64,000 nucleotides of DNA from Eubacteriales bacterium (GCA_045588245.1 JAZNDW010000011.1:66271-130270), one strand, 5' to 3'; counted from the first letter of the stretch, positions 1 to 64,000 are shown. The notes: generated from the sequence alone by a model not told the origin. A program made the numbers and translations.

Positions 1-1115
1 TAAGGACCGTAGGACATTGTCGTGTCAACAGAAGTGTTGTAGTCTGTTGTTACGAGGTCGCCTGTTGTTTCCTTGCCTGCTTCATAGTACTCTTCGTAAA
101 CGAGCCAAGTAGATGTGCAGGAAGTGAGGAAGTAGTTTCTGTCAATGTAGGTCTCGCATACATAACGGATCGTCCAGTCGTCTACCTTGTAGCAGCCAAC
201 AACGTCGTATGTAGCTTCGGGCATCTGTTCGAAGGTGTAGATGTACTGAACAGCGTCTTCTCTGGTTTCGCCCCAGTCAGCAGATGCAGTGATAACACCA
301 ACGATGAGTTCGAGGGATTCATCGGTAAGAGCTACGAAACCTTCTTCGTCAGCCATGCCGGTGAGAGAGTTGTAAGCGTCCATGCCGAAGTAAGCTTCGC
401 CGTAAGCGTCAACGTAATCCTTGAGGGAGTATCCGCCGAGCCAAGCGAGGCCGGATGTGAGAGCGATGTGAAGCTGTTTGCCGTCGTATGTGTATACGCC
501 GTCGTCGCCCTTAACGAGGTCAGCAAGTGTAGCTGCGCCTGCAAAGTCAGACTTTGCAATGTCGCCGCTGAAGTAGTACTCATAGCCGCCTGCTACTGCA
601 GATTCGCCTGCATAGTAGAGGTTAGCACGGTAGTTCTTCATAGAGGGATCAAGGAGAGCCTTCATGGAGTAGATGTAGTCATCAGCATTGATAACGTCAC
701 CGTTCTGCCACTTAGCATTCTCGTTGAGCTTGATCTCGTAAACGTAACCTTCTTCTGTCTGTTCAGCCGTCTGACCTTCAGGAAGAGTTACGTTGTACTT
801 GGTAAGATCATCCTGGTGATCCTTGGTTACGTCCTCGATAGAGGTAGCCATCTCATATACCCACTGGTAAACGCCGTTTTCAGAGTCCTGAATCTGCATT
901 GTGCAGAAGGGGGAGCTTACGTAGGAAAGGATAGCATCATCGGAACTTACTTCCCATGTGTGGGGGTTCCAGTTTGTACCCATAGCGGTTGTGTAGCTCT
1001 TATATGTATAGTTACCGACCTTCGCGTCGCCGCCCTTATCAGAGCAAGCTACGAAAGCTACGGACAACATACAGAGAACAAGCAACATGCTCATGAGTCT
1101 CTTGAAAGTTGTCAT
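1..1115 (-). CDS. Oligopeptide/family-5 ABC transporter substrate-binding lipoprotein (OppA-like), runs off the left edge
   Basis: Not in the ORF track because it is open at the edge. Read by hand: GGAGG RBS, ATG at 1115, MTTFKRLMSMLLVLCMLSVAFVAC (lipobox), then NWNPHTWE, YEIKLNENAKWQNGDVINADDYIYSMKALLDP, which is typical of SBP_bac_5. Confidence 0.85.
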   Translation of the reverse strand, partial: MTTFKRLMSMLLVLCMLSVAFVACSDKGGDAKVGNYTYKSYTTAMGTNWNPHTWEVSSDDAILSYVSSPFCTMQIQDSENGVYQWVYEMATSIEDVTKDHQDDLTKYNVTLPEGQTAEQTEEGYVYEIKLNENAKWQNGDVINADDYIYSMKALLDPSMKNYRANLYYAGESAVAGGYEYYFSGDIAKSDFAGAATLADLVKGDDGVYTYDGKQLHIALTSGLAWLGGYSLKDYVDAYGEAYFGMDAYNSLTGMADEEGFVALTDESLELIVGVITASADWGETREDAVQYIYTFEQMPEATYDVVGCYKVDDWTIRYVCETYIDRNYFLTSCTSTWLVYEEYYEAGKETTGDLVTTDYNTSVDTTMSYGP

Positions 1116-1572
1116 TTTTTTGTTCCTCCCAAAAAAATTGTTTTATATTTAACAGAGCAATGCTCTCTCTGCTAACAATATTTATATGCTCCGCAATACG
1201 GAGCATACCAAAGGGATACCCCTTTGGCGCCGGAGTGTGACACTGCCATATATAGTGTATGGCAAAAGACACGATAACGGTCGCATCTTTATTCATTCAG
1301 CATCATTTGCAAGAAGAAAAAACAAGAATTGCATTATCGTTTCTAATGTCTGTTTATTTTATCACATTTAGTTCACAAATTTCAACCCCTCGCTTCATTT
1401 TTTTGCAAATTCCGAAAATTAAATAACACTTATCGGACTTTTTCGCCTTCATTTGTGCATATTTAATCATAAACAATATAGCTTTTGGAATTTTCCCAAA
1501 GCTTTGGGGACAAAACAAGTGCCGCACGATCCGTGCGGCACTCGTTTACTATTCATTTTTCACAAATTAAGC

Positions 1573-2922
1573 TCATTCAGCTTCAGGTCTATCAACAGTA
1601 CCTGCAGCATAAACTTCAAATTCGAACAGACCCATACCGCGGATGGCGGGATCCTGCGGTGCGCCCTCAGCCGTTGTATCTCCGCCGCCGTCAACGTATT
1701 CCTGATACGTTTCGAATCCGTACGTTGCAGCTTCGTCGTCGGTGAACTTAATGAGAGTTACCTGGATCGACGTCGTCGTTACAGCGTCGAAGAAGGTCTG
1801 ATTCATAACGTCGTCAGCAACCTCGTAGCCTTCGCCGTTCTTAACGTCAACGTATTCGCCGTTTTCGTCAAGATACTGGATCGTGTAAGCCGCAGCGGAA
1901 TGGATGCCGCCGTTTTCAAGCCAATACTGACGAGTATCCTTATCCTGCCAGAAGAATAGACCAATACCGTCAACGGTCACAGCCTCATCCCATTCGTAGG
2001 AGATAGTTTCCGTCGTGCCTGCCATGCTCCATGAGCCGTATGCAGTGCCGCCGGACGATGCAAGATAAGTAGCATCGGGCCACAGACCGTCGTTAATAGA
2101 GCCGGGAGTTTCCCAGGAAGCACAGGAAGGAGCGTTGACCGTCGCCTTAGGAGCGATAGACTTGCTGTACTCATACTCTTCGTTGAAGAGCGAGAAGCGT
2201 TTCGTGCCGTCTACATAAACGTCTATAACTTCACGTTCTACCGTAACGCCGACAGACACCCATTCTCCTATAGCGATAGGCGAATAAACAGTCGGTGCCA
2301 ATGAAGTTTCCTCGCCGTTTACGACCTGATAGCACTCAACTTCGTTACCGGCAGATTTGCCGATGTAAAGAACGCAGTAATTATTAGCATCCGCTACGCA
2401 GAAATAAAGCTTGATAACGGTTTCTTCATCAACAGCATAGACCTTAGCCGTGTACTGATAATAGTTCCATTCAGCCTCGCCAATGTACGCCATCGAGCCT
2501 GCGGCAGACGTCATAAGAGCGTGATTGGGTTCCTCTTCGTCCTCATCCTCGGTGGGATCAACAGCGATCGACCAATCAGCATCAGCCCCTGCTCCGTACG
2601 TAAACGCGGGCATCTCACCCTCAAGCTTGTCGCTATAGAGCTCTCTTCTGTCAGCCTGCTTCGAGAGAACCTTGATATCGTCAAAGTATGCCGTACCGGA
2701 CTCTGCGCCAACGCCGATCATGCCGCCGTATTTACCGTCGGGATCGGGAGTGTAATAATCGTCACCGGGATCGTCCGTGTTTCCGCCGCCTTCAGTTTCA
2801 CCGTCGGTTTCCGCATCGGTGCCTGTGCCCGTACCGTCGATCGGAAGCTCAGGGCCGTCATCGCAAGCAACGAGCGTTACGAGCATCATTGCTGCAAGTA
2901 AAAGTGCAAATAACTTTTTCAT
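1573..2922 (-). CDS. Lipoprotein with a beta-sandwich (DUF1080/LamG-like) domain and a discoidin/F5-8-like domain, probably carbohydrate-binding
   Basis: Lipobox LVAC, acidic linker, GMIGVG...YFDDIKV and W.SVGVTV....IDVYVDG, then SINDG...W...ISYEWDEAVTVDGIGLFFWQD; AAGGAG RBS. Confidence 0.65.
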   Translation of the reverse strand: MKKLFALLLAAMMLVTLVACDDGPELPIDGTGTGTDAETDGETEGGGNTDDPGDDYYTPDPDGKYGGMIGVGAESGTAYFDDIKVLSKQADRRELYSDKLEGEMPAFTYGAGADADWSIAVDPTEDEDEEEPNHALMTSAAGSMAYIGEAEWNYYQYTAKVYAVDEETVIKLYFCVADANNYCVLYIGKSAGNEVECYQVVNGEETSLAPTVYSPIAIGEWVSVGVTVEREVIDVYVDGTKRFSLFNEEYEYSKSIAPKATVNAPSCASWETPGSINDGLWPDATYLASSGGTAYGSWSMAGTTETISYEWDEAVTVDGIGLFFWQDKDTRQYWLENGGIHSAAAYTIQYLDENGEYVDVKNGEGYEVADDVMNQTFFDAVTTTSIQVTLIKFTDDEAATYGFETYQEYVDGGGDTTAEGAPQDPAIRGMGLFEFEVYAAGTVDRPEAE

Positions 2923-3063
2923 AATCGAATCTCCTTTTATTTAAGGTATCGGATATCTTTACATTATATGATATCTATATACAGTATACCACAAAAGAAC
3001 CGTCCGTTTCAACACGTTTATTAACATTTTATCAACAATTTACTGTCTAAAGCGCTCATAAAC

Positions 3064-3093
3064 AAAAAAACGCTCCCTATTGGGAGCGTTTTT
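3064..3093 (-). terminator. Rho-independent terminator of APQTG gene 1
   Basis: AAAAAAA-CGCTCCC-tatt-GGGAGCG-TTTTT hairpin just downstream of the 3109 stop. Confidence 0.85.
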
Positions 3094-3108
3094 ATTGCGT
3101 TTTAAGAA

Positions 3109-3894
3109 TTAGTGCTTCTTGGAAACGATGTAAGCGCCGGAGCCGAGAGCTACGATTGCGAGAGCGATCGTTGCGAAACCGGTCTGAGGAGCTTCAACAG
3201 CATCGAGAGCAGTAGCTACTTCATCAGCGGAAAGAGCTGTGTTGTAAACAGCAACAGTGTCAACGGACGTGCCATCAGCATATTCGCCACCTGCCCAGTT
3301 TGCCTTACCGATCTTGAGAGTAGGAGTTTCGCCAACGCAGTTTGCAATTGCAAAGCGTCCTTCCTCGTATCCAGCTTCTGTTGTGGGGTCATACTCGCCA
3401 AAGAGTGCGCCGTCAACATATACGGTTGTCTTTTCATCAGCAGAGAATACGCAAACAACTTCGTGCCATTCGTCAGCAGCGAACGCGCCGCTAACAGATC
3501 CCATACGACCGTTATGGTAGCGTTCTACAACGAGGCTTCCGTTATAAAGAGCGCCGAGGTAAGATTCGGGAGTGCCGCCGTTGAGCCAAGAGCCGTGCTC
3601 TTCCTGAGAGGTGATTTCAAACGCCCAGTTAGGAGAGGTAGCAGGGAACTTAACCTTGAATGCAACGGTCACTTCGGTAACACCTGCGAGGTCAATCTCT
3701 GCTTCGAGCCAAGACTGTGCGCCGAAAGTAGCAACGCCGTCAGCGATCGTAACGTTGTCTCCGTTCGTTGTAAGACCGTTTTCATCGTCAAACGTGTAGT
3801 ACGCAATCTGTCCTTCGGGAGCAGCTGCGGATGTAGCGGTAGCGAAGCAAGAAAGCATAATAACTACCATCACAAGAGAGAGAATCTTTTTCAT
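3109..3894 (-). CDS. Secreted, cell-surface-anchored protein with a LamG/concanavalin-A-like domain and an APQTG sorting signal (array gene 1)
   Basis: Signal peptide MKKILSLVMVVIMLSCFATATSA; IAYYTFDD, WHEVVCVF...VYVDG, LKIGKANW, VAVYNTALSADEV (LamG-like); C-terminus APQTG-FATIALAIVALGSGAYIVSKKH. Confidence 0.8.
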   Translation of the reverse strand: MKKILSLVMVVIMLSCFATATSAAAPEGQIAYYTFDDENGLTTNGDNVTIADGVATFGAQSWLEAEIDLAGVTEVTVAFKVKFPATSPNWAFEITSQEEHGSWLNGGTPESYLGALYNGSLVVERYHNGRMGSVSGAFAADEWHEVVCVFSADEKTTVYVDGALFGEYDPTTEAGYEEGRFAIANCVGETPTLKIGKANWAGGEYADGTSVDTVAVYNTALSADEVATALDAVEAPQTGFATIALAIVALGSGAYIVSKKH

Positions 3895-3946
3895 GATTTT
3901 TCCTCCAAAAAAATTAAAATGTGGCTGGTAACCAAATCATAATAGT

Positions 3947-3975
3947 ATTTTATCATTTTCCAGCACAATTGTCAA
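3947..3975 (-). promoter_or_regulatory. Sigma-A promoter of APQTG gene 1
   Basis: The minus strand reads TTGACA-17 nt-TAAAAT. Homologous promoters precede gene 2 (TTGACA-17-TACAAT, about 4996-5024) and gene 3 (TTGACA-17-TATACT, about 6007-6035). Confidence 0.75.
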
Positions 3976-4042
3976 CACGTTTTTTACCGTTTAGTCACAG
4001 TTTTTTCACATTTCGCACTCTGCATTCCGTATTCAAAAAAAC

Positions 4043-4068
4043 AAAAAAACGCTCCCTATTGGGAGCGT
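4043..4068 (-). terminator. Rho-independent terminator of APQTG gene 2
   Basis: Same CGCTCCC-tatt-GGGAGCG hairpin and A-tract as at 3064-3093. Confidence 0.8.
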
Positions 4069-4087
4069 GTTTATTGCGTTTTAAGAA

Positions 4088-4942
4088 TTAGTGCTTCTTG
4101 GAAACGATGTAAGCGCCGGAGCCGAGAGCTACGATTGCGAGAGCGATCGTTGCGAAACCGGTCTGAGGAGCCTTTTCCTGCATTGTGGAAATAACTACAT
4201 TGTCAACAGTAACGTTGAGCGGGTAGTCGCCGTAGTGTGTAGCACCGATTGTAACGAGCATTTCATCGGTGAGGAAGTTAGCGATTTCGGGGTTGTTGGG
4301 AAGACCGATGTCTACGCCATCAACGAGGATCTGAATCGTTGCGCCGGTTTCAGTGGGAAGAACGATGTATTCTACTGCAACTGTAGCTGTAGGAGTTTCG
4401 TCAGAAACGAGGTCTTCAGCAACGTCACCGCCCCAAACAACATTGTTGCCTGTTGCGCCTTCGCCGAGATCACCGGTGTGAGCCTGGAAGTGCTTACCGT
4501 TACCCTTGAGATTGAGGTAGTATGCATCGAAGGAGTGCTCGAATTCTTCGCCGGAAAGAGCGAGGAACTCAGCGGACTTACCGTCTGCATTGAAGATGGA
4601 AGCGATACCCTGGAACCAAGGCTGTCCGCCGATCTTAGTTGCATCGAGTGTAACGTCCATTGTGACCTTGATACCGTTTGTAGCATCGATAACTTCGTCT
4701 ACAACAAAGCCTGCGGTACCCATAACGTATGCGCCGTCAACAACGCTGGCGGAAACGTCAGCTGCTGCTGCATTGCAAAGAAGGTCGTTGTTCGGCCAGC
4801 TTGCTGTGAAGCCCTTGAGGCCGTCTGCGTTGCTGAAATCAAAGCTTGCTACTTCAACAAATTCCATTTCAGCTGCGGATGTAGCGGTAGCGAAGCAAGA
4901 AAGCATAATAACTACCATTACAAGAGAGAGAATCTTTTTCAT
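4088..4942 (-). CDS. Secreted, cell-surface-anchored protein with an uncharacterised beta-rich domain and an APQTG sorting signal (array gene 2)
   Basis: Start moved to ATG 4942 (GGAGG RBS). Signal peptide and APQTG-TM-KKH tail are identical to gene 1; the middle is not alignable by eye. Confidence 0.8.
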   Translation of the reverse strand: MKKILSLVMVVIMLSCFATATSAAEMEFVEVASFDFSNADGLKGFTASWPNNDLLCNAAAADVSASVVDGAYVMGTAGFVVDEVIDATNGIKVTMDVTLDATKIGGQPWFQGIASIFNADGKSAEFLALSGEEFEHSFDAYYLNLKGNGKHFQAHTGDLGEGATGNNVVWGGDVAEDLVSDETPTATVAVEYIVLPTETGATIQILVDGVDIGLPNNPEIANFLTDEMLVTIGATHYGDYPLNVTVDNVVISTMQEKAPQTGFATIALAIVALGSGAYIVSKKH

Positions 4943-5070
4943 GATTTTTCCTCCAAAAAAAATAAAAATGTGGCTGTTAACCAAATCATAACGATATTGT
5001 AGCATTTTACAGCACAATTGTCAACACGTCTTTTACCGTTTTGTCACAGTTTTTTAATATTACACACCGC

Positions 5071-5207
5071 ACTACAAAATGCAGAATGCAAAATGCAGAA
5101 CGAAGGTAGCTTTTCGCTGCAGCGAAAAGCTACCTTATAAAATCCAAAAATTACACCGCAATTTTTGTTCCGGAATTCTTAATTCTGCATTCTGTACTAT
5201 GCATTCA
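5071..5207. repeat. MITE/REP-like intergenic element: inverted 7-bp periodic arms around a perfect 34-bp palindrome
   Basis: Left arm AAATGCAGAATGCAAAATGCAGAA, right arm AATTCTGCATTCTGTACTATGCATT, palindrome AAGGTAGCTTTTCGCTG|CAGCGAAAAGCTACCTT at 5103-5136. Confidence 0.65.
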
Positions 5208-5213
5208 AAAACG

Positions 5214-5241
5214 AAAAAAGCTCCAGATTGGGAGCTTTTTT
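5214..5241 (-). terminator. Rho-independent terminator of APQTG gene 3
   Basis: AAAAAAGCTCC-agattg-GGAGCTTTTTT. Confidence 0.8.
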
Positions 5242-5252
5242 GTTTTTATCGC

Positions 5253-5957
5253 TTAGTGCTTCTTGGAAACGATGTAAGCGCCGGAGCCGATAGCTACGAT
5301 TGCAAGAGCGATCGTTGCAAAACCGGTCTGAGGAGCGTCGCCTTCGTTGCCGCCTTCGGGAGCGTTAACGCCGTCGTGCTCGTCAACAACGGTGATAGTC
5401 ATTTCTGTACCTGTATCACCGGTGAAGAATACATAGCAGCCTGCGCTGAGGTCTTCAGCGTTCATTTCCCAACCGCTTACGACTTCAGTGCCATCAGCAG
5501 CAAGAATAGCGTACTCATAAACAACTTTGTTGCCTTCTCTGGTAATTGTGATATCATAGTCAGCGCCTGCCCAGAAAGCTGCATAATCTGTGATTCCCAG
5601 GTCATTAATATTGTCGCCGGTATGAGCGCAGTTGCCCTTATCATATTCCGTAGCCCAGCCGTGCGGGTCAGTACGAAGAACTGCATACTCTACATAACCT
5701 TCAGCGGTATGAGGAGCCTCAACGCCATCAGTAAGGCAGTTGATGAATACAGCGTTAACGCTGTTCCAAACGTTTGTGCCGCCTGCTACGAGATCAATGT
5801 CGAACTTAAGTGTAGCGCCGTCTGCGATTTCATGCGATGCAGACCAATCATCCCACCAGCCCGGATTGATAACTGTTTCGGACTCAGCAGCGAATGCAGA
5901 GATTGCCATTACAGCGAGCATAGCTACTGCGATAGCAACAACAAGAATCTTTTTCAT
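5253..5957 (-). CDS. Secreted, cell-surface-anchored protein with an uncharacterised domain and an APQTG sorting signal (array gene 3)
   Basis: ATG 5957 after GGAGG; signal peptide MKKILVVAIAVAMLAVMAISAFA; tail APQTG-FATIALAIVAIGSGAYIVSKKH. Confidence 0.8.
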   Translation of the reverse strand: MKKILVVAIAVAMLAVMAISAFAAESETVINPGWWDDWSASHEIADGATLKFDIDLVAGGTNVWNSVNAVFINCLTDGVEAPHTAEGYVEYAVLRTDPHGWATEYDKGNCAHTGDNINDLGITDYAAFWAGADYDITITREGNKVVYEYAILAADGTEVVSGWEMNAEDLSAGCYVFFTGDTGTEMTITVVDEHDGVNAPEGGNEGDAPQTGFATIALAIVAIGSGAYIVSKKH

Positions 5958-6054
5958 GAAAAATTCCTCCAAAAATTTTTTTGCGATATTTTCATATCAT
6001 ATTTCAAGTATAACGCATGAAAACTACAATGTCAACACATTTTCAACGGTTTCG

Positions 6055-7986
6055 TCACGTTTTTTTCACATTTTGCACTCTGCATTCTGCACTCTTCATC
6101 CTCACCGTTACCCGAAACAGATCCGCATCTGATGTAACCGTCAAAGTTCCTCCCTGAAGCTCGACAAAGCTCTTTGCGATCGACAGCCCGAGCCCCGAGC
6201 CCTCCGTATGACGTGATTCGTCACCGCGCACGAATCTCTCCGTCAACTCATCCGCGCCACGCATCAACGGTTCACGCGATATGTTGGACAACGTCACCGT
6301 TGCCACACCGTCCGCCTCTGCGAGTGTAAAATAAACTCTCGAGCCGGGCAGCGAATACTTCACGACGTTACTCATAAGATTATCAAACACACGCCACATC
6401 AGCTTGCCGTCCGCCATGATCGTGACGGGATGCTCGGGCACGTTGACAATGAGGTGCAGTCCCGCCGCCGTCAATTTTTCTTCATACTCTCCCGCCGCTT
6501 GTCCGACGAGGATTCCGAGCTCACACGGCTTTGCATCGACTGTGACAACGCCGGACGATGCCTTTGATGCCGTGACGAGGTCCTCGGTCAGCTTTTTCAG
6601 TTTCGCCGCCTGTCTGTCGAGAACTTCAATATATCCTTTTGCGTCCTCGTTTTCAATGTCGCATTTTTTTAGCAGATCAACGTAGCTTATGATCGATGTG
6701 ATCGGCGTTTTGATGTCGTGCGACACGTTTGTGATAAGCTCCGTTTTGAATCTTTCGCCACGCATTCGCTCCTCGACCGCAAGTGCCATTCCGTCACCGA
6801 TGCTGTTGAGATTTTCCGCGTGCTCTCGGAAATCAAACAGCAGATATTGCGTGTCTATTTTATAATCAAGGTCGCCCTTCGATATGCGCTGCGCCCCCGT
6901 CTTAAGACGGGTCATGTTCCATCCCGCATAGCACGCACCGGTGATAACGACCGCCCAGAAGATAAAGAACATTACCGCACCGATGTCGTCATGGGACGAA
7001 ATGATCCCCGCAATAACGAAACTTACGGCAAACATCCCCGTGAACGTCAAGAGCGTGCGCCAGAAGAACGGTATCGTACGGATCACACGCACCGCGAGCT
7101 TCGCTGCCTTGACAGCAAAGCGCCACATATATCCGAGAAGCCTTTGCATGAGCTTCAACAGACGCGTAATAACATTATTACTAATGAAGGTTTTCGTCAT
7201 GATACGAACCTTTGCCGTCATCGACAAGAGCGTTATGATGATCGAATCGACGAACGCATAAACGCAAATCAAAGTCGCCACGAAGACGTCGCCTATGTCG
7301 CAGTTGTATTCGTATATCATAATTTCGGCAATCACAGCAAAAAACGCGGCGACAGCTATAATATCGAGCGGTACCTTGTCAAACATCGTCATAACGTAGC
7401 CCTCGCTCTCGCGGCGCTTGCCCGCCGCCGAAAGCGCAAACAGCCAACACAAAAACGACAACAGCGCCGACACAGCACAGATAACGATAATCCAGTATCT
7501 TATACTGTGAAGCACGGGGATCCATTCTTCGGCGACGACAAACGGATCGACATATTTTTTGCTCGCATGGACGTAAAACGTCACCGAATACTCGCCGTCG
7601 TTACTGTCAAGCACGGGTATCCTCTTTATGTTTTCGCTTTGCGGAGCATGTCCCGCATAGCTTTTATATACCGCTACGCCGTCTCGTCTTAACTCAAAGT
7701 CAAGATTCTTCTCATATATCACCGCCATCATATTCTGCTTCGCCTCGGCCTGCGACGTATCCCCGAAAACGTAACCAGTTCGATACGCATCCGCAATACG
7801 GTAAGCGTAGCCGTAGAGTATCCCGTCAATATATGATTCTTTTGCTTCGTCAAGCTCATATGAATAGAGCTCCAGCTCGTATATGAGCGCGATACCGAAA
7901 CCGGACACGGCGGCTAAGAAGAGCGTCAGCGCGGCGAGCAGCACCGCCGTGATGCGAGCGCCTTTACTGCATTCCAGTTTTTTCAT
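6055..7986 (-). CDS. Multi-TM sensor histidine kinase (HisKA + HATPase)
   Basis: ELITNVSHDIKTP H-box, VFDNLMSNVVKYS N-box, EGSGLGLSIAKS G-box; start moved to ATG 7986 after GAAAGGA. Confidence 0.92.
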   Translation of the reverse strand: MKKLECSKGARITAVLLAALTLFLAAVSGFGIALIYELELYSYELDEAKESYIDGILYGYAYRIADAYRTGYVFGDTSQAEAKQNMMAVIYEKNLDFELRRDGVAVYKSYAGHAPQSENIKRIPVLDSNDGEYSVTFYVHASKKYVDPFVVAEEWIPVLHSIRYWIIVICAVSALLSFLCWLFALSAAGKRRESEGYVMTMFDKVPLDIIAVAAFFAVIAEIMIYEYNCDIGDVFVATLICVYAFVDSIIITLLSMTAKVRIMTKTFISNNVITRLLKLMQRLLGYMWRFAVKAAKLAVRVIRTIPFFWRTLLTFTGMFAVSFVIAGIISSHDDIGAVMFFIFWAVVITGACYAGWNMTRLKTGAQRISKGDLDYKIDTQYLLFDFREHAENLNSIGDGMALAVEERMRGERFKTELITNVSHDIKTPITSIISYVDLLKKCDIENEDAKGYIEVLDRQAAKLKKLTEDLVTASKASSGVVTVDAKPCELGILVGQAAGEYEEKLTAAGLHLIVNVPEHPVTIMADGKLMWRVFDNLMSNVVKYSLPGSRVYFTLAEADGVATVTLSNISREPLMRGADELTERFVRGDESRHTEGSGLGLSIAKSFVELQGGTLTVTSDADLFRVTVRMKSAECRVQNVKKT

Positions 7987-8027
7987 AATTGCGTTTTTCC
8001 TTTCATTTATTAGAATATGGACCGGCA

Positions 8028-8732
8028 TCAGATGTCCACGACGCTCGACAGCTTATAGCCCTGCCCCCATACGACGCGGAAATAGCGCGGCTCGGACGGA
8101 TCGTATTCGATCTTCTCGCGCAAGTGACGTATGTGAACGGCGATCGTCCCCTCGCCGCCCATATATCCGCCGCCCCAAACGGAATTGTATATCCGCTTCG
8201 GCGTCAGCAGCTCGTCCGGATGCGTCAGAAACAGCTTCAGTATCTCGTATTCGGTCGGCGTAAGATTAACGCCTTCGCCGTCACGGGTAACTGTGTGAGA
8301 TTTATCGTCCATTACGATCCCGGCGACACTGTATATCTTATCATCGGGCTTGGTGACGTTTCCGCCGAGCTCTATATACCGCCGCAGATTGGCGCGCACG
8401 CGCGCCGTCACAACGGCGGGATTGAACGGCTTCGTTATGTAATCGTCCGCACCGAGATTCAACCCGACTATCTTGTCCGTTTCTTCGCTTTTCGCCGTGA
8501 GAAGCAGAATGGGCACGTTTGAAAACTCACGCAAGCGCTTCATTGTGTGCAGTCCGTCCACAACGGGCATCATTATGTCCAGCAAAACGAGATGTATGTC
8601 CTCGCTTTTCACAATGCGGAGAGCTTCTTCTCCGTTGTAGGCTTTATAAACCGAGCACCCCTCTGCCGCCAAATATATTTCGAGCGCCGCGACAATGTCA
8701 TATTCATCGTCACAAACAAGAATGTTATACAT
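8028..8732 (-). CDS. OmpR/PhoB-family response regulator
   Basis: ILVCDDE, LLDIMMP, LTAKS, GADDYITKPF, VHIRHLREKIE, VWGQGYK; start moved to ATG 8732 (GGAGG RBS). Confidence 0.95.
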   Translation of the reverse strand: MYNILVCDDEYDIVAALEIYLAAEGCSVYKAYNGEEALRIVKSEDIHLVLLDIMMPVVDGLHTMKRLREFSNVPILLLTAKSEETDKIVGLNLGADDYITKPFNPAVVTARVRANLRRYIELGGNVTKPDDKIYSVAGIVMDDKSHTVTRDGEGVNLTPTEYEILKLFLTHPDELLTPKRIYNSVWGGGYMGGEGTIAVHIRHLREKIEYDPSEPRYFRVVWGQGYKLSSVVDI

Positions 8733-8802
8733 AAAGTTCCTCCGCAATCGTTTCATACCCGAATTGTACCACAAAAAAGTTTAAGAAAAAACAGTATATC
8801 CC

Positions 8803-8819
8803 TTTAAGATTTGTTTAAG
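8803..8819. promoter_or_regulatory. Candidate OmpR-family binding site TTTAAG-N5-TTTAAG upstream of the response regulator
   Basis: Direct repeat with 11-bp period, a third TTTAAG at 8780, and an extended -10 TGTGGTACAAT on the minus strand at 8763-8773. Confidence 0.5.
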
Positions 8820-8891
8820 ATTTACCGTCTTTGCCTTTTTTACCGCATTTTTAGCAAAACAGCACAAATTTCATGCCGCTTTTCCACGCTA

Positions 8892-8911
8892 TTCACACTC
8901 TGTTCACACTC
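8892..8911 (+). promoter_or_regulatory. Candidate activator site TTCACACTC-N2-TTCACACTC upstream of SBP gene A
   Basis: 9-bp direct repeat with 11-bp period, followed by TAAAAT at 8940-8945 with no canonical -35. Confidence 0.45.
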
Positions 8912-8984
8912 AGTCAACCATACGTACACAAATATGCGCTAAAATTTACTCGCATAATTATCATGTAAATACTTGGAGGTATTT

Positions 8985-10436
8985 ATGAAAAAATTTTTAA
9001 GCTTACTGCTCGTACTTCTCATGATTGCAGTACCGCTTGCAGCATGCACGGATTCTCCCGATGACGGCGAGGGTACGGGCGACGCAGCCGGCACAGGCAA
9101 CACGGAAACCGAAGCAGACTCCGGCGCTCTTGACAAGCTCGAGATTCCGGATTCCGACTTTGAGGAACTTGAATTCATCGTCCTCACTCCCGAAGTAGTT
9201 ACTTATAACTACACAATGACTGACTTTGACGAGCCCTCCGACGACATGTATGAGAACGCACTTTACGAGCGTAACCTCGCTGTTGAAGAACTCCTCAACG
9301 TTAAGATCACCGAAGTTACCGGCGGTATCGGTTCTGACGTTTACAACCTCTTCAAGACGTCTGTAGAAGCGAACACGGGTGACTACGACGTCTGCTTCAA
9401 CCAGATGGAATACTCCTGCACCGCAACAGGCGCAGGCCTCTGCTATGACATTGACAGCTTCGAATATATCGATCTTGACAAGTCCTGGTGGAACGATGAC
9501 TGTACAGAACAGCTCGCTCTCGGCGGCATGCACTACATGCTCGCAGGCGATATCGCTCTTTCCGATAAGGAATGCATCTGGGCTGTATACTTCATCAAGG
9601 AACTCATCGAATCCAACAACCTCGAAGATCCTTACACCCTCGTAAAGAACAACCAGTGGACATGGGATAAGATGCACGAAATGGCTAAGACAGCTACATA
9701 TGATGAAAACGGAAGCGGCTCTCTCGACTCCGGTGACATCTACGGTTTCGTAACTCACAGCGAAAACTTCGCTGCAAGCTGGGAAGCTGCCGGTCTTACT
9801 CTTGCATCCCTTGATAAAGATGGAATGCCCCAGGTTAACTGGAACTCCGAACAGTTCGTTAACGTATTCGCTGACATCGTTGAACTCATGAACGATACAG
9901 AAAACGTTAACTGGACATCCACAGCTACAGTTTCCGACGCTGTTGCTCACATCACAACTTGCCTTAAGGAAGGTAAGACTCTCTTCGGAACGGAAGTTAT
10001 CGCATTCGTACGTGACTACCGTGAAAACGAAAAAGACTTCGGTATTCTTCCTTACCCCAAGTACAACTCCGACGTTGAAGATTACAACTCCTACATCGCA
10101 GTTAACTCCTGCGTTATGACGATCGGTAACAACTGCCCCGACACATACACAACTTCCATCATCGTTGAAGCTCTCGCAGCTAAGGGCGCAGCTATCCTTA
10201 CACCCGCTTACTACGAAGGTCAGCTCAAGTCCCGTTACTCCCGCGATGAAGAGTCCGGCGAAATGCTCGACATCATCTTCCAGCATCGTTGCTACGACCT
10301 CGGCGTATTCTTCAACTGGGGCGGCGCATTCGGTTCTCTCAAGAGCGTAACAGCTAACCCCGCTACTCTCTACGCACAGGTACAGAAGCAGATCGGCAAG
10401 CAGATTGAAAAGGCATTCGAAAAACTCGGTCTTTAA
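8985..10436 (+). CDS. Extracellular solute-binding lipoprotein (family-1/sugar-type SBP), paralog A
   Basis: GGAGG RBS, lipobox LAAC, YERNLAVEELLNVKI, YIDLDKSWW, WTWDKM, DFGILPYPKY, YYE..LKSRYSRDEES.EMLDII. Confidence 0.85.
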   Translation: MKKFLSLLLVLLMIAVPLAACTDSPDDGEGTGDAAGTGNTETEADSGALDKLEIPDSDFEELEFIVLTPEVVTYNYTMTDFDEPSDDMYENALYERNLAVEELLNVKITEVTGGIGSDVYNLFKTSVEANTGDYDVCFNQMEYSCTATGAGLCYDIDSFEYIDLDKSWWNDDCTEQLALGGMHYMLAGDIALSDKECIWAVYFIKELIESNNLEDPYTLVKNNQWTWDKMHEMAKTATYDENGSGSLDSGDIYGFVTHSENFAASWEAAGLTLASLDKDGMPQVNWNSEQFVNVFADIVELMNDTENVNWTSTATVSDAVAHITTCLKEGKTLFGTEVIAFVRDYRENEKDFGILPYPKYNSDVEDYNSYIAVNSCVMTIGNNCPDTYTTSIIVEALAAKGAAILTPAYYEGQLKSRYSRDEESGEMLDIIFQHRCYDLGVFFNWGGAFGSLKSVTANPATLYAQVQKQIGKQIEKAFEKLGL

Positions 10437-10455
10437 TTTCTGACTTATTATCAAT

Positions 10456-10486
10456 AAAAACGGCAGATGCGAGTCTGCCGTTTTTT
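10456..10486 (+). terminator. Rho-independent terminator
   Basis: AAAAACGGCAGA-tgcgag-TCTGCCGTTTTTT. Confidence 0.85.
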
Positions 10487-10659
10487 ATTGTCAGCGTACA
10501 AATATATAAAGCTGAAGACAATCTCAGACTAATATCGCGCCGTTTGCTTACAAAAACGCAAAAAAACAAAAAATTATAAATAATGACGTAAGAATTCCGA
10601 AAAAAATTCTACTATATAAATGTAGAAAAAAATATGACCACCGAAAGGAAGACACAAAC

Positions 10660-11223
10660 ATGAAAGACAGCGCGATAATAGATCTGTTTTTCGAGCGAAG
10701 CGACGTTGCCGTCAGGGAACTTGAGGCAAAATACGGTGTGAAAATGAAAAGTCACGCCGAACGTTATCTATCGGACAGACGCGACGCGGAAGAGGTGTAT
10801 AACGACACCCTCGTCGCGATATGGAACTCTATTCCTCCCGATCATCCGAACAAGCTGTTGACGTATATATTGGCAATTCTCGAGCACAAGGTCTTCGACA
10901 AGCTGAAATATCAGGCGAGTCAAAAACGTGCAAGCACAAAAGAAGCACTCTTTTCTGATTTTGACGACGTGGCAAAGCATATCGACAGGAGCGCCAGCGC
11001 CGAGGAGATCGTTATCAACCGCAAAAGCGGTGTGATAAACGAGTTTCTCTCATCCGAGACGGAATCGAGCAGGCGAATTTTCGTCAAACGCTACTACTAT
11101 GGCAAGTCCATTCCCGATATCGCACGCGAATCGGGAATGTCCGAAAACGCCGTTTATGCGAGAATATCAAGAACAAAGGCGCGGCTTTACAGCTATTTGC
11201 GTGATAAGGGGGTCATTATATGA
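10660..11223 (+). CDS. ECF-type RNA polymerase sigma-70 factor
   Basis: 187 aa; region 2 (DAEEVYNDTLVAIWNSIPP) and region 4 HTH (RRIFVKRYYYGKSIPDIARESGMSENAVYARISRTKARL). Confidence 0.9.
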   Translation: MKDSAIIDLFFERSDVAVRELEAKYGVKMKSHAERYLSDRRDAEEVYNDTLVAIWNSIPPDHPNKLLTYILAILEHKVFDKLKYQASQKRASTKEALFSDFDDVAKHIDRSASAEEIVINRKSGVINEFLSSETESSRRIFVKRYYYGKSIPDIARESGMSENAVYARISRTKARLYSYLRDKGVII

Positions 11224-12911
11224 GATTATCGGTTTATATGCAGGAAGAAATAAACGAGATCGACAGAAAGTATTTGCTCGAAGCGGCAGATACGACCAAG
11301 GATTCAACCTCCACCGCTTTATATTTGGTAAAGTCAAATGAATCATCCGTCAAGGATAAACTTAAAAACGTCATTTCCGTTGCCGCGAGCGTCGTTTTGG
11401 TTGCCGCTATCATCATTGCCTTTGTGCTGATGCGAAACAGTATCTCAACGCCGGGCGACAACGATCCGGCAGATTCCGCAAACAATACGGGCGGCGTGTA
11501 CGACTCCACCGATACCGACAGATCCGACGGAGCCTCAGACTCAGCCGACTCAAACGATACTACCGATGTCGTCGCTCCCGACGACACAACGCTTCCCGAC
11601 GATACGACGACCAACGGCAACGAAAACAACGACATCTACACAACAGACCTCGTCGGATACGAGTTCGTCATCATTTCACCCTTCGCAAGCGAGAATCTGA
11701 ACTACAGCATCAATGATTTTGATGAGCTTACCGACGATATTTACGAGTATGCCATCTACAGCCGCAACCGCACCGTTGAGGAGCTGTTGAACGTCACGAT
11801 CACGGAAGTGAGGGCGTCAGACGGACTCGGAGTTTTCGATCTGTTACAAACGTCCGTCAACGCAGGTGCAGGTGACTACGACCTCTGCTTCAATAGCATG
11901 CGCTACTCCGTTATGTCCGCAGGCTATAACCATTATTATGACCTCTGCGATCTATCGTACATCGATCTTGACAAATCGTGGTGGAATTCCGATGCCGTCG
12001 AACAGCTTTCGTTTTTCGGCAAAACACCGCTCGTTGCAGGCGATATCTCAATGTCCGACAAGGAAGGTCTTTGGGCGATGTACTATAACAAAGACATTCT
12101 CGCGACGCTTTCCGCAGACGATCCGTACGAGCTCGTTCTCCGTGACGAATGGATGTGGGACAAAATGCACGCGATGGCAGCCGATATAACCGCCAACGGT
12201 GACGTTGCCGGCTTCATCACAACTCCCGGAAACATAGCCGCAAGCTGGACTTCAGCGCAGCAAAAGCTTATCTCAACCGACAAGAACGGCGCGCCGACCG
12301 TTTCCTTCGGGACTGATGTTTTCTCGATGATATTTGAGGATATACGCGATATTATGGACAGCGATTCCACCTCTGTCATCTATTTTGATGGTTCCGAAGG
12401 CATCATTTCCATCGACGCCGTTGACGCATTCGCCGATGGCGATGCGCTCTTCACTTCAACGACGCTTTCCTTCGCACGCTATCTGAGAAACAAGGACGTC
12501 AACTTCGGCATCGTCCCATATCCCAAATACGATGCCGATTCCAAATGGTACGGCTCTCACGTCACAAAGTACTCAAACGTCATGGGAATCCCGACCGACT
12601 GCTCGGATACTTACGCGGCAAGCATCATAACCGAGGCTCTTGCCGCTAAAGGAGCCGAATATATCACGCCCGCATATTACGAAGCTCTCACCACATCTGC
12701 GTCGGCGCGTGACGAGCAGTCTGCGACGATGCTTGATATGATCTTCCGTAACCGTTCGTATGACATCGGCGTATTCCTCAATTATAACGACGTTTGCTCC
12801 GATCTGATGAAAAAGAGCAACTCCGCTCCTCTCGATCTTTATAACGATAATCACGAATCGATCAATGAGCAGCTCGAATCTTCATTTTCCGCTCTGCGCA
12901 GCCTCGGTTGA
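11220..12911 (+). CDS. Putative anti-sigma factor: short cytoplasmic N-terminus, one TM helix, D/T/S linker and a full SBP domain
   Basis: ATGA overlap with the sigma gene; N-terminal INEIDRKYLLEA; TM VISVAASVVLVAAIIIAFVLM; no lipobox; the C-terminal ~420 aa align by eye with paralogs A and B (YSRNRTVEELLNVTI, YIDLDKSWW, NFGIVPYPKY). Confidence 0.75.
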   Translation: MRLSVYMQEEINEIDRKYLLEAADTTKDSTSTALYLVKSNESSVKDKLKNVISVAASVVLVAAIIIAFVLMRNSISTPGDNDPADSANNTGGVYDSTDTDRSDGASDSADSNDTTDVVAPDDTTLPDDTTTNGNENNDIYTTDLVGYEFVIISPFASENLNYSINDFDELTDDIYEYAIYSRNRTVEELLNVTITEVRASDGLGVFDLLQTSVNAGAGDYDLCFNSMRYSVMSAGYNHYYDLCDLSYIDLDKSWWNSDAVEQLSFFGKTPLVAGDISMSDKEGLWAMYYNKDILATLSADDPYELVLRDEWMWDKMHAMAADITANGDVAGFITTPGNIAASWTSAQQKLISTDKNGAPTVSFGTDVFSMIFEDIRDIMDSDSTSVIYFDGSEGIISIDAVDAFADGDALFTSTTLSFARYLRNKDVNFGIVPYPKYDADSKWYGSHVTKYSNVMGIPTDCSDTYAASIITEALAAKGAEYITPAYYEALTTSASARDEQSATMLDMIFRNRSYDIGVFLNYNDVCSDLMKKSNSAPLDLYNDNHESINEQLESSFSALRSLG

Positions 12912-13097
12912 CTTATCGCAGTGCATAATTAACGTATCATTTTGCATTCACGGAGATTTCGTTAACAAAATATTACGCATCATTTGTTTTTGTTAACATT
13001 TACACAATCTTTAGTTAACATTTCATTCAACAAGGACGCTTTGTTATAATGTATCATATAAAGTAGAATAACAGCATAAACTTCACGGAGGTATAAT

Positions 13098-14540
13098 ATG
13101 AAAAAAATCTTATGTTTACTGTTGGTTCTGCTCATGATCGCCGTTCCGCTCGCAGCTTGCACCGATCCCGCTGACAACGGAGAAGGAACAAAAGACGCCG
13201 CCAACACCGGAACCGGCGACGAAACAGGAAACGAAACCGAAAACGCCGAAGACAAGATCCTTGAGATCCCCGACGAAAAATTCGAAGACGAAGAGTTCGT
13301 TATCCTCACTCCCGATGTTCTTACATACAACTTTGCTATGTGTGACTTCGACGAGCCCTCCGACGACGCATACGAAAATGCGATCTACGAGCGCAACCTC
13401 GCCGTTGAAGATATGCTCGGCATTACAATCAGCGAAGTTTCCGCTACGCTCGGCTCTGCCGTATACGAGCTTTTCAAGACGTCCGTTGACGCAAACACCG
13501 ACGACTACGACATCTGCTTTAACAGCATGGACTATTCCGCATCCGCCGTCGGTGCAGGATATTGCTACACTATCGATGATTTCGCATACATCAATCTCGA
13601 CAAGGCATGGTGGAACGATGACTGTACAAATCAGCTCGCGCTCGGCGGTCAGCACTATATGGTCGCAGGCGACATCGCTCTTTCCGACAAGGAGTGCATT
13701 TGGTGCGTATACTTCACCAAGTCGCTGATCGAGGCTCACGGCCTTGAGAATCCCTACGATCTCGTTGCCAACAACACATGGACATGGGATAAAATGCACG
13801 AGATGGGCCGCGAAACAATGTATGACGAAAACGGAAACGGCACACCCGAATATTCAGTAGATACGTTCGGTATTTCCGGACACAGCGAAAACTATCCCGC
13901 ATTCTGGGAGTCCGCAGGCTTGAAGCTCGTTGACCTTGACGACGAAGGTATTCCCGTTCTCACATGGGGTACAGAACAGTTCGTCAACGCATTTGAGGAT
14001 ATCGTAGTTATCATGGGCGACACCGAATGCTACAACGATGATAACCAGGTTCCGCTTATCTTCAAGGACGGAAGAACCCTCTTCGCAACGGAAGTTATCG
14101 CGCACGCTCGCAGCTTCCGCGAAAACGATGAAGATTTCGGTATCGTTCCCTTCCCGAAGTACACTTCCGACATCGACCGTTACTACTCCTACATCGCAGT
14201 TTCTTCCTGCGTTTTGACGATCGGCAACAACTGTCCCGACACATATAAGACCGGTATTATCGTTGAAGCTCTCGCAGCAAAGGGAAATCAGATCCTCACC
14301 CCCGCTTATTACGAAGGTCAGCTCAAGTCCCGTTACTCTCGCGATGAAGAGTCCGGAGAAATGCTCGATATCATCTTCCAGCAGCGTTGCTACGACCTCG
14401 GCGTATTCTTCAACTGGGGTTCCGCTTACACGACGCTCAAATCCGTTGACGCTAACCCCGCAACTCTGTACGCACAGCTCCAGAAGGCTATGAACAAGGC
14501 TATCGAAAAGAGCCTTGATAAGCTTTCTATCTTCGGATAA
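13098..14540 (+). CDS. Extracellular solute-binding lipoprotein, paralog B
   Basis: GGAGG RBS, lipobox LAAC, colinear with and highly similar to 8985-10436; extended -10 TGTTATAAT at 13042-13050. Confidence 0.85.
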   Translation: MKKILCLLLVLLMIAVPLAACTDPADNGEGTKDAANTGTGDETGNETENAEDKILEIPDEKFEDEEFVILTPDVLTYNFAMCDFDEPSDDAYENAIYERNLAVEDMLGITISEVSATLGSAVYELFKTSVDANTDDYDICFNSMDYSASAVGAGYCYTIDDFAYINLDKAWWNDDCTNQLALGGQHYMVAGDIALSDKECIWCVYFTKSLIEAHGLENPYDLVANNTWTWDKMHEMGRETMYDENGNGTPEYSVDTFGISGHSENYPAFWESAGLKLVDLDDEGIPVLTWGTEQFVNAFEDIVVIMGDTECYNDDNQVPLIFKDGRTLFATEVIAHARSFRENDEDFGIVPFPKYTSDIDRYYSYIAVSSCVLTIGNNCPDTYKTGIIVEALAAKGNQILTPAYYEGQLKSRYSRDEESGEMLDIIFQQRCYDLGVFFNWGSAYTTLKSVDANPATLYAQLQKAMNKAIEKSLDKLSIFG

Positions 14541-14556
14541 AGTTGTAACTTCAAAT

Positions 14557-14588
14557 AAAAACGGCGGTGAAATCACCGCCGTTTTTTT
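14557..14588 (+). terminator. Rho-independent terminator
   Basis: AAAAACGGCGGTGA-aa-TCACCGCCGTTTTTTT. Confidence 0.85.
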
Positions 14589-14724
14589 GCGCCGACGCAT
14601 TCGTCAAAATGCCGTTTCGTGCAAGAGGACACATAAAAACAGCCAAAAATCGAAGAATTAACGAGCATTTGCGAGATAAGTCGGGCATATTTTGAAATTG
14701 TCAAATATTTTTTCAAAAAGCCTA

Positions 14725-14753
14725 TTGACAAGCGTGTTGACCCATGTTATAAT
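14725..14753 (+). promoter_or_regulatory. Consensus sigma-A promoter of rplM-rpsI; the following leader may be an L13 leader
   Basis: TTGACA (14725)-17 nt-TATAAT (14748). Confidence 0.85.
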
Positions 14754-14850
14754 TCATCTCGCGCGGTCGAAAACGGTGTATAGCTATGCCCTGCCGTCCG
14801 CGAAAACACAGTTTTTTATTAAATAAAGATATTCTTTCGGAGGAATCACA

Positions 14851-15279
14851 ATGTCGACCTACATGGCAAAAAAAGAGACGGTTGAACGCAAGTGGTACGT
14901 TCTCGATGCAGCAGGAAAGCCCCTCGGCAAGACCGCTGTTGCAGCTGCTACCATTCTTCGCGGCAAGCACCGTCCCGAATTCACGCCTCACGTTGACTGC
15001 GGCGAATACGTTATCATCGTAAACGCTGAAAAGGCAGTTCTCACAGGCAACAAACTCACACAGAAGTACTACCGTCGTCATTCCGGTTATATCGGCGGCC
15101 TCAAAGAGGTTCAGTATAAGACTCTCATGGCGACCCGTCCCGAGCTCGCAATGCGTCTTGCAGTTAAGGGCATGCTCCCGAAGAACTCTATCGGCGACAA
15201 GTCCATCACCCGTCTGCACGTATACCGCGGTCCGGAACACAAGCAGCAGGCTCAGAAGCCCGAAGCTTACGAAATATAA
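14851..15279 (+). CDS. rplM: 50S ribosomal protein L13
   Basis: [43 protein letters not shown]. Confidence 0.98.
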
Positions 15280-15294
15280 TAGGAGGACGAATAA

Positions 15295-15696
15295 ATGTAC
15301 ACAAGCGCTAAACCTTATTTCTACGGCACAGGCAGAAGAAAAAGCTCCGTTGCTCGCGTTCGCATAGTTCCCGGTTCCGGTGTTGTAACCATCAACGGCC
15401 GTGACATCGACGATTATTTCGGCCTCGATACTCTCAAGCTCATCGTTAACCAGCCCTTCGCTGTTACCGATACAGAAGGCAAGTTCGACATCATCGCTCT
15501 CGTTCGCGGCGGCGGTTATTCCGGACAGGCAGGTGCAATCCGTCACGGTCTTGCACGCGCTCTTTGCCAGGCAGATGAAAGCTTCCGTCCCGCCCTCAAG
15601 AAGGCAGGCTTCCTCCGTCGCGACCCTCGTATGGTCGAGAGAAAGAAGTACGGTCTCAAGAAGGCTCGCCGCGCAAGCCAGTTCTCCAAGAGATAA
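15295..15696 (+). CDS. rpsI: 30S ribosomal protein S9
   Basis: [52 protein letters not shown]. Confidence 0.98.
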
Positions 15697-15719
15697 TCTC
15701 ATCCCTATTGGGATCACAC

Positions 15720-15751
15720 AAAAAAAGCGTTGCTTTCAGCAACGCTTTTTT
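15720..15751 (+). terminator. Rho-independent terminator after rpsI
   Basis: AAAAAAGCGTTGCT-ttc-AGCAACGCTTTTTT. Confidence 0.85.
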
Positions 15752-15812
15752 ACGTGCACGATTCGCGGCATACTGTTTATTTTTATGGAGTTTTGTGGTA
15801 TAATGCAGCCGT

Positions 15813-16352
15813 ATGATAAATCAAAATTCGGCAGGAGAAGATCTATCAGTGTTTCAATCAGCAAAACAAAAAAGAATATCGTATACTGTATTTGGTATAT
15901 ATTCAATATTACTTGTATGGTTGGTTCTTTTCAAATTTTCCACAAGCCTTTCGGAGTTGCCGAATATGCGTGTTATAAATTTGATCCCATTTTACTATGA
16001 CCAAGAGACAACCACACATTCGACAGAAATTCTTTATAATATTATCGTTTTCGTTCCATTAGGCGTATATGTTCAGATATTCAAAGAAAATTGGCATATA
16101 GCAAATAAATGTGCAGTTATTCTTTTGACAAGTTTTCTATTCGAAGCAGTCCAATTCATTTTCGCAATCGGCGCCAGTGATATTACAGACATTTTAGGGA
16201 ACACCTTTGGAGGAATCGTAGGTATTCTCTTCTCTGTTATGATAAAGAAAATTGCTCCCGATAAATTTATCTCTATCATTAATGCTTGGGGCATATTAAT
16301 TGAGATTACGGCAATAGTATTGCTTGTGTTGCTTTTGGTGGCAAACAGTTAA
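15813..16352 (+). CDS. VanZ-family membrane protein (real start possibly GTG 15849)
   Basis: INLIPF, NIIVFVPLGVY, FEAVQFIFAIGASDITDILGNTFGG; visibly more AT-rich than its neighbours. Confidence 0.85.
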   Translation: MINQNSAGEDLSVFQSAKQKRISYTVFGIYSILLVWLVLFKFSTSLSELPNMRVINLIPFYYDQETTTHSTEILYNIIVFVPLGVYVQIFKENWHIANKCAVILLTSFLFEAVQFIFAIGASDITDILGNTFGGIVGILFSVMIKKIAPDKFISIINAWGILIEITAIVLLVLLLVANS

Positions 16353-16369
16353 ACCAATTTTGATTTATC
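15815..16369. repeat. Perfect 14-bp inverted repeat pair bracketing the vanZ-family gene
   Basis: GATAAATCAAAATT at 15815-15828 and AATTTTGATTTATC at 16356-16369. Confidence 0.8.
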
Positions 16370-16463
16370 GGGCAAAATCGGCATTGAATGCCCGAGTGAT
16401 TTTAGTGCAAATCCGATGTAGTATATTATTAAATCAACATAACAAAATCCGCGGAGGATAACA

Positions 16464-16961
16464 ATGATAACCACAGATAAGCTACGGAACATGGCATCGG
16501 TCATACTGACTCAAAACGGAAAGATCCTGATGCTGTATAGGCAAGGCTCTCGAATCGTCAACAATCTTTGGGTGCCGTCGGCAGGCGGTCACTTTGAAGC
16601 CGACGAGCTCAACGATCCGCGTGCCTGTGCGTTGCGTGAGCTATACGAGGAGCTCGGACTGACCGAGGACGATGTCGAAGGTTTGTCGCTCCGCTACATC
16701 ACGCTTCGCAATTACAAGGGCGAGGTGCGCCAGAACTATTACTTCTTCGCAAACCTCAAAAACGGACGCGAAGCGTCGCTTTCTTCAAACGAGGGTGAGC
16801 TTCGCTGGTTTGCCCCCGATGAGCTGACAGATATAGAAATGCCGTTTTCGGCGAAATTCATGTTAGATCATTACGTCTCCGTCGGGAAGCATACAGACTG
16901 CCTTTATGGCGGCGTCTCAAACAGTGTTTCCGTCGTTTTCACCGAGCTTGGCGAGGGCTGA
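16464..16961 (+). CDS. NUDIX hydrolase
   Basis: GGHFEADE...ACALRELYEELGL Nudix box. Confidence 0.9.
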   Translation: MITTDKLRNMASVILTQNGKILMLYRQGSRIVNNLWVPSAGGHFEADELNDPRACALRELYEELGLTEDDVEGLSLRYITLRNYKGEVRQNYYFFANLKNGREASLSSNEGELRWFAPDELTDIEMPFSAKFMLDHYVSVGKHTDCLYGGVSNSVSVVFTELGEG

Positions 16962-16976
16962 CGCAAAACACAACGC

Positions 16977-17010
16977 AAAAAGAGGACTTTCGTCACCGAA
17001 AGTCCTCTTT
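16977..17010. terminator. Bidirectional terminator between convergent genes
   Basis: AAAGAGGACTTTCG-tcac-CGAAAGTCCTCTTT. Confidence 0.8.
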
Positions 17011-17017
17011 GTTTCAT

Positions 17018-17578
17018 TTACATAAGATCTTCATTGTAAACCGCCCTTGCTCCGCCGACGAATTTTGCTCTCGTGCGTGCAAAAACGACGTGCGCATCGC
17101 CGATCTTGTCAACGGACAGGCGCATCGGCACCGCAACGCATTTCAGGTGCATTCCGATGAGCGTATCGCCAATGTCGATGCCTGCATCAGCAGCTATCTT
17201 TTCAACCGCGACGGGCGAGGTAAAGCGCTTATACGCCGCCGTCGCAAACGATCCGCCCGCCTTCGGCTGCGGAATGACGTTTACCTCATCGAGTCGCTCG
17301 CGTTTCATCAGCTCACGCTCTATGACGATGGCACGGTTCAGATGCTCGCAGCACTGCGCTGCAAGATAAACTCCCGCCGTTTGTGCTGCCTCGTAAATGC
17401 CGCCGAACACCGCCTCAGCTACGTCAAGACTTGAACACGTCCCGATCCGTTGCCCTGCCACCTCGCTCGACGAGCATCCTACGACGAGAATATCCCCGTC
17501 CTTCAGCTTTGCTGACGCGATGAGCTCATCCGTTGCAGCCTTCGCCGACGATCTGATCTCCAAAAGCATTTCATTCAT
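17018..17578 (-). CDS. DUF436/TIGR01440 (YwlG-like) protein
   Basis: VVGCSSSEV, AAQCCEHLNRA, PKAGGS, DIGDTLIGMHLK. Confidence 0.85.
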   Translation of the reverse strand: MNEMLLEIRSSAKAATDELIASAKLKDGDILVVGCSSSEVAGQRIGTCSSLDVAEAVFGGIYEAAQTAGVYLAAQCCEHLNRAIVIERELMKRERLDEVNVIPQPKAGGSFATAAYKRFTSPVAVEKIAADAGIDIGDTLIGMHLKCVAVPMRLSVDKIGDAHVVFARTRAKFVGGARAVYNEDLM

Positions 17579-17627
17579 ATTTGATCACCTTTCAAAAGAT
17601 AAGGCACCGCGCGGTGCCTTATCTTTT

Positions 17628-19946
17628 TTATTCTGTATAGAACGTCTTATAATTTGAATAAACGATGTTATAAACGCCGTCGTTGCAATAATCATTGTTG
17701 TAGATGTACTCGCCGTTTGCGTTCACGGCTTTGACCTCAACGCAGTTGACACCGTTTTCGTTAAGGCAGGAATTGTCAAGTGTCACCGTTGCGACACCGT
17801 CAACGATGTCAGAGGTGATTACAGTCGTTCCGTTCACCTGGAACGTCACTTTTTTCGACTTTGACACAGAGCAGGATGCGGTAATGACTGTTTGGGTTTC
17901 ACCCACCGACACGTCCGTCACCTTGATTTTGCCGTACGTCTGATAGTATCCGAGCGAATCAATGAGCGTTTCCATAGATTCAAACTGTTCGTCTAGCCAA
18001 TCAACGCGAGTCTCGATAAATTCGATCATGCTCGCAACGGCGTCATCGTATTCCTCGCCCTTATAGGACTTGTACGTTTTGCGCCATCTGTTGTCGTTTG
18101 CAAGCGCCGAGATACGGAGATCCTCCACGTACATGTCGATCGTTCCGCCGTCTTTTATCATGTCTTCGATCAATGTGTCGCGCACTTCATGGTAGCGTTC
18201 ATATACGAGCGCCAAAAAGTACGGGTCTCTTATAAGCATACGGTTCCACTGCACCTTCTGATAATACTGCTCTACCGTGAAAGCGTCCTCGGTTGTGTGC
18301 CACGATTCGGGGTAGTACGTATTGATGTTATACATATTGATGTTGCCCCACGCCCAGTCGAAGTCCCACTGCGGTGCGATATAAGCTTTGCCGTCAACAT
18401 CTTTATAGTAGAAGAAGCTGTTCTTCATGCTGTCCCAGTTCATGGCAAACTCGCAGAAAATGAAGTTGTTCACAAGGCTGTCCATGTCGAAGAAATCGGA
18501 GTAATGCCAGCCGTCGTGAGCTGTGTCGCGGTAGCTTGCGATATTGTACGAATATCCGTAGTTGTCGGTAGCGTCGGGTTCTTCAAAGTCTCCCCAACCG
18601 CCGCCCCAGCCGCTGCCCCAGCCGCCACCCCAGCCGGGACGTCCGCCCCAATTCATGTTGCCTGTTGCCTCATAATGGGTATCGGATGAACGGAAGAAGA
18701 AATCGTCGCTGTGAAGCGCATATTCGAAGCTCTGCATGAATTTGTATGCAGATTCGTAAAGCTCGGTGTCCTCAAACGAATCGGCGGCAGACTGAGTTCC
18801 CTGACCGATATCGCTGAAATAAAGCGGCTGTCTGTACGCAGATTCAAGACGCGACAGCGTGGAATCATCTCTGCTGTAAAAGTCCATCTCGATGATGTAT
18901 CCTCCCGTACGCTCGGGGAGCGTCACGCCAAATTCTTCAAACGTGTACGTCTTTTTGTTATATTTGAACTCACCGCTGTCGACCCAGCTCCAATCGGATA
19001 CAAGTGTGTCCTCAATCTCGATAGCCTTAGCTTCGTATTCCTCCGAGGTGACCTCTCCGTCATCGCGCAGTTTCTTTGCGAGTGCCAAAGCGACGTCCTC
19101 CGCCGCGTCGGACCAATCGTAAATATCAATACGGGAGTTGTCGATGCGTATCTGTTCGCAAAGCTGATATACACCGTAGTACTCGCCATTATAGATAAGC
19201 ACGACGTTTTCGCTCTTCGTGTAATACTCGGTTCCAAGCGCGCCCGAGAAGTCGTAAAGAAGCTTGTTTCTCATAAGAGTATGGTCGATGGCGTTTGCCA
19301 AAAGCACCCAATGGCGGCTCTTGCCGTCTGCCATGTCGAGCATATTCTCTTTCGTTTCAAGCTTCAGCTTGAACGGACGCTTATCAAGATTCGCCGTTGA
19401 GTTTCCTCGTAAACGAAGCTGTGCCGCACCCTCGTATAAGCCTTTTACTGTCGTTGAGTTGCCTTGCATCGTGAGCGCAACGTCGACGTATTCATTCTTT
19501 GATATCGCCTTATACTTCGCCTCGCCCGAAAAATAAAGCACGGGTAGCTCGCTACAGTAGATCATAAGATCATCGTATCCGTCAACGGATACGGTGATCA
19601 TCGATTCAAGGTCGCTTCTCTCGGGGGTATACGCTCCCGTCGTGTCCTCGAAGGTTTCAACCTCGTCGTTCGTCATGTGGGTTATGGTCCACGTATACGT
19701 TACTCCGTCGGGATAACCGTAGCAGGTGAGCGGAACGCCTACCTTGGCAAAGGAATTGAGAAAGCACACCGTATCGGGTGGAACCTGCTCCGGTGTGAGC
19801 ACGCCGTCCGACGTCGTTTCCTCGGGGACGTATATAACGTCTGTTTCGGTATCGCCGCCGTTCGCATCGTCACCGCAGGCAACGAAAGAAAAAAGGAACA
19901 ATGTCAACAGCAAAAGTGCCGCTGACTTAACAAATACGGAAGACAT
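17628..19946 (-). CDS. CotH kinase-family lipoprotein
   Basis: Lipobox FVAC; LRGNST...KRPFKLKL, WVLLAN..DHTLMRN, NGEYYGVYQLCEQI, NWDSMKNSFFYYK, APQWDFDWAWGN. Confidence 0.88.
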   Translation of the reverse strand: MSSVFVKSAALLLLTLFLFSFVACGDDANGGDTETDVIYVPEETTSDGVLTPEQVPPDTVCFLNSFAKVGVPLTCYGYPDGVTYTWTITHMTNDEVETFEDTTGAYTPERSDLESMITVSVDGYDDLMIYCSELPVLYFSGEAKYKAISKNEYVDVALTMQGNSTTVKGLYEGAAQLRLRGNSTANLDKRPFKLKLETKENMLDMADGKSRHWVLLANAIDHTLMRNKLLYDFSGALGTEYYTKSENVVLIYNGEYYGVYQLCEQIRIDNSRIDIYDWSDAAEDVALALAKKLRDDGEVTSEEYEAKAIEIEDTLVSDWSWVDSGEFKYNKKTYTFEEFGVTLPERTGGYIIEMDFYSRDDSTLSRLESAYRQPLYFSDIGQGTQSAADSFEDTELYESAYKFMQSFEYALHSDDFFFRSSDTHYEATGNMNWGGRPGWGGGWGSGWGGGWGDFEEPDATDNYGYSYNIASYRDTAHDGWHYSDFFDMDSLVNNFIFCEFAMNWDSMKNSFFYYKDVDGKAYIAPQWDFDWAWGNINMYNINTYYPESWHTTEDAFTVEQYYQKVQWNRMLIRDPYFLALVYERYHEVRDTLIEDMIKDGGTIDMYVEDLRISALANDNRWRKTYKSYKGEEYDDAVASMIEFIETRVDWLDEQFESMETLIDSLGYYQTYGKIKVTDVSVGETQTVITASCSVSKSKKVTFQVNGTTVITSDIVDGVATVTLDNSCLNENGVNCVEVKAVNANGEYIYNNDYCNDGVYNIVYSNYKTFYTE

Positions 19947-19971
19947 AATAATCTAACCTTTCGCCCGTTTA

Positions 19972-21015
19972 TTATTCGCAAAGGGATTTGAACGTCACCC
20001 AAGCCTCCATGTGAGCTTCTTCAGCGTCGCCGCCGATCGTTCCGATCATCTCAGAGCTTTCCGCGGTCACACCTGCGGGAAGCGTCAGGAAGCTCTTATA
20101 GTCTTCGTTAATGTATGCTTCGGATGCAGAATATGTGCAGTAATATCCGAGATGCTCAAAGCACTTCGCTCCGCGTTCAGCATCGAGGATATAGTCAAGG
20201 AACTTATATGCCGCCTCCGCGTTCGGAGCATCGGACGGAATGAATCCCGCCATAATGCCAAGACCTATTCCCTCCTCGGGATATACGACCTCGAGCGACG
20301 GATTTGTCAGCTTCGCCAGCGTTACCTGCGATGTATACATAACGGCAACGGAAACCTCGCCGGAGATAAGATCGTCCTGAAGGTTATCGTCCTTGATAAG
20401 ACGCACATTCGGTGCAAGCTCCGCAAGCTTTTCTCCCGCTGCTTTGATCGTGGCGGCATCCTCGGTGTTGTAGCTTTCGCCCATCACCTTGAGTGCCATA
20501 CCGTTGATAACACGGTAGTTAGCGATCATTCCGATGCTGTCCGCCAGGGAAGGATCCCAAAGATCGGCGTAACCGTTGATCTCAACCGACACCTTTGCGG
20601 GGTCATATACGATCGTCTGAACGCCTGCTCCGTAAGGAACGGTGTATTCATTCTTCGGATCGAAGAACTGGCTTTGATATATAGGGTTGATGTTACCGTA
20701 ATTTTCAAGCTTTCCGGCGTCGAGCTTCTGAACGAGCCCTTCCGCGATAGCGGTTTCTATGATGTAGTCGTCAGCGATAACAAGGTCGTATCCGCCGCCC
20801 TTCGTTTCCTCTAACTTTGCAAGCATCGTTTCATCATAATCAAAATTTTCGTATCTGACCGTGATGCCCGTTTCTTTTTCAAAGCCGTCAATGATCTCGT
20901 CGGGGAACATTCCCTCCCACGTGTAGAGCGTGAGTACCTCTCCCTCTTCCGAGCATCCCGAAAGGATGGGCAGGCACAGCATAAGCGCAAGCACAATAAT
21001 CAATGTTTTTTTCAT
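19972..21015 (-). CDS. potD: Spermidine/putrescine ABC transporter substrate-binding lipoprotein
   Basis: LYTWEG...FEKETGI, ETMLAKL..GYDLV, FDPKNEYTVPY; last gene of the pot operon. Confidence 0.88.
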   Translation of the reverse strand: MKKTLIIVLALMLCLPILSGCSEEGEVLTLYTWEGMFPDEIIDGFEKETGITVRYENFDYDETMLAKLEETKGGGYDLVIADDYIIETAIAEGLVQKLDAGKLENYGNINPIYQSQFFDPKNEYTVPYGAGVQTIVYDPAKVSVEINGYADLWDPSLADSIGMIANYRVINGMALKVMGESYNTEDAATIKAAGEKLAELAPNVRLIKDDNLQDDLISGEVSVAVMYTSQVTLAKLTNPSLEVVYPEEGIGLGIMAGFIPSDAPNAEAAYKFLDYILDAERGAKCFEHLGYYCTYSASEAYINEDYKSFLTLPAGVTAESSEMIGTIGGDAEEAHMEAWVTFKSLCE

Positions 21016-21836
21016 TTTGTAGCTCCTGTAGTTTTTTTATTTTTTGTCCCGCGAAGCGAGACTGTCATCGAAATTAAGTAGCACACAAGCGTTACGGCGA
21101 GCATAAGTGTGCACAAAGCGTTTATTTCGGGTGTGGTACCCGTTTTGAGCTGTGTGTACACCTTCACGGGCAGTGTGCTGTTTCCAACGCCCGAAACGAA
21201 TACGCTGATTATAACGTCATCAAAGCTCATCGCAAAGGCGAGAAACATACCCGAGATAAGCGCAGGCATGAGCAGAGGCAAGGTGATGTCAAAGAATGCG
21301 CGAAGCGAGCTTGCGCCGAGGTCACGCGCCGCATCAAGATAAGATTCGTCCAACCCGACAAGACGCGATTTCACCTGCATATAGATATACGGGATCGAAA
21401 ACGAAACGTGTCCGATCAGAAGCGTGCCGAAGCCGAGCTTCATTCCGAAAAGTGAAAAATAAACGAGAAGCACCATACCGAGTACGATCTCTGGGATCAT
21501 TATAGGCAAGGATGAAATATATTCGACAGCACCTTTGAACGGAAGCTTTGCTTCCTTAATGCCGAGCGCGGCAGCAGTCGCTATGACAGCCGCAATAACG
21601 GCGGCAGCGACGCCGAGCAACACGCTCATTCCGAGCGCGGCGAACATTTCCTCGTCCGCGAAAAGCTTATCGTACCATTTAAGCGAAAATCCGCCCCAGA
21701 CAGAGCTAATCTTACTTTCATTTAAGGAATAAAAAATAATAACGAAGATCGGCAGATACGACAGCGTCGTCAGCGTCGCAAGATACGCGCGCGAAAATAC
21801 ACGGCGAGATTTAGGCTTTGATCTCTTCGTTTTCAT
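21012..21836 (-). CDS. potC: Spermidine/putrescine ABC transporter permease
   Basis: FSLKWY, IPEIV, DAARDLGAS, MSFDDV, TPEINAL. Confidence 0.88.
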   Translation of the reverse strand: MKTKRSKPKSRRVFSRAYLATLTTLSYLPIFVIIFYSLNESKISSVWGGFSLKWYDKLFADEEMFAALGMSVLLGVAAAVIAAVIATAAALGIKEAKLPFKGAVEYISSLPIMIPEIVLGMVLLVYFSLFGMKLGFGTLLIGHVSFSIPYIYMQVKSRLVGLDESYLDAARDLGASSLRAFFDITLPLLMPALISGMFLAFAMSFDDVIISVFVSGVGNSTLPVKVYTQLKTGTTPEINALCTLMLAVTLVCYLISMTVSLRGTKNKKTTGATK

Positions 21837-21892
21837 TTTTTCACTCCTTTCACGCGATATTTTACATTTGACTATATTATTTTAGGCAGCTG

Positions 21893-22771
21893 TTATCGTT
21901 TCACTGCGGTTTCAAGCTCCTCAACCTTTGCCACGCGGCGATATATCCATATAAGAACGCTCGTCAGTACCATCAATATGACAGCAAGCGCCGCCGCAAA
22001 CGGCTGATTGTGCGCCTTCATGAGCTGTTCCTGTATCAGGTTGCCCACAAGAACGATCTTGTTTCCTCCAAGTATGTCGGCGATAAAGAAAAGCCCCATT
22101 GACGGAATAAACGTAAGTATTATGCCCGTCAAAAGTCCGGGCAAAGACAAACGGAACGTTATGTCCCAAAACGCGCGTGCGCGCGACGCGCCAAGATCAC
22201 GTGCAGATTCAACGAGTGACCAGTCCATCTTTTCGATACTGCTGTAGACCGAAAAGATCATATAAGGCAACAATACGTATATCATTCCCACAACGACGAC
22301 GGGATACGTGTACAAAAGCTTCAGCGGTTCGTCGATGATACCTAAGATCATCAAAAGCTTGTCAAGCAGTCCGTTGGCACGGAAGATGATTATCCAGCCG
22401 TATAAACGGATCAAAGAGTTGACCCAGAACGGTATCATCTGGAGCGTCATAAGACGGCTTTGCCACTTTTTTGACGAGCGAGCCATAAAATATCCGTATG
22501 GATAGCCGATCAAAACGACTGCCGCCGTCGTAAAGAGACCGAGTTTCAAAGACTGCACGAACGTCTCCGCATAAACAGGACTTAAAATATTCTTATAGTT
22601 TTCAAGCGTGAAAACGTATTGTATTCCCCACACCTCGTCACGTGTGAGAAAGCTTAACAAAAGCATATAAATAAGCGGTCCCAAGACGAACACAAGCGTG
22701 AAAATATACATCGGCAACGTCATAAGCGTTGCGCGGAGCTCCCGCTTTTTTTGCAGATTCCGTTTTTTCAC
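21893..22771 (-). CDS. potB: Spermidine/putrescine ABC transporter permease
   Basis: IPFWVNSLIRLYGW, LVESARDLGAS, FIPSMG; GTG start overlapping the potA stop (GTGA). Confidence 0.88.
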   Translation of the reverse strand: MKKRNLQKKRELRATLMTLPMYIFTLVFVLGPLIYMLLLSFLTRDEVWGIQYVFTLENYKNILSPVYAETFVQSLKLGLFTTAAVVLIGYPYGYFMARSSKKWQSRLMTLQMIPFWVNSLIRLYGWIIIFRANGLLDKLLMILGIIDEPLKLLYTYPVVVVGMIYVLLPYMIFSVYSSIEKMDWSLVESARDLGASRARAFWDITFRLSLPGLLTGIILTFIPSMGLFFIADILGGNKIVLVGNLIQEQLMKAHNQPFAAALAVILMVLTSVLIWIYRRVAKVEELETAVKR

Positions 22772-23850
22772 ATGCCGCCTCCGTCCGTATCGCAAACGAC
22801 AACAGCCGACGTCGGATCCCACGAAACGTAAAGCTCATCTCCCGGCTTATATTCAGAGTCAATACCGTGTCTGCTTGCCGTGATGAGGACGCCGTCAGGC
22901 GTCGTCATAACTATGCGGAGCATTCCGCCCGCAAAGCTCTTTTCCGCAACGGTGACGGGAATCCCGCCGTTTTCTTCATCAGAAATGATGATATTTTCGC
23001 GCCGAACCGCGACCGTCACGCTATCACCAACAGATACGTCCATTCCATTTTTCTTCGCGCCTACCGTGCCGCCCAAAGCAGCTACGGTGACAACGTCGCC
23101 GCCATCTGCGGCAACGATACCGCGGATGATATTCGCCTCGCCGACAAAACGGGCAACGTACGCCGTTTTCGGCTCGTCATAAATCTGTGCAGGCGTGCCG
23201 ATCTGCTCGAAAACACCGTTACGCATAACGGCGATGCGGCTCGACATATTGAGCGCTTCTTCCTGATCGTGAGTTATGTATATGAACGTGATTCCGAGCT
23301 CCTTTTGAATATGCTGCAGCTCGATCTGCATCTGTCTGCGAAGCGACAGGTCAAGCGCACCGAGCGGCTCGTCAAGCAGAAGAAGCTTCGGATCGGCGAT
23401 CACGGCGCGTGCTATCGCGACGCGCTGGCGCTGTCCGCCCGAGAGCTCATGCGGACGCCGCTTTTCGTAACCGGAAAGCTGCACAAGCGCAAGCGCACGC
23501 TCCACTTTTTCTTTTATTACAGTTTTCTTTTCTCCGCGTAAGCGAAGCGCGTAACCGACGTTATCCTCAACGTTCATGTGCGGAAACAGTGCGTAATTCT
23601 GAAACACCGTATTCACGGGACGCTTTTCGGGCGCAACGCCCGTCATATCCTCGCCGTCAAGGACCACAGCACCGCTGTCTGCATCGATCAAGCCTGCGAT
23701 AATGCGCAAAATCGTCGTTTTTCCGCATCCGGACGAGCCGAGTAATGTTACAAACTCGCCTCTTTCAACGTCAAGGTCAATGCCGCGCAAGACGGAGGTT
23801 TCCCCAAAGCTTTTTTCAATTTTCGACAAGGACAGAATCGTTTCGCTCAT
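22768..23850 (-). CDS. potA: Spermidine/putrescine ABC transporter ATP-binding protein
   Basis: GSSGCGKTT, VNTVFQNYALFPHM, LSGGQRQRVA, TOBE-like C-terminus. Confidence 0.9.
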   Translation of the reverse strand: MSETILSLSKIEKSFGETSVLRGIDLDVERGEFVTLLGSSGCGKTTILRIIAGLIDADSGAVVLDGEDMTGVAPEKRPVNTVFQNYALFPHMNVEDNVGYALRLRGEKKTVIKEKVERALALVQLSGYEKRRPHELSGGQRQRVAIARAVIADPKLLLLDEPLGALDLSLRRQMQIELQHIQKELGITFIYITHDQEEALNMSSRIAVMRNGVFEQIGTPAQIYDEPKTAYVARFVGEANIIRGIVAADGGDVVTVAALGGTVGAKKNGMDVSVGDSVTVAVRRENIIISDEENGGIPVTVAEKSFAGGMLRIVMTTPDGVLITASRHGIDSEYKPGDELYVSWDPTSAVVVCDTDGGGM

Positions 23851-24034
23851 AACCCCTCCGCTGACACACGGTGTCGATCAAGTATCACAAATAAAATAAT
23901 ATCTCATTTTATATTATACACCATATTACAGGCTTTTTTCAAGGTGTTACCAAGCATAAAGACATTTTTTACATCTTGGTTATAAAAAGACAAAAAGAGG
24001 GGCTTTTGCCCCTCTTTTGTTCATAAATTCAACA

Positions 24035-26665
24035 TCAAAGTGCCGCAAGAGCTGCCTCAAGGCCGGCTCTGACTTCACGGTACTTCTGAAGCTTCGCACG
24101 CTCACCCTCGACGACTGCCGCGGGTGCTTTTGCGATGAAACCTTCGTTACCGAGCTTCGATTCAAGACGCTTGATCTCGTTTGCGTTCTTGTCAAGCTCT
24201 GCCATAAGACGCTTTCTTTCCGCTTCAAGGTCAACAAGCTCACCGAGCGGGATATAAACGGTCGCGTGTCCAGTTACGATTCTGACGACGTTGCCCTCGG
24301 GCGTGCCGTCAACGAGCTGAGTTTCAGATGCGGACGCAAGACGCTTGAAGAACGGCTCTGCGTCGGCGCCGAAGATCTCGGGAGACTTCGTTTCAAAATA
24401 GAGTGTCGCCTTCTTTGATGGAGGAACGTTCATTTCGGCGCGGCGCGAACGAATCGCACTGATGGCATCGATAATGGCATTCATATCGAGCTCTTCACGT
24501 TCGAAAACGAGTGCCTCGTCGTATTCGGGGTACGGGGATACCATGATAGACTCCTCGTCTACACCTTCATACGGCGGCAACGAGCCGAAGATCTCCTCTG
24601 TTATGAACGGAATGAACGGATGCAGGAGCTTGAGCGTTCCGTTAAGAACGAACGCGAGCGTATTCTGCGAGATGCGTGAGCGTTCCGTTTCCTTTTCGTT
24701 GAGCGACGGCTTTGTAAGCTCAATGTACCAGTCGCAGTAAATATCCCAAACGAAGCCGTAAAGGCTCGAAAGCGCGATACCGAGCTCGTACTTGTCGAGT
24801 GCGGAAGTAACCTCGGCTACGGTCTTTTCATAGCGAGTCAGCACCCACTTATCCTCAAGCGCAAGCGTTTCCGCCTTCGGATATTCGATCTTTTCGATCG
24901 TAAGATTCATAAGGACGAAGCGTGCCGCATTCCAAAGCTTATTTGCAAAGTTACGTGCAGCTTCGATCTTCTCGTCGGAGAAGCGCATATCGTTTCCGGG
25001 AGAGTTGCCCGTAGCAAGTGCGAAGCGGAGCGCGTCCGCGCCGTACTGATCGATGATCTCAAGCGGATCGATACCGTTGCCGAGCGATTTGGACATCTTT
25101 CTTCCCTGCGCATCACGAACGAGACCGTGAATCAGCACCGTATCAAACGGAGCCTTGCCCGTGTATTCAAGCGCGGAGAAGATCATGCGCGATACCCAGA
25201 AGGTGATGATGTCGTAGCCCGTAACGAGCGTGTTCGTCGGGTAGAAGCGGTGCAGGTCGGCTGTATCATCAGGCCAGCCGAGCGTCGAGAACGGCCAAAG
25301 CGCAGAGGAGAACCACGTGTCAAGCGTGTCGGGATCCTGCTCCATTTTGCATCCGCACTTCGGGCAAACGGCACCGTCTTCCTTTGTGACGATCATCTCG
25401 CCGCAATCGGGGCAGTAGAATGCGGGGATTCTGTGTCCCCACCAGAGCTGACGGGAGATACACCAGTCCTGTGTGTTCTCCATCCAGTTAAAGTAAAGCT
25501 TTTCAAAGCGTTCAGGAACGAACTTCGTTTCGCCGCGGCGAACGGAGTCAACGGCAGGCTTAGCAAGCGGCTCCATCTTAACGAACCACTGCAAGCTGAT
25601 CATCGGCTCGATCGTCGTTCCGCAACGGTAGCAGGTACCAACCTCGTGTGTAAGATCCTCGATCTCGTGCAGATATCCGCCTGCGCGAAGGTCCTCAACA
25701 ATGGCTTTGCGCGCTTCGTAGCGGTCCATGCCTGCGTATTTCGGATAATTTTCCGTGATTTTTGCGTCCTCTGTTAAAACAACCTCCATCGGCAGATGGC
25801 AACGGCGGCCGACCTCGAAGTCGTTCGGGTCGTGCGCGGGAGTGATCTTAACGCAGCCTGTACCCTTGTCGAGCTGTGCGTGCTCGTCCGCAACAATCGG
25901 AATGCGTCTGCCAACGAGCGGAAGCACGCAGTACTTGCCGATCATGTTCTTGTATCTTTCGTCCGCAGGGTTAACGGCAACGGCAGTATCGCCGAGCAGC
26001 GTTTCGGGACGTGTCGTCGCAACCTCAACGTATCCGCCGCCGCCAACGAGCGGATAACGGATATGCCAGAAGTGGCCTGCCTGCTCCTTATAGTCAACCT
26101 CGGCATTCGAAATAGAGGTCTTGCAGTGCGGACACCAGTTTATGATACGCTCACCGCGGTAGATGAGTCCCTTTTCGTAAAGGCGAACGAAAACCTCGCG
26201 TACTGCACGGGAGCAGCCTTCGTCAAGCGTGAAGCGCTCGCGGCTCCAGTCGCACGACGAACCCATCTTCTTAAGCTGGGAAATGATGCGCGAGCCGTAC
26301 TGATTTTTCCAAGCCCACGCACGGTTCAGAAATTCCTCGCGTCCGAGATCCTCTTTCGTGATGCCTTCCTTACGCATCGCTTCAACGATCTTCGCTTCCG
26401 TTGCGATGGATGCATGGTCCGTACCGGGAAGCCAGAGCGTGTCAAATCCCTTCATACGCTTATAGCGGATGAGGATATCCTGCAGAGTATTGTCAAGCGC
26501 GTGGCCCATGTGGAGCTGACCTGTAATGTTCGGAGGCGGAATCACGATCGTATACGTGGGTTTGCCTTCTTTATTCGGGGCGAAATAGCCGTGATCACAC
26601 CAATCGGCGTATATACGGTCTTCAAAATCCCCGGGACTGTATGTCTTCGGTAATTCTTTTCTCAT
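24035..26665 (-). CDS. valS: Valyl-tRNA synthetase
   Basis: PPPNITGQLHMGHA, KMSKS, DWCISRQLWWGH, C-terminal coiled coil; ATG 26665 after AAGGAG. Confidence 0.98.
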   Translation of the reverse strand: MRKELPKTYSPGDFEDRIYADWCDHGYFAPNKEGKPTYTIVIPPPNITGQLHMGHALDNTLQDILIRYKRMKGFDTLWLPGTDHASIATEAKIVEAMRKEGITKEDLGREEFLNRAWAWKNQYGSRIISQLKKMGSSCDWSRERFTLDEGCSRAVREVFVRLYEKGLIYRGERIINWCPHCKTSISNAEVDYKEQAGHFWHIRYPLVGGGGYVEVATTRPETLLGDTAVAVNPADERYKNMIGKYCVLPLVGRRIPIVADEHAQLDKGTGCVKITPAHDPNDFEVGRRCHLPMEVVLTEDAKITENYPKYAGMDRYEARKAIVEDLRAGGYLHEIEDLTHEVGTCYRCGTTIEPMISLQWFVKMEPLAKPAVDSVRRGETKFVPERFEKLYFNWMENTQDWCISRQLWWGHRIPAFYCPDCGEMIVTKEDGAVCPKCGCKMEQDPDTLDTWFSSALWPFSTLGWPDDTADLHRFYPTNTLVTGYDIITFWVSRMIFSALEYTGKAPFDTVLIHGLVRDAQGRKMSKSLGNGIDPLEIIDQYGADALRFALATGNSPGNDMRFSDEKIEAARNFANKLWNAARFVLMNLTIEKIEYPKAETLALEDKWVLTRYEKTVAEVTSALDKYELGIALSSLYGFVWDIYCDWYIELTKPSLNEKETERSRISQNTLAFVLNGTLKLLHPFIPFITEEIFGSLPPYEGVDEESIMVSPYPEYDEALVFEREELDMNAIIDAISAIRSRRAEMNVPPSKKATLYFETKSPEIFGADAEPFFKRLASASETQLVDGTPEGNVVRIVTGHATVYIPLGELVDLEAERKRLMAELDKNANEIKRLESKLGNEGFIAKAPAAVVEGERAKLQKYREVRAGLEAALAAL

Positions 26666-26700
26666 TTGCACTCTCCTTTATATAAAAACATATTGTAAAC

Positions 26701-26960
26701 AAAAAAATAACGCGCCCCGAATATAAATTCAGGGCGCGTGAAGCGCGGTACCACCTGATTCACGCAGAAATCCTGCGCGCACTCAAAGCCGCTGTAACGT
26801 GCGGTACACGTCGCGGAATACGGAATCGTCAAAACCTGCCGTTCCCTCTCCCGCGCCGCTCGTGCGGCGACCTTCCAAACCTGCGCTGCCTGCCGACCTT
26901 CCACCGTCATCGACTCGCTATGTGCCCGCTTTTGTCTGTACTCCTCCGCGTCATTGCGTT
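26701..26960 (-). ncRNA. T-box riboswitch leader of valS
   Basis: Minus strand AATCAGGTGGTACCGCG T-box, then terminator CGCGCCCTGAAT-ttat-ATTCGGGGCGCG-TTATTTTTTT; stem I features with a candidate GUC specifier; TTGACA promoter near 27000. Confidence 0.9.
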
Positions 26961-27012
26961 TTATCAGTTACAAATCTTTATATCACACCGACGCGTTTTT
27001 GTCAAGCATTAT

Positions 27013-28317
27013 TTATGATTTTACGTCACAAAGAGCACCGATAAACAAAGGAACGTTACTCTCACAGTCGATTATCATAAACACGAACGGACGGTCAAGA
27101 TAAACCGTTTTCACCTCGATCGGCTCGGCGGAGCCTGCATTCATCTCCACGACCGTTGCCGCGCCTGCGCGCGTTCCGCGCTCGCCGACGGATATATACG
27201 TTTTATGGATCACTCGACCGATATATATAGGACCGTATGCCGACGTACCGATCCCCGAAAAATCCGCCGTTTTCGAGTCAAACGCCGCCGTCATCCCGAG
27301 CGACTTCAAAGCATCGTTCATTATAATGTCATACTCAAATTCAAACTTCGGCATAGCGGCCCTGACCGTTGCGTATTCAGCTTCCGCGAGCATAGACGCG
27401 ATTCCCTCACCCGTGAGCGTATTTATATATTCACCGACACCGACGCCTTCGTTCGGCAAAAGCGCCGCGAACGCATATTTGCGGTCGGCGTAGTATTTAA
27501 GGAATCCCACAACACCGCCGTCTTCAACGTAAACGCTCTCGGTTGAATACATCATGTCCGCTTTGCGCTCCTCGCCCGATTCCGTCGTGAAAACGCCGTC
27601 ATGCACCTGATGTTCAAAGTACATATCCTGCCACTGCGCGTCAAACGCAAGCGCGTTCACAAGATACATCACAGCCGCATCGGGAATCTCGTTTATAATA
27701 TCCTTTATCATTCCGTCCGTGTGTTCCTTAACGAAGCCGTTTATGTCGCGTACCGTCGAGGCGTCAAACGGAGCCTTATACGCGCCCGCGCCGTAATAAT
27801 CCGCGTTCGTTTTAAGAAAATCTTCTTTCACGACGAGTCGCTCGTCGTCGCGGAACCATATTCCGTTCGCAAGCGACAGCTTATACTTTTCCGATGTCGG
27901 CAAAGATTTCCGATACGAACAAAGATACTCGTTAAGCGCCGACACCTCCATACCGAACACATCTTCCATCTGCAACTTCGTTTCGCCTACGGCGCCGTTT
28001 GCCGTCATGCCAAGCGCTGAAATAACGGAAAGCGGAGATACGAGCGTGTTTTCGCCATCCTCATAGCTTTCGCGCAAAAGATCAACGGCAAATTCCGTCA
28101 TAGCAATATCGCGCAGAGTAGCAACGTCTCCAACATCGGATACGTCACCTGCGTCACCTGCGTCACCTGCGTCGGATACGTCACCTACGTCATTCACATC
28201 ACCGTTCACCTCAGCCATCAAATCAACGGAATTACCTCCCGAAGTGCATCCTACCGCAGCGCACGTCATCGACGCGCATAAAAGAACGCATAAAATAGAA
28301 CGAGTAATATTTTTCAT
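27013..28317 (-). CDS. Serpin-family protease inhibitor (probable lipoprotein)
   Basis: NTLVSPLSV..ALGMTANGA, LVNALAFDAQW, MPKF, hinge ERGTRAGAAT, LDRPFVFMI. Confidence 0.92.
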   Translation of the reverse strand: MKNITRSILCVLLCASMTCAAVGCTSGGNSVDLMAEVNGDVNDVGDVSDAGDAGDAGDVSDVGDVATLRDIAMTEFAVDLLRESYEDGENTLVSPLSVISALGMTANGAVGETKLQMEDVFGMEVSALNEYLCSYRKSLPTSEKYKLSLANGIWFRDDERLVVKEDFLKTNADYYGAGAYKAPFDASTVRDINGFVKEHTDGMIKDIINEIPDAAVMYLVNALAFDAQWQDMYFEHQVHDGVFTTESGEERKADMMYSTESVYVEDGGVVGFLKYYADRKYAFAALLPNEGVGVGEYINTLTGEGIASMLAEAEYATVRAAMPKFEFEYDIIMNDALKSLGMTAAFDSKTADFSGIGTSAYGPIYIGRVIHKTYISVGERGTRAGAATVVEMNAGSAEPIEVKTVYLDRPFVFMIIDCESNVPLFIGALCDVKS

Positions 28318-28357
28318 TTCAAAAGCTCCTTACGTAAAATTTACTTTCAATCATATA

Positions 28358-28417
28358 GACGCAAAAGAGCGCGGAATTGTTCCGCGCTCGATGCAAAAAA
28401 TATTATTTTTTCTTTTT
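28358..28417. repeat. 60-bp direct repeat, copy 1 (contains a hairpin and an ECF-like promoter motif)
   Basis: GACGCAAAAGAGCGCGGAATTGTTCCGCGCTCGATGCAAAAAATATTATTTTTTCTTTTT; one mismatch to 29583-29642. Confidence 0.9.
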
Positions 28418-28615
28418 GTCATATTTATCGAGTTCGACCTCGCTTTTTACTTTTACGTGAGCTTTTTCAATACTGTGAACAACAAACGCACACATCACGG
28501 CCACTGCGGGAACGACACCGAGTCCGTATTGCCGCGAAATAATAATACCGATCACCTCAAAAAAAGTACCAACCGCAAACGTAGTAATAAATGCACCAAA
28601 TGCTTTCACAAGCAC
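28403..28615 (-). CDS. Small hypothetical membrane protein (2 TM)
   Basis: AGGAGG RBS, GTG start, two hydrophobic segments, ends KKKK inside the repeat. Confidence 0.5.
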   Translation of the reverse strand: MLVKAFGAFITTFAVGTFFEVIGIIISRQYGLGVVPAVAVMCAFVVHSIEKAHVKVKSEVELDKYDKKKK

Positions 28616-28629
28616 CCTCCTGTCAATAA

Positions 28630-29421
28630 TTAATCATAGGTGAATGTAATTTGATTACCTAATTCGTCATAAGATGATCCACCTGTTACCGAGAATCCAA
28701 GACCATATTGGGGAATTTCCAATGATATTGATGCATTGGACTTTGCATGAACATAGTGTCCATATAGTGTTGTTGTAAAATTCGATTGTTTCGGAAAAAG
28801 TGTAAATTCTCCATATCCAATTAACATATCAACACCAACCGTTAAATATCCCACTAAATCAGCATACCATGTCACACTTGAAGACGAGGCATTAGCATAC
28901 GCCCACTCGTCAGATTGTGTATGCATCGCAATCTTTCCAAACATATTTGTTCTGTATTCATCCACCTTATGAAAAGAATCATCTACCAATGCGAAATATT
29001 TACTGTCCCACGAAACACCGATAGGATCCTCATAACGATTAAACGGAAGATCTGTCCATTTATATGTATAGATCACATGAATATTATTGCTGTTCGTGTA
29101 TTTATACACGCCCCAAGTTAATGTCAATTCATCCGTTGGAATCTGTCCTCTAGGATTAATGTTGTTTTCAGATATGCTGAAAATTTGATCATCACCATTC
29201 TCCACATTATGAACACATATTTGAGCTTCGACAAAAATCAATTCCGGTTGATTATAAAGTGATTCTTTCAGTGATTCTGGGATGTTGTCCAAATAAGCCT
29301 GAGGATATCCGCGTTCCAAGAGAGCTGCGTCGATGTTCGTGCCAAAATCTGACGCTAAAACCACCATGTTCACAGAAAGCAAAATCGATAACAACAAAAC
29401 CAAGCAAATTGTCTTTTTCAT
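28630..29421 (-). CDS. Hypothetical secreted protein, AT-rich
   Basis: Signal peptide MKKTICLVLLLSILLSVNMVVLA after AAAGGA; base composition differs visibly from its neighbours. Confidence 0.75.
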   Translation of the reverse strand: MKKTICLVLLLSILLSVNMVVLASDFGTNIDAALLERGYPQAYLDNIPESLKESLYNQPELIFVEAQICVHNVENGDDQIFSISENNINPRGQIPTDELTLTWGVYKYTNSNNIHVIYTYKWTDLPFNRYEDPIGVSWDSKYFALVDDSFHKVDEYRTNMFGKIAMHTQSDEWAYANASSSSVTWYADLVGYLTVGVDMLIGYGEFTLFPKQSNFTTTLYGHYVHAKSNASISLEIPQYGLGFSVTGGSSYDELGNQITFTYD

Positions 29422-29582
29422 AACAACATTTCCTTTCACAATTATCGCAACGCGATTTCAACGCGTCCAGACAAAATCAATATTTCAATTATGTTTTACC
29501 AAAAATCGTTGTATTAGTCAAGAAAAATTTTGCATTTTTACTATTCATATCGTGCTTTCAAAATATTATACCCGCTTCAACT

Positions 29583-29642
29583 GACGCAAAAGACCGCGGA
29601 ATTGTTCCGCGCTCGATGCAAAAAATATTATTTTTTCTTTTT
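29583..29642. repeat. 60-bp direct repeat, copy 2 (3' end and terminator region of the GH127/146 gene)
   Basis: Matches 28358-28417 at 59 of 60 positions. Confidence 0.9.
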
Positions 29643-32600
29643 CTTTTTGAAAAGCGCGATTCCAACGATCGCCGCCGCAACAGCCGCAGCCACAGCAATG
29701 ATAGCGGGAACGATTCCGTTGCCGTTGCCGTTGCCATCGCCGTCGCCATCAGCCACCGTCGTATCGGGAGCTTCGGTTTCGGGAGCTTCGGTTTCGGTGG
29801 GATCCGTATCAGTTCCGACCGGCTCGGGGGCGGGCTCGTCAACGGAAATGATTGCAACCTTGATGTAGGTGACGTTGATCGCCTTGTCGTCGGACGTGAA
29901 CAGAAGCGTCAGCTTGCCGTTCGTTACACGCACCTCAGCCTCCGCCGTTCTTCTGCGCGAAAGGTTAAGGTTCTTCGCAACCGTTACCTCATCGTCCGTG
30001 TCGGGATTTGCAACAAGCGTGGGATTGTTCGAGCACCCCCACGGATCCGCAAAGCCGACTGTGACGGAGTACGTTCCGTTTTCAAGCTCAAAGGCGTATT
30101 TTAGACTTCTGTCTATGCCGTTCTCATACTGATTTTTGGTATAGCGGTTTGTTTCGCCCTTCGGCAGTCCGTCAACGCCGCCGTTGTTTTCATAGCACCA
30201 CGTGTTCGCTGTATAAACGCCTTTGCTGATGGCGCTGCCGCCGTATTGGTCTTTCTTATCGTCAACGATACCCCACTTGTATCCTGTAACAGGATCGGCG
30301 CCGTAGCTCTGCTCGGTGACGCTGTTGTGCGTGCCGAAGAGGTCACCTTCGCTGAGCGTTGACGGATCGTGGTCGCCGCAATCAACGAAATATGCAAGGC
30401 TCTCGTCAACGTTCGCGCGTATTCCCTCACCGGGAGTTACGAACGTAACTGTATACTTTCTAGACGTTTCGTGGTCCTCTGCGTAAGCTTCAACGGTATA
30501 ACTCGTGCTTTTTCCGTCAAGCGGCACCGCATACACAACTCTGTCGTATACGATCTTGCCGTCAAAGACGACGTATCCGTAAGGCGTTGCCGTGCTGAAC
30601 GTAACGTTCGCTTCGGCAGCATCTGCATTGAGCAATACCGTTATATTCTTGCCGTCGTATTCGACCTCGCCCTCGTCCGTATCAACGGTAAGCGCCGTAT
30701 CGGTGCTATACGAACGGACGGTATATAAGAACGTGCAAAGTCTTGCGGATTCTTCACCGTTTTGTCCGGCAAATCGAAGCGTTACGGCTTTTTTATTTTT
30801 CCCGTTCACGTCAATGTTTTCTGCATTTGACGAAATTACGTCTTCGGGTATCGGTATCATGACCTGATATTCCGCGTCCGTTCCGCTGTATGAGAGCGTT
30901 TCCGAAAAGAGCACGTCATCGCCGACCGTGATGTGTATCGTCTTGCCGTTGTCAGCTTTGGCAAATGTCAAAAGCAGTGACGTCGGCTCATTTCCACCGA
31001 CAAGCATACGGTACGTGAACGAACCGCCCTCCTTCGCGTAGCGGGACGTGCCGTTTGCCGTTGAGCCAACGGAGCCCTCGCCGTGCTCGGTCATAACGTG
31101 AAGCTCGTCGTTTTCGTACTGACCGTATCCGGGCTGGACAGTGTCATACAGATTCGCATCAAGGCGCTCGTTGCGCTTTGACGCGAGGAAAGCAACGACA
31201 TTAAGTCCCGAATCGCTCTCGCGTAGCGTCCAATATAAGCCGTAGCGTTCCTTGTGCTGTGTGTAGTGCGTCACAAAAGTGAGATTTGCGTCCGTATTTT
31301 TGAGCGTGAATGCGAGCTCTCCGTCCGCTGTATCGTTGCGCACGAGATTCTCGTTGATGTTTTCGATAAACTCATCAACGGTCTGTCCGTTCAGGATAGT
31401 GATAACGTCCGAGCCGGATTGAGCGTATTTTTTCTCGATCTGCTTTGAGGCAGGTATCGTAACGTCAACACCCGTCGTCGTCGATAACATATTGTTCGTA
31501 CCGAGAAGTGCGCTCAAAACGACAGGACCGTATTTGAACGCAACGGAGTTTTCGTTGTCAGCAAGTCTGTGGACGGTGACGTTCATGGGAAGCGTCAGCG
31601 TGATCTCGGTGCCGTCCGCAAACGGACCTTTCACGAGCGCGTATCCGTCAACGGTTTCGTATGCGTATTCGTCCCCACCAACGGTCAGCTTTGCGTCCGA
31701 AGCCATCCAGTCGGGCAAACGGAAATAAACGTCGATGTTGGCTTTTTTGCCATCTTTCGTGCTGACAGTGAAGCTTGCAGTATCGGTTTTCGGGATGTCC
31801 GTGCTTTGCGTCACGGTCACGCCCTTCTCATTCCACGTCAGGACGGATCCGATATACTGATTGACGATTATGGCGTTGTCATTTTTGAAGTAGAGGCTGT
31901 CGCCGAGCTTCGTGAAGTTTTCCATACCCGATCCGGTGCAGCACCAGAACTTCGTGAACTCCGTTCCGTAGACCTTGAAGTATCCCGTCGCCATCGGCTG
32001 GAAATACGTCGTCATGCCCGTTTTCGGATTCTGCGAAGACATAATTGCGTTAAGATATGCGTTTTCGTAATAATCCGCGTACTTCACCTTACCCGTGATA
32101 AGGAAGAGGGCACGTGCCAGCTTCAGCATATTATACGTGTTACACGTTTCGCAGTTGCAGTTTGTTCTCTCTGCGTCAAGGATGTGATCCTCGCCGAAAT
32201 GCTCCCATTCGCTGTTGCCGCCTGTGATGTAGGTGTGCTTATCAACGACCATATCAAAGAAAGCTTCTGCGTACCGCAGGTAAATGTCAGCGTCAACGGT
32301 CGAACCGTTGACGGTCTTGCCGTCACACTGTATGTAGCGGTTGAGCGCACCCAAAAACTTCGGGATCGTCGTATTCGCGTGACGGTTATTGAGTGCATTT
32401 TCCGTTCCCTTACGCACGTTTTCAAAAAGCCACGTTTCATCAAATGCGTGTGCCGCTGCCGCGTGCTCGTCCTTGCCGGTGATACCGTAAAGTTCGTATA
32501 AGCAATCGTTCATGCCTCCGTATTCGATACCAAGAACGTGACGTCGGAGCTCCTCGCTCCATGAGCTCGTTCTTCCGTAACACCAATCGCCGAGATCGGA

Positions 32601-33251
32601 TGCCGTCGTCTTCGCCGGCTCGTACCCCGTCAGCTTATATACGTCAACGAGGCCTGCAAGGATCTTATGCATCGTGTACCACGGCACCCACGCCTGTGTG
32701 ATAATGTTGGTGCGTCCGAGCTCAACGTTGTCGAACTGTATTTCTATATTCTTTCTGTCGATGATCTGCGCCCCGAAAATGAAGCCCGTACCGACTGTGG
32801 TCTGACATTCACGCAGTCCGTCCGTCATCTCGACTAAAATATCATAAAGCTTGGCTTTGTTTTCATCTCCGTCGGGAAGCGTAGCATACGCCTGAGCACA
32901 CGCCGTCAGATAATGTCCGACGCAATGTCCGCCGATGAGCATATTTTCCCAGCCGGGATAGCGCTCCGCGCCCTTCATGTCGATGCCCGCCGTGTCGCGG
33001 AAGCCCGCGAGCAGTTTGTCGATATCAAAGCTCAACAAATACTTGATCTCAAGCTCTTGTGCGTTTTCAAAATAGTCGTTTGTAAACGCAACCTCATTTA
33101 AGTTGAATGTCGTACTGTTCTGCAAAGCCGTAGTCTCCTTTGTTTCATTTTCTGCGGCGGCAGCTGTAAAAACGCATGCCCCGACGATTGCCGATACGGT
33201 TACGGTGAAGGACAAAAATCCCGCCGCGCCGCGATGTAAAAAGTTTTTCAT
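29628..33251 (-). CDS. Beta-L-arabinofuranosidase-like glycoside hydrolase (DUF1680; GH127/GH146), multidomain, C-terminally membrane-anchored
   Basis: GHCVGHYLTA, EYGGMND, HANTTIPK, CETCNTYNMLKL, FWCCTGSGMENF; C-terminal P/E/T linker, TM and KKKKKK. Confidence 0.88.
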   Translation of the reverse strand: MKNFLHRGAAGFLSFTVTVSAIVGACVFTAAAAENETKETTALQNSTTFNLNEVAFTNDYFENAQELEIKYLLSFDIDKLLAGFRDTAGIDMKGAERYPGWENMLIGGHCVGHYLTACAQAYATLPDGDENKAKLYDILVEMTDGLRECQTTVGTGFIFGAQIIDRKNIEIQFDNVELGRTNIITQAWVPWYTMHKILAGLVDVYKLTGYEPAKTTASDLGDWCYGRTSSWSEELRRHVLGIEYGGMNDCLYELYGITGKDEHAAAAHAFDETWLFENVRKGTENALNNRHANTTIPKFLGALNRYIQCDGKTVNGSTVDADIYLRYAEAFFDMVVDKHTYITGGNSEWEHFGEDHILDAERTNCNCETCNTYNMLKLARALFLITGKVKYADYYENAYLNAIMSSQNPKTGMTTYFQPMATGYFKVYGTEFTKFWCCTGSGMENFTKLGDSLYFKNDNAIIVNQYIGSVLTWNEKGVTVTQSTDIPKTDTASFTVSTKDGKKANIDVYFRLPDWMASDAKLTVGGDEYAYETVDGYALVKGPFADGTEITLTLPMNVTVHRLADNENSVAFKYGPVVLSALLGTNNMLSTTTGVDVTIPASKQIEKKYAQSGSDVITILNGQTVDEFIENINENLVRNDTADGELAFTLKNTDANLTFVTHYTQHKERYGLYWTLRESDSGLNVVAFLASKRNERLDANLYDTVQPGYGQYENDELHVMTEHGEGSVGSTANGTSRYAKEGGSFTYRMLVGGNEPTSLLLTFAKADNGKTIHITVGDDVLFSETLSYSGTDAEYQVMIPIPEDVISSNAENIDVNGKNKKAVTLRFAGQNGEESARLCTFLYTVRSYSTDTALTVDTDEGEVEYDGKNITVLLNADAAEANVTFSTATPYGYVVFDGKIVYDRVVYAVPLDGKSTSYTVEAYAEDHETSRKYTVTFVTPGEGIRANVDESLAYFVDCGDHDPSTLSEGDLFGTHNSVTEQSYGADPVTGYKWGIVDDKKDQYGGSAISKGVYTANTWCYENNGGVDGLPKGETNRYTKNQYENGIDRSLKYAFELENGTYSVTVGFADPWGCSNNPTLVANPDTDDEVTVAKNLNLSRRRTAEAEVRVTNGKLTLLFTSDDKAINVTYIKVAIISVDEPAPEPVGTDTDPTETEAPETEAPDTTVADGDGDGNGNGNGIVPAIIAVAAAVAAAIVGIALFKKKKKK

Positions 33252-33388
33252 TTGTTACAGTCCCATATTCGAAAGGATGTTATTATAATTATTATATCAA
33301 ATAAACGTATTATATGTAAAGAACGAAAACACGTTAAACGAGAAAAAAGAGGCGTAGGGCGCCTCTTTTTCTCTGTTTTGATCTATTC

Positions 33389-35296
33389 TTAAAGTGACTT
33401 TTCGTCGTTTTCGCGTGTTGCGTTTGCGATGAATTCGTCAAGCGGCATAACGATCGCCTTGTTCTCTTCCTTGCGGGAGCGAACGGAAACGGTACCGTCT
33501 TCCTTTTCTCTGTCGCCGACAACGAGAACGTACGGGATCTTCTGAAGCTGTGCTTCGCGGATCTTATAACCGATCTTTTCGTTTCTGTCGTCAAGCTCAA
33601 CTCTGAAGCCTGCTGCCGCGAGCTTTTCCTTAACCAGAGCGGCGTAATCGTTGATCTCGCCGCGGATAGCCATAACTCTGATCTGAACGGGAGCAAGCCA
33701 AAGCGGGAATGCACCTGCGAAATGCTCGGTGAGAATGCCAATGAAGCGTTCGATCGAACCGAATACGACACGGTGTATCATAACGGGACGGTGCTTTTCA
33801 TTGTCGGCACCGACGTAGGAGAGGTCGAATCTCTCGGGCAGGTTCATGTCGAGCTGGATCGTACCGCACTGCCACGTTCTGCCGAGGCAGTCGCGGAGGT
33901 GGAAGTCGATCTTCGGGCCGTAGAAGGCGCCATCGCCTTCGTTTACGATATATTCAACGCCGAGGTCGTCGAGCGCACCGCGCAGACCGTCCGTCGCGAG
34001 CTCCCACATCTCGTCCGTTCCGATAGAGCCCTCGGGACGTGTTGAAAGCTCAACGTGATATGTGAATCCGAACAGCGAGTAAACCTTATTGATGAGGTTA
34101 TATACACCCTTGATCTCGTCGCGGATCTGATCGGGACGCATGAAGATGTGCGCGTCGTCCTGCGTGAAACAGCGCACGCGCATGAGTCCGTGCAGAGCGC
34201 CCGACAGCTCGTTGCGGTGAACGAGTCCGAGCTCGCCCGAACGAACGGGAAGCTCGCGGTAGCTCCAGATCTTGCGCTTGAACACGAGCATGCCTCCGGG
34301 GCAGTTCATCGGCTTGATGGCGAAGTCTTCGTCGTCGATCTTTGTCGTGTACATGCTGTCCTGATAGTGTTCCCAGTGACCGGAACGCTCCCAGAGCGCG
34401 CGGTTGAGCATCATGGGCGTCTTGATCTCCTCGTAGCCTGCCTTGATATGCTCTTCGCGCCAGAAATTTTCAAGCAGGTTGCGAAGGATCATGCCCTTAG
34501 GAAGGAAGAACGGGAAGCCGGGACCTTCTTCGTAGATATCGTAAAGGTCAAGCTCGCGACCGATCTTTCTGTGGTCGCGCTTCTTCGCTTCTTCAATCAT
34601 CAGCTTATATTCGTTGAGCAGCGTCTTGTTCGGGAACGCAACACCGTAAATACGGCGGAGCATCTTATTTTTCGCGTCACCTTCCCAGTATGCGCCTGTC
34701 AGCGCTGTGAGGGAGAACGCCTTTACGATACCGGTCGTGAAGAGGTGCGGACCTGCGCAGAGGTCTGTGAACTCGCCCTGACGGTAGAAGGATATCTCCT
34801 CGCCTTCGGGAACACGGTCGATGAGAAGCACCTTGTAGGGCTCGCCTGCATCTTCCATAAGCTTTTTCGCTTCGTCGCGAGGGAGCGAGAAACGCTCTAT
34901 TTTGAGGTTTTCCTTAACGATCTTCTGCATTTCGGCTTCGATCTTGGGAAGGTCCTCCTGAACGAAGGGGGTGTCACGGTCGATATCGTAATAAAAACCG
35001 TTTTCGATAGCGGGTCCGATCGTCAGTTTGGATTCGGGATAAAGACGCTTTACAGCCTGCGCGAGGATGTGAGATGCGGTGTGGAAGAAGGTATGCTTAC
35101 CTTCTGCATCGTCGAACGTGTAAAGCGCAACTTCGCAGTCGGAATCGATCTTATGAGTAAGATCGACAGTCTCGCCGTTCACACCGGCGGCAATGATCTC
35201 GCGGGAGATAAGTCCTGCCTCGCGAGCGGCGTCAAACACCGAAATGGGAGCATCCCCCGTATATTCGGCGCCACTGACAAATTTAACTTTGAACAT
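33389..35296 (-). CDS. thrS: Threonyl-tRNA synthetase
   Basis: HTASHILAQA, DLCAGPH, RDHRKIG, KPMNCPG, GAFYGPKIDF, HRVVFGSIERF. Confidence 0.98.
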   Translation of the reverse strand: MFKVKFVSGAEYTGDAPISVFDAAREAGLISREIIAAGVNGETVDLTHKIDSDCEVALYTFDDAEGKHTFFHTASHILAQAVKRLYPESKLTIGPAIENGFYYDIDRDTPFVQEDLPKIEAEMQKIVKENLKIERFSLPRDEAKKLMEDAGEPYKVLLIDRVPEGEEISFYRQGEFTDLCAGPHLFTTGIVKAFSLTALTGAYWEGDAKNKMLRRIYGVAFPNKTLLNEYKLMIEEAKKRDHRKIGRELDLYDIYEEGPGFPFFLPKGMILRNLLENFWREEHIKAGYEEIKTPMMLNRALWERSGHWEHYQDSMYTTKIDDEDFAIKPMNCPGGMLVFKRKIWSYRELPVRSGELGLVHRNELSGALHGLMRVRCFTQDDAHIFMRPDQIRDEIKGVYNLINKVYSLFGFTYHVELSTRPEGSIGTDEMWELATDGLRGALDDLGVEYIVNEGDGAFYGPKIDFHLRDCLGRTWQCGTIQLDMNLPERFDLSYVGADNEKHRPVMIHRVVFGSIERFIGILTEHFAGAFPLWLAPVQIRVMAIRGEINDYAALVKEKLAAAGFRVELDDRNEKIGYKIREAQLQKIPYVLVVGDREKEDGTVSVRSRKEENKAIVMPLDEFIANATRENDEKSL

Positions 35297-35374
35297 AATA
35301 ACTCCATTCTGCCGTATGGCAAGTAAAAATATAAACGTAAATTATATTGAAAACGGTTTTTTCCGTATCAAAAC

Positions 35375-35585
35375 ATAAAAAACGGCAGTCCGAGAAATCA
35401 TTTCTCGAGACTGCCGGGGTGCGCGTCGAAACACACACGGTTCCACCCGTGCTTTAACTCATTACATATGAAATTTATCAGCAACAGGGCGGTACCGAAG
35501 TCATTGGCACGGCGGCGCGGTTTCAGCTCGCGCGGAATACCGCGCGCCTCGCCTCTCTGTTGCCGTCCTTACGGTGACTTTGGCT
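35375..35585 (-). ncRNA. T-box leader of thrS
   Basis: Minus strand AAGCACGGGTGGAACCGTG T-box, then terminator CGGCAGTCTCGAGAAAT-g-ATTTCTCGGACTGCCG-TTTTTT; the specifier codon could not be resolved. Confidence 0.8.
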
Positions 35586-35604
35586 TATTCCTTTGCTCGT
35601 CGGA

Positions 35605-36042
35605 TCAAACGTTGACGCCGCGGCGGCGACGGTTATACTCCGATCTGGGATTTACGATCTCGCGCCAATCGAGGTCGCCTCTTTCAAGCGCGTGAATAAT
35701 AACCTCCGCACTTGCAATATTCGTTGCGAAGGGAACGTTATGAACGTCGCACATACGCAAAAGATGATACTCCGCTTCATCGAACACCGGCTTCGGATTC
35801 GTGGAACGGAAATAGAGAAGAACGTCGATCTCGTCGCACGCAATTCTTGAGGTGATCTGCTGTTCGCCTCCGTGGCTTCCGGGCAGGAGCGATTCCACTT
35901 CAAGCCCGATCGCGTCGCTTAAAACCGCGGCAGTCTTCGCCGTTGCGCAGATGTGGTGCTTGGACAGAACTCCGCCGTATGCTGTGCAAAACTGTAGCAT
36001 AAGTTCTTTTCTCGTATCGTCGGCAATGATTGCTATTTCCAT
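35605..36042 (-). CDS. mgsA: Methylglyoxal synthase
   Basis: IAIIADDTRKELM, GSHGGEQQI, LRMCDVHNVPFATNIASAE (clostridial type). Confidence 0.85.
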   Translation of the reverse strand: MEIAIIADDTRKELMLQFCTAYGGVLSKHHICATAKTAAVLSDAIGLEVESLLPGSHGGEQQITSRIACDEIDVLLYFRSTNPKPVFDEAEYHLLRMCDVHNVPFATNIASAEVIIHALERGDLDWREIVNPRSEYNRRRRGVNV

Positions 36043-36078
36043 ATATGCGACATTCTCCTTTGATATTTTTATGTAAGC

Positions 36079-36837
36079 TTAATGCTTTTTGGCAAATGAA
36101 AGATTGTTTCCGAGAGGGATATCGTATCCGATGATCCTCATGGCTATGTTATAAAACGCATCGGGCGCGTCGCAGTTTGCGACTGCGGCTGCAGGTTTGC
36201 CCTGCTCCTGTCCCCGCTTCATACGCTCGTCAAAAGGAACAACGCCCAAAAGCGGTATTCTCGTTTCGTCGATCATCTCCGTGATGCGGGCTTCGTTTTT
36301 GGCTCCGCGGTAGGAATTGATCACAAGATGCATATTTTTTACGCCGCAAGCCGAAAGCTCATCTGCCGTTTTTGCGGCGGCGCGGATCGCAGGGGCAGAC
36401 GGTGTTGATACTATTATCGCCTCATATACCGTTTCAAGATACACCGCAAGCGGAAATTCTATGCCGCCAGACGTATCGATGATAAGATAATCGGCACTGA
36501 CAGCGTCAGCGCAGCTGACAGCGGCCTTCGCCGCTTTCACGGGATCCATGGCGGTGCCTGACGGCGGAACGGTGCAGTAAAAAAAGTTTTCACAGCGCGG
36601 ATCACAGAGGATCGCTTCCGCAGGTGCAACTCTGCTCTCTGCAACGTCGTGGAGATCGAACATGCCCGGATCCTCGTATCCGAGGAAGAGGTCTGCCGTT
36701 CTGTTTTTAGTGTCGCAGTCAGCAAGCATAACTTTTTTGCCGCAGAGCGCGAGTGTAAATGCCAGGTTGACGGCGACAGTCGATTTTCCGACGCCGCCTT
36801 TGCAGGAAGTGACAAGATATATGTTCGCGTTATCCAT
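36079..36837 (-). CDS. MinD/ParA-family ATPase (divergent MinD-like)
   Basis: VTSCKGGVGKST deviant Walker A, YLIIDT, LLGVVPFDE, AFYNIAMRI; directly upstream of mgsA. Confidence 0.75.
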   Translation of the reverse strand: MDNANIYLVTSCKGGVGKSTVAVNLAFTLALCGKKVMLADCDTKNRTADLFLGYEDPGMFDLHDVAESRVAPAEAILCDPRCENFFYCTVPPSGTAMDPVKAAKAAVSCADAVSADYLIIDTSGGIEFPLAVYLETVYEAIIVSTPSAPAIRAAAKTADELSACGVKNMHLVINSYRGAKNEARITEMIDETRIPLLGVVPFDERMKRGQEQGKPAAAVANCDAPDAFYNIAMRIIGYDIPLGNNLSFAKKH

Positions 36838-37079
36838 ACATCCTTCCTTTCCGCACTTGACCGCAATAAGACATTATACGAGTTAGATTATATCATGATT
36901 CAATTCGTTTGTCAATAAACTGTATACAAAATACTTCCCTATGGCATCATTCTTCTCTCTCCAAAATGAAGTTTTTCGCTCCATACGGCTGATAATTGTG
37001 GGATTTATATATTGTATTATAAGGAATATTATTGTATAATAAAATGGAATGTAAAAAATAAAATGGGAGAGATTGATCA

Positions 37080-38324
37080 ATGATAAATGAAATTATAAAC
37101 AAACTTTATGAATCCGATGAAGAAGTTGCCTCCGCCATCGGCGCGGAATTCAAGCGCCAGAAATCAAAAATCGAGCTTATCGCCTCCGAAAACTTCGTTT
37201 CCGAAGCCGTTATGATCGCCGCAGGCACTCCTCTTACGAATAAATATGCCGAAGGGTATCCCGGAAAACGCTATTACGGCGGCTGTGAATGCGTAGACAT
37301 AGTTGAAAACATCGCGCGTGAGCGCGCTTGCCGTCTTTTCGGTGCCGAACACGCAAACGTTCAGCCCCACAGCGGCTCTCAGGCAAACACCGCCGTTTAC
37401 GTCGCACTGCTTGAAGCAGGCGACACCGTCATGGGAATGAGCCTTTCCGCAGGCGGTCACCTCACACACGGCAGCCCCGTCAATCTGTCGGGACTTTACT
37501 ATAACTTCGTTCCCTACGGCGTTGACGATGAAACTCATCTGATCGACTACGACAAAATGCAAGAGCAGGCTCTCGAGTGCAAGCCCAAGCTCATCGTTGC
37601 GGGTGCTTCCGCATACCCGAGAGTTATCGACTTTGCACGTCTGCGCCAAATCGCCGATTCCGTCGGCGCATACCTCATGGTTGACATGGCTCACATTGCC
37701 GGTCTTGTTGCGGCAGGACTTCACCCCAATCCCGTCCCCTACGCCGACGTCGTTACGACGACAACACACAAGACGCTCCGCGGTCCGCGCGGCGGTCTTA
37801 TCCTTTGCCGCGAAGAGCTCGCAAAGAAGATCGACAAAGCCATCTTCCCGGGCATTCAGGGCGGTCCGCTGCTCCACATCATCGCCGCGAAAGCCGTTTG
37901 CTTCGGAGAAGCTCTCAAGCCCGAGTTCAAGACGTATCAGGAGCAGATCGTTAAAAACGCAAAAGCTCTTGCAGATACGCTCGTTTCGGGCGGCTTCAAC
38001 CTCGTTTCGGGCGGTACCGACAACCATCTGATGCTCGTTGACCTCCGTCCCTTCGGCGTTACGGGTAAGGATTTCGAGCACAACCTCGACGAGGTCGGCA
38101 TCACCTGCAACAAAAACGCTATCCCGAACGATCCTGCATCTCCGTTCGTCACGAGCGGTGTCCGCATCGGTACGCCTGCTGTGACTTCACGCGGAATGAA
38201 AGAGCCTGAGATGGTAAAGATCGGCGAGATGATCACCGCTATCGCCAAGGATCCCGTCGGCAACGCCGACACGGTCCGTGAAGGCGTACGCGAGCTTTGC
38301 GAGCGTTTCCCTCTCTACGACTGA
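37080..38324 (+). CDS. glyA: Serine hydroxymethyltransferase
   Basis: [37 protein letters not shown]. Confidence 0.98.
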
Positions 38325-38338
38325 ATAGGTAACGATAT

Positions 38339-39148
38339 ATGATCGGCATTTTTGACAGCGGACTCGGCGGGCTGACCGCCTTAAAAGAACTCGCAAAACT
38401 CCTGCCAAACGAAGACTTCATTTATTTCGGTGACACAGGCCGTGTGCCTTACGGCACACGTTCCGCCGAAACCATAATCAAATATTCGCTTGAGGATATG
38501 AATTTCCTTTCCTCATTCGGAGTTGACGCGATACTCGTTGCCTGCGGCACCGTTTCGTCAACTGCCTTGCCCGAGCTTCGCCGTCACACGAACATTTCCG
38601 TTTACGGCGTTATCGAATCCGCCGTTGCCGCCGCCGCAAAGGCAACGAAAAACGGCAGGATCGGAGTCATCGGCACGAATGCAACGATAAAAAGCGGAGC
38701 TTACGAAGCGGGGCTTATGACGATCGACCCGAGCTTTGAGGTCACCTCCGTCCCCTGCCCGCTGTTCGTTCCTCTCGTTGAAAACGGATTCACCCAAATT
38801 GGTGACGAGGTCACTCTCGGCGCCGCCAAGCGATATTTGCGGCCAATGATCGAGCGCGGTGTTGACACTCTCATTCTCGGCTGCACACACTACCCGATCA
38901 TAAGCTGGGCGATAGAAGAAGCTCTTCCCGGCATCACCCTTATCAGCTCAGGCAAAGCCGCAGCCGAAACCGTGGCGCAGGATATTTTAAGCGGCCGAAT
39001 CCGCTCACGCGGCGGCGAGGGCAGCATCCGCTGCTATTGCAGCGACAAGCCCGACAATTTTGAAGCCGTTGCAAACGTTTTCATGGGCGGCATCAACATC
39101 GGGCACGCCGAAAAAATCGAAATCGAAAAATACAGTCAGAACATATAA
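38339..39148 (+). CDS. murI: Glutamate racemase
   Basis: IGIFDSGLGGL, GDTGRVPYG, VACGT, ILGCTHYP. Confidence 0.95.
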   Translation: MIGIFDSGLGGLTALKELAKLLPNEDFIYFGDTGRVPYGTRSAETIIKYSLEDMNFLSSFGVDAILVACGTVSSTALPELRRHTNISVYGVIESAVAAAAKATKNGRIGVIGTNATIKSGAYEAGLMTIDPSFEVTSVPCPLFVPLVENGFTQIGDEVTLGAAKRYLRPMIERGVDTLILGCTHYPIISWAIEEALPGITLISSGKAAAETVAQDILSGRIRSRGGEGSIRCYCSDKPDNFEAVANVFMGGINIGHAEKIEIEKYSQNI

Positions 39149-39202
39149 AACAACGTCCGCATTATACAAGCTCACGCCGAAAATGAAAGGAACTGTCACA
39201 TT

Positions 39203-40246
39203 ATGAAACAAGGAAAAGTCGGTTACGCCGTTGTCGGCCTCGGAATCGGACGCGCCCACATGGACGCAGCCGCCGCATCCGAACGCGCTGATCTTATCGC
39301 TGTCTGCGACCTGCTCACTAAAAAGCTCGATGCTGCAAAAAAGAAGTATCCCTACGTCGATATCTACACCGATTTTAACGAAATGATCAAGGACCCCAGA
39401 ATCGATGTGATCTCAATTTGTCTGCCGAGTGCGATGCACGCAGAGTACGCTTGCCGCGCCATGGCAAACGGCAAACACGTCCTTATCGAAAAGCCCATCG
39501 ACATTACTCCCGAGGCGGCACAGCGCATTGAAGATGCCCGCATCAAATACGGTGTCACCGCAGGTGTCGTTCATCAGAACCGATATAATGCACCGATGGA
39601 CGCTATCAAAGCCGCCGTTGACGGCGGCAGGCTCGGTAAGCTCGCTGTAGCAACGTTTGGCGTCAAATGGTTCCGCGAACAGAGCTACTACGAGGGCAAC
39701 TGGCACGGCACGTGGGACATGGACGGCGGCGGTTCACTGATGAATCAGGCCGTTCACACCGTTGACTTGATGCAGTGGCTCATGGGCGAGGTACACTCCG
39801 TTCACTCCGTTATGGGCATATACAATCATGACATCGAAACCGAGGACATGACGGCATCCGTTATCACGTTCAAAAGCGGCGCCGCCGCAACCTTCGTTTC
39901 AACGACCTGCGCTTACCCCGGCATTTCGACTGAGATATCGCTTTACGGCTCCAAAGGCTCTATCGAAGCCGACGCAGACGTACTCAAGACGTGGAAGCTT
40001 TGCGGCGACGACGAAGAAGAGGAAGAAGAGGCAATGCTTGAGCTTTACGGTCGCGGCAACGGTCATGCAAAAGAAATCGATCCTTCGATTCTTTTCGGTC
40101 ATACTGCCGTCGTTGAAGACATCATCTCCGCCGTTCTCGACGGACACGAGCCCCGTATCATGCCGACAGAAGCGATAAAGAGCGTCAGGATCGTTGACGC
40201 GATCTACCGCTCCGCAAAAACGAAAACGACCGTTTATTTGGATTAA
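39203..40246 (+). CDS. Gfo/Idh/MocA-family oxidoreductase
   Basis: VGLGIG, GKHVLIEKP, DGGGSLMNQAVHTVD. Confidence 0.92.
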   Translation: MKQGKVGYAVVGLGIGRAHMDAAAASERADLIAVCDLLTKKLDAAKKKYPYVDIYTDFNEMIKDPRIDVISICLPSAMHAEYACRAMANGKHVLIEKPIDITPEAAQRIEDARIKYGVTAGVVHQNRYNAPMDAIKAAVDGGRLGKLAVATFGVKWFREQSYYEGNWHGTWDMDGGGSLMNQAVHTVDLMQWLMGEVHSVHSVMGIYNHDIETEDMTASVITFKSGAAATFVSTTCAYPGISTEISLYGSKGSIEADADVLKTWKLCGDDEEEEEEAMLELYGRGNGHAKEIDPSILFGHTAVVEDIISAVLDGHEPRIMPTEAIKSVRIVDAIYRSAKTKTTVYLD

Positions 40247-40250
40247 GCTT

Positions 40251-40988
40251 ATGAAAACAGGTATATTTTCCGTAACATTCCGTCCGAAGTCACGCGAAGA
40301 AATAGTCGGGCTCACCAAAGAAGCAGGGCTCGACGCCATACTTTGGGGCGGTGACGTTCACGTGCCTCACGGCGAGCTTGTACTTGCAAGAGAAACGCTC
40401 GCGCTTTGCCAAAGTCACGACATCGGCACAGATGTATACGGTTCATATTATAAAATCTCGCCGCACGGCATCTCAGCCGTGCTTGACACAGCCGACGCAC
40501 TCGGGACAAAAACCGTCCGCATCTGGGCAGGCACGAAAGGCTCCGCCGACGTGAGCGAGGACGAGCGCCGCGCTCTCACCGAACAGCTTATAAAAGACGC
40601 CGACACCGCGCTTTCGCGCGGATTCACGCTTGCATTTGAATATCACGGCGGCACACTCACCGACAATGCCGAAAGCGCACTACGTCTGATCCGCGAGGTT
40701 GACCGCAAAAACGTCCGCCTGCATTGGCAGCCAAATCAGTACCGCGATTTTGAATTCAACAAGACCGCCTGCCGACTCGTTGCGCCTTACGTTGACGCCG
40801 TTCACGTTTTCGCCTGGGTTGGAAACGATAAATTTCCGCTTTCGACTCAACAGTACGAATGGCAGACGTATTTTTCCATACTCGCCGAGCACGGCAGCTG
40901 CTCGCTTGCCGCGCTTGAATTTCTCCCCGCCGAATGCCGCGAAGATCTTCTGCGCGACACGGAAACACTCAAAAAAATCATTCTTTAA
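40251..40988 (+). CDS. Sugar-phosphate isomerase/epimerase TIM-barrel (xylose isomerase-like) protein
   Basis: SVTFR, WGGDVHVP, YGSYY, VRIWAG, FEYHGGTLTD, HWQP; start moved to ATG 40251. Confidence 0.8.
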   Translation: MKTGIFSVTFRPKSREEIVGLTKEAGLDAILWGGDVHVPHGELVLARETLALCQSHDIGTDVYGSYYKISPHGISAVLDTADALGTKTVRIWAGTKGSADVSEDERRALTEQLIKDADTALSRGFTLAFEYHGGTLTDNAESALRLIREVDRKNVRLHWQPNQYRDFEFNKTACRLVAPYVDAVHVFAWVGNDKFPLSTQQYEWQTYFSILAEHGSCSLAALEFLPAECREDLLRDTETLKKIIL

Positions 40989-41009
40989 TTGACATAACAG
41001 GTGCGATTT

Positions 41010-42011
41010 ATGAAAAAAGCCGCATACATCGGCAGTCTCGGAAACATAAACTATGTTTATTCCGACAAAGTCAAGTCCGCCCTCTCGGATGAACTGTACT
41101 TCATAGAACCGATCCTCAAAAGATCCGAGCTTTCGGCGCGAGCCGACAAGCTGCGGGACATCTCATATCTGTTCTCAACTTGGGGAATGATTCCTCTTAC
41201 CGAAGAGGAGATCAAAACCTATCTCCCCTCGCTCAAAGCTGTGTTTTATGCCGCAGGCTCCGTCCGCGGATTTGCCGAACCTTTTCTTAACTGCGGCGTT
41301 GCCGTTTATTCAGCATGGGCGGCAAATGCCGTTCCCGTGGCGCAGTTCACGGTGTCGGAGATACTGCTTGCACTCAAAGGCTTTTTCGCGCGGCTTCACA
41401 AAAGCGGCAGAGCTGAATGGACGAATCACAACTCACCCGTTTCCTATTCGGGCATCATGGACGAAAAGGTCGGTATAATCGGTGCCGGCATGATCGGCCG
41501 AATGGTGATCGAGGAGCTTCGACGCTACCCGATAGAAGTTCTTGTTTACGATAAATTCCTCTCCGAGGACGAAATCGCTGCCATCGGCGGCAAAAAAGCA
41601 AAACTACACGAGATATTCTCCGAATGCTTCGTTATATCTAATCATCTTGCAAACATCCCCGCCACCGTCGGAATGCTCAACTACGAGCTCTTCTCAAAAA
41701 TGCGTGACGGCGCCGTTTTCATCAACACGGGGCGCGGAGCGCAGGTCGTCGCCGACGATATGATCCGCGCGCTTGACGAAAACAAAACGCGCGCCGCCGT
41801 CCTTGACGTGACCGATCCCGAGGAGCCGCCGCGCACGGGAAGCCCATTGTATAAAATGGACAACGTGTTCCTCACGCCTCATATCGCAGGTTCGATTGGG
41901 AACGAGGTACACCGTATGTCAGAATATATGTACGACGAATATAAAGCCTTTGACGTGGGTATGCCGACAAAATACGGCGTGACGCACGAAATGCTTAAAA
42001 CAATGGCGTAA
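41010..42011 (+). CDS. D-isomer-specific 2-hydroxyacid dehydrogenase family
   Basis: GIIGAGMIG, FINTGRG, LDVTDPEE, LTPHIAGS. Confidence 0.9.
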   Translation: MKKAAYIGSLGNINYVYSDKVKSALSDELYFIEPILKRSELSARADKLRDISYLFSTWGMIPLTEEEIKTYLPSLKAVFYAAGSVRGFAEPFLNCGVAVYSAWAANAVPVAQFTVSEILLALKGFFARLHKSGRAEWTNHNSPVSYSGIMDEKVGIIGAGMIGRMVIEELRRYPIEVLVYDKFLSEDEIAAIGGKKAKLHEIFSECFVISNHLANIPATVGMLNYELFSKMRDGAVFINTGRGAQVVADDMIRALDENKTRAAVLDVTDPEEPPRTGSPLYKMDNVFLTPHIAGSIGNEVHRMSEYMYDEYKAFDVGMPTKYGVTHEMLKTMA

Positions 42012-42050
42012 GCTGCCGAAAATTTCTCAAAAAGAAAGGATCTCGTTTTT

Positions 42051-43370
42051 ATGTCCGAAAAATACAAATTTTCGTATAAAACGACCGACGATCTACGCGG
42101 CTCAATTTCCGAGCTCGGACTTAACATCCCCGTTTCGGACGACACGTCCTCGCTCGCCCGCCGAGTCAGGATCGGCGGCTTCGAAACGAAAAACGCTCTC
42201 GCCGTTCATCCGATGGAGGGCTTCGACGGCACCGTAAACGGTGCTCCCGACGAGCTTACTTGCCGCCGCTATGAGCGATTTGCTTCAGGCGGTGCGGGAC
42301 TTTTCTGGTTTGAAGCTACAGCGGTATGCCCCGAAGGACGTTCCTCACGCCGTCAGCTTTGGATCAACGACGAAAACATCGACGATTATAAGCGTCTTGT
42401 CGACCGTATGCACGAGCTTTCCGACGGCGCTCCCGTCATCTGTCAGCTTACGCATTCGGGCCGCTTCTCAAAGCCCGACAACACCCCCGAGCCTCTGATC
42501 GCGTACCATAATCCGATTATGAACGAGCGCATGACGGTCGATCCGTCCGTCCCCGTTGTGACGGACGATTACCTCGACGCGCTCCACGATAAATATCTTC
42601 ATGCCTGCCATCTTGCAAAGGCGGCAGGATTCGACGGCGTTGACATCAAATCCTGTCACCGCTACCTTATGTCCGAACTCCTTTCCGCTTATACACGCGA
42701 CGGCAAATACGGCGGCTCTTACGAAAACCGCACTCGTCTGCTTCGGGAAACGGCGCGCGATGCCGCATCCGTATACGGGTCCGATGATTTTCTCATCGGC
42801 ACACGTATGTCCGTCGCAGACTGTATCCCCTACCCCTACGGCTTCTGCACCACGGAGAACGGCGAGGTAGACCTCACCGAAGCGAAAGCACTTTTGTCCG
42901 AGCTTCACGCATCGGGAATGACAGTACTCAATCTTTCGATGGGCACCCCATACTATAACCCGCACGTCAACCGTCCGTACGATTCGGGCGGATACGAGCC
43001 GCCCGAATCCCCTCTCGCGGGAGTTGAACGTATGATCAAGGCGACAGCCGAGATCAAAGCCGCCGTCCCCTCGCTTGCCCTCATCGGCACCGGTTACTCC
43101 TATCTGCGTCACCTCGCAGCCAACGTTGCCGCAGGTGTGCTTGATGCAGGACACGCCGACATGATTGGGCTCGGACGCATGGCATTTGCGTATCCCAACT
43201 TCGCCCGTGATATGATAAATGGCATCTTCGACAATAAACAAACGTGCCTTTCCTGCGGAAAGTGCGTACAGCTAATGCGTCGCTGCGCGACGTCGGGCTG
43301 TCCCATCCGCGACAAAGTTTACACGTCCATTTTCGTTGAAAATTGCGGCGGCTTGCCGAATATGTTTTGA
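42051..43370 (+). CDS. NADH:flavin oxidoreductase / Old Yellow Enzyme family with a C-terminal Cys cluster
   Basis: HPMEGFD, GGAGL.W.EAT, QLTHSGR, AGFDGVDIKSCHRY, YGGSYENRTR, GLGRMAF, CLSCGKC...GC. Confidence 0.88.
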   Translation: MSEKYKFSYKTTDDLRGSISELGLNIPVSDDTSSLARRVRIGGFETKNALAVHPMEGFDGTVNGAPDELTCRRYERFASGGAGLFWFEATAVCPEGRSSRRQLWINDENIDDYKRLVDRMHELSDGAPVICQLTHSGRFSKPDNTPEPLIAYHNPIMNERMTVDPSVPVVTDDYLDALHDKYLHACHLAKAAGFDGVDIKSCHRYLMSELLSAYTRDGKYGGSYENRTRLLRETARDAASVYGSDDFLIGTRMSVADCIPYPYGFCTTENGEVDLTEAKALLSELHASGMTVLNLSMGTPYYNPHVNRPYDSGGYEPPESPLAGVERMIKATAEIKAAVPSLALIGTGYSYLRHLAANVAAGVLDAGHADMIGLGRMAFAYPNFARDMINGIFDNKQTCLSCGKCVQLMRRCATSGCPIRDKVYTSIFVENCGGLPNMF

Positions 43371-43400
43371 TACTGCAAAACGTCAATTACGGAGAAAGCT

Positions 43401-44168
43401 ATGAATAGATCTTACGTTTTAGTAACGGGCGGCGCACGCGGAATCGGCCGCGGCATCTCCCTTTATCTCGCCTCACACGGCTTCACCGTTGCCGCCGTCG
43501 GCACGCGTGACGAGTCCGCTGTTGCGGAATTTGTCGCCGAGCTTCAAGGCTACGGCGCCGAAAATTCCTACATTCAGGGCGATATTTCAAATCACGACGA
43601 CAGAATACGCATCATTGACACATTCTACGAACGCTACGGCAGACTCGACGTGCTCGTCAATAACGCAGGCGTTGCACCCAACGTGCGTGCGGATCTGCTT
43701 GAAATGTCCGAGGAAAGCTTCGACCGGGTGCTCGGTATCAATCTGCGCGGTGCCTTCTTCTTAACGCAGTATGCGGCATCAAAAATGATCGCCGACACAC
43801 CGACCGACGCGCCGAGAATGATCGTCACGACGACGAGCATCTCTGCCGAAACGTCAAGCATCAACCGCGGCGAATACTGCATCTCGAAAGCGGGGCTTTC
43901 GATGATGGTCAAGCTCTTCGCCGACAAGCTCGCCCCCTACGGTATCAATTCATACGAGCTCCGTCCCGGCATAATCGAAACCGATATGACGGCAGGCGTC
44001 AAGGGCAAATATGAAGAAAAGATCGCGGGCGGTCTGCTCCCTATCGCACGCATGGGCTGCCCCGACGACATCGCCAAGGTCGTATACGCGCTCGCAACCG
44101 GCCTTTTCGCCTACACAACGGGCGGCGTCATCAACGTAGACGGCGGCTTCACCCTCAGCCGACTCTGA
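43401..44168 (+). CDS. Short-chain dehydrogenase/reductase (3-ketoacyl-ACP reductase-like)
   Basis: VTGGARGIG, LVNNAG, YCISK, RPGIIETDMT, INVDGG. Confidence 0.9.
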   Translation: MNRSYVLVTGGARGIGRGISLYLASHGFTVAAVGTRDESAVAEFVAELQGYGAENSYIQGDISNHDDRIRIIDTFYERYGRLDVLVNNAGVAPNVRADLLEMSEESFDRVLGINLRGAFFLTQYAASKMIADTPTDAPRMIVTTTSISAETSSINRGEYCISKAGLSMMVKLFADKLAPYGINSYELRPGIIETDMTAGVKGKYEEKIAGGLLPIARMGCPDDIAKVVYALATGLFAYTTGGVINVDGGFTLSRL

Positions 44169-44187
44169 TCCCGAAAGGAAAATTACA

Positions 44188-45420
44188 ATGAAAATTACAC
44201 CCGTAAAAGGAACAAACGATTATCTGCCAGCAGAGGCGGCGCTGCGCGACCGTCTGCAGTCTGTTATACTTGAAACTTACAAAAACCACGGTTTTGAGCA
44301 CATCATAACCCCCGCTATTGAGGATGCCGAAAACCTCGACAAATCCGACGGCGGCGACAACCTCAACCTCATCTTCAAAATTATGAAGCGCGGCGAAAAG
44401 CTCACAAGCGCGATCGAATCGGGAAAGCTCGACGAGCTTTCCGACATGGGCTTGCGCTATGACCTCACTCTGCCGCTCTGCCGTTATTATTCCGCAAATA
44501 AGGCAAATCTGCCAACACCCGCGAAGCTGATACAGATCGACCGCGTTTACCGCGCCGAGCGTCCGCAGAAAGGACGTCTGCGCGAATTTCACCAGTGCGA
44601 CATCGACATCATCGGCTCCTCCTCCGTCGATTGTGAGATCGAGCTGATCACGACGACAGCGAAGGCACTTGAAAATGTCGGCATCGGCAGCTTCCGCATC
44701 CGCATCAACGACCGTTCGCTTCTGCGCGGTGTACTTTCACGCGCCGGCTTTGCACCCGAAGCGTTCGACACCGTTTCGGTCACGTTTGACAAGCTTGACA
44801 AGATCGGACGCGACGGCGTCATCGCCGAGCTCTCAGATAAAGGATTCGACCGCGCCGTTATCGAACGTTTCTCCGCGTTCCTCGACGCTTGCCCTGTTTC
44901 CATCGACTCAATCGCCGACTACACCGACTCGACCGAAGCCGCTGACCGCATCCGCTATATCATAAAGTCCGTTAACGAGATTTCGGGCGGTGCTTACGAC
45001 GTTGATTTTGACATCTCGCTCGTGCGCGGTCAGGGCTACTACACGGGAACCGTTTTCGAGATCGAAAGCCGCGATTTCCACGGCGCCATCGGCGGCGGCG
45101 GACGCTACGACAACCTCATCGGTAAATTCACAGGCACACCGACACCCGCAGTCGGATTCTCGATCGGATTTGAACGCATCTTTGGCATTCTTCGCGACCG
45201 TGGCGCTGTTGCAAGCATAAAACCGCGTATCGCCGTCATCTATAACGCAGGTGACGTTACCCGCGCCATCAGCTACGCGAACACGCTCCGCGAACAGTAC
45301 GACGTTGCGATCGCAGAGCGCGCCAACAAGCTTGGCAAGCAGCTTGCGCGGCTTGAGGAGCGCGGCTTTATAGGCTACGCCTTCCCCGACGAAGAAGTAA
45401 AGCTGTTCTGCGACAGATAA
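44188..45420 (+). CDS. hisS: Histidyl-tRNA synthetase
   Basis: LRYDLTLP, YRAERPQKGRLREFHQCD, LVRGQGYYTG, GGGRYD, GFSIGFER. Confidence 0.95.
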   Translation: MKITPVKGTNDYLPAEAALRDRLQSVILETYKNHGFEHIITPAIEDAENLDKSDGGDNLNLIFKIMKRGEKLTSAIESGKLDELSDMGLRYDLTLPLCRYYSANKANLPTPAKLIQIDRVYRAERPQKGRLREFHQCDIDIIGSSSVDCEIELITTTAKALENVGIGSFRIRINDRSLLRGVLSRAGFAPEAFDTVSVTFDKLDKIGRDGVIAELSDKGFDRAVIERFSAFLDACPVSIDSIADYTDSTEAADRIRYIIKSVNEISGGAYDVDFDISLVRGQGYYTGTVFEIESRDFHGAIGGGGRYDNLIGKFTGTPTPAVGFSIGFERIFGILRDRGAVASIKPRIAVIYNAGDVTRAISYANTLREQYDVAIAERANKLGKQLARLEERGFIGYAFPDEEVKLFCDR

Positions 45421-45437
45421 ATGAGAATAAAAAAATC

Positions 45438-45592
45438 GAAGGGGGAACCTTTTTATAAAAGGTTCCCCCTTTCGCTACCCTTCGAAAATTTTCAAACGGT
45501 TTTTGCGGCACGGCTGCAACATTTCCGACAGTCACCGATCTTTTCTATGAAGGTGCGGAGGGGAACTTTATCTTAAAAAGTTCCCCTCCGCA
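45438..45592. repeat. Paired related hairpins (REP/MITE-like) that also serve as terminators between convergent genes
   Basis: AAGGGGGAACCTTTT..AAAAGGTTCCCCCTT at about 45439-45471 and GCGGAGGGGAACTTT..AAAGTTCCCCTCCGC at about 45555-45591. Confidence 0.6.
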
Positions 45593-45601
45593 TATTTTTC
45601 T

Positions 45602-46168
45602 TTATTTTTTCTTTTTCTTCAGCGCAAAGCCGATGTTGCCGATCTTTTTGCCGAGAAGGTAATAAGCTCCGTGAGCGTATGCGGCAAGTCCGGCTCGCTC
45701 AAGATGAAGCGTGCCTCCCTCGTCAACGAGGTCCTCGTCAACGTCTACTGCCACCACGTCCGCGATGAACATATCGTGCGATCCCATCGGCGTAACGCTT
45801 ATGACCCGACACTCAAGGCTGAGCGGACTTTCCGCGATAAGCGGACACGAGACCTCGGTTGCCGCCTCGCGCGTCAGCCCAAAGCGCGTGAATTTGTCCA
45901 TTTTCTTACCCGTGTACATTCCGCATTTGTCCGCCGCTTTCACCATGGATGACGTCGTCAGATTGATAACGAACTCGCCCTTTTCCTTGATGATGCCGTA
46001 TGAATGACGGCTCGGACGGACGGAAACATAAACGCGTGGCGGCCGCGTTGACACCATGCCGCACCACGCAACCGTGATTATGTTGTCATCTTTGTCAATG
46101 TCGCCGCACGTCACCATCGTCGGCGACACAGGCGCTAAAAGCGCCGCACCTTTCCACTTGATCTTCAT
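45602..46168 (-). CDS. Flavin reductase-like family protein
   Basis: NIITVAW, VSVRPSRHS, GEFVINL, ESPLSLECRV, GSHDMF. Confidence 0.88.
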   Translation of the reverse strand: MKIKWKGAALLAPVSPTMVTCGDIDKDDNIITVAWCGMVSTRPPRVYVSVRPSRHSYGIIKEKGEFVINLTTSSMVKAADKCGMYTGKKMDKFTRFGLTREAATEVSCPLIAESPLSLECRVISVTPMGSHDMFIADVVAVDVDEDLVDEGGTLHLERAGLAAYAHGAYYLLGKKIGNIGFALKKKKK

Positions 46169-46231
46169 GATCTACTCCGTCTTTCTATACCAAATCAGGG
46201 GCAAACCGACGGCTGCCCCTGAAAATAGCTG

Positions 46232-48862
46232 TTATTTTACAAATCCGCGAACGATCTCTTCCGCTGCAGCAACAGCGTCGCCGATCTTGCCGGCATCCGC
46301 ACCGCCCGCAACTGCGCTGTCGGGACGTCCGCCGCCACGGCCGCCCGTTACAGCGGCAACGGCACCTACGATCTTGCCTGCGTGCGCGCCTGCCTTGACA
46401 GCGTCAGCGCCGCAGGAGCAAACGAAGTTGATCTTGCCGTCGTTTTTGACTGCGAATACGGATACGACGTTTGCGATCTCCGCCTTGAGCTTGTCGGAAA
46501 GCTCGCGTGCGGACGCGAGGTCCATTCCCTCGGCGTAAGCCGCGATGAGCTTAACGGAACCGACCGAAACGGCGGAACCGATGTACTCGGATGCCTTCGC
46601 AGCTGCAAGCTTCGAGTTAAGCGAGTCAAGCTCGTGCTTCATACGGCGAAGCTCCTCGGAAAGGGCTGCTGCACGTTTTGCGATATCGTTAACGTTCTGT
46701 GCCTTAAGTTCACGTGCCGTCTCTGCGATGAGAGCGTCGCGTTCCGCGATAAGAGCGAGTACGTTTTCGCCCGTAACAGCCTCGATACGTCTGATACCTG
46801 CCGCAACAGAACCTTCGTACGTGATCTTATAAAGTCCGATCTTTGACGTGTTGTCAACGTGCGTACCGCCGCAAAGCTCAACGGACGCGTCGCCCATCGT
46901 AACCATTCTTACAAGCGCGCCGTACTTTTCGCCGAAAAGTGCGAGAGCGCCGCGCGAACGTGCGGTTTCGATGTCGGTTTCGTCGGTTACGACGTCGTAG
47001 CCGGCAAGGATGTAGGAATTAACGAGCGCCTCCGTCTTCGCGAGCTCCTCAGATGTGAGTCCCTGGAAGTGCGAGAAGTCGAAGCGGGCTCTATATTCGT
47101 CAACGTAAGAGCCGCTCTGCTCAACGTGGTCTCCGAGCACGGTCTTGAGCGCCGCCTGAAGCAGATGCACGGAGGAGTGATTGCGGCGGATAGCGTTGCG
47201 GCGAGCCTCATCATATTCAGCCGTAACCGTGTCGCCAACGCTGCAAACACCGCGTTCGACGCGGCAGATATGCATATAAACGCCCGAATCCTTCTTCGTG
47301 TCGAGTACCGTCAGTTCGCAGTTGTCGCACCAAATGCGTCCCGTGTCGCCGACCTGACCGCCGCCCTCGCCGTAGAAGGGAGTTTTGTTGAGAACTACCG
47401 TGCATTCGCCCTCGGATACCGAATCGACGGATTCGCCCTCAGAGAGAATGAGCATGACGGAAGCCTCTGCTTTATATTCGGTGTAGCCTGTAAATTCTGT
47501 CTTTTCAAGGCTTGCAAAAAGAGACTTGGAAGCATCGTCCCAGCCGCCGCCAAGCTTTCTGTTGGCGCGTGCACGAGCCTTCTGTTCCTTCATGAGCGAC
47601 GTAAAGCCGTCCTCGTCGATACTAAGACCTGCTTCAGCGGCGATCTCACGCGTGAGATCTACGGGGAAGCCGAACGTATCGTAAAGCTTAAATGCGTCCT
47701 CGCCGCCGAGGATGTCGCCGCCTGCTGCCTTCGTATCCTCGATCATAGTCGAAAGAATGGACAGACCCGCATCGATCGTAGCGTCGAAGCGTTCTTCTTC
47801 GATCTTGATGACCTTCTTGATGTAGTCCGCCTTCTTCGTCAGCTCGGGATAAGCGGAGCCGTTTTCGCCGATAACGACGTCGCAAAGACGCGGCAGGAAG
47901 GATTCCTTGATGCCGAGAAGCTTACCGTGACGCGATGCGCGGCGAAGCACGCGGCGGAGGATGTAGCCTCTGCCCTCGTTGGAGGGGAGAACACCGTCAC
48001 AAATGAGGAACGTTGCCGTTCTGATATGGTCCGTGATAACGCGGATGGAAACGTCGTTATTATAGTTTTCGTTATACTTCACGCCTGCGATCTCGCAAAC
48101 TGTGTCGAGTATCTTTCTGATCGTGTCAACTTCGAAAAGGTTGTCCACGTCCTGCATTACGCAAGCAAGACGTTCAAGACCCATGCCCGTGTCTATGTTC
48201 TTCTGTGCGAGCTCGGTGTAGTTGCCGTGACCGTCGTTATTGAACTGCGTGAAAACGTTGTTCCAGATCTCAATGAAGCGGTCGCATTCGCAACCGGGAG
48301 CACAGTCGGGCTTGCCGCAACCGTACTTCAGTCCGCGGTCAAAATAGATTTCAGAGCAAGGTCCGCAAGGTCCACCCGAAAGATCCCAGAAGTTGTCCTC
48401 ACGTCCGAGGCGTACGATATGCTCCGCGGGAACGCCGACGACGTTGCGCCAGATGTCGTAAGCCTGATCGTCCTCTTCGTAAACGGACGGATAAAGAAGC
48501 TCTTCGGGAATCTCGAGAGTCTTCGTTAAAAACTCCCACGCCCACGGAATAGCCTCGCCCTTGAAGTAATCACCGAAGCTGAAGTTACCGAGCATTTCAA
48601 AGTAAGTGCCGTGACGTGCTGTCTTACCGACGTTGTCGATATCAAGCGTACGGACGCACTTCTGGCACGTCGTGACGCGGCGGCGCGGCGGCTCTTCTTC
48701 GCCCGTGAAATACTTCTTCATCGGTGCCATTCCTGCGTTGATGAGAAGCAGGCTGTTATCGTTTATCGGCACGAGCGGAAAGCTCGGCAGACGAAGATGT
48801 CCTTTGGATTCAAAAAAGCTCAAATACTTCTCACGAAGTACGTTAAGTGATTGCCACTCCAT
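46232..48862 (-). CDS. alaS: Alanyl-tRNA synthetase
   Basis: LLINAGM, RHGTYFEMLGNFSFGDYFK, DTGMGLER, ELCGGTH, GGRGGGRP. Confidence 0.98.
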   Translation of the reverse strand: MEWQSLNVLREKYLSFFESKGHLRLPSFPLVPINDNSLLLINAGMAPMKKYFTGEEEPPRRRVTTCQKCVRTLDIDNVGKTARHGTYFEMLGNFSFGDYFKGEAIPWAWEFLTKTLEIPEELLYPSVYEEDDQAYDIWRNVVGVPAEHIVRLGREDNFWDLSGGPCGPCSEIYFDRGLKYGCGKPDCAPGCECDRFIEIWNNVFTQFNNDGHGNYTELAQKNIDTGMGLERLACVMQDVDNLFEVDTIRKILDTVCEIAGVKYNENYNNDVSIRVITDHIRTATFLICDGVLPSNEGRGYILRRVLRRASRHGKLLGIKESFLPRLCDVVIGENGSAYPELTKKADYIKKVIKIEEERFDATIDAGLSILSTMIEDTKAAGGDILGGEDAFKLYDTFGFPVDLTREIAAEAGLSIDEDGFTSLMKEQKARARANRKLGGGWDDASKSLFASLEKTEFTGYTEYKAEASVMLILSEGESVDSVSEGECTVVLNKTPFYGEGGGQVGDTGRIWCDNCELTVLDTKKDSGVYMHICRVERGVCSVGDTVTAEYDEARRNAIRRNHSSVHLLQAALKTVLGDHVEQSGSYVDEYRARFDFSHFQGLTSEELAKTEALVNSYILAGYDVVTDETDIETARSRGALALFGEKYGALVRMVTMGDASVELCGGTHVDNTSKIGLYKITYEGSVAAGIRRIEAVTGENVLALIAERDALIAETARELKAQNVNDIAKRAAALSEELRRMKHELDSLNSKLAAAKASEYIGSAVSVGSVKLIAAYAEGMDLASARELSDKLKAEIANVVSVFAVKNDGKINFVCSCGADAVKAGAHAGKIVGAVAAVTGGRGGGRPDSAVAGGADAGKIGDAVAAAEEIVRGFVK

Positions 48863-48966
48863 ATATTTTTAACCTCCGAAAACGTGCGCCGTAGGCGCAC
48901 ATATCATTATTTGCTGTCATGTGAGCAAAGCTCAACAATTTATTATATACCCGCAAGCAAATGTTG

Positions 48967-50085
48967 TCAACGATTATGTTGACTTTTAAGACGTTTTCCG
49001 CGTTTCATCGTCACCCATAGCAGTAGTAGCGACGTCGGCAGTGCCGCTATAGCCGCAACTATAGGTGCGGTGACGCTCTCGCTTGCGATCCACAACCAAT
49101 ACGTCGGCGTGATACGGCGAATCGCCTCTGTCGCGGGCAAAAATGATGTCACGTCAAAATAAACGGGACACAAAACAAGCGTCAAGATCACGATATAAAC
49201 GGAGAGCATCTGCATACGTCCCGCGTCGCGCAAGAGCGCCGCCGACGCAAGTGCAAAAGACGATGTCAGCACCGTATAAACGAAAACTGGTGCAAAATGC
49301 TCCCATAAAAGTGTGTCATCCGCCAGGTGTCTAAACACTTCAGCCGACACAGCATACGTAGCAAGAATCAAAAGCTCCCGCACCGCAAGCGTTGGCAAAA
49401 CGGCACAGAAAAGCGTTCGTCCGGCACCGATGCGTCCGCACAGCGGCGCTATGTCACAGCGCAAGATGTCGCAGGCGGTATACATCATCATTGTAAAGAT
49501 GAAAAGCGATGCAAAGGTAAGAGTGTACGTCACATCTCTGTTGTCAGGCAAGCCATCGCCGCCGTCTGCGCTCTCTATCGCAAACGTGAAAAGCAGTCCT
49601 TGTGACAGCTTTTCATGAAACGCCTCCGCCATCTCCTCCGCGGTTATTTCGTTCCCCGGCAGAAACGACGCCGCCATGTAAGGCGCATATTCAGTATAAA
49701 CGGCAGCAACGACGTGATTTCTATAGAGATCTGCGGCAAAGGAGATCGGCGTTTCCATAAACAGAATAACGCCGTCAAGCTCGCCGGAACGAACCATTTC
49801 ATCAATTCCCAAAGGGATAACGGCACCGCAATCGTAGATGCCCGACTCTATCCCCGAGCGAAGCTCAGCTTCGCTCTCACACAGTATAAATCCGTCCTCG
49901 GCAAGCCTTGATGCTATTCGCTGTGCGGTCTGCCCTCCGTCAAGATCAACGAGCCCTGCCGGCGGAAGCGACTCACTTTGTCCCAGTGAAGGTGCAAAAT
50001 ATATCGCCAATCCGAAAATGATAAGCAGCACGGGAAAATAAACGGAGCGTACCGACCGTTTGAAAGCCAAACCGATGTATCTCAC
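48967..50085 (-). CDS. ABC-2 type transporter permease
   Basis: N-terminal TM, extracellular domain (GLVDLDGG, CGAVIP), multiple C-terminal TMs, TPTYW. Confidence 0.75.
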   Translation of the reverse strand: MRYIGLAFKRSVRSVYFPVLLIIFGLAIYFAPSLGQSESLPPAGLVDLDGGQTAQRIASRLAEDGFILCESEAELRSGIESGIYDCGAVIPLGIDEMVRSGELDGVILFMETPISFAADLYRNHVVAAVYTEYAPYMAASFLPGNEITAEEMAEAFHEKLSQGLLFTFAIESADGGDGLPDNRDVTYTLTFASLFIFTMMMYTACDILRCDIAPLCGRIGAGRTLFCAVLPTLAVRELLILATYAVSAEVFRHLADDTLLWEHFAPVFVYTVLTSSFALASAALLRDAGRMQMLSVYIVILTLVLCPVYFDVTSFLPATEAIRRITPTYWLWIASESVTAPIVAAIAALPTSLLLLWVTMKRGKRLKSQHNR

Positions 50086-50089
50086 GTCA

Positions 50090-51268
50090 TCACCTCCTGC
50101 CTGCCGTTACGGCGGCGGTATGCAGCCATATCAAATAGACGGCAACGGATGCATAAAAAACAGCGAGCGCGATGCCGAAAGCATCGGCATCCGCACCGAA
50201 TGCAGGTGCAAAAAGCGCCTTCGCCGCGCCGAACGGAGATGCGTCGCCCACGGCAAGTATCGCTTTCGGCAGCATTTGACGCGGAACTATACCACCACAG
50301 AAAAGCATTCCGCCAACAGCAACAATGATGTTGCCCGTTATCCCGTCACCGACGGTGACGGTGATCGCCATGCCTATGACAGTTATATAAAGCGACGTTA
50401 TCAAGCCGTACAGAACTGAGTCAAAGCCGATTTCCGTCCCAAGCAGCTCTCCTGTTACAGCAAAAACGGATAAAAGTATCAAAAAGCGAAAGAAAAAAGT
50501 ATACATCAGCTTCGGCAAGAAAAATCTGCCGTAGCCGACGCCGACAGAGCGAAGTCGGTTTAACATCGAACGGTTTATATCCGTTGTATAAAGAGGAACG
50601 AAGAACACCGAACACAAAAAGAGAAACAGAATAAGCCAGCATAGGACGTAATACGCCGTCATGGACATTCCCGTATCGTAGTATTCAAGGATCTCCAAAG
50701 AAAAATAACGCTCTCGGGCGCCGATCGCCTCTTCGAGAAGCGCTATGTTCACTCTGTCAAGATAATCGCGGCGAACATCGCTCGACAAGCCGTGAAGCTT
50801 TATCAGGTCAAGCCCTGTAAAAGTACCAAACTGTCCTGCGCCGAGGATCTCTTCTCCGTAACCCGCAACGGCTGCAACTATCTCGGAATGTGCGGAAAGC
50901 TCCGAAGAAACGATAATTCTGCCTCCCGACACGCGTCCCGACAGAACATCATCAATGAAGCCGTCGGGTAAAATGATAGCCGCCGAGCATTCACCGCGCG
51001 CAATCGCAGCTTCCGCCTCGTCGGCATCCATCTTTTCCACGTCAAGCAAGTCACTGATATAATCGACTTTCTTGACTGCATTAATGAGGATTCGGCTGTA
51101 AACCGAATCCTCATTATCACAAACGGCAACTTTAATAGGTGTGTATACATCACCGACACCGTGGATCACAGCTCCTGCGGCAACGGCGGAAACCGCCGCC
51201 AGCACCAAAAGTATGACCGACGCGGACAATATACATTTTATAAACAACTTAAAGTCTCGTCTGAACAT
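50090..51268 (-). CDS. ABC-2 type transporter permease
   Basis: KVAVCDNEDS, AAIILPDGF, CGGIVP..MLP. Confidence 0.78.
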   Translation of the reverse strand: MFRRDFKLFIKCILSASVILLVLAAVSAVAAGAVIHGVGDVYTPIKVAVCDNEDSVYSRILINAVKKVDYISDLLDVEKMDADEAEAAIARGECSAAIILPDGFIDDVLSGRVSGGRIIVSSELSAHSEIVAAVAGYGEEILGAGQFGTFTGLDLIKLHGLSSDVRRDYLDRVNIALLEEAIGARERYFSLEILEYYDTGMSMTAYYVLCWLILFLFLCSVFFVPLYTTDINRSMLNRLRSVGVGYGRFFLPKLMYTFFFRFLILLSVFAVTGELLGTEIGFDSVLYGLITSLYITVIGMAITVTVGDGITGNIIVAVGGMLFCGGIVPRQMLPKAILAVGDASPFGAAKALFAPAFGADADAFGIALAVFYASVAVYLIWLHTAAVTAGRR

Positions 51269-51301
51269 ATTGTTATTGTTTCCCCGAAGGGATCTTAATT
51301 A

Positions 51302-52975
51302 TTACCAGCCGTAAGAAGGCTCGGGAGCTACTGTATCAGCCCATTCTTCCTCGCTCCAGTAATCGTCGCTCCAGTAATCGTCGCTTGTGTCATCGTCGGG
51401 AATATAGATATCGCCGCCAAGACCAAAATCAAAATCTTCGCCGAAATCACCGGAGGATACGATCTCTTCGATAGCCGCCATCACGTTGTCACGAAGCTCA
51501 TAGAAGTCATCCTCTTTCATTGTGAGAACGTCCTTGAAATCATCGATTTTGGGCATCTTATCAGACTTGCTGACAACGAGAGAGATACCTTCAATGTCGA
51601 TCTCCATCATGGGTGTTCTGAATTTTTCGAATTCAACTACGGTCGTGTTCTTTTCTTCGAGCATCTTGCCCTCAAGTTCAAACGTTACGTAGCCTTCATT
51701 TTCGAGAGAAACTTCGAAATCGCCGTCCTTTTTGTCCCATGCGAGATCAACGCGAACGAGAGTTTCGGAATCTTGCTTGCACTTGAAGGTAGCTTCAAAG
51801 CTATCCTTGGAATTTTCTTCTACTTCATAGGAGACCGTGATCTTGTCGCCGTATCCCGACTTCAGCTTGAGAGAGATTTCAGCAAGATCCTTCATTGTGG
51901 GACCGCAAACGAATTCTACTTCGTAAACGGTTTCCTTATCGTATTCAACCTCAGCGGTAACACCGACGATCATGCCGGAGGACTTACCGATATTGAAAAC
52001 AACGTTGATGTAGCAATCTTCGATCTCGTCGTCGTAATCTTCAACGGAGTCGATAGCTTCTTCGATAGCATCGTAGAATTCATCGGCAATATCGTCACCG
52101 TCTACTTCACCGCCGGTATAAGAAGCCAATATATCTGCGTAATCATCGATGAACGCAGCAAGCTTCTTATCGCTTTCAACGTATGTAAGAACGTCACGAA
52201 TGATGTTGACGAGAGCTTCGCCCTCAATAGTAATAATTACATCGTTTGTAGAAACGTCTTCACCGCCTACACGAATGGATCCGCCGACCTTCTCGATCAC
52301 AGCATTTGCCTTGATCGACTTTTTAGCAGCCTTGAGAACACCCGCAACGACCTTTTCGGCGTCCTTCATCATGTCTTCTCTGATTTCCATCAATTCCATG
52401 TACTCTTCGATCTGATCGTCTTCAATACCGAGAGAGAATGCACCGTCTTCGCCAAATTCAGAATGGCTGAAGTTTTCTACGATCTTATCAAGCTCGATAC
52501 CGTACGCATCGTCACCGAGGAGTGCTTCGGAGAGAATCGCCACCGTCAGCTCGTCAATGTAAAGCTGTGCCGATGCGAGCTCTTCGCCCGAAAGTGCCGC
52601 GCCTACACCTGCAGCAAACCGAAGCTCTTCTGCGTTGAAATAAAACTTAGCAGAAACTTCACCGTCGATCTTGGTGCCGAGGATATTTTCAGAAAGATTC
52701 TGTGTATCAACGACAAGCTCAACGCTACCGCCGTTGGCAACCTTGTTGAGATATTCGCCGAACTCGGTATTGTTCGTTGCGCTCAACGTCTTTTCAAAAG
52801 CATTCTCAACCATGCTGAAAGGATTGCTTGCAATAACGCCTACGATTGCCAAAGCAATCAGAAGGACCGCCGCAACAGCCGCAACGACAGCTATGAGAAT
52901 CTTCTTTGCTCCGGACTTTTGGGTGTCCACGGAAGTATTTTCCACGTTCATTCCGTCCATGTTCTTTTCGTCCAT
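51302..52975 (-). CDS. Hypothetical membrane-anchored acidic extracellular protein within the ABC operon
   Basis: Single N-terminal TM, beta-rich acidic body, DDYWSDDYWS tail. Confidence 0.75.
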   Translation of the reverse strand: MDEKNMDGMNVENTSVDTQKSGAKKILIAVVAAVAAVLLIALAIVGVIASNPFSMVENAFEKTLSATNNTEFGEYLNKVANGGSVELVVDTQNLSENILGTKIDGEVSAKFYFNAEELRFAAGVGAALSGEELASAQLYIDELTVAILSEALLGDDAYGIELDKIVENFSHSEFGEDGAFSLGIEDDQIEEYMELMEIREDMMKDAEKVVAGVLKAAKKSIKANAVIEKVGGSIRVGGEDVSTNDVIITIEGEALVNIIRDVLTYVESDKKLAAFIDDYADILASYTGGEVDGDDIADEFYDAIEEAIDSVEDYDDEIEDCYINVVFNIGKSSGMIVGVTAEVEYDKETVYEVEFVCGPTMKDLAEISLKLKSGYGDKITVSYEVEENSKDSFEATFKCKQDSETLVRVDLAWDKKDGDFEVSLENEGYVTFELEGKMLEEKNTTVVEFEKFRTPMMEIDIEGISLVVSKSDKMPKIDDFKDVLTMKEDDFYELRDNVMAAIEEIVSSGDFGEDFDFGLGGDIYIPDDDTSDDYWSDDYWSEEEWADTVAPEPSYGW

Positions 52976-52992
52976 GTCTAAAACTCACTTTC

Positions 52993-53652
52993 TTATAAAG
53001 AATTCTTTAAGATATTTTTATAAAATTGCAGAAACGTGTCCGCATCGGCAATCTGCTCGCGCAATTCCTCTTTGGTGTAACAGCGGATCTCTTTCCCCAT
53101 GATGATCAGCTTGTCAAAAAGCAAACGGAATTCATCAGGATCGTGTCCCACATAAACGACGCCTCGCCCTCTCTGCAACAACTGCCGAACCAATTTTACC
53201 ATTTCGTCGCGGAAAGTTATATCAAGAGAAGCTGTAGGCTCATCGAACAGCAAAACGTCAGGATCGCTCATCAACGCACAGGCGATGCTCACCTGTTTTT
53301 TCATGCCTCCCGAAAGCTTGGATACCCGCATTTTCAGATACGAAGCCACGTTAAACGGAAGCTCCCGAGGAACGGTGCATCCTGAGAGTGAAGCAAAAAA
53401 GCGAAGATTTTCCAAAACAGTCGAATCCTCAAGCAAGGCTGTGCCCTGCGGTACGTATCCGAGCTTGCCGTTAACGGTTATTTGTCCAGAGGAAGGCGTC
53501 AACGCTCCGGCGATAACGGAAAGCGCCGTCGATTTACCTGAGCCGTTTGGCCCCGCAATAACGATACACTCGCCGTCGGAAACCGTAAAGCCAAGCTTTT
53601 CAAAGACGACCTTTTTTCCAAACGAAAACGAAATATCCTTAACAGTCAGCAT
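52993..53652 (-). CDS. ABC transporter ATP-binding protein
   Basis: GPNGSGKST, LSGGMKKQV, LLFDEPT; start moved to ATG 53652. Confidence 0.92.
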   Translation of the reverse strand: MLTVKDISFSFGKKVVFEKLGFTVSDGECIVIAGPNGSGKSTALSVIAGALTPSSGQITVNGKLGYVPQGTALLEDSTVLENLRFFASLSGCTVPRELPFNVASYLKMRVSKLSGGMKKQVSIACALMSDPDVLLFDEPTASLDITFRDEMVKLVRQLLQRGRGVVYVGHDPDEFRLLFDKLIIMGKEIRCYTKEELREQIADADTFLQFYKNILKNSL

Positions 53653-53844
53653 CAGTTCACACCACAAAACAAACCTTGTATTGATGCCGTTTACCGTATG
53701 CCAATACAATAATTTATTTTCTACAATTAAATAATATATATCTTATGTTATGATAACACACGTGTCGAATAATGTCAATGGAAGTTTGCACTATAAAGAA
53801 AAAAAAGGCATCATCCAAATGACACCTTTTTCATCTTATGCAGG

Positions 53845-54849
53845 TTATTTATTTTTTATTCTTCCGTCATCATCGACCGTTGCCGATTCGGAACGTTCAT
53901 TGATGTCAAGTATTGCCGCCGTCAGTTCATCTCCCGTCAGCTCTGTAGCAACTCCGTCTTTCACCGCGCAAGAATAGTAACGTAGTATAGGCGCAACACC
54001 GACCGTCATCGTCACCGTCATATATTCTCCGCCGTCGCTTCCCAAAGGTGAAATACCGTAAACAACGGGCACTCCGAGATGATACTCAACGTCCGCATCA
54101 ACAGCTTCCTTATCTGTAACAAAAACGGCATCGGCGCCTGCCATGGCGGCAGATTCGGCAAACTCACCGTCTTTTGTTACCGCAATAACAAAGTCACAAA
54201 CTGCCTTTGCCGATGCAACAGCATCAGCATCTTCACCGACGGCTACCGCAAACTTTACACCGCCCGAAATATACGTGTTGACTGCCGCATCACCGTTTCC
54301 CGAAACAGCGAGATCTGCCGCATCAAAAGTATCGGCAAGACTGTCTGACATCGCAACTTTGTCAGCTTCGTCCGCCGTTATCATAACGGTCGTTTTTCTT
54401 TGATCGTATACGTCCGTAAGAAGCGTAACACCGTCACCGAAAGCAGCCCCCGTATAAATATCGTAAAGCACGGAAAACGTATAGCCCGTCATATCAGCCC
54501 ATATATTGTCACTGTACCCGCTCGACTCAATGCGGCGCTTCACAGCGGAAAGCAGGTTCCCGTTTGAATTGATATTCTCATGCGATACGCAAAAATTGAG
54601 AAATTCTTCGCCTATATCGTATTTTTTGTCCGCATCGGCAATAATAAGCAAAATATCCGCCCCGTCATCCTCCGGCACCGGCAGCTTTCCAAGCTCATCA
54701 TCGCTGTAAACGTACGGAAGCACATCGTTTACGGTTTTGATCGACAGCTCGCGCACGCGGTTCATGTATAGCACCGCCGCAACAGTCAGAAAGAGAAGAA
54801 GCACCGCCGATATTATGCGTGTATATAATATTTTTTCTTTCGTGTTCAT
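53845..54849 (-). CDS. Membrane-anchored protein with a degenerate CapA (PGA_cap)-like C-terminus
   Basis: N-terminal TM; DTFDAADLAV, AKAVCDFVIAV, AMAGADAVF, EYHLGVPVVYG resemble the CapA scaffold but lack its His motifs. Confidence 0.5.
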   Translation of the reverse strand: MNTKEKILYTRIISAVLLLFLTVAAVLYMNRVRELSIKTVNDVLPYVYSDDELGKLPVPEDDGADILLIIADADKKYDIGEEFLNFCVSHENINSNGNLLSAVKRRIESSGYSDNIWADMTGYTFSVLYDIYTGAAFGDGVTLLTDVYDQRKTTVMITADEADKVAMSDSLADTFDAADLAVSGNGDAAVNTYISGGVKFAVAVGEDADAVASAKAVCDFVIAVTKDGEFAESAAMAGADAVFVTDKEAVDADVEYHLGVPVVYGISPLGSDGGEYMTVTMTVGVAPILRYYSCAVKDGVATELTGDELTAAILDINERSESATVDDDGRIKNK

Positions 54850-55706
54850 TTTATCTTGTCGTACGATGGGGTAAATCCTTCAAAAATATAACATCCGCGT
54901 CTGTCGCGGGCAAGAATCTCGTCGAGCTCCGCCTCGCTCCTTACCGTCCAGTATGCACAGGGTGCACCGTACACTCCGCGCCACAGCCGAAACGAAAGAA
55001 CGTCGCATTGTTTGTGATTGTACGCAACGAAATCGGGACGACCGAGAACGTTGACGAACAGATACTCCATGATGAAGCTGACTTTGTTCTTTCTTCCGTT
55101 CGTATAAAAGCGCTCAGAGAGCTGACCGCGAAAAACGTCTCTACGGTTTATGCGGAACCACTTCACAACGTAAGGATTAAACGATTCTATAGAGTAGTTT
55201 TTGCCATATTTGGCGGCATATTCGTCAAGCATCCTTGAAACTTCAAGGCACAAAGGCGCAGGATCCTCTTCGGGATCGCACTTCAGCTCAACAACGAGTG
55301 GAACGCGTCCGGCGACTATAGCGAGCACCTCGGAAAAGTACGGTATACATTCGTCCCCTCCCACAAGCTTCATCCGATGAAGCTCCTCGGCTTGGCAAAG
55401 CGAAAGCTTTTTGTCAACGCCGGTCATACGCTTGAGGTTGCCGTCGTGAAACACGACGGCAACACCGTCTGCCGACAGATGAACGTCAAGCTCAATGCCG
55501 TAGCCGCCGTCAACGGCGGCTTTGAATGCCGCGATGGAATTTTCGGGGCAAGCGCTGTCCTTGCCGCAACTGTGAAGTCCGCGGTGTGCGCATAAACTTC
55601 CGTAAAATGCATCGTACTTCGGACGGCGGCACCGTCCGACACTCAAAAACGTCCACACCGCAGCGACAGCCGCCGCTGCGGCTATAACGGAATACAGTAT
55701 CCACAT
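54846..55706 (-). CDS. Glycerophosphodiester phosphodiesterase
   Basis: AHRGLH, PENSIAAF, IELDVHLSADG..VVFHD, VELK, IESFNP, WTV. Confidence 0.92.
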   Translation of the reverse strand: MWILYSVIAAAAAVAAVWTFLSVGRCRRPKYDAFYGSLCAHRGLHSCGKDSACPENSIAAFKAAVDGGYGIELDVHLSADGVAVVFHDGNLKRMTGVDKKLSLCQAEELHRMKLVGGDECIPYFSEVLAIVAGRVPLVVELKCDPEEDPAPLCLEVSRMLDEYAAKYGKNYSIESFNPYVVKWFRINRRDVFRGQLSERFYTNGRKNKVSFIMEYLFVNVLGRPDFVAYNHKQCDVLSFRLWRGVYGAPCAYWTVRSEAELDEILARDRRGCYIFEGFTPSYDKIK

Positions 55707-55720
55707 AATATTGATTTTTA

Positions 55721-57307
55721 TCAGTCAACGTCTGCAAAAGCCTCAAGCTTTGACTCAAGCGTTGCGGGCTTGCTGTCTCCGTGACGGACAAACATCATCG
55801 TCACAAACGCAAGCGCAACGAAAACAGTCGCATAAGGGAACAGCGTCGTCATCTTTATATCGAGGAAAATACCGGAGAAAATGGGCGTGATCGTCTGTGC
55901 CGCCATCGACGCGGTATAGTAAAAGCCCGTGTATTTGCCGACGTCGCTCTTTTTGGAAAGCTCGACCACCATCGGGAAGCTGTTGACGTTGATCGTCGCC
56001 CAGCCGATGCCCGCAAGTATGAAAATTATATTCATAACGAGCGCAGAACTTCCCGCACGCATGAATGACGCGGAGAAGAACGCGGCACCAAGCATCACAA
56101 CACCAAGTAGGATCATCTTCTTGCGTCCGAATTTAGAGGAAAGTATGCCGACGGGGATATATGAAATGATCGCCGCCGCCTGCGCGATGATGAGCGTCAT
56201 GTTATAGTCAAGGTTAAGCACCTCGCCTGCGTAAACGGAATACTTGGACGTAACGGCGTTATATCCGAAATACCAGAGTATAACAGAGGATAGGATCAGT
56301 ATCAACGACGTAAACTCTGCGCGTGAGAGCTTATCGGATCCGCCGACAGCCCCATCCGTTTCTTCCACGATACCGTAACGGCGGCTGTCCGCCTCCATCT
56401 CTTCAACAAACTTCGGTTCCTTTACTGTCAGCAGGAATACAACAAGCGCAACGAGCATGATACCCGCTACGATTGCGAAGAACAGCGTATACGACATGAG
56501 GGAATTGACGGCTTTGCCCGTACCGAACACCATTCCGAGAACGAGAACGGCGATTCCGCCGAAGCTTCCCATCAGATTGATCACAGCGTTAGCTTTACTG
56601 CGCAGCGGCTTCACCGTAACGTCGGGCATCAACGCAACCGCAGGGGAACGGAACGTCGCCATGGCAAGCAGGGAGATGAGAAGCAGCGACATAAAATAAA
56701 CGAGCGTCACAGGGTTCTCAAGCGTCATCTGCCATGCATACGCCTGGCGCAGCGGCACGACGTATTCGGTGTACGGATTGATCGTTTCTTTATCCGTTTC
56801 GAAGGCGGCAACGTATTTGCCATCGTCACCGAGGACGTATTCGCTGTCCGTCTTTATTGCAGCAAACGATTCAAGCTCAAAAAGCTCCTTGATCTTAAAC
56901 GCTTCTCCCGAAGGTGTTGTGACCTCGTCCGGATAATCGTAGTAATAAAGCACCGAAAGGGACTGTTCTCCTTCAACGTCCGAAACGGCTTCGATATTCG
57001 TAAGCTGCATATTGTCCGCAAAGGATAAGAGCACAAACGCAACGGCAGCGACGATCGTTCCGAAAACTATGTAAGGGGTGCGTCTGCCGTATTTGCTTTT
57101 AGTCTTGTCGGAAAGATTTCCGAAAAGCGGAAGTAAAAAGAGCGCCAGAACGTTGTCGATCGCCATAACGATGCCGCTCCAGGTCTGGTTCATACCAAAC
57201 TTGTCGGTTAATATTTTCGGGACAATGCTGTCATACGCCTGCCAGAATGCCAGAATCAAAAAGAAAGCAAATCCGACGAACACGGTGCGTTTGTAATTGA
57301 GCTTCAT
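55721..57307 (-). CDS. MFS transporter (GPH/sugar-type) with an extra loop
   Basis: FGNLSDKTKSKYGRRTPY, FRSPAVALMPD, INVNSFPMV; about 12 TMs. Confidence 0.88.
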   Translation of the reverse strand: MKLNYKRTVFVGFAFFLILAFWQAYDSIVPKILTDKFGMNQTWSGIVMAIDNVLALFLLPLFGNLSDKTKSKYGRRTPYIVFGTIVAAVAFVLLSFADNMQLTNIEAVSDVEGEQSLSVLYYYDYPDEVTTPSGEAFKIKELFELESFAAIKTDSEYVLGDDGKYVAAFETDKETINPYTEYVVPLRQAYAWQMTLENPVTLVYFMSLLLISLLAMATFRSPAVALMPDVTVKPLRSKANAVINLMGSFGGIAVLVLGMVFGTGKAVNSLMSYTLFFAIVAGIMLVALVVFLLTVKEPKFVEEMEADSRRYGIVEETDGAVGGSDKLSRAEFTSLILILSSVILWYFGYNAVTSKYSVYAGEVLNLDYNMTLIIAQAAAIISYIPVGILSSKFGRKKMILLGVVMLGAAFFSASFMRAGSSALVMNIIFILAGIGWATINVNSFPMVVELSKKSDVGKYTGFYYTASMAAQTITPIFSGIFLDIKMTTLFPYATVFVALAFVTMMFVRHGDSKPATLESKLEAFADVD

Positions 57308-57535
57308 ACTGTTTTAACCTTTCTTTGTCGGGTTCGCCGCTCCTCGGATAATAATACCCGATTTACGGCATAATACCATCACGGTTGTCTGCTTCGTGCA
57401 AAAAATTCAATAATTTTTTCGTACAAGCATCATAAAACCGTCACATAAGAAAATTATAATCTAATCACAGAATAAAAACAAGCGTATTTTTCGCAATAGA
57501 TAAAACATTATCAAAAATTCGGAAAGGAACACACA

Positions 57536-58975
57536 ATGGCTGAATATATTTTCAACGGCAACGGCACAGGCAATGAAAGCGAAAGTCGTGCAGATGCACT
57601 GAATTCAATGTCTGCCGACAGCGACAGCACTGACACCGCCAACAATTCCGCACCCAAAACGGGGCAGTTCGTTTATAATGAAACGAGCGCACCGCCCACA
57701 TATACACCGCCGTCATATACACCTCCTCCCTATAATCCGCCGACACCACCGAAACCGAAGAAGGGCGGCGGCAGATTCGCGCTGATCGTTGTCTGCATCA
57801 TAATGGCAACTTTATTGATCGCGGGTGCCGCCGGAATCGGCGGATACCTGATCGCCTCTCATGCCGTCGGTGAGAATTCCGGTCCCGTCGAAACCGACAG
57901 AAACGATGACAAAGACAACGACGACAAAGACGCAGGCAAAGATAAAAACAATAACGAAGACAGCACGCATCAGTCCGCCGGCGTCGTTATTGCTCCCGAA
58001 TCCGCAGGAACGAAGGACAAAGGCACCATCGCCGAGGTCGTTGCAAACGTTGCCGATTCGGTCGTTGAGATCACAACTGAATACGCCACCGTTGACAGAT
58101 TTTATTACACGCAGGGCGCAGGCAGCGGCGTTATCATTCATAATGACGGTTACATCATCACAAACAATCACGTCATCAACGATGACAGCTACGGAATTGC
58201 CGACATCATCACCGTTCGTCTTTCGAACGGCGATGAGTATACCGCAGCCGTAGTCGGCACCGACAGTGACACCGATATTGCCGTACTGAAGATCGAAGCG
58301 AACGACCTTCCCGCCGCCGTTATCGGTCAGAGCTCTACCCTTGCCGTCGGCGAGGAAGTAATCGTCATCGGCAATCCGCTCGGCACGCTCGGCGGCACCG
58401 TAACAAACGGCATCATCAGCGCCCTTGACCGTGAGATCACCGTTGACAACGAAACGATGAACCTGCTTCAGACGAATGCCGCCGTCAACCCCGGCAACTC
58501 CGGAGGCGGTATGTTCAATCTCGCCGGAGAGCTTGTGGGCATTGTGAACGCGAAGTATTCCGAATCCGGAATTGAAGGACTCGGCTTTGCGATCCCCATG
58601 GACGACGCAGCGTACGTTACGAACGAAATACTCGAATACGGCTACGTCAAAGGCAGAGTTTCACTTCACATCAGCGTGATCGACATTGACACTTACCAGG
58701 AAGCAATGCAATACAGAGTCAACGCGCTCGGATTATACGTATATGAAGCTGAAAAAGGATATAACGACGACGTGCTTCAAAGCGGCGACCGCATCGCTCA
58801 GGTAGGCGACGTGGAGATAACGTGTGCCGCTGACCTGAAGGCTGTGCTCAAATCATATAAAGTCGGTGATACGATCGAAGCCGTCATCGTCAGAAACGGA
58901 CGTTACAGCACCGTCACTCTCACCTGCTATGAACGCACCGCCGTTTCGCAAAACGATGTGGATTTTGAAAAATGA
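57536..58975 (+). CDS. htrA: HtrA/DegP serine protease with a PDZ domain
   Basis: TM, GSGVII...ITNNHV, DIAVLKI, IGNPLG, QTNAAVNPGNSGG, PDZ. Confidence 0.93.
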   Translation: MAEYIFNGNGTGNESESRADALNSMSADSDSTDTANNSAPKTGQFVYNETSAPPTYTPPSYTPPPYNPPTPPKPKKGGGRFALIVVCIIMATLLIAGAAGIGGYLIASHAVGENSGPVETDRNDDKDNDDKDAGKDKNNNEDSTHQSAGVVIAPESAGTKDKGTIAEVVANVADSVVEITTEYATVDRFYYTQGAGSGVIIHNDGYIITNNHVINDDSYGIADIITVRLSNGDEYTAAVVGTDSDTDIAVLKIEANDLPAAVIGQSSTLAVGEEVIVIGNPLGTLGGTVTNGIISALDREITVDNETMNLLQTNAAVNPGNSGGGMFNLAGELVGIVNAKYSESGIEGLGFAIPMDDAAYVTNEILEYGYVKGRVSLHISVIDIDTYQEAMQYRVNALGLYVYEAEKGYNDDVLQSGDRIAQVGDVEITCAADLKAVLKSYKVGDTIEAVIVRNGRYSTVTLTCYERTAVSQNDVDFEK

Positions 58976-59085
58976 CAACTCCCAACAAATTGAGGATATC
59001 TGCCCTCCGGGCAGATATCCTCGCTTGATTTTGAATATTAATTGCTATATAATATAACTACTCAGTATAAAAAGGAGACGACACC

Positions 59086-59781
59086 ATGTACCGCATACTC
59101 ATCGTTGATGATGAAGAAATGATACGTCGAATGATAGCCAAATACGCCTCCTTCGAAGGTCACACCACGGACGAAGCCAAAGACGGGATCGAGGCCATCG
59201 AAAAATGCCGCACGGGCTCATACGACATCGTCGTTATTGACATTATGATGCCGGAGCTGGACGGATTTTCGGCTTGCCGTAAAATAAGAACGTTTTCAAA
59301 CGTTCCGATCATCATGCTCTCCGCACGAGGCGAGGAGTACGATAAGATAAATGGTTTTGAACTCGGCATAGACGATTACGTCGTAAAGCCCTTTTCGCCG
59401 AAAGAACTGATGCTACGCATCGAAGCGATCATGAAGCGTGTCGGACATGCCTCTGCGGCAGCGGCAGCTCCCTCCGAGCCGGAGCATGAGATATTTGAGC
59501 TTGACGGCATACGCGTCGATCTTACCGCACGTATCGTTTACCGCGACGGCGAGCGAGTAGATATGTCGCCGAAGGAATACGACCTCTTTTTCTATATGCT
59601 GAAAAACCGCAACATCGCTCTGTCGCGTGAAAAGCTCATTACCGACGTATGGGGCTACGATTTCTACGGCGACGACAGAACGCTCGATTCGCACATTAAG
59701 CTGCTTCGCCGTTCACTCGGTGCGTATGCTTCGTATATCGTTACGCTTCGCGGCGTCGGCTATCGGTTTGACACAAAATAA
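59086..59781 (+). CDS. OmpR-family response regulator
   Basis: ILIVDDE, DIMMP, DDYVVKPF, RTLDSHIKLLR, RGVGYRF. Confidence 0.95.
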   Translation: MYRILIVDDEEMIRRMIAKYASFEGHTTDEAKDGIEAIEKCRTGSYDIVVIDIMMPELDGFSACRKIRTFSNVPIIMLSARGEEYDKINGFELGIDDYVVKPFSPKELMLRIEAIMKRVGHASAAAAAPSEPEHEIFELDGIRVDLTARIVYRDGERVDMSPKEYDLFFYMLKNRNIALSREKLITDVWGYDFYGDDRTLDSHIKLLRRSLGAYASYIVTLRGVGYRFDTK

Positions 59782-59802
59782 TACATATCATAAACAAGCA
59801 TC

Positions 59803-61272
59803 ATGACCGACACAAAAAAAGTCCGCACTCCCATGGGACTGCGCTCTAAAATCTTTTTATATCTTTCTGCTTTCGTTGCAGTTATACTCGTTTTTCTATG
59901 GACGTTCACAGTACTGCTTTTGGACGACATCTACAGTAGCATAATCATACACAGGCTCGAATCGTCCGCCAAAACGCTCATCGACTCCGTATCGGACAAC
60001 AGAAAGCTCGACATTAATTCATCCTACCTTTCAAATGAATATGAGATGTGCATCTACATCTTCAAATTCAAGGATAAAACTGCAATGCCCGTCGTATCCG
60101 CACACGCCGACACCGCCTGCCTCATCCATTCGATGACGGCTGACGCGATCGAGGAGCTTTACATCAGCGCCAGTCGCGCCGACGATGGCATACACATCGA
60201 ACGCGTTCCGCTGACGAGCTTCAATTCGGCAGGTCAGTCAGGTGACAGCGATCTTTCCGATTCAAGCGTTCCCGACAGCATCATCTACACGCGCATCATC
60301 TCTTTCGGTGACGAAGAGGAAGGCGTCGTTTTCCTCAACTGCGCCATGACTCCCGTCGATGCGACAGTACACACGCTCCGCACGATGCTTACGTGGATCT
60401 CCGTTCTGGCGATCGCCTTCACTCTCGTTGCGGCATCGTTTTTGTCACTCCACATCTCACGTCCCATCGCGGACGTTAACCGCGAAGCAAAGTCGCTTGC
60501 AACGGGCGTCTACGACTGCAGCCGCGTGCGACACGGATACCGCGAGATTGGCGAGCTTTCGAAAACGCTCGCCAACGCCTCCGTGGAGCTGACGAAAGCC
60601 GACCGAATGAAAAAAGAGCTCATCGCCAACATCTCCCACGACCTGCGCACGCCACTGACGCTGATCGAGGGATATACGGAGATGATGCGTGACATTCCGG
60701 GCGAAAACACTCCCGAAAATATGCAGGTCGTCATTGACGAGGCAAAACGGCTCTCAATTCTCGTTAACGATCTGCTTGAGGTATCGCGCCTGCAGACGGG
60801 CACTCTTGAGCTTACCCTCTCGCGCTTTGACATGACGTCGGCGCTTTACGAAACGGTACAAAGAGTCACAAAGCTCTACGCCCCCGACGGATATAAGATC
60901 GAACTTGCCGCCGACGGCGAGGTTTACGTCACCGCAGACAAAACACGTATGCTTCAGGTCATCTACAATCTCATCGGCAACGCCGTCACCTACACGGGAA
61001 ACGATAAAACCGTCACCGTCACCGAAACGGTGACTGACGGGGTCGTTCGCATTTCCGTCACCGATTCGGGTGCCGGCATCGACGAAGCGTACCTCCCTCT
61101 TATCTGGGAAAGATACTATAAAGTCGACAAAGTCCACCGCCGCGGAGCCGGCGGCTCGGGGCTCGGTCTTTCGATCGTCAAAGAGATACTGCTCCGTCAC
61201 AACGCCCGTTTCGGCGTTACGAGCACTATTGGCGTCGGATCTACTTTCTGGTTCGAGCTGAAAACGGAATAA
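59803..61272 (+). CDS. Sensor histidine kinase (2 TM, HAMP, HisKA, HATPase)
   Basis: ANISHDLRTPL, NLIGNA, DSGAGI, GSGLGLSIV. Confidence 0.95.
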   Translation: MTDTKKVRTPMGLRSKIFLYLSAFVAVILVFLWTFTVLLLDDIYSSIIIHRLESSAKTLIDSVSDNRKLDINSSYLSNEYEMCIYIFKFKDKTAMPVVSAHADTACLIHSMTADAIEELYISASRADDGIHIERVPLTSFNSAGQSGDSDLSDSSVPDSIIYTRIISFGDEEEGVVFLNCAMTPVDATVHTLRTMLTWISVLAIAFTLVAASFLSLHISRPIADVNREAKSLATGVYDCSRVRHGYREIGELSKTLANASVELTKADRMKKELIANISHDLRTPLTLIEGYTEMMRDIPGENTPENMQVVIDEAKRLSILVNDLLEVSRLQTGTLELTLSRFDMTSALYETVQRVTKLYAPDGYKIELAADGEVYVTADKTRMLQVIYNLIGNAVTYTGNDKTVTVTETVTDGVVRISVTDSGAGIDEAYLPLIWERYYKVDKVHRRGAGGSGLGLSIVKEILLRHNARFGVTSTIGVGSTFWFELKTE

Positions 61273-61277
61273 CCGAC

Positions 61278-61315
61278 AAAAACACGCGGTTTTTGACGAA
61301 AACCGTGTGTTTTTT
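61278..61315 (+). terminator. Rho-independent terminator
   Basis: AAAAACACGCGGTTTT-tgacg-AAAACCGTGTGTTTTTT. Confidence 0.8.
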
Positions 61316-61422
61316 CTTTTTTAGCAAATTATTTTATAATATATATCTTTATTTATGATAAAATATAGTTTATAATAGAACCTATAATTTATATCAATTT
61401 TACGCTAAAGAGAACGACAGTA

Positions 61423-62811
61423 ATGGTTTTTTCAAATCCCGAATTCATTTTCGCGTATCTTCCGATATCGCTTATTTTATATTATATCTCGCCCAAAAAA
61501 TGGCGTAATCTTACGCTTTTGCTCGTCAGCCTTTTCTTTTACGGCTGGGGAGAGCCCGTCTACGTCCTTTTGATGGTTGCCACCATCGCCGCAGACTATA
61601 TTTTCGGCTTCATCATCGGCAAACGTCGGACAGAGGGAAAGTCCGCCAAGCTTGCATTGGTGTTGGCGTGCATTTTTAACCTCGGAATTTTATTTTTCTT
61701 CAAATATTATAACTTCCTCGCCGCAACTCTGCGTCCCGTAATGCCCTTTTTGCCCGAAATCAACGTTACACTTCCGATCGGCATCTCGTTTTACACCTTC
61801 CAGGCACTCTCATACGTCATAGACGTATACCGCGGTGACACCGAGTATCAGCACTCCGTCGTTGACTTCGGTGCCTACGTCACGATGTTCCCGCAGCTCA
61901 TCGCGGGTCCCATCGTCAAATACCGCGAAGTCGCGGACAGACTCCGCGAGCGTCACGTCACTCTCGATTACGCGGCTTCGGGCGTCCGCACCTTTATTTC
62001 AGGTCTATCCAAGAAAGTGCTCCTCGCAGACGTCGCAAGCGAGCTGTGGACTCTTGCCACCGAGGCGGAGTCTCCCTCCGCCGCCCTTGCGTGGTTCGGT
62101 ATCATCATGCGCACAGCGCAGATATACTTTGACTTTTCGGGCTACTCGGATATGGCTATCGGTCTTGGACGCATTCTCGGCTTTGAATTTCCAGAGAACT
62201 TCAATTACCCCTACATTTCAAAAAGCATCACCGAATTCTGGCGCCGCTGGCACATTTCCCTTTCCACCTGGTTCCGTGAATACGTGTACATTCCGCTCGG
62301 CGGAAACAGACGCGGCAAACTCATGCAGTACCGCAATCTGCTCGTCGTATGGCTTCTAACAGGACTTTGGCACGGCGACTCGTGGAACTTCGTTTTGTGG
62401 GGACTTTTCTACTTCGTTTTGCTCGCGATAGAAAAAGCCATCGGTGAAGAAAAGCTTTCGCGCGTCCCGACGCCGCTGCGCAGCTTTACCACCATGTTCT
62501 TCGTTATGGTCGGCTGGGTGCTCTTCTCGTTTGACTATATGGCAGACGTCGGGGCGTATCTTTCCGCTATGTTCGGCTCTAACGGATTCATCGACGGTGT
62601 CGACGTATATCACATCGTGCGCCACATACCGTTCCTTCTGATCCTCATCGTCGCCTCAACGCCTCTACCGAAAAAGCTCGCGAACAAATTTGCCGCGCGC
62701 GGTGAGGCTTGCCGCATTATCTGCGACATTGTCGCCATCGTTGCGCTCGTCGTATCTATTGCATATCTCGTTTCTTCATCCTATCATCCGTTCTTGTACT
62801 TCAGATTTTAA
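61423..62811 (+). CDS. MBOAT O-acyltransferase (AlgI/DltB/PatA-like)
   Basis: LPIGISFYTFQ, FPQLIAGPI, DFSGYSDMAIG, FWRRWHISL, YIPLGG, GLWHG. Confidence 0.93.
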   Translation: MVFSNPEFIFAYLPISLILYYISPKKWRNLTLLLVSLFFYGWGEPVYVLLMVATIAADYIFGFIIGKRRTEGKSAKLALVLACIFNLGILFFFKYYNFLAATLRPVMPFLPEINVTLPIGISFYTFQALSYVIDVYRGDTEYQHSVVDFGAYVTMFPQLIAGPIVKYREVADRLRERHVTLDYAASGVRTFISGLSKKVLLADVASELWTLATEAESPSAALAWFGIIMRTAQIYFDFSGYSDMAIGLGRILGFEFPENFNYPYISKSITEFWRRWHISLSTWFREYVYIPLGGNRRGKLMQYRNLLVVWLLTGLWHGDSWNFVLWGLFYFVLLAIEKAIGEEKLSRVPTPLRSFTTMFFVMVGWVLFSFDYMADVGAYLSAMFGSNGFIDGVDVYHIVRHIPFLLILIVASTPLPKKLANKFAARGEACRIICDIVAIVALVVSIAYLVSSSYHPFLYFRF

Positions 62812-62813
62812 CC

Positions 62814-63983
62814 ATGGATAATAACAACAACACCAAAAGACCTCTACTGTCCTCAGTTATAATCACCTCTTTAGCCGCCCTCATTATTTTCGGGCTGTCT
62901 GCGGCTTTTTTCATCATTCCCGACCGCGAAATGTCGGAAAATGAAAACCGCGTTCTCGCATCAGCTCCCGAGATCACGATGGGGTCTCTCATTTCGGGCA
63001 AATTGACCGAGGATGTCACCGATTGGTTTTCCGACCAGTTCCCTTGCCGCGAATTTTTCGTGAGTTTGAAAGGTTCCGTTGAGCGTTTGCTCGGCAAACG
63101 CGAAAACAACGGCGTCATTTACACCGACGGCGGATACATGATCGACCGTCTCACCGCCGATTTTGATACGGTTACAAAAAATTTCGCGTCTTTATCAAAG
63201 CTCAACGGTGCCGTAAAAACACCGATAACGGTCGCTGTAGCCCCCCGAAAGATCGACGCGCTCGCCTCGCTTCTTCCCGACGCTTTGGCTGATACGGGTG
63301 CCGACGCACTCGCCGCCCTCAACGCTCTTTATGTAGAATTTGGCTTTGATGCCGTCGATCTCTACTCACCGCTGACCGATGCCGCCAATGCGGGCGATTA
63401 CGTTTACTATAAGACCGACCACCACCCGACAGAGCACGGTGCATATCTTATCTATCTTGCGCTTGCCGAAGAGTGGGGCTTCATGCCTTACGACCGCGAC
63501 AGCTTCACGGTTGAATGTGTTAGCGACGACTTTTACGGCACGACGTGGTCCGCCTCCGTCACAAACGGCGCCGACGCGGATAAGATCGAGCTTTACCGCT
63601 ACGACGGCGACGACGAATATACCGTTCATATTATAGATAATGACAAAACATTACGCGGCTTTTACGACACAGACTACCTTTCCAAAAAAGACAAATACGC
63701 CCTCTTTCTTTCGGGCACGAATGCCCGCGTCACCGTCACTGCCGACGAAAATAACAGCATGGACCGCGAAAAGCTCCTCATATTAAACGATAGCTTCGCG
63801 AATGCCGTCACGCCGTTTCTCGCACGTCACTACGATATTGAACTGCTTGACCCGCGCTTTTTGCGTCGCGGACTTTATGACACGCTTGCGTCAGGCGAAT
63901 ATGACCGCGTGCTTTTGCTGATGAATCTTGACACGCTCAGCACCTCACCGCTGCTCGCCGTCGTTTCCGCAGGCATAGAGTAA
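62814..63983 (+). CDS. DHHW-family (AlgJ/AlgX-like) acetyltransferase partner
   Basis: SENENRVLA, DQFP.R, YYKTDHHP, DSFAN; start moved to ATG 62814, 2 nt after the MBOAT stop. Confidence 0.85.
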   Translation: MDNNNNTKRPLLSSVIITSLAALIIFGLSAAFFIIPDREMSENENRVLASAPEITMGSLISGKLTEDVTDWFSDQFPCREFFVSLKGSVERLLGKRENNGVIYTDGGYMIDRLTADFDTVTKNFASLSKLNGAVKTPITVAVAPRKIDALASLLPDALADTGADALAALNALYVEFGFDAVDLYSPLTDAANAGDYVYYKTDHHPTEHGAYLIYLALAEEWGFMPYDRDSFTVECVSDDFYGTTWSASVTNGADADKIELYRYDGDDEYTVHIIDNDKTLRGFYDTDYLSKKDKYALFLSGTNARVTVTADENNSMDREKLLILNDSFANAVTPFLARHYDIELLDPRFLRRGLYDTLASGEYDRVLLLMNLDTLSTSPLLAVVSAGIE

Positions 63984-64000
63984 CCTTTTATTAACAATTT

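Follow-up and report, generated by a model that had tools for sequence, protein, structure and literature searches.

Tandem surface-protein cassettes with near-identical ends and predicted lectin-like passengers in an uncultured Clostridia genome

We analyzed a window of 64,000 nucleotides, meaning the whole stretch JAZNDW010000011.1:66271-130270 of the Eubacteriales bacterium assembly GCA_045588245.1, and found in it three neighboring genes, g3, g2 and g1, with repeated ends and unlike middles. We consider it likely that these genes are genus-specific surface lectin cassettes, the ends of which have been homogenized by homologous recombination, with some gain, loss and exchange of cassettes; the locus is not a programmed diversity system. 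The source organism is an uncultured member of the Clostridia, of gut or commensal type, and its genome (hereafter G000) is a MAG of 43 contigs that is 98% complete by markers.

Architecture of the array and its repeated ends

According to ORF calls, g1 (3109-3894, 261 aa), g2 (4088-4942, 284 aa) and g3 (5253-5957, 234 aa) lie on the minus strand, as do all features described here, and each encodes a secreted, C-terminally anchored protein. They probably constitute a tandem array of independently transcribed genes for small surface proteins of a genus-specific family. Directly upstream of the cassettes is a histidine kinase gene (6055-8028; Pfam HisKA and HATPase_c), followed by the gene of an OmpR-type response regulator (8028-8774; Response_reg and Trans_reg_C), and a gene for a 449-aa lipoprotein (1573-2922) forms one boundary of the cassette slot. 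The adjacent two-component system may control the cassettes. As had been claimed, each gene has its own sigma-70-like promoter, which agrees with the consensus at 11 of 12 positions in every case (g1, 3947-3975, TTGACA, 17 nt, TAAAAT; g2, 4996-5024, TTGACA and TACAAT; g3, 6007-6035, TTGACA and TATACT), and its own terminator, a hairpin followed by a T run (3066-3093, 4049-4068 and 5214-5241, respectively). The motif GTGACnAAACnGTnnAAAnnGTGTTGACA, upstream of the promoters, occurs just three times in the genome when up to four mismatches are allowed, at g1, g2 and g3.

The 3' constant block encodes APQTG-FATIALAIVALGSGAYIV-SKKH and extends through the stop codon and the terminator. Its first copy (3060-3192) is 99% identical to the second (4039-4171), and the third (5204-5336) matches at 75% without gaps, or at 117 of 128 bases with gaps allowed. 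The 5' constant block, consisting of signal-peptide codons, RBS, 5' leader and promoter, is found at 3822-4034 and again at 4870-5083 (191 of 211 aligned bases, with 98% identity in the first 98 nt); its counterpart at g3 (about 5996-6094) has the promoter region alone in common, at 83% over 65 nt. The repeats named in the original prediction were reproduced at 131/132 bases for the 3' block (3061-3192 and 4040-4171), 118/121 aligned bases with one gap letter for the 5' block (3822-3942 and 4870-4991) and 44/46 for the promoter block (3961-4006 and 5010-5055), and matches of such length exclude chance. Also as predicted, g3 shares its anchor DNA with g1 (81/84 bases, 3109-3192 and 5253-5336) and has a different signal peptide (67% DNA identity over 72 nt), and the borders of identity are sharp, so that it is lost past the ...TSAA codons and returns at the APQTG codons. 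Between these borders, the middles do not align: the passenger DNAs gave scattered blastn matches of at most 40 nt (best E 0.004), and BLASTP comparison of the three passenger proteins with each other gave no match better than E 4.3.

The dS between g1 and g2 was 0.06 in the signal peptide and 0 in the anchor, and the synonymous sites, 5' leader, promoter and terminator of these genes are 85-100% identical. Because this identity extends to synonymous sites and non-coding parts, it cannot be accounted for by selection at the protein level. The idea of a modular display system stands in one respect, as signal peptide, passenger and anchor are distinct modules, but the ends are ordinary export and sorting signals and not a special scaffold.

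Passengers, export and anchoring

The passenger of g1 (3193-3822) is a Laminin_G_3, or ConA-like, domain (PF13385, E 3.8e-12, 47 bits against a cut-off of 27.6), and the same Pfam family was present in every one of the six homologue clusters found. A Pfam scan of g2 and g3 gave no match. For the g2 passenger (4172-4870), only seven homologue clusters were found, and the AlphaFold2 model (mean pLDDT 64.7, pTM 0.66) had PL7 alginate lyases, GH16 glucanases, legume lectins and galectins as its top Foldseek matches in the PDB. This proposed check thus points to a ConA-like jelly roll with moderate confidence, given that the model is itself moderate, the matches had E-values of 8e-7 to 3e-4 and TM-scores of 0.3-0.45, and the beta-sandwich fold is very common.

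The g3 passenger (5337-5885) is an unnamed domain with WW..W and R.D..GWG motifs, for which we found 101 representative relatives at E<=1e-3 among 1.84 billion. Its model (mean pLDDT 83, core about 96) resembles a galectin-like beta-sandwich; the best VIA-align Z scores, 8.0-8.8, were obtained with galectin CRDs (116-137 residues aligned at an rmsd of 3.0-3.9), with SPRY and CBM66 structures also among the best, and Z scores of 8-9 are in the common range according to the tool. Among ten large homologues that we scanned, six have the domain fused to Laminin_G_3 and one has it fused to GH43. Profile-profile comparison gave no match between the g3 passenger and either g1 or g2, and a weak local hhalign match between the g1 and g2 passengers (probability 61%, E 8e-5, 62 columns). 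The three passengers thus differ in sequence, yet all are lectin-like beta-sandwiches, by Pfam for g1 and as predicted by the models for g2 and g3; a sequence match to the concanavalin A-like superfamily is seen for g1 only. The description "unrelated middles" was therefore an overstatement. The passengers would likely bind glycans at the cell surface.

By inspection, all three proteins carry a predicted N-terminal Sec signal peptide, with MKKIL, 15-17 hydrophobic residues and then TSA-A or AFA-A, which would direct the export of each. They end in a tripartite sorting signal of APQTG, FATIALAIVALGSGAYIVS and KKH, with a hydrophobic span of about 19 residues. A heuristic search of G000 identified 18 ORFs with xPQTG tails, and an SD-preceded start and a hydrophobic stretch were present in all 18. 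We detected this anchor variant in each of the 19 genomes of the genus, with 82 matches in total at E<=0.01, and in none of 119 genomes of the family's other genera at E<=1e-4; on these searches, it appears to be a genus-specific sequence type. Of 72 tails sampled from the family, 70 have T-G and two have T-S, and the proline of the motif varies among relatives (AAQTG, ASQTG, ATQTG and PAQTG).

G000 encodes two sortases that score above the cut-offs of their models, one of class C on contig C1 (258 bits; cut-off 160) and one of class B on contig C28 (223 bits; cut-off 153.75), and a class-B-like gene on contig C25 falls just short of the latter cut-off at 148.4 bits. No sortase gene adjoins the cassette locus. 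All 19 genomes of the genus have a class B sortase match at E<=0.001, and in 13 of them the match exceeds the cut-off. We also compared the three proteins with curated tag models: Rumino_NPXTG scored 12.1-16.3 bits (cut-off 23.5), srtB_sig_QVPTGV (TIGR03065) scored 13.1-14.4 bits (cut-off 21.35), and the LPXTG anchor model did not match. These scores make membership of the named tag subfamilies less likely; they do not contradict a sortase-like mechanism, since such short models are lineage-specific.

One of the closest parallels comes from the (S/P)PXTG substrates of Clostridioides difficile SrtB, which, as described in PMC4155245, have a signal peptide, an xPxTG-type motif, a hydrophobic span and a basic tail as well, and in which unrelated passengers likewise share one tag in a genome that encodes a class B sortase. 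In the same account, purified SrtB cuts SPQTG between T and G and leaves NVQTG uncut in vitro. The signal analyzed here differs from those substrates (as described there) in its motif, A-[PAST]-[QAV]-T-G, which is followed directly by F/V-A-T and not by an acidic residue. It also differs in a tail ending in KKH and in a genus-specific anchor below the curated cut-offs; the proteins are predicted sortase substrates. Most likely, a class B sortase cuts APQTG between T and G and links each protein to peptidoglycan.

The original prediction had likened the cassettes to PEP-CTERM families. As in the PEP-CTERM/exosortase and Rumino_NPXTG families, a short C-terminal tag recurs here on secreted proteins of a single lineage that are otherwise unrelated, and of the tag models, Rumino_NPXTG scored highest for g1 and g2. 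However, the motif here starts with A and not N, with a score under the Rumino_NPXTG cut-off, and no exosortase-type system is implied; the likeness to PEP-CTERM holds for the sorting tag and for nothing else.

Histories of ends, passengers and slot

We compared the cassettes with those of related genomes, all of which are MAGs. The signal-peptide DNA of g1 and g2 is 99% identical within G000, 96% within G009 and 92% within G014. Between G000 and G009, g1 is 60% identical in the signal-peptide DNA and 90% over the 627-nt passenger. The anchor DNA is 100% identical between g1 and g2 of G000, 88% between G000 and G014, and 81-83% between G000 and G009. In a 30-column sliding window, identity between the two g1 genes rose from 14-16/30 to 26-30/30 where the signal peptide ends, a jump that coincides with the cleavage site, and dropped again shortly ahead of APQTG. 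The g3-type cassettes of the G005 and G007 arrays have the signal peptide, motif variant (APATG in G007) and anchor of their LamG-type neighbors. Ends and middles therefore differ in history, with breakpoints at the module borders, as had been expected.

This pattern is not uniform across the genus. Anchor identity was 0.70 for pairs with different passengers in the same genome, compared with 0.76 for pairs with the same passenger in different genomes, so that homogenization of ends is not general in the genus. For 15 cassettes located beside another passenger type, the anchor of the neighbor was closer than that of the best same-passenger cassette elsewhere in six cases, equally close in eight and less close in one; the corresponding counts for the signal peptide (12 cassettes) were five closer, two equal and five less close. 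The ends are closer to those of neighbors than to those of orthologues in several arrays.

A plain recent tandem duplication, in which export and anchoring constraints held the ends of paralogues while the middles diverged past recognition, would agree with the weak hhalign match of g1 and g2, with the membership of all three passengers in one broad beta-sandwich class, and with the usual likeness of signal peptides and sorting signals among sortase substrates. Nevertheless, uniform divergence cannot yield unalignable passengers between ends that are near-identical at synonymous and non-coding sites, the ends group with array neighbors and the passengers with orthologues, and the g3 passenger belongs to a separate, widespread family. 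We therefore regard simple duplication as improbable.

The passengers themselves seem to pass from one species to another as whole units. Between G000 and G009, passenger dS was 0.33 for g1 and 0.62 for g2, compared with 1.14-2.39 for four flanking genes. Part of this contrast is no evidence for exchange, because g1 and g2 have a strong codon bias, which itself lowers dS; the bias-matched control is a single flanking gene, that of a 487-aa lipoprotein, with an equally strong codon bias and a dS of 1.14. In a tree of 27 LamG-type passengers, g1 of G000 and g1 of G009 were sisters (support 99/99), and none of the four flanking proteins was closer to G009 than to G014. The G009 g1 and g2 genes sit at another locus; the contigs of that genome break at the repeated signal-peptide block, and we therefore infer its gene order. 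As predicted, the slot bounded by the histidine kinase and 449-aa lipoprotein genes is filled by different cassettes depending on the species, namely g3-g2-g1 in G000, g2-g1 in G014 and a single cassette X in G008, G012 and G001, and the order of response regulator, kinase, cassette(s) and lipoprotein is kept in these four other genomes. The lipoprotein itself has a C-terminal domain (aa 255-441) that shares homology with the cassette X passenger.

The repertoire is a small set of conserved families. Among 72 anchored proteins sampled from 18 genomes, we found 18 sequence clusters; passenger families are kept across 5 to 15 genomes and are under purifying selection, with a dN/dS of 0.15-0.28, so that the repertoire is not hypervariable. 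Effective codon numbers (ENC) were 36.5 for g1 (3rd percentile) and 33.8 for g2 (1st percentile) among 877 long ORFs. Expression of both genes is probably high, judging from these low percentiles and the near-consensus promoters.

These features bear on programmed diversification, in which passengers would be actively swapped between constant flanks, as in shufflons, pilin-type antigenic variation or polymorphic-toxin replacement, so that exposure to phages or the host varies. The sharp module borders, the species-specific slot content, the low passenger dS relative to flanking genes and the presence of one passenger type behind differing signal peptides and anchors would all suit it. Against it, the search of G000 revealed no silent, promoterless or second passenger copies: each passenger DNA is single-copy, and every anchor block is inside a complete gene. 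Moreover, each cassette has its own promoter and terminator, the passengers are conserved, and the repeats are direct, so that recombination would delete or duplicate cassettes and not switch expression. We thus consider this explanation unlikely, and the suggested likeness to polymorphic toxins does not fit. Membership of the cassette-switching systems (shufflon or pilin type) was rejected, as a store of silent or partial cassettes is absent from the 98% complete G000.

The mrp-emm-enn trio of Streptococcus pyogenes is another close parallel. As described in PMC9993116, sortase-anchored surface proteins are encoded there by as many as three genes in tandem, each expressed separately, with related leaders and wall-associated ends, and homologous recombination between neighbors produces chimeras and new family members. 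The M-family middles, as described there, are homologous coiled coils under immune selection, whereas the middles here are globular, lectin-like, of different sequence families and under purifying selection, and the host is a commensal-type Clostridia MAG and not S. pyogenes.

An assembly artefact, in which the metagenome assembler joined or collapsed strains or loci, would be in keeping with the 43 contigs of G000, the contigs of G009 and G017 that terminate within these repeats, a second anchored subfamily of G000 at four contig ends and thin read support (5% of sampled words present, in one run only), but it is very improbable, since the order kinase-g2-g1-lipoprotein recurs in the independently assembled G014 (and g2-g1-lipoprotein in G017), the identical blocks measure just 133 nt and, at 98% or above, 98 nt, and unique sequence bridges each cassette to the next, with the g3 promoter reaching into the kinase gene at its unique 3' end.

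A model for the cassettes

We propose that the near-identical ends arose by homologous recombination, either gene conversion or unequal crossing-over, among neighboring family members. Conversion tracts would end where homology ends, at the signal-peptidase site and the sorting motif, and this would produce the sharp module borders. The flanks would double as homology arms, by which cassettes may be duplicated, lost and moved between loci; g1 at least appears to have been exchanged between species, with a direction and a mechanism that we infer. Each exported and anchored protein would present one lectin-like passenger, LamG/ConA-like in g1, predicted ConA-like in g2 and predicted galectin-like in g3, for glycan binding at the surface of these cells.

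Cassette genes and their export and anchoring signals

The genes g1 (3109-3894, 261 aa), g2 (4088-4942, 284 aa) and g3 (5253-5957, 234 aa) are all complete and lie on the minus strand within window positions 2900-6200. Each has its own sigma-70-like promoter, matching the consensus at 11 of 12 positions, a GGAGG ribosome-binding site and a hairpin/T-run terminator. The original prediction described them as cassettes with constant ends and unrelated middles (the passengers), and its figures for the blocks shared by g1 and g2 were exact: 131 of 132 bases are identical in the anchor/terminator block (3061-3192 vs. 4040-4171), 118 of 121 in the signal-peptide block (3822-3942 vs. 4870-4991) and 44 of 46 in the promoter block (3961-4006 vs. 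5010-5055). As also predicted, g3 resembles g1 and g2 in its anchor DNA (81 of 84 bases identical) and promoter layout, and its signal-peptide DNA is just 67% identical. The passenger DNAs (3193-3822 in g1, 4172-4870 in g2 and 5337-5885 in g3) gave no collinear blastn alignment, the best match being 17 nt with an E-value of 0.004, and BLASTP among the passenger proteins gave nothing better than E 4.3.

We also searched Rfam over window positions 2800-6300, where no match reached the gathering score and the hits were terminator look-alikes. The stretch from the g3 terminator to the g2 promoter contains a perfect, spacer-free 34-nt palindrome (17 + 17; 5103-5136), which occurs nowhere else in the genome and could be an operator or an additional hairpin. 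The motif GTGACnAAACnGTnnAAAnnGTGTTGACA, which reaches into the -35 box, lies upstream of the g1, g2 and g3 promoters on the minus strand (3976-4004, 5025-5053 and 6036-6064), the only sites in the genome when up to 4 mismatches are allowed. As a speculation, it is a candidate site for the adjacent OmpR-type response regulator (8028-8774). We set aside control of the cassettes by this regulator as speculative: within the genome, the motif is confined to these three genes, and it was not seen by eye in six upstream regions of relatives.

The 5' block comprises the promoter, leader, ribosome-binding site and a Sec-type signal peptide (MKKILSLVMVVIMLSCFATATSA-A), and the 3' block consists of the codons for APQTG, a run of 19 hydrophobic residues and KKH, then the stop codon and terminator. 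The latter layout is that of a tripartite sortase sorting signal. The genome carries a class C sortase gene (258 bits, cut-off 160), a class B sortase gene on contig C28 (223 bits, cut-off 153.75) and a third, class-B-like sortase-type gene (148.4 bits); all 19 genomes of the genus have class B matches, which exceed the cut-off in 13 of them. Mechanistically, the closest known proteins are clostridial substrates of the sortase B type. The cited report describes the single class B sortase of Clostridioides difficile as cutting SPKTG, PPKTG, SPSTG and SPQTG between T and G, and NVQTG as uncleaved by it (PMC4155245). Two observations count against a simple membership of the sortase substrates, namely the scores of the curated NCBIfam tag models, which stay below the cut-off (Rumino_NPXTG, 12-16 bits vs. 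23.5; srtB_sig_QVPTGV, 13-14 bits vs. 21.35), and the replacement of the motif proline in relatives (AAQTG, ASQTG, ATQTG and PAQTG). Two tails read APQTS. We infer that g1-g3 are sortase-type anchored proteins, and sortase processing is predicted.

For two of these sortase genes, the neighbourhood was also noted. On contig C1 (about 29750-34000), the class C sortase lies beside two ORFs ending in LPSTG and PPKTG sorting signals, which is probably a sortase-assembled pilus locus. On C28, the gene that forms the right flank of the cassette locus in the same-genus genome G009 adjoins the class B sortase; the left-flank gene does not, and there is no cassette at this site.

We then examined the spread of the anchor. 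A heuristic pattern found 18 ORFs with an xPQTG tail in the genome of the window (G000). All 19 genomes of the genus contain the anchor of this locus (...TGFATIALAIVA.GSGAYIVSKKH), in 82 matches (E<=0.01) that mostly fall inside open frames of 230-370 aa; none of 119 genomes from 96 other genera of the same family has it (E<=1e-4). A narrow search of the open-access literature, which does not imply absence, did not turn up any account of a comparable family in bacteria of the Lachnospiraceae type. A second anchored subfamily in G000 is marked by the signal peptide MKKLLTLATLILMLSLTLV... and a tail reading APQTGFTTA.YAAVA...KKRR. Passenger identity is 67% between two of its members, and its four genes (C4:61-864, C4:36759-37517, C28:256-1083 and C11:132598-133425, the last 2.3 kb past the window end) all lie at contig ends, suggesting that the assembly is broken by the repeats at the gene ends.

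Passenger families and predicted folds

The g1 passenger matched Pfam Laminin_G_3 (E 3.8e-12), and neither the g2 nor the g3 passenger had a Pfam match. A search of 5.8 billion clusters returned only seven clusters of g2 homologues. The AlphaFold2 model of g2 is moderate (pLDDT 64.7, pTM 0.66), and its Foldseek likenesses are PL7 alginate lyases, GH16 glucanases, legume lectins and galectins (E 8e-7 to 3e-4, TM 0.3-0.45). The g3 model is confident (core pLDDT about 96) and most resembles galectin domains (Z 8.0-8.8, rmsd 3.0-3.9 Å over 116-137 residues), at Z-scores that the tool rates as common. Homologues of g3 (101 representatives at E<=1e-3) include many large multi-domain proteins or lipoproteins; in 10 large ones scanned, Laminin_G_3 was found in 6, Big_2 in 2 and GH43 in 1. 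In these six large proteins of other bacteria (P0019, P0024, P0027, P0030, P0033 and P0047), the g3-type domain is fused to Laminin_G_3; at the window locus, each of the two domains has a cassette of its own in the array (g3 and g1). The nearest ESM Atlas clusters (DUF6645, DUF6772, PelX_N and unnamed ones) are leads only.

A comparison of passenger-only profiles gave a weak local match between g1 and g2 (probability 61%, E 8e-5, 62 columns) and none between g3 and either of them. Based on the Pfam, model and profile results, the middles belong to different sequence families that probably fall within one broad structural class of sugar-binding-type beta-sandwiches, so that "unrelated" was probably too strong a word for them. 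They are predicted to bind glycans. We also clustered the passengers of 72 anchored proteins from 18 genomes, a fetched set rather than a census, into 18 BLASTP clusters. The largest was the g1 (LamG) type, with 27 members in 15 genomes, and the g2 and g3 types had 7 members in 6 genomes and 5 members in 5 genomes, respectively. Given that the dN/dS of the passengers is 0.15-0.28, they are under purifying selection.

Separate histories of ends and middles

Comparison of g1 with g2 inside each genome gave signal-peptide DNA identities of 99% in G000, 96% in G009 and 92% in G014, another genome of the genus. Between G000 and G009, the g1 signal peptides are 60% identical and the passengers 90% over 627 nt; the closest match of the G009 signal peptides is that of G000 g3 (76-81%). 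For the anchor DNA, identity is 100% when g1 is compared with g2 within G000, 88% between G000 and G014, and 81-83% between G000 and G009. Per 30 columns of the G000-G009 g1 alignment, 14-16 are identical in the second half of the signal peptide and 26-30 from the first passenger codons onward, and identity falls again about 30 nt ahead of APQTG, in agreement with the sharp module borders originally predicted. In both the G005 and the G007 array, the signal peptide and anchor of the g3-type cassette are those of its LamG-type neighbours, and so is the motif variant (APATG in G007).

Protein-level selection cannot be the cause of the identical ends, because synonymous sites (dS between G000 g1 and g2 of 0.06 in the signal peptide and 0 in the anchor), leader and terminator are near-identical as well. 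The simplest mechanism would be that neighbouring copies exchange sequence by gene conversion or unequal crossing-over; conversion tracts would end where homology ends, and the sharp borders would arise because the tracts necessarily stop there. We also considered concerted evolution throughout the genus. Over all sampled pairs, however, anchor identity was 0.70 for different passengers in the same genome and 0.76 for the same passenger in different genomes. We also compared 15 cassettes that adjoin one of another type: relative to the best anchor of their own type elsewhere, the anchor next door was closer in 6 cases, equally close in 8 and more distant in 1, and the corresponding signal-peptide counts (n=12) were 5, 2 and 5. 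Since these pairwise statistics lend no support to a genome-wide effect, homogenisation of the ends is restricted to neighbouring cassettes in some arrays.

Neither a store of silent cassettes nor a switching device is evident in G000, given that no second copy of any passenger DNA and no anchor block outside a complete gene was found there and that the repeats at the locus are direct. The one sequencing run retrieved, which contained 5% of the sampled words, yielded six short pieces from relatives and no joints, too little to judge alternative junctions or the assembly. The suggested resemblance to polymorphic toxins was not borne out. In genetic behaviour, the closest parallel is the tandem mrp-emm-enn genes of Streptococcus pyogenes, described in the cited report as encoding sortase-anchored proteins with related ends, in which homologous recombination between neighbours produces chimeras (PMC9993116). 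Unlike these, the cassette middles are different globular domain families, and they are conserved rather than diversifying. We regard the cassettes as a genus-specific family of a known kind, that of surface proteins of the sortase type whose conserved ends recombine as they evolve.

Turnover of the slot and probable exchange between species

The slot between the histidine kinase (6055-8028) and the 449-aa lipoprotein (1573-2922) holds g3-g2-g1 in G000, g2-g1 in G014 and, as far as the contig reaches, in G017, and a single cassette X in G008 (L041 4854-5795), G012 (L042 6031-6939) and G001 (L043 1629-2366). Cassette X carries its passenger between a family signal peptide and a family anchor, the motif of which is APQTS in two of the three. 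The passenger is homologous (42-47% identity) to the C-terminal domain (aa 255-441) of the 449-aa lipoprotein next to it, and it looks like a copy of that domain set into the cassette frame. In G009, G012 and G008, g1 and/or g2 genes occur at another locus; the order in G009 was inferred, because its contigs break at the repeated signal-peptide block. The original observation is thus borne out, and its interpretation in part: slot content differs between species, as passenger swapping through constant flanks would have it, but the passengers are conserved and no silent cassettes were seen in G000.

Beyond the regulator gene lies a 487-aa lipoprotein ORF (8973-10436) with a lipoprotein-type signal at its start and very strong codon bias (ENC 33.9); G014 appears to have two tandem copies of it. 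The start of the large ORF at 11220-12911 is 43% identical to this protein over 163 aa, and another large ORF follows at 13098-14540. None of the three has a Pfam match at E<=1e-5, and a solute-binding role for the lipoprotein was dropped for this reason. Further on, an ORF for a 772-aa protein (17628-19946, minus strand), in which a CotH kinase domain was recognised (E 6.9e-34), adjoins an ABC transporter operon (19972-23850).

Next, we compared synonymous divergence between G000 and G009. The dS was 0.33 for the g1 passenger and 0.62 for the g2 passenger, against 1.14 for the 487-aa lipoprotein (partial), 1.22 for the response regulator, 1.99 for the histidine kinase and 2.39 for the 449-aa lipoprotein. 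Between G000 and G014, it was 0.98 for g1, 0.69 for g2 and 1.32-2.28 for flanking genes. Codon bias is strong in g1 and g2 (ENC 36.5 and 33.8, the 3rd and 1st percentiles of 877 long ORFs), which lowers their dS; the 487-aa lipoprotein is equally biased, and its dS is still 1.14. In a maximum-likelihood tree of 27 LamG-type passengers, G000 g1 has G009 g1 as its sister (99/99), and the g1 of G014 and G017 belong to the same clade, whereas none of the four flanking proteins is closer to G009 than to G014. Over 20 kb of the window, the identity of DNA matches is 68-88% for G009 and 72-83% for G014. Given the low g1 dS and the position in the tree, set against the flanking proteins, it is likely that at least the g1 passenger was transferred fairly recently between the G000 and G009 lineages.

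A broader reading, which we regard as possible though rather doubtful, is that the promoter/signal-peptide and anchor/terminator blocks serve as portable homology arms by which lectin cassettes move between loci and species of the genus, the G000/G009 g1 pair (dS 0.33 vs. 1.1-2.4 in flanking genes, another locus, other ends) being one recent transfer. Such movement would work much like capsule or M-type switching.

For annotation, these results indicate that near-identical gene ends can break MAG assemblies and that current curated sorting-signal models miss the anchor motif of g1-g3. They define a family of small sortase-type surface proteins, probably abundant and specific to one genus of uncultured Clostridia, with three lectin-like passenger types, two of them without a family name. 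They also provide a clear case in which the export and anchoring ends of surface-protein genes evolve in concert and the functional middles follow their own, possibly horizontal, history. If the exchange between lineages is real, it shows a route by which gut commensals could swap surface glycan-binding modules; if the blocks do act as homology arms, then each lineage could re-tool its highly expressed surface glycan-binding set and leave export, anchoring and regulation unchanged.
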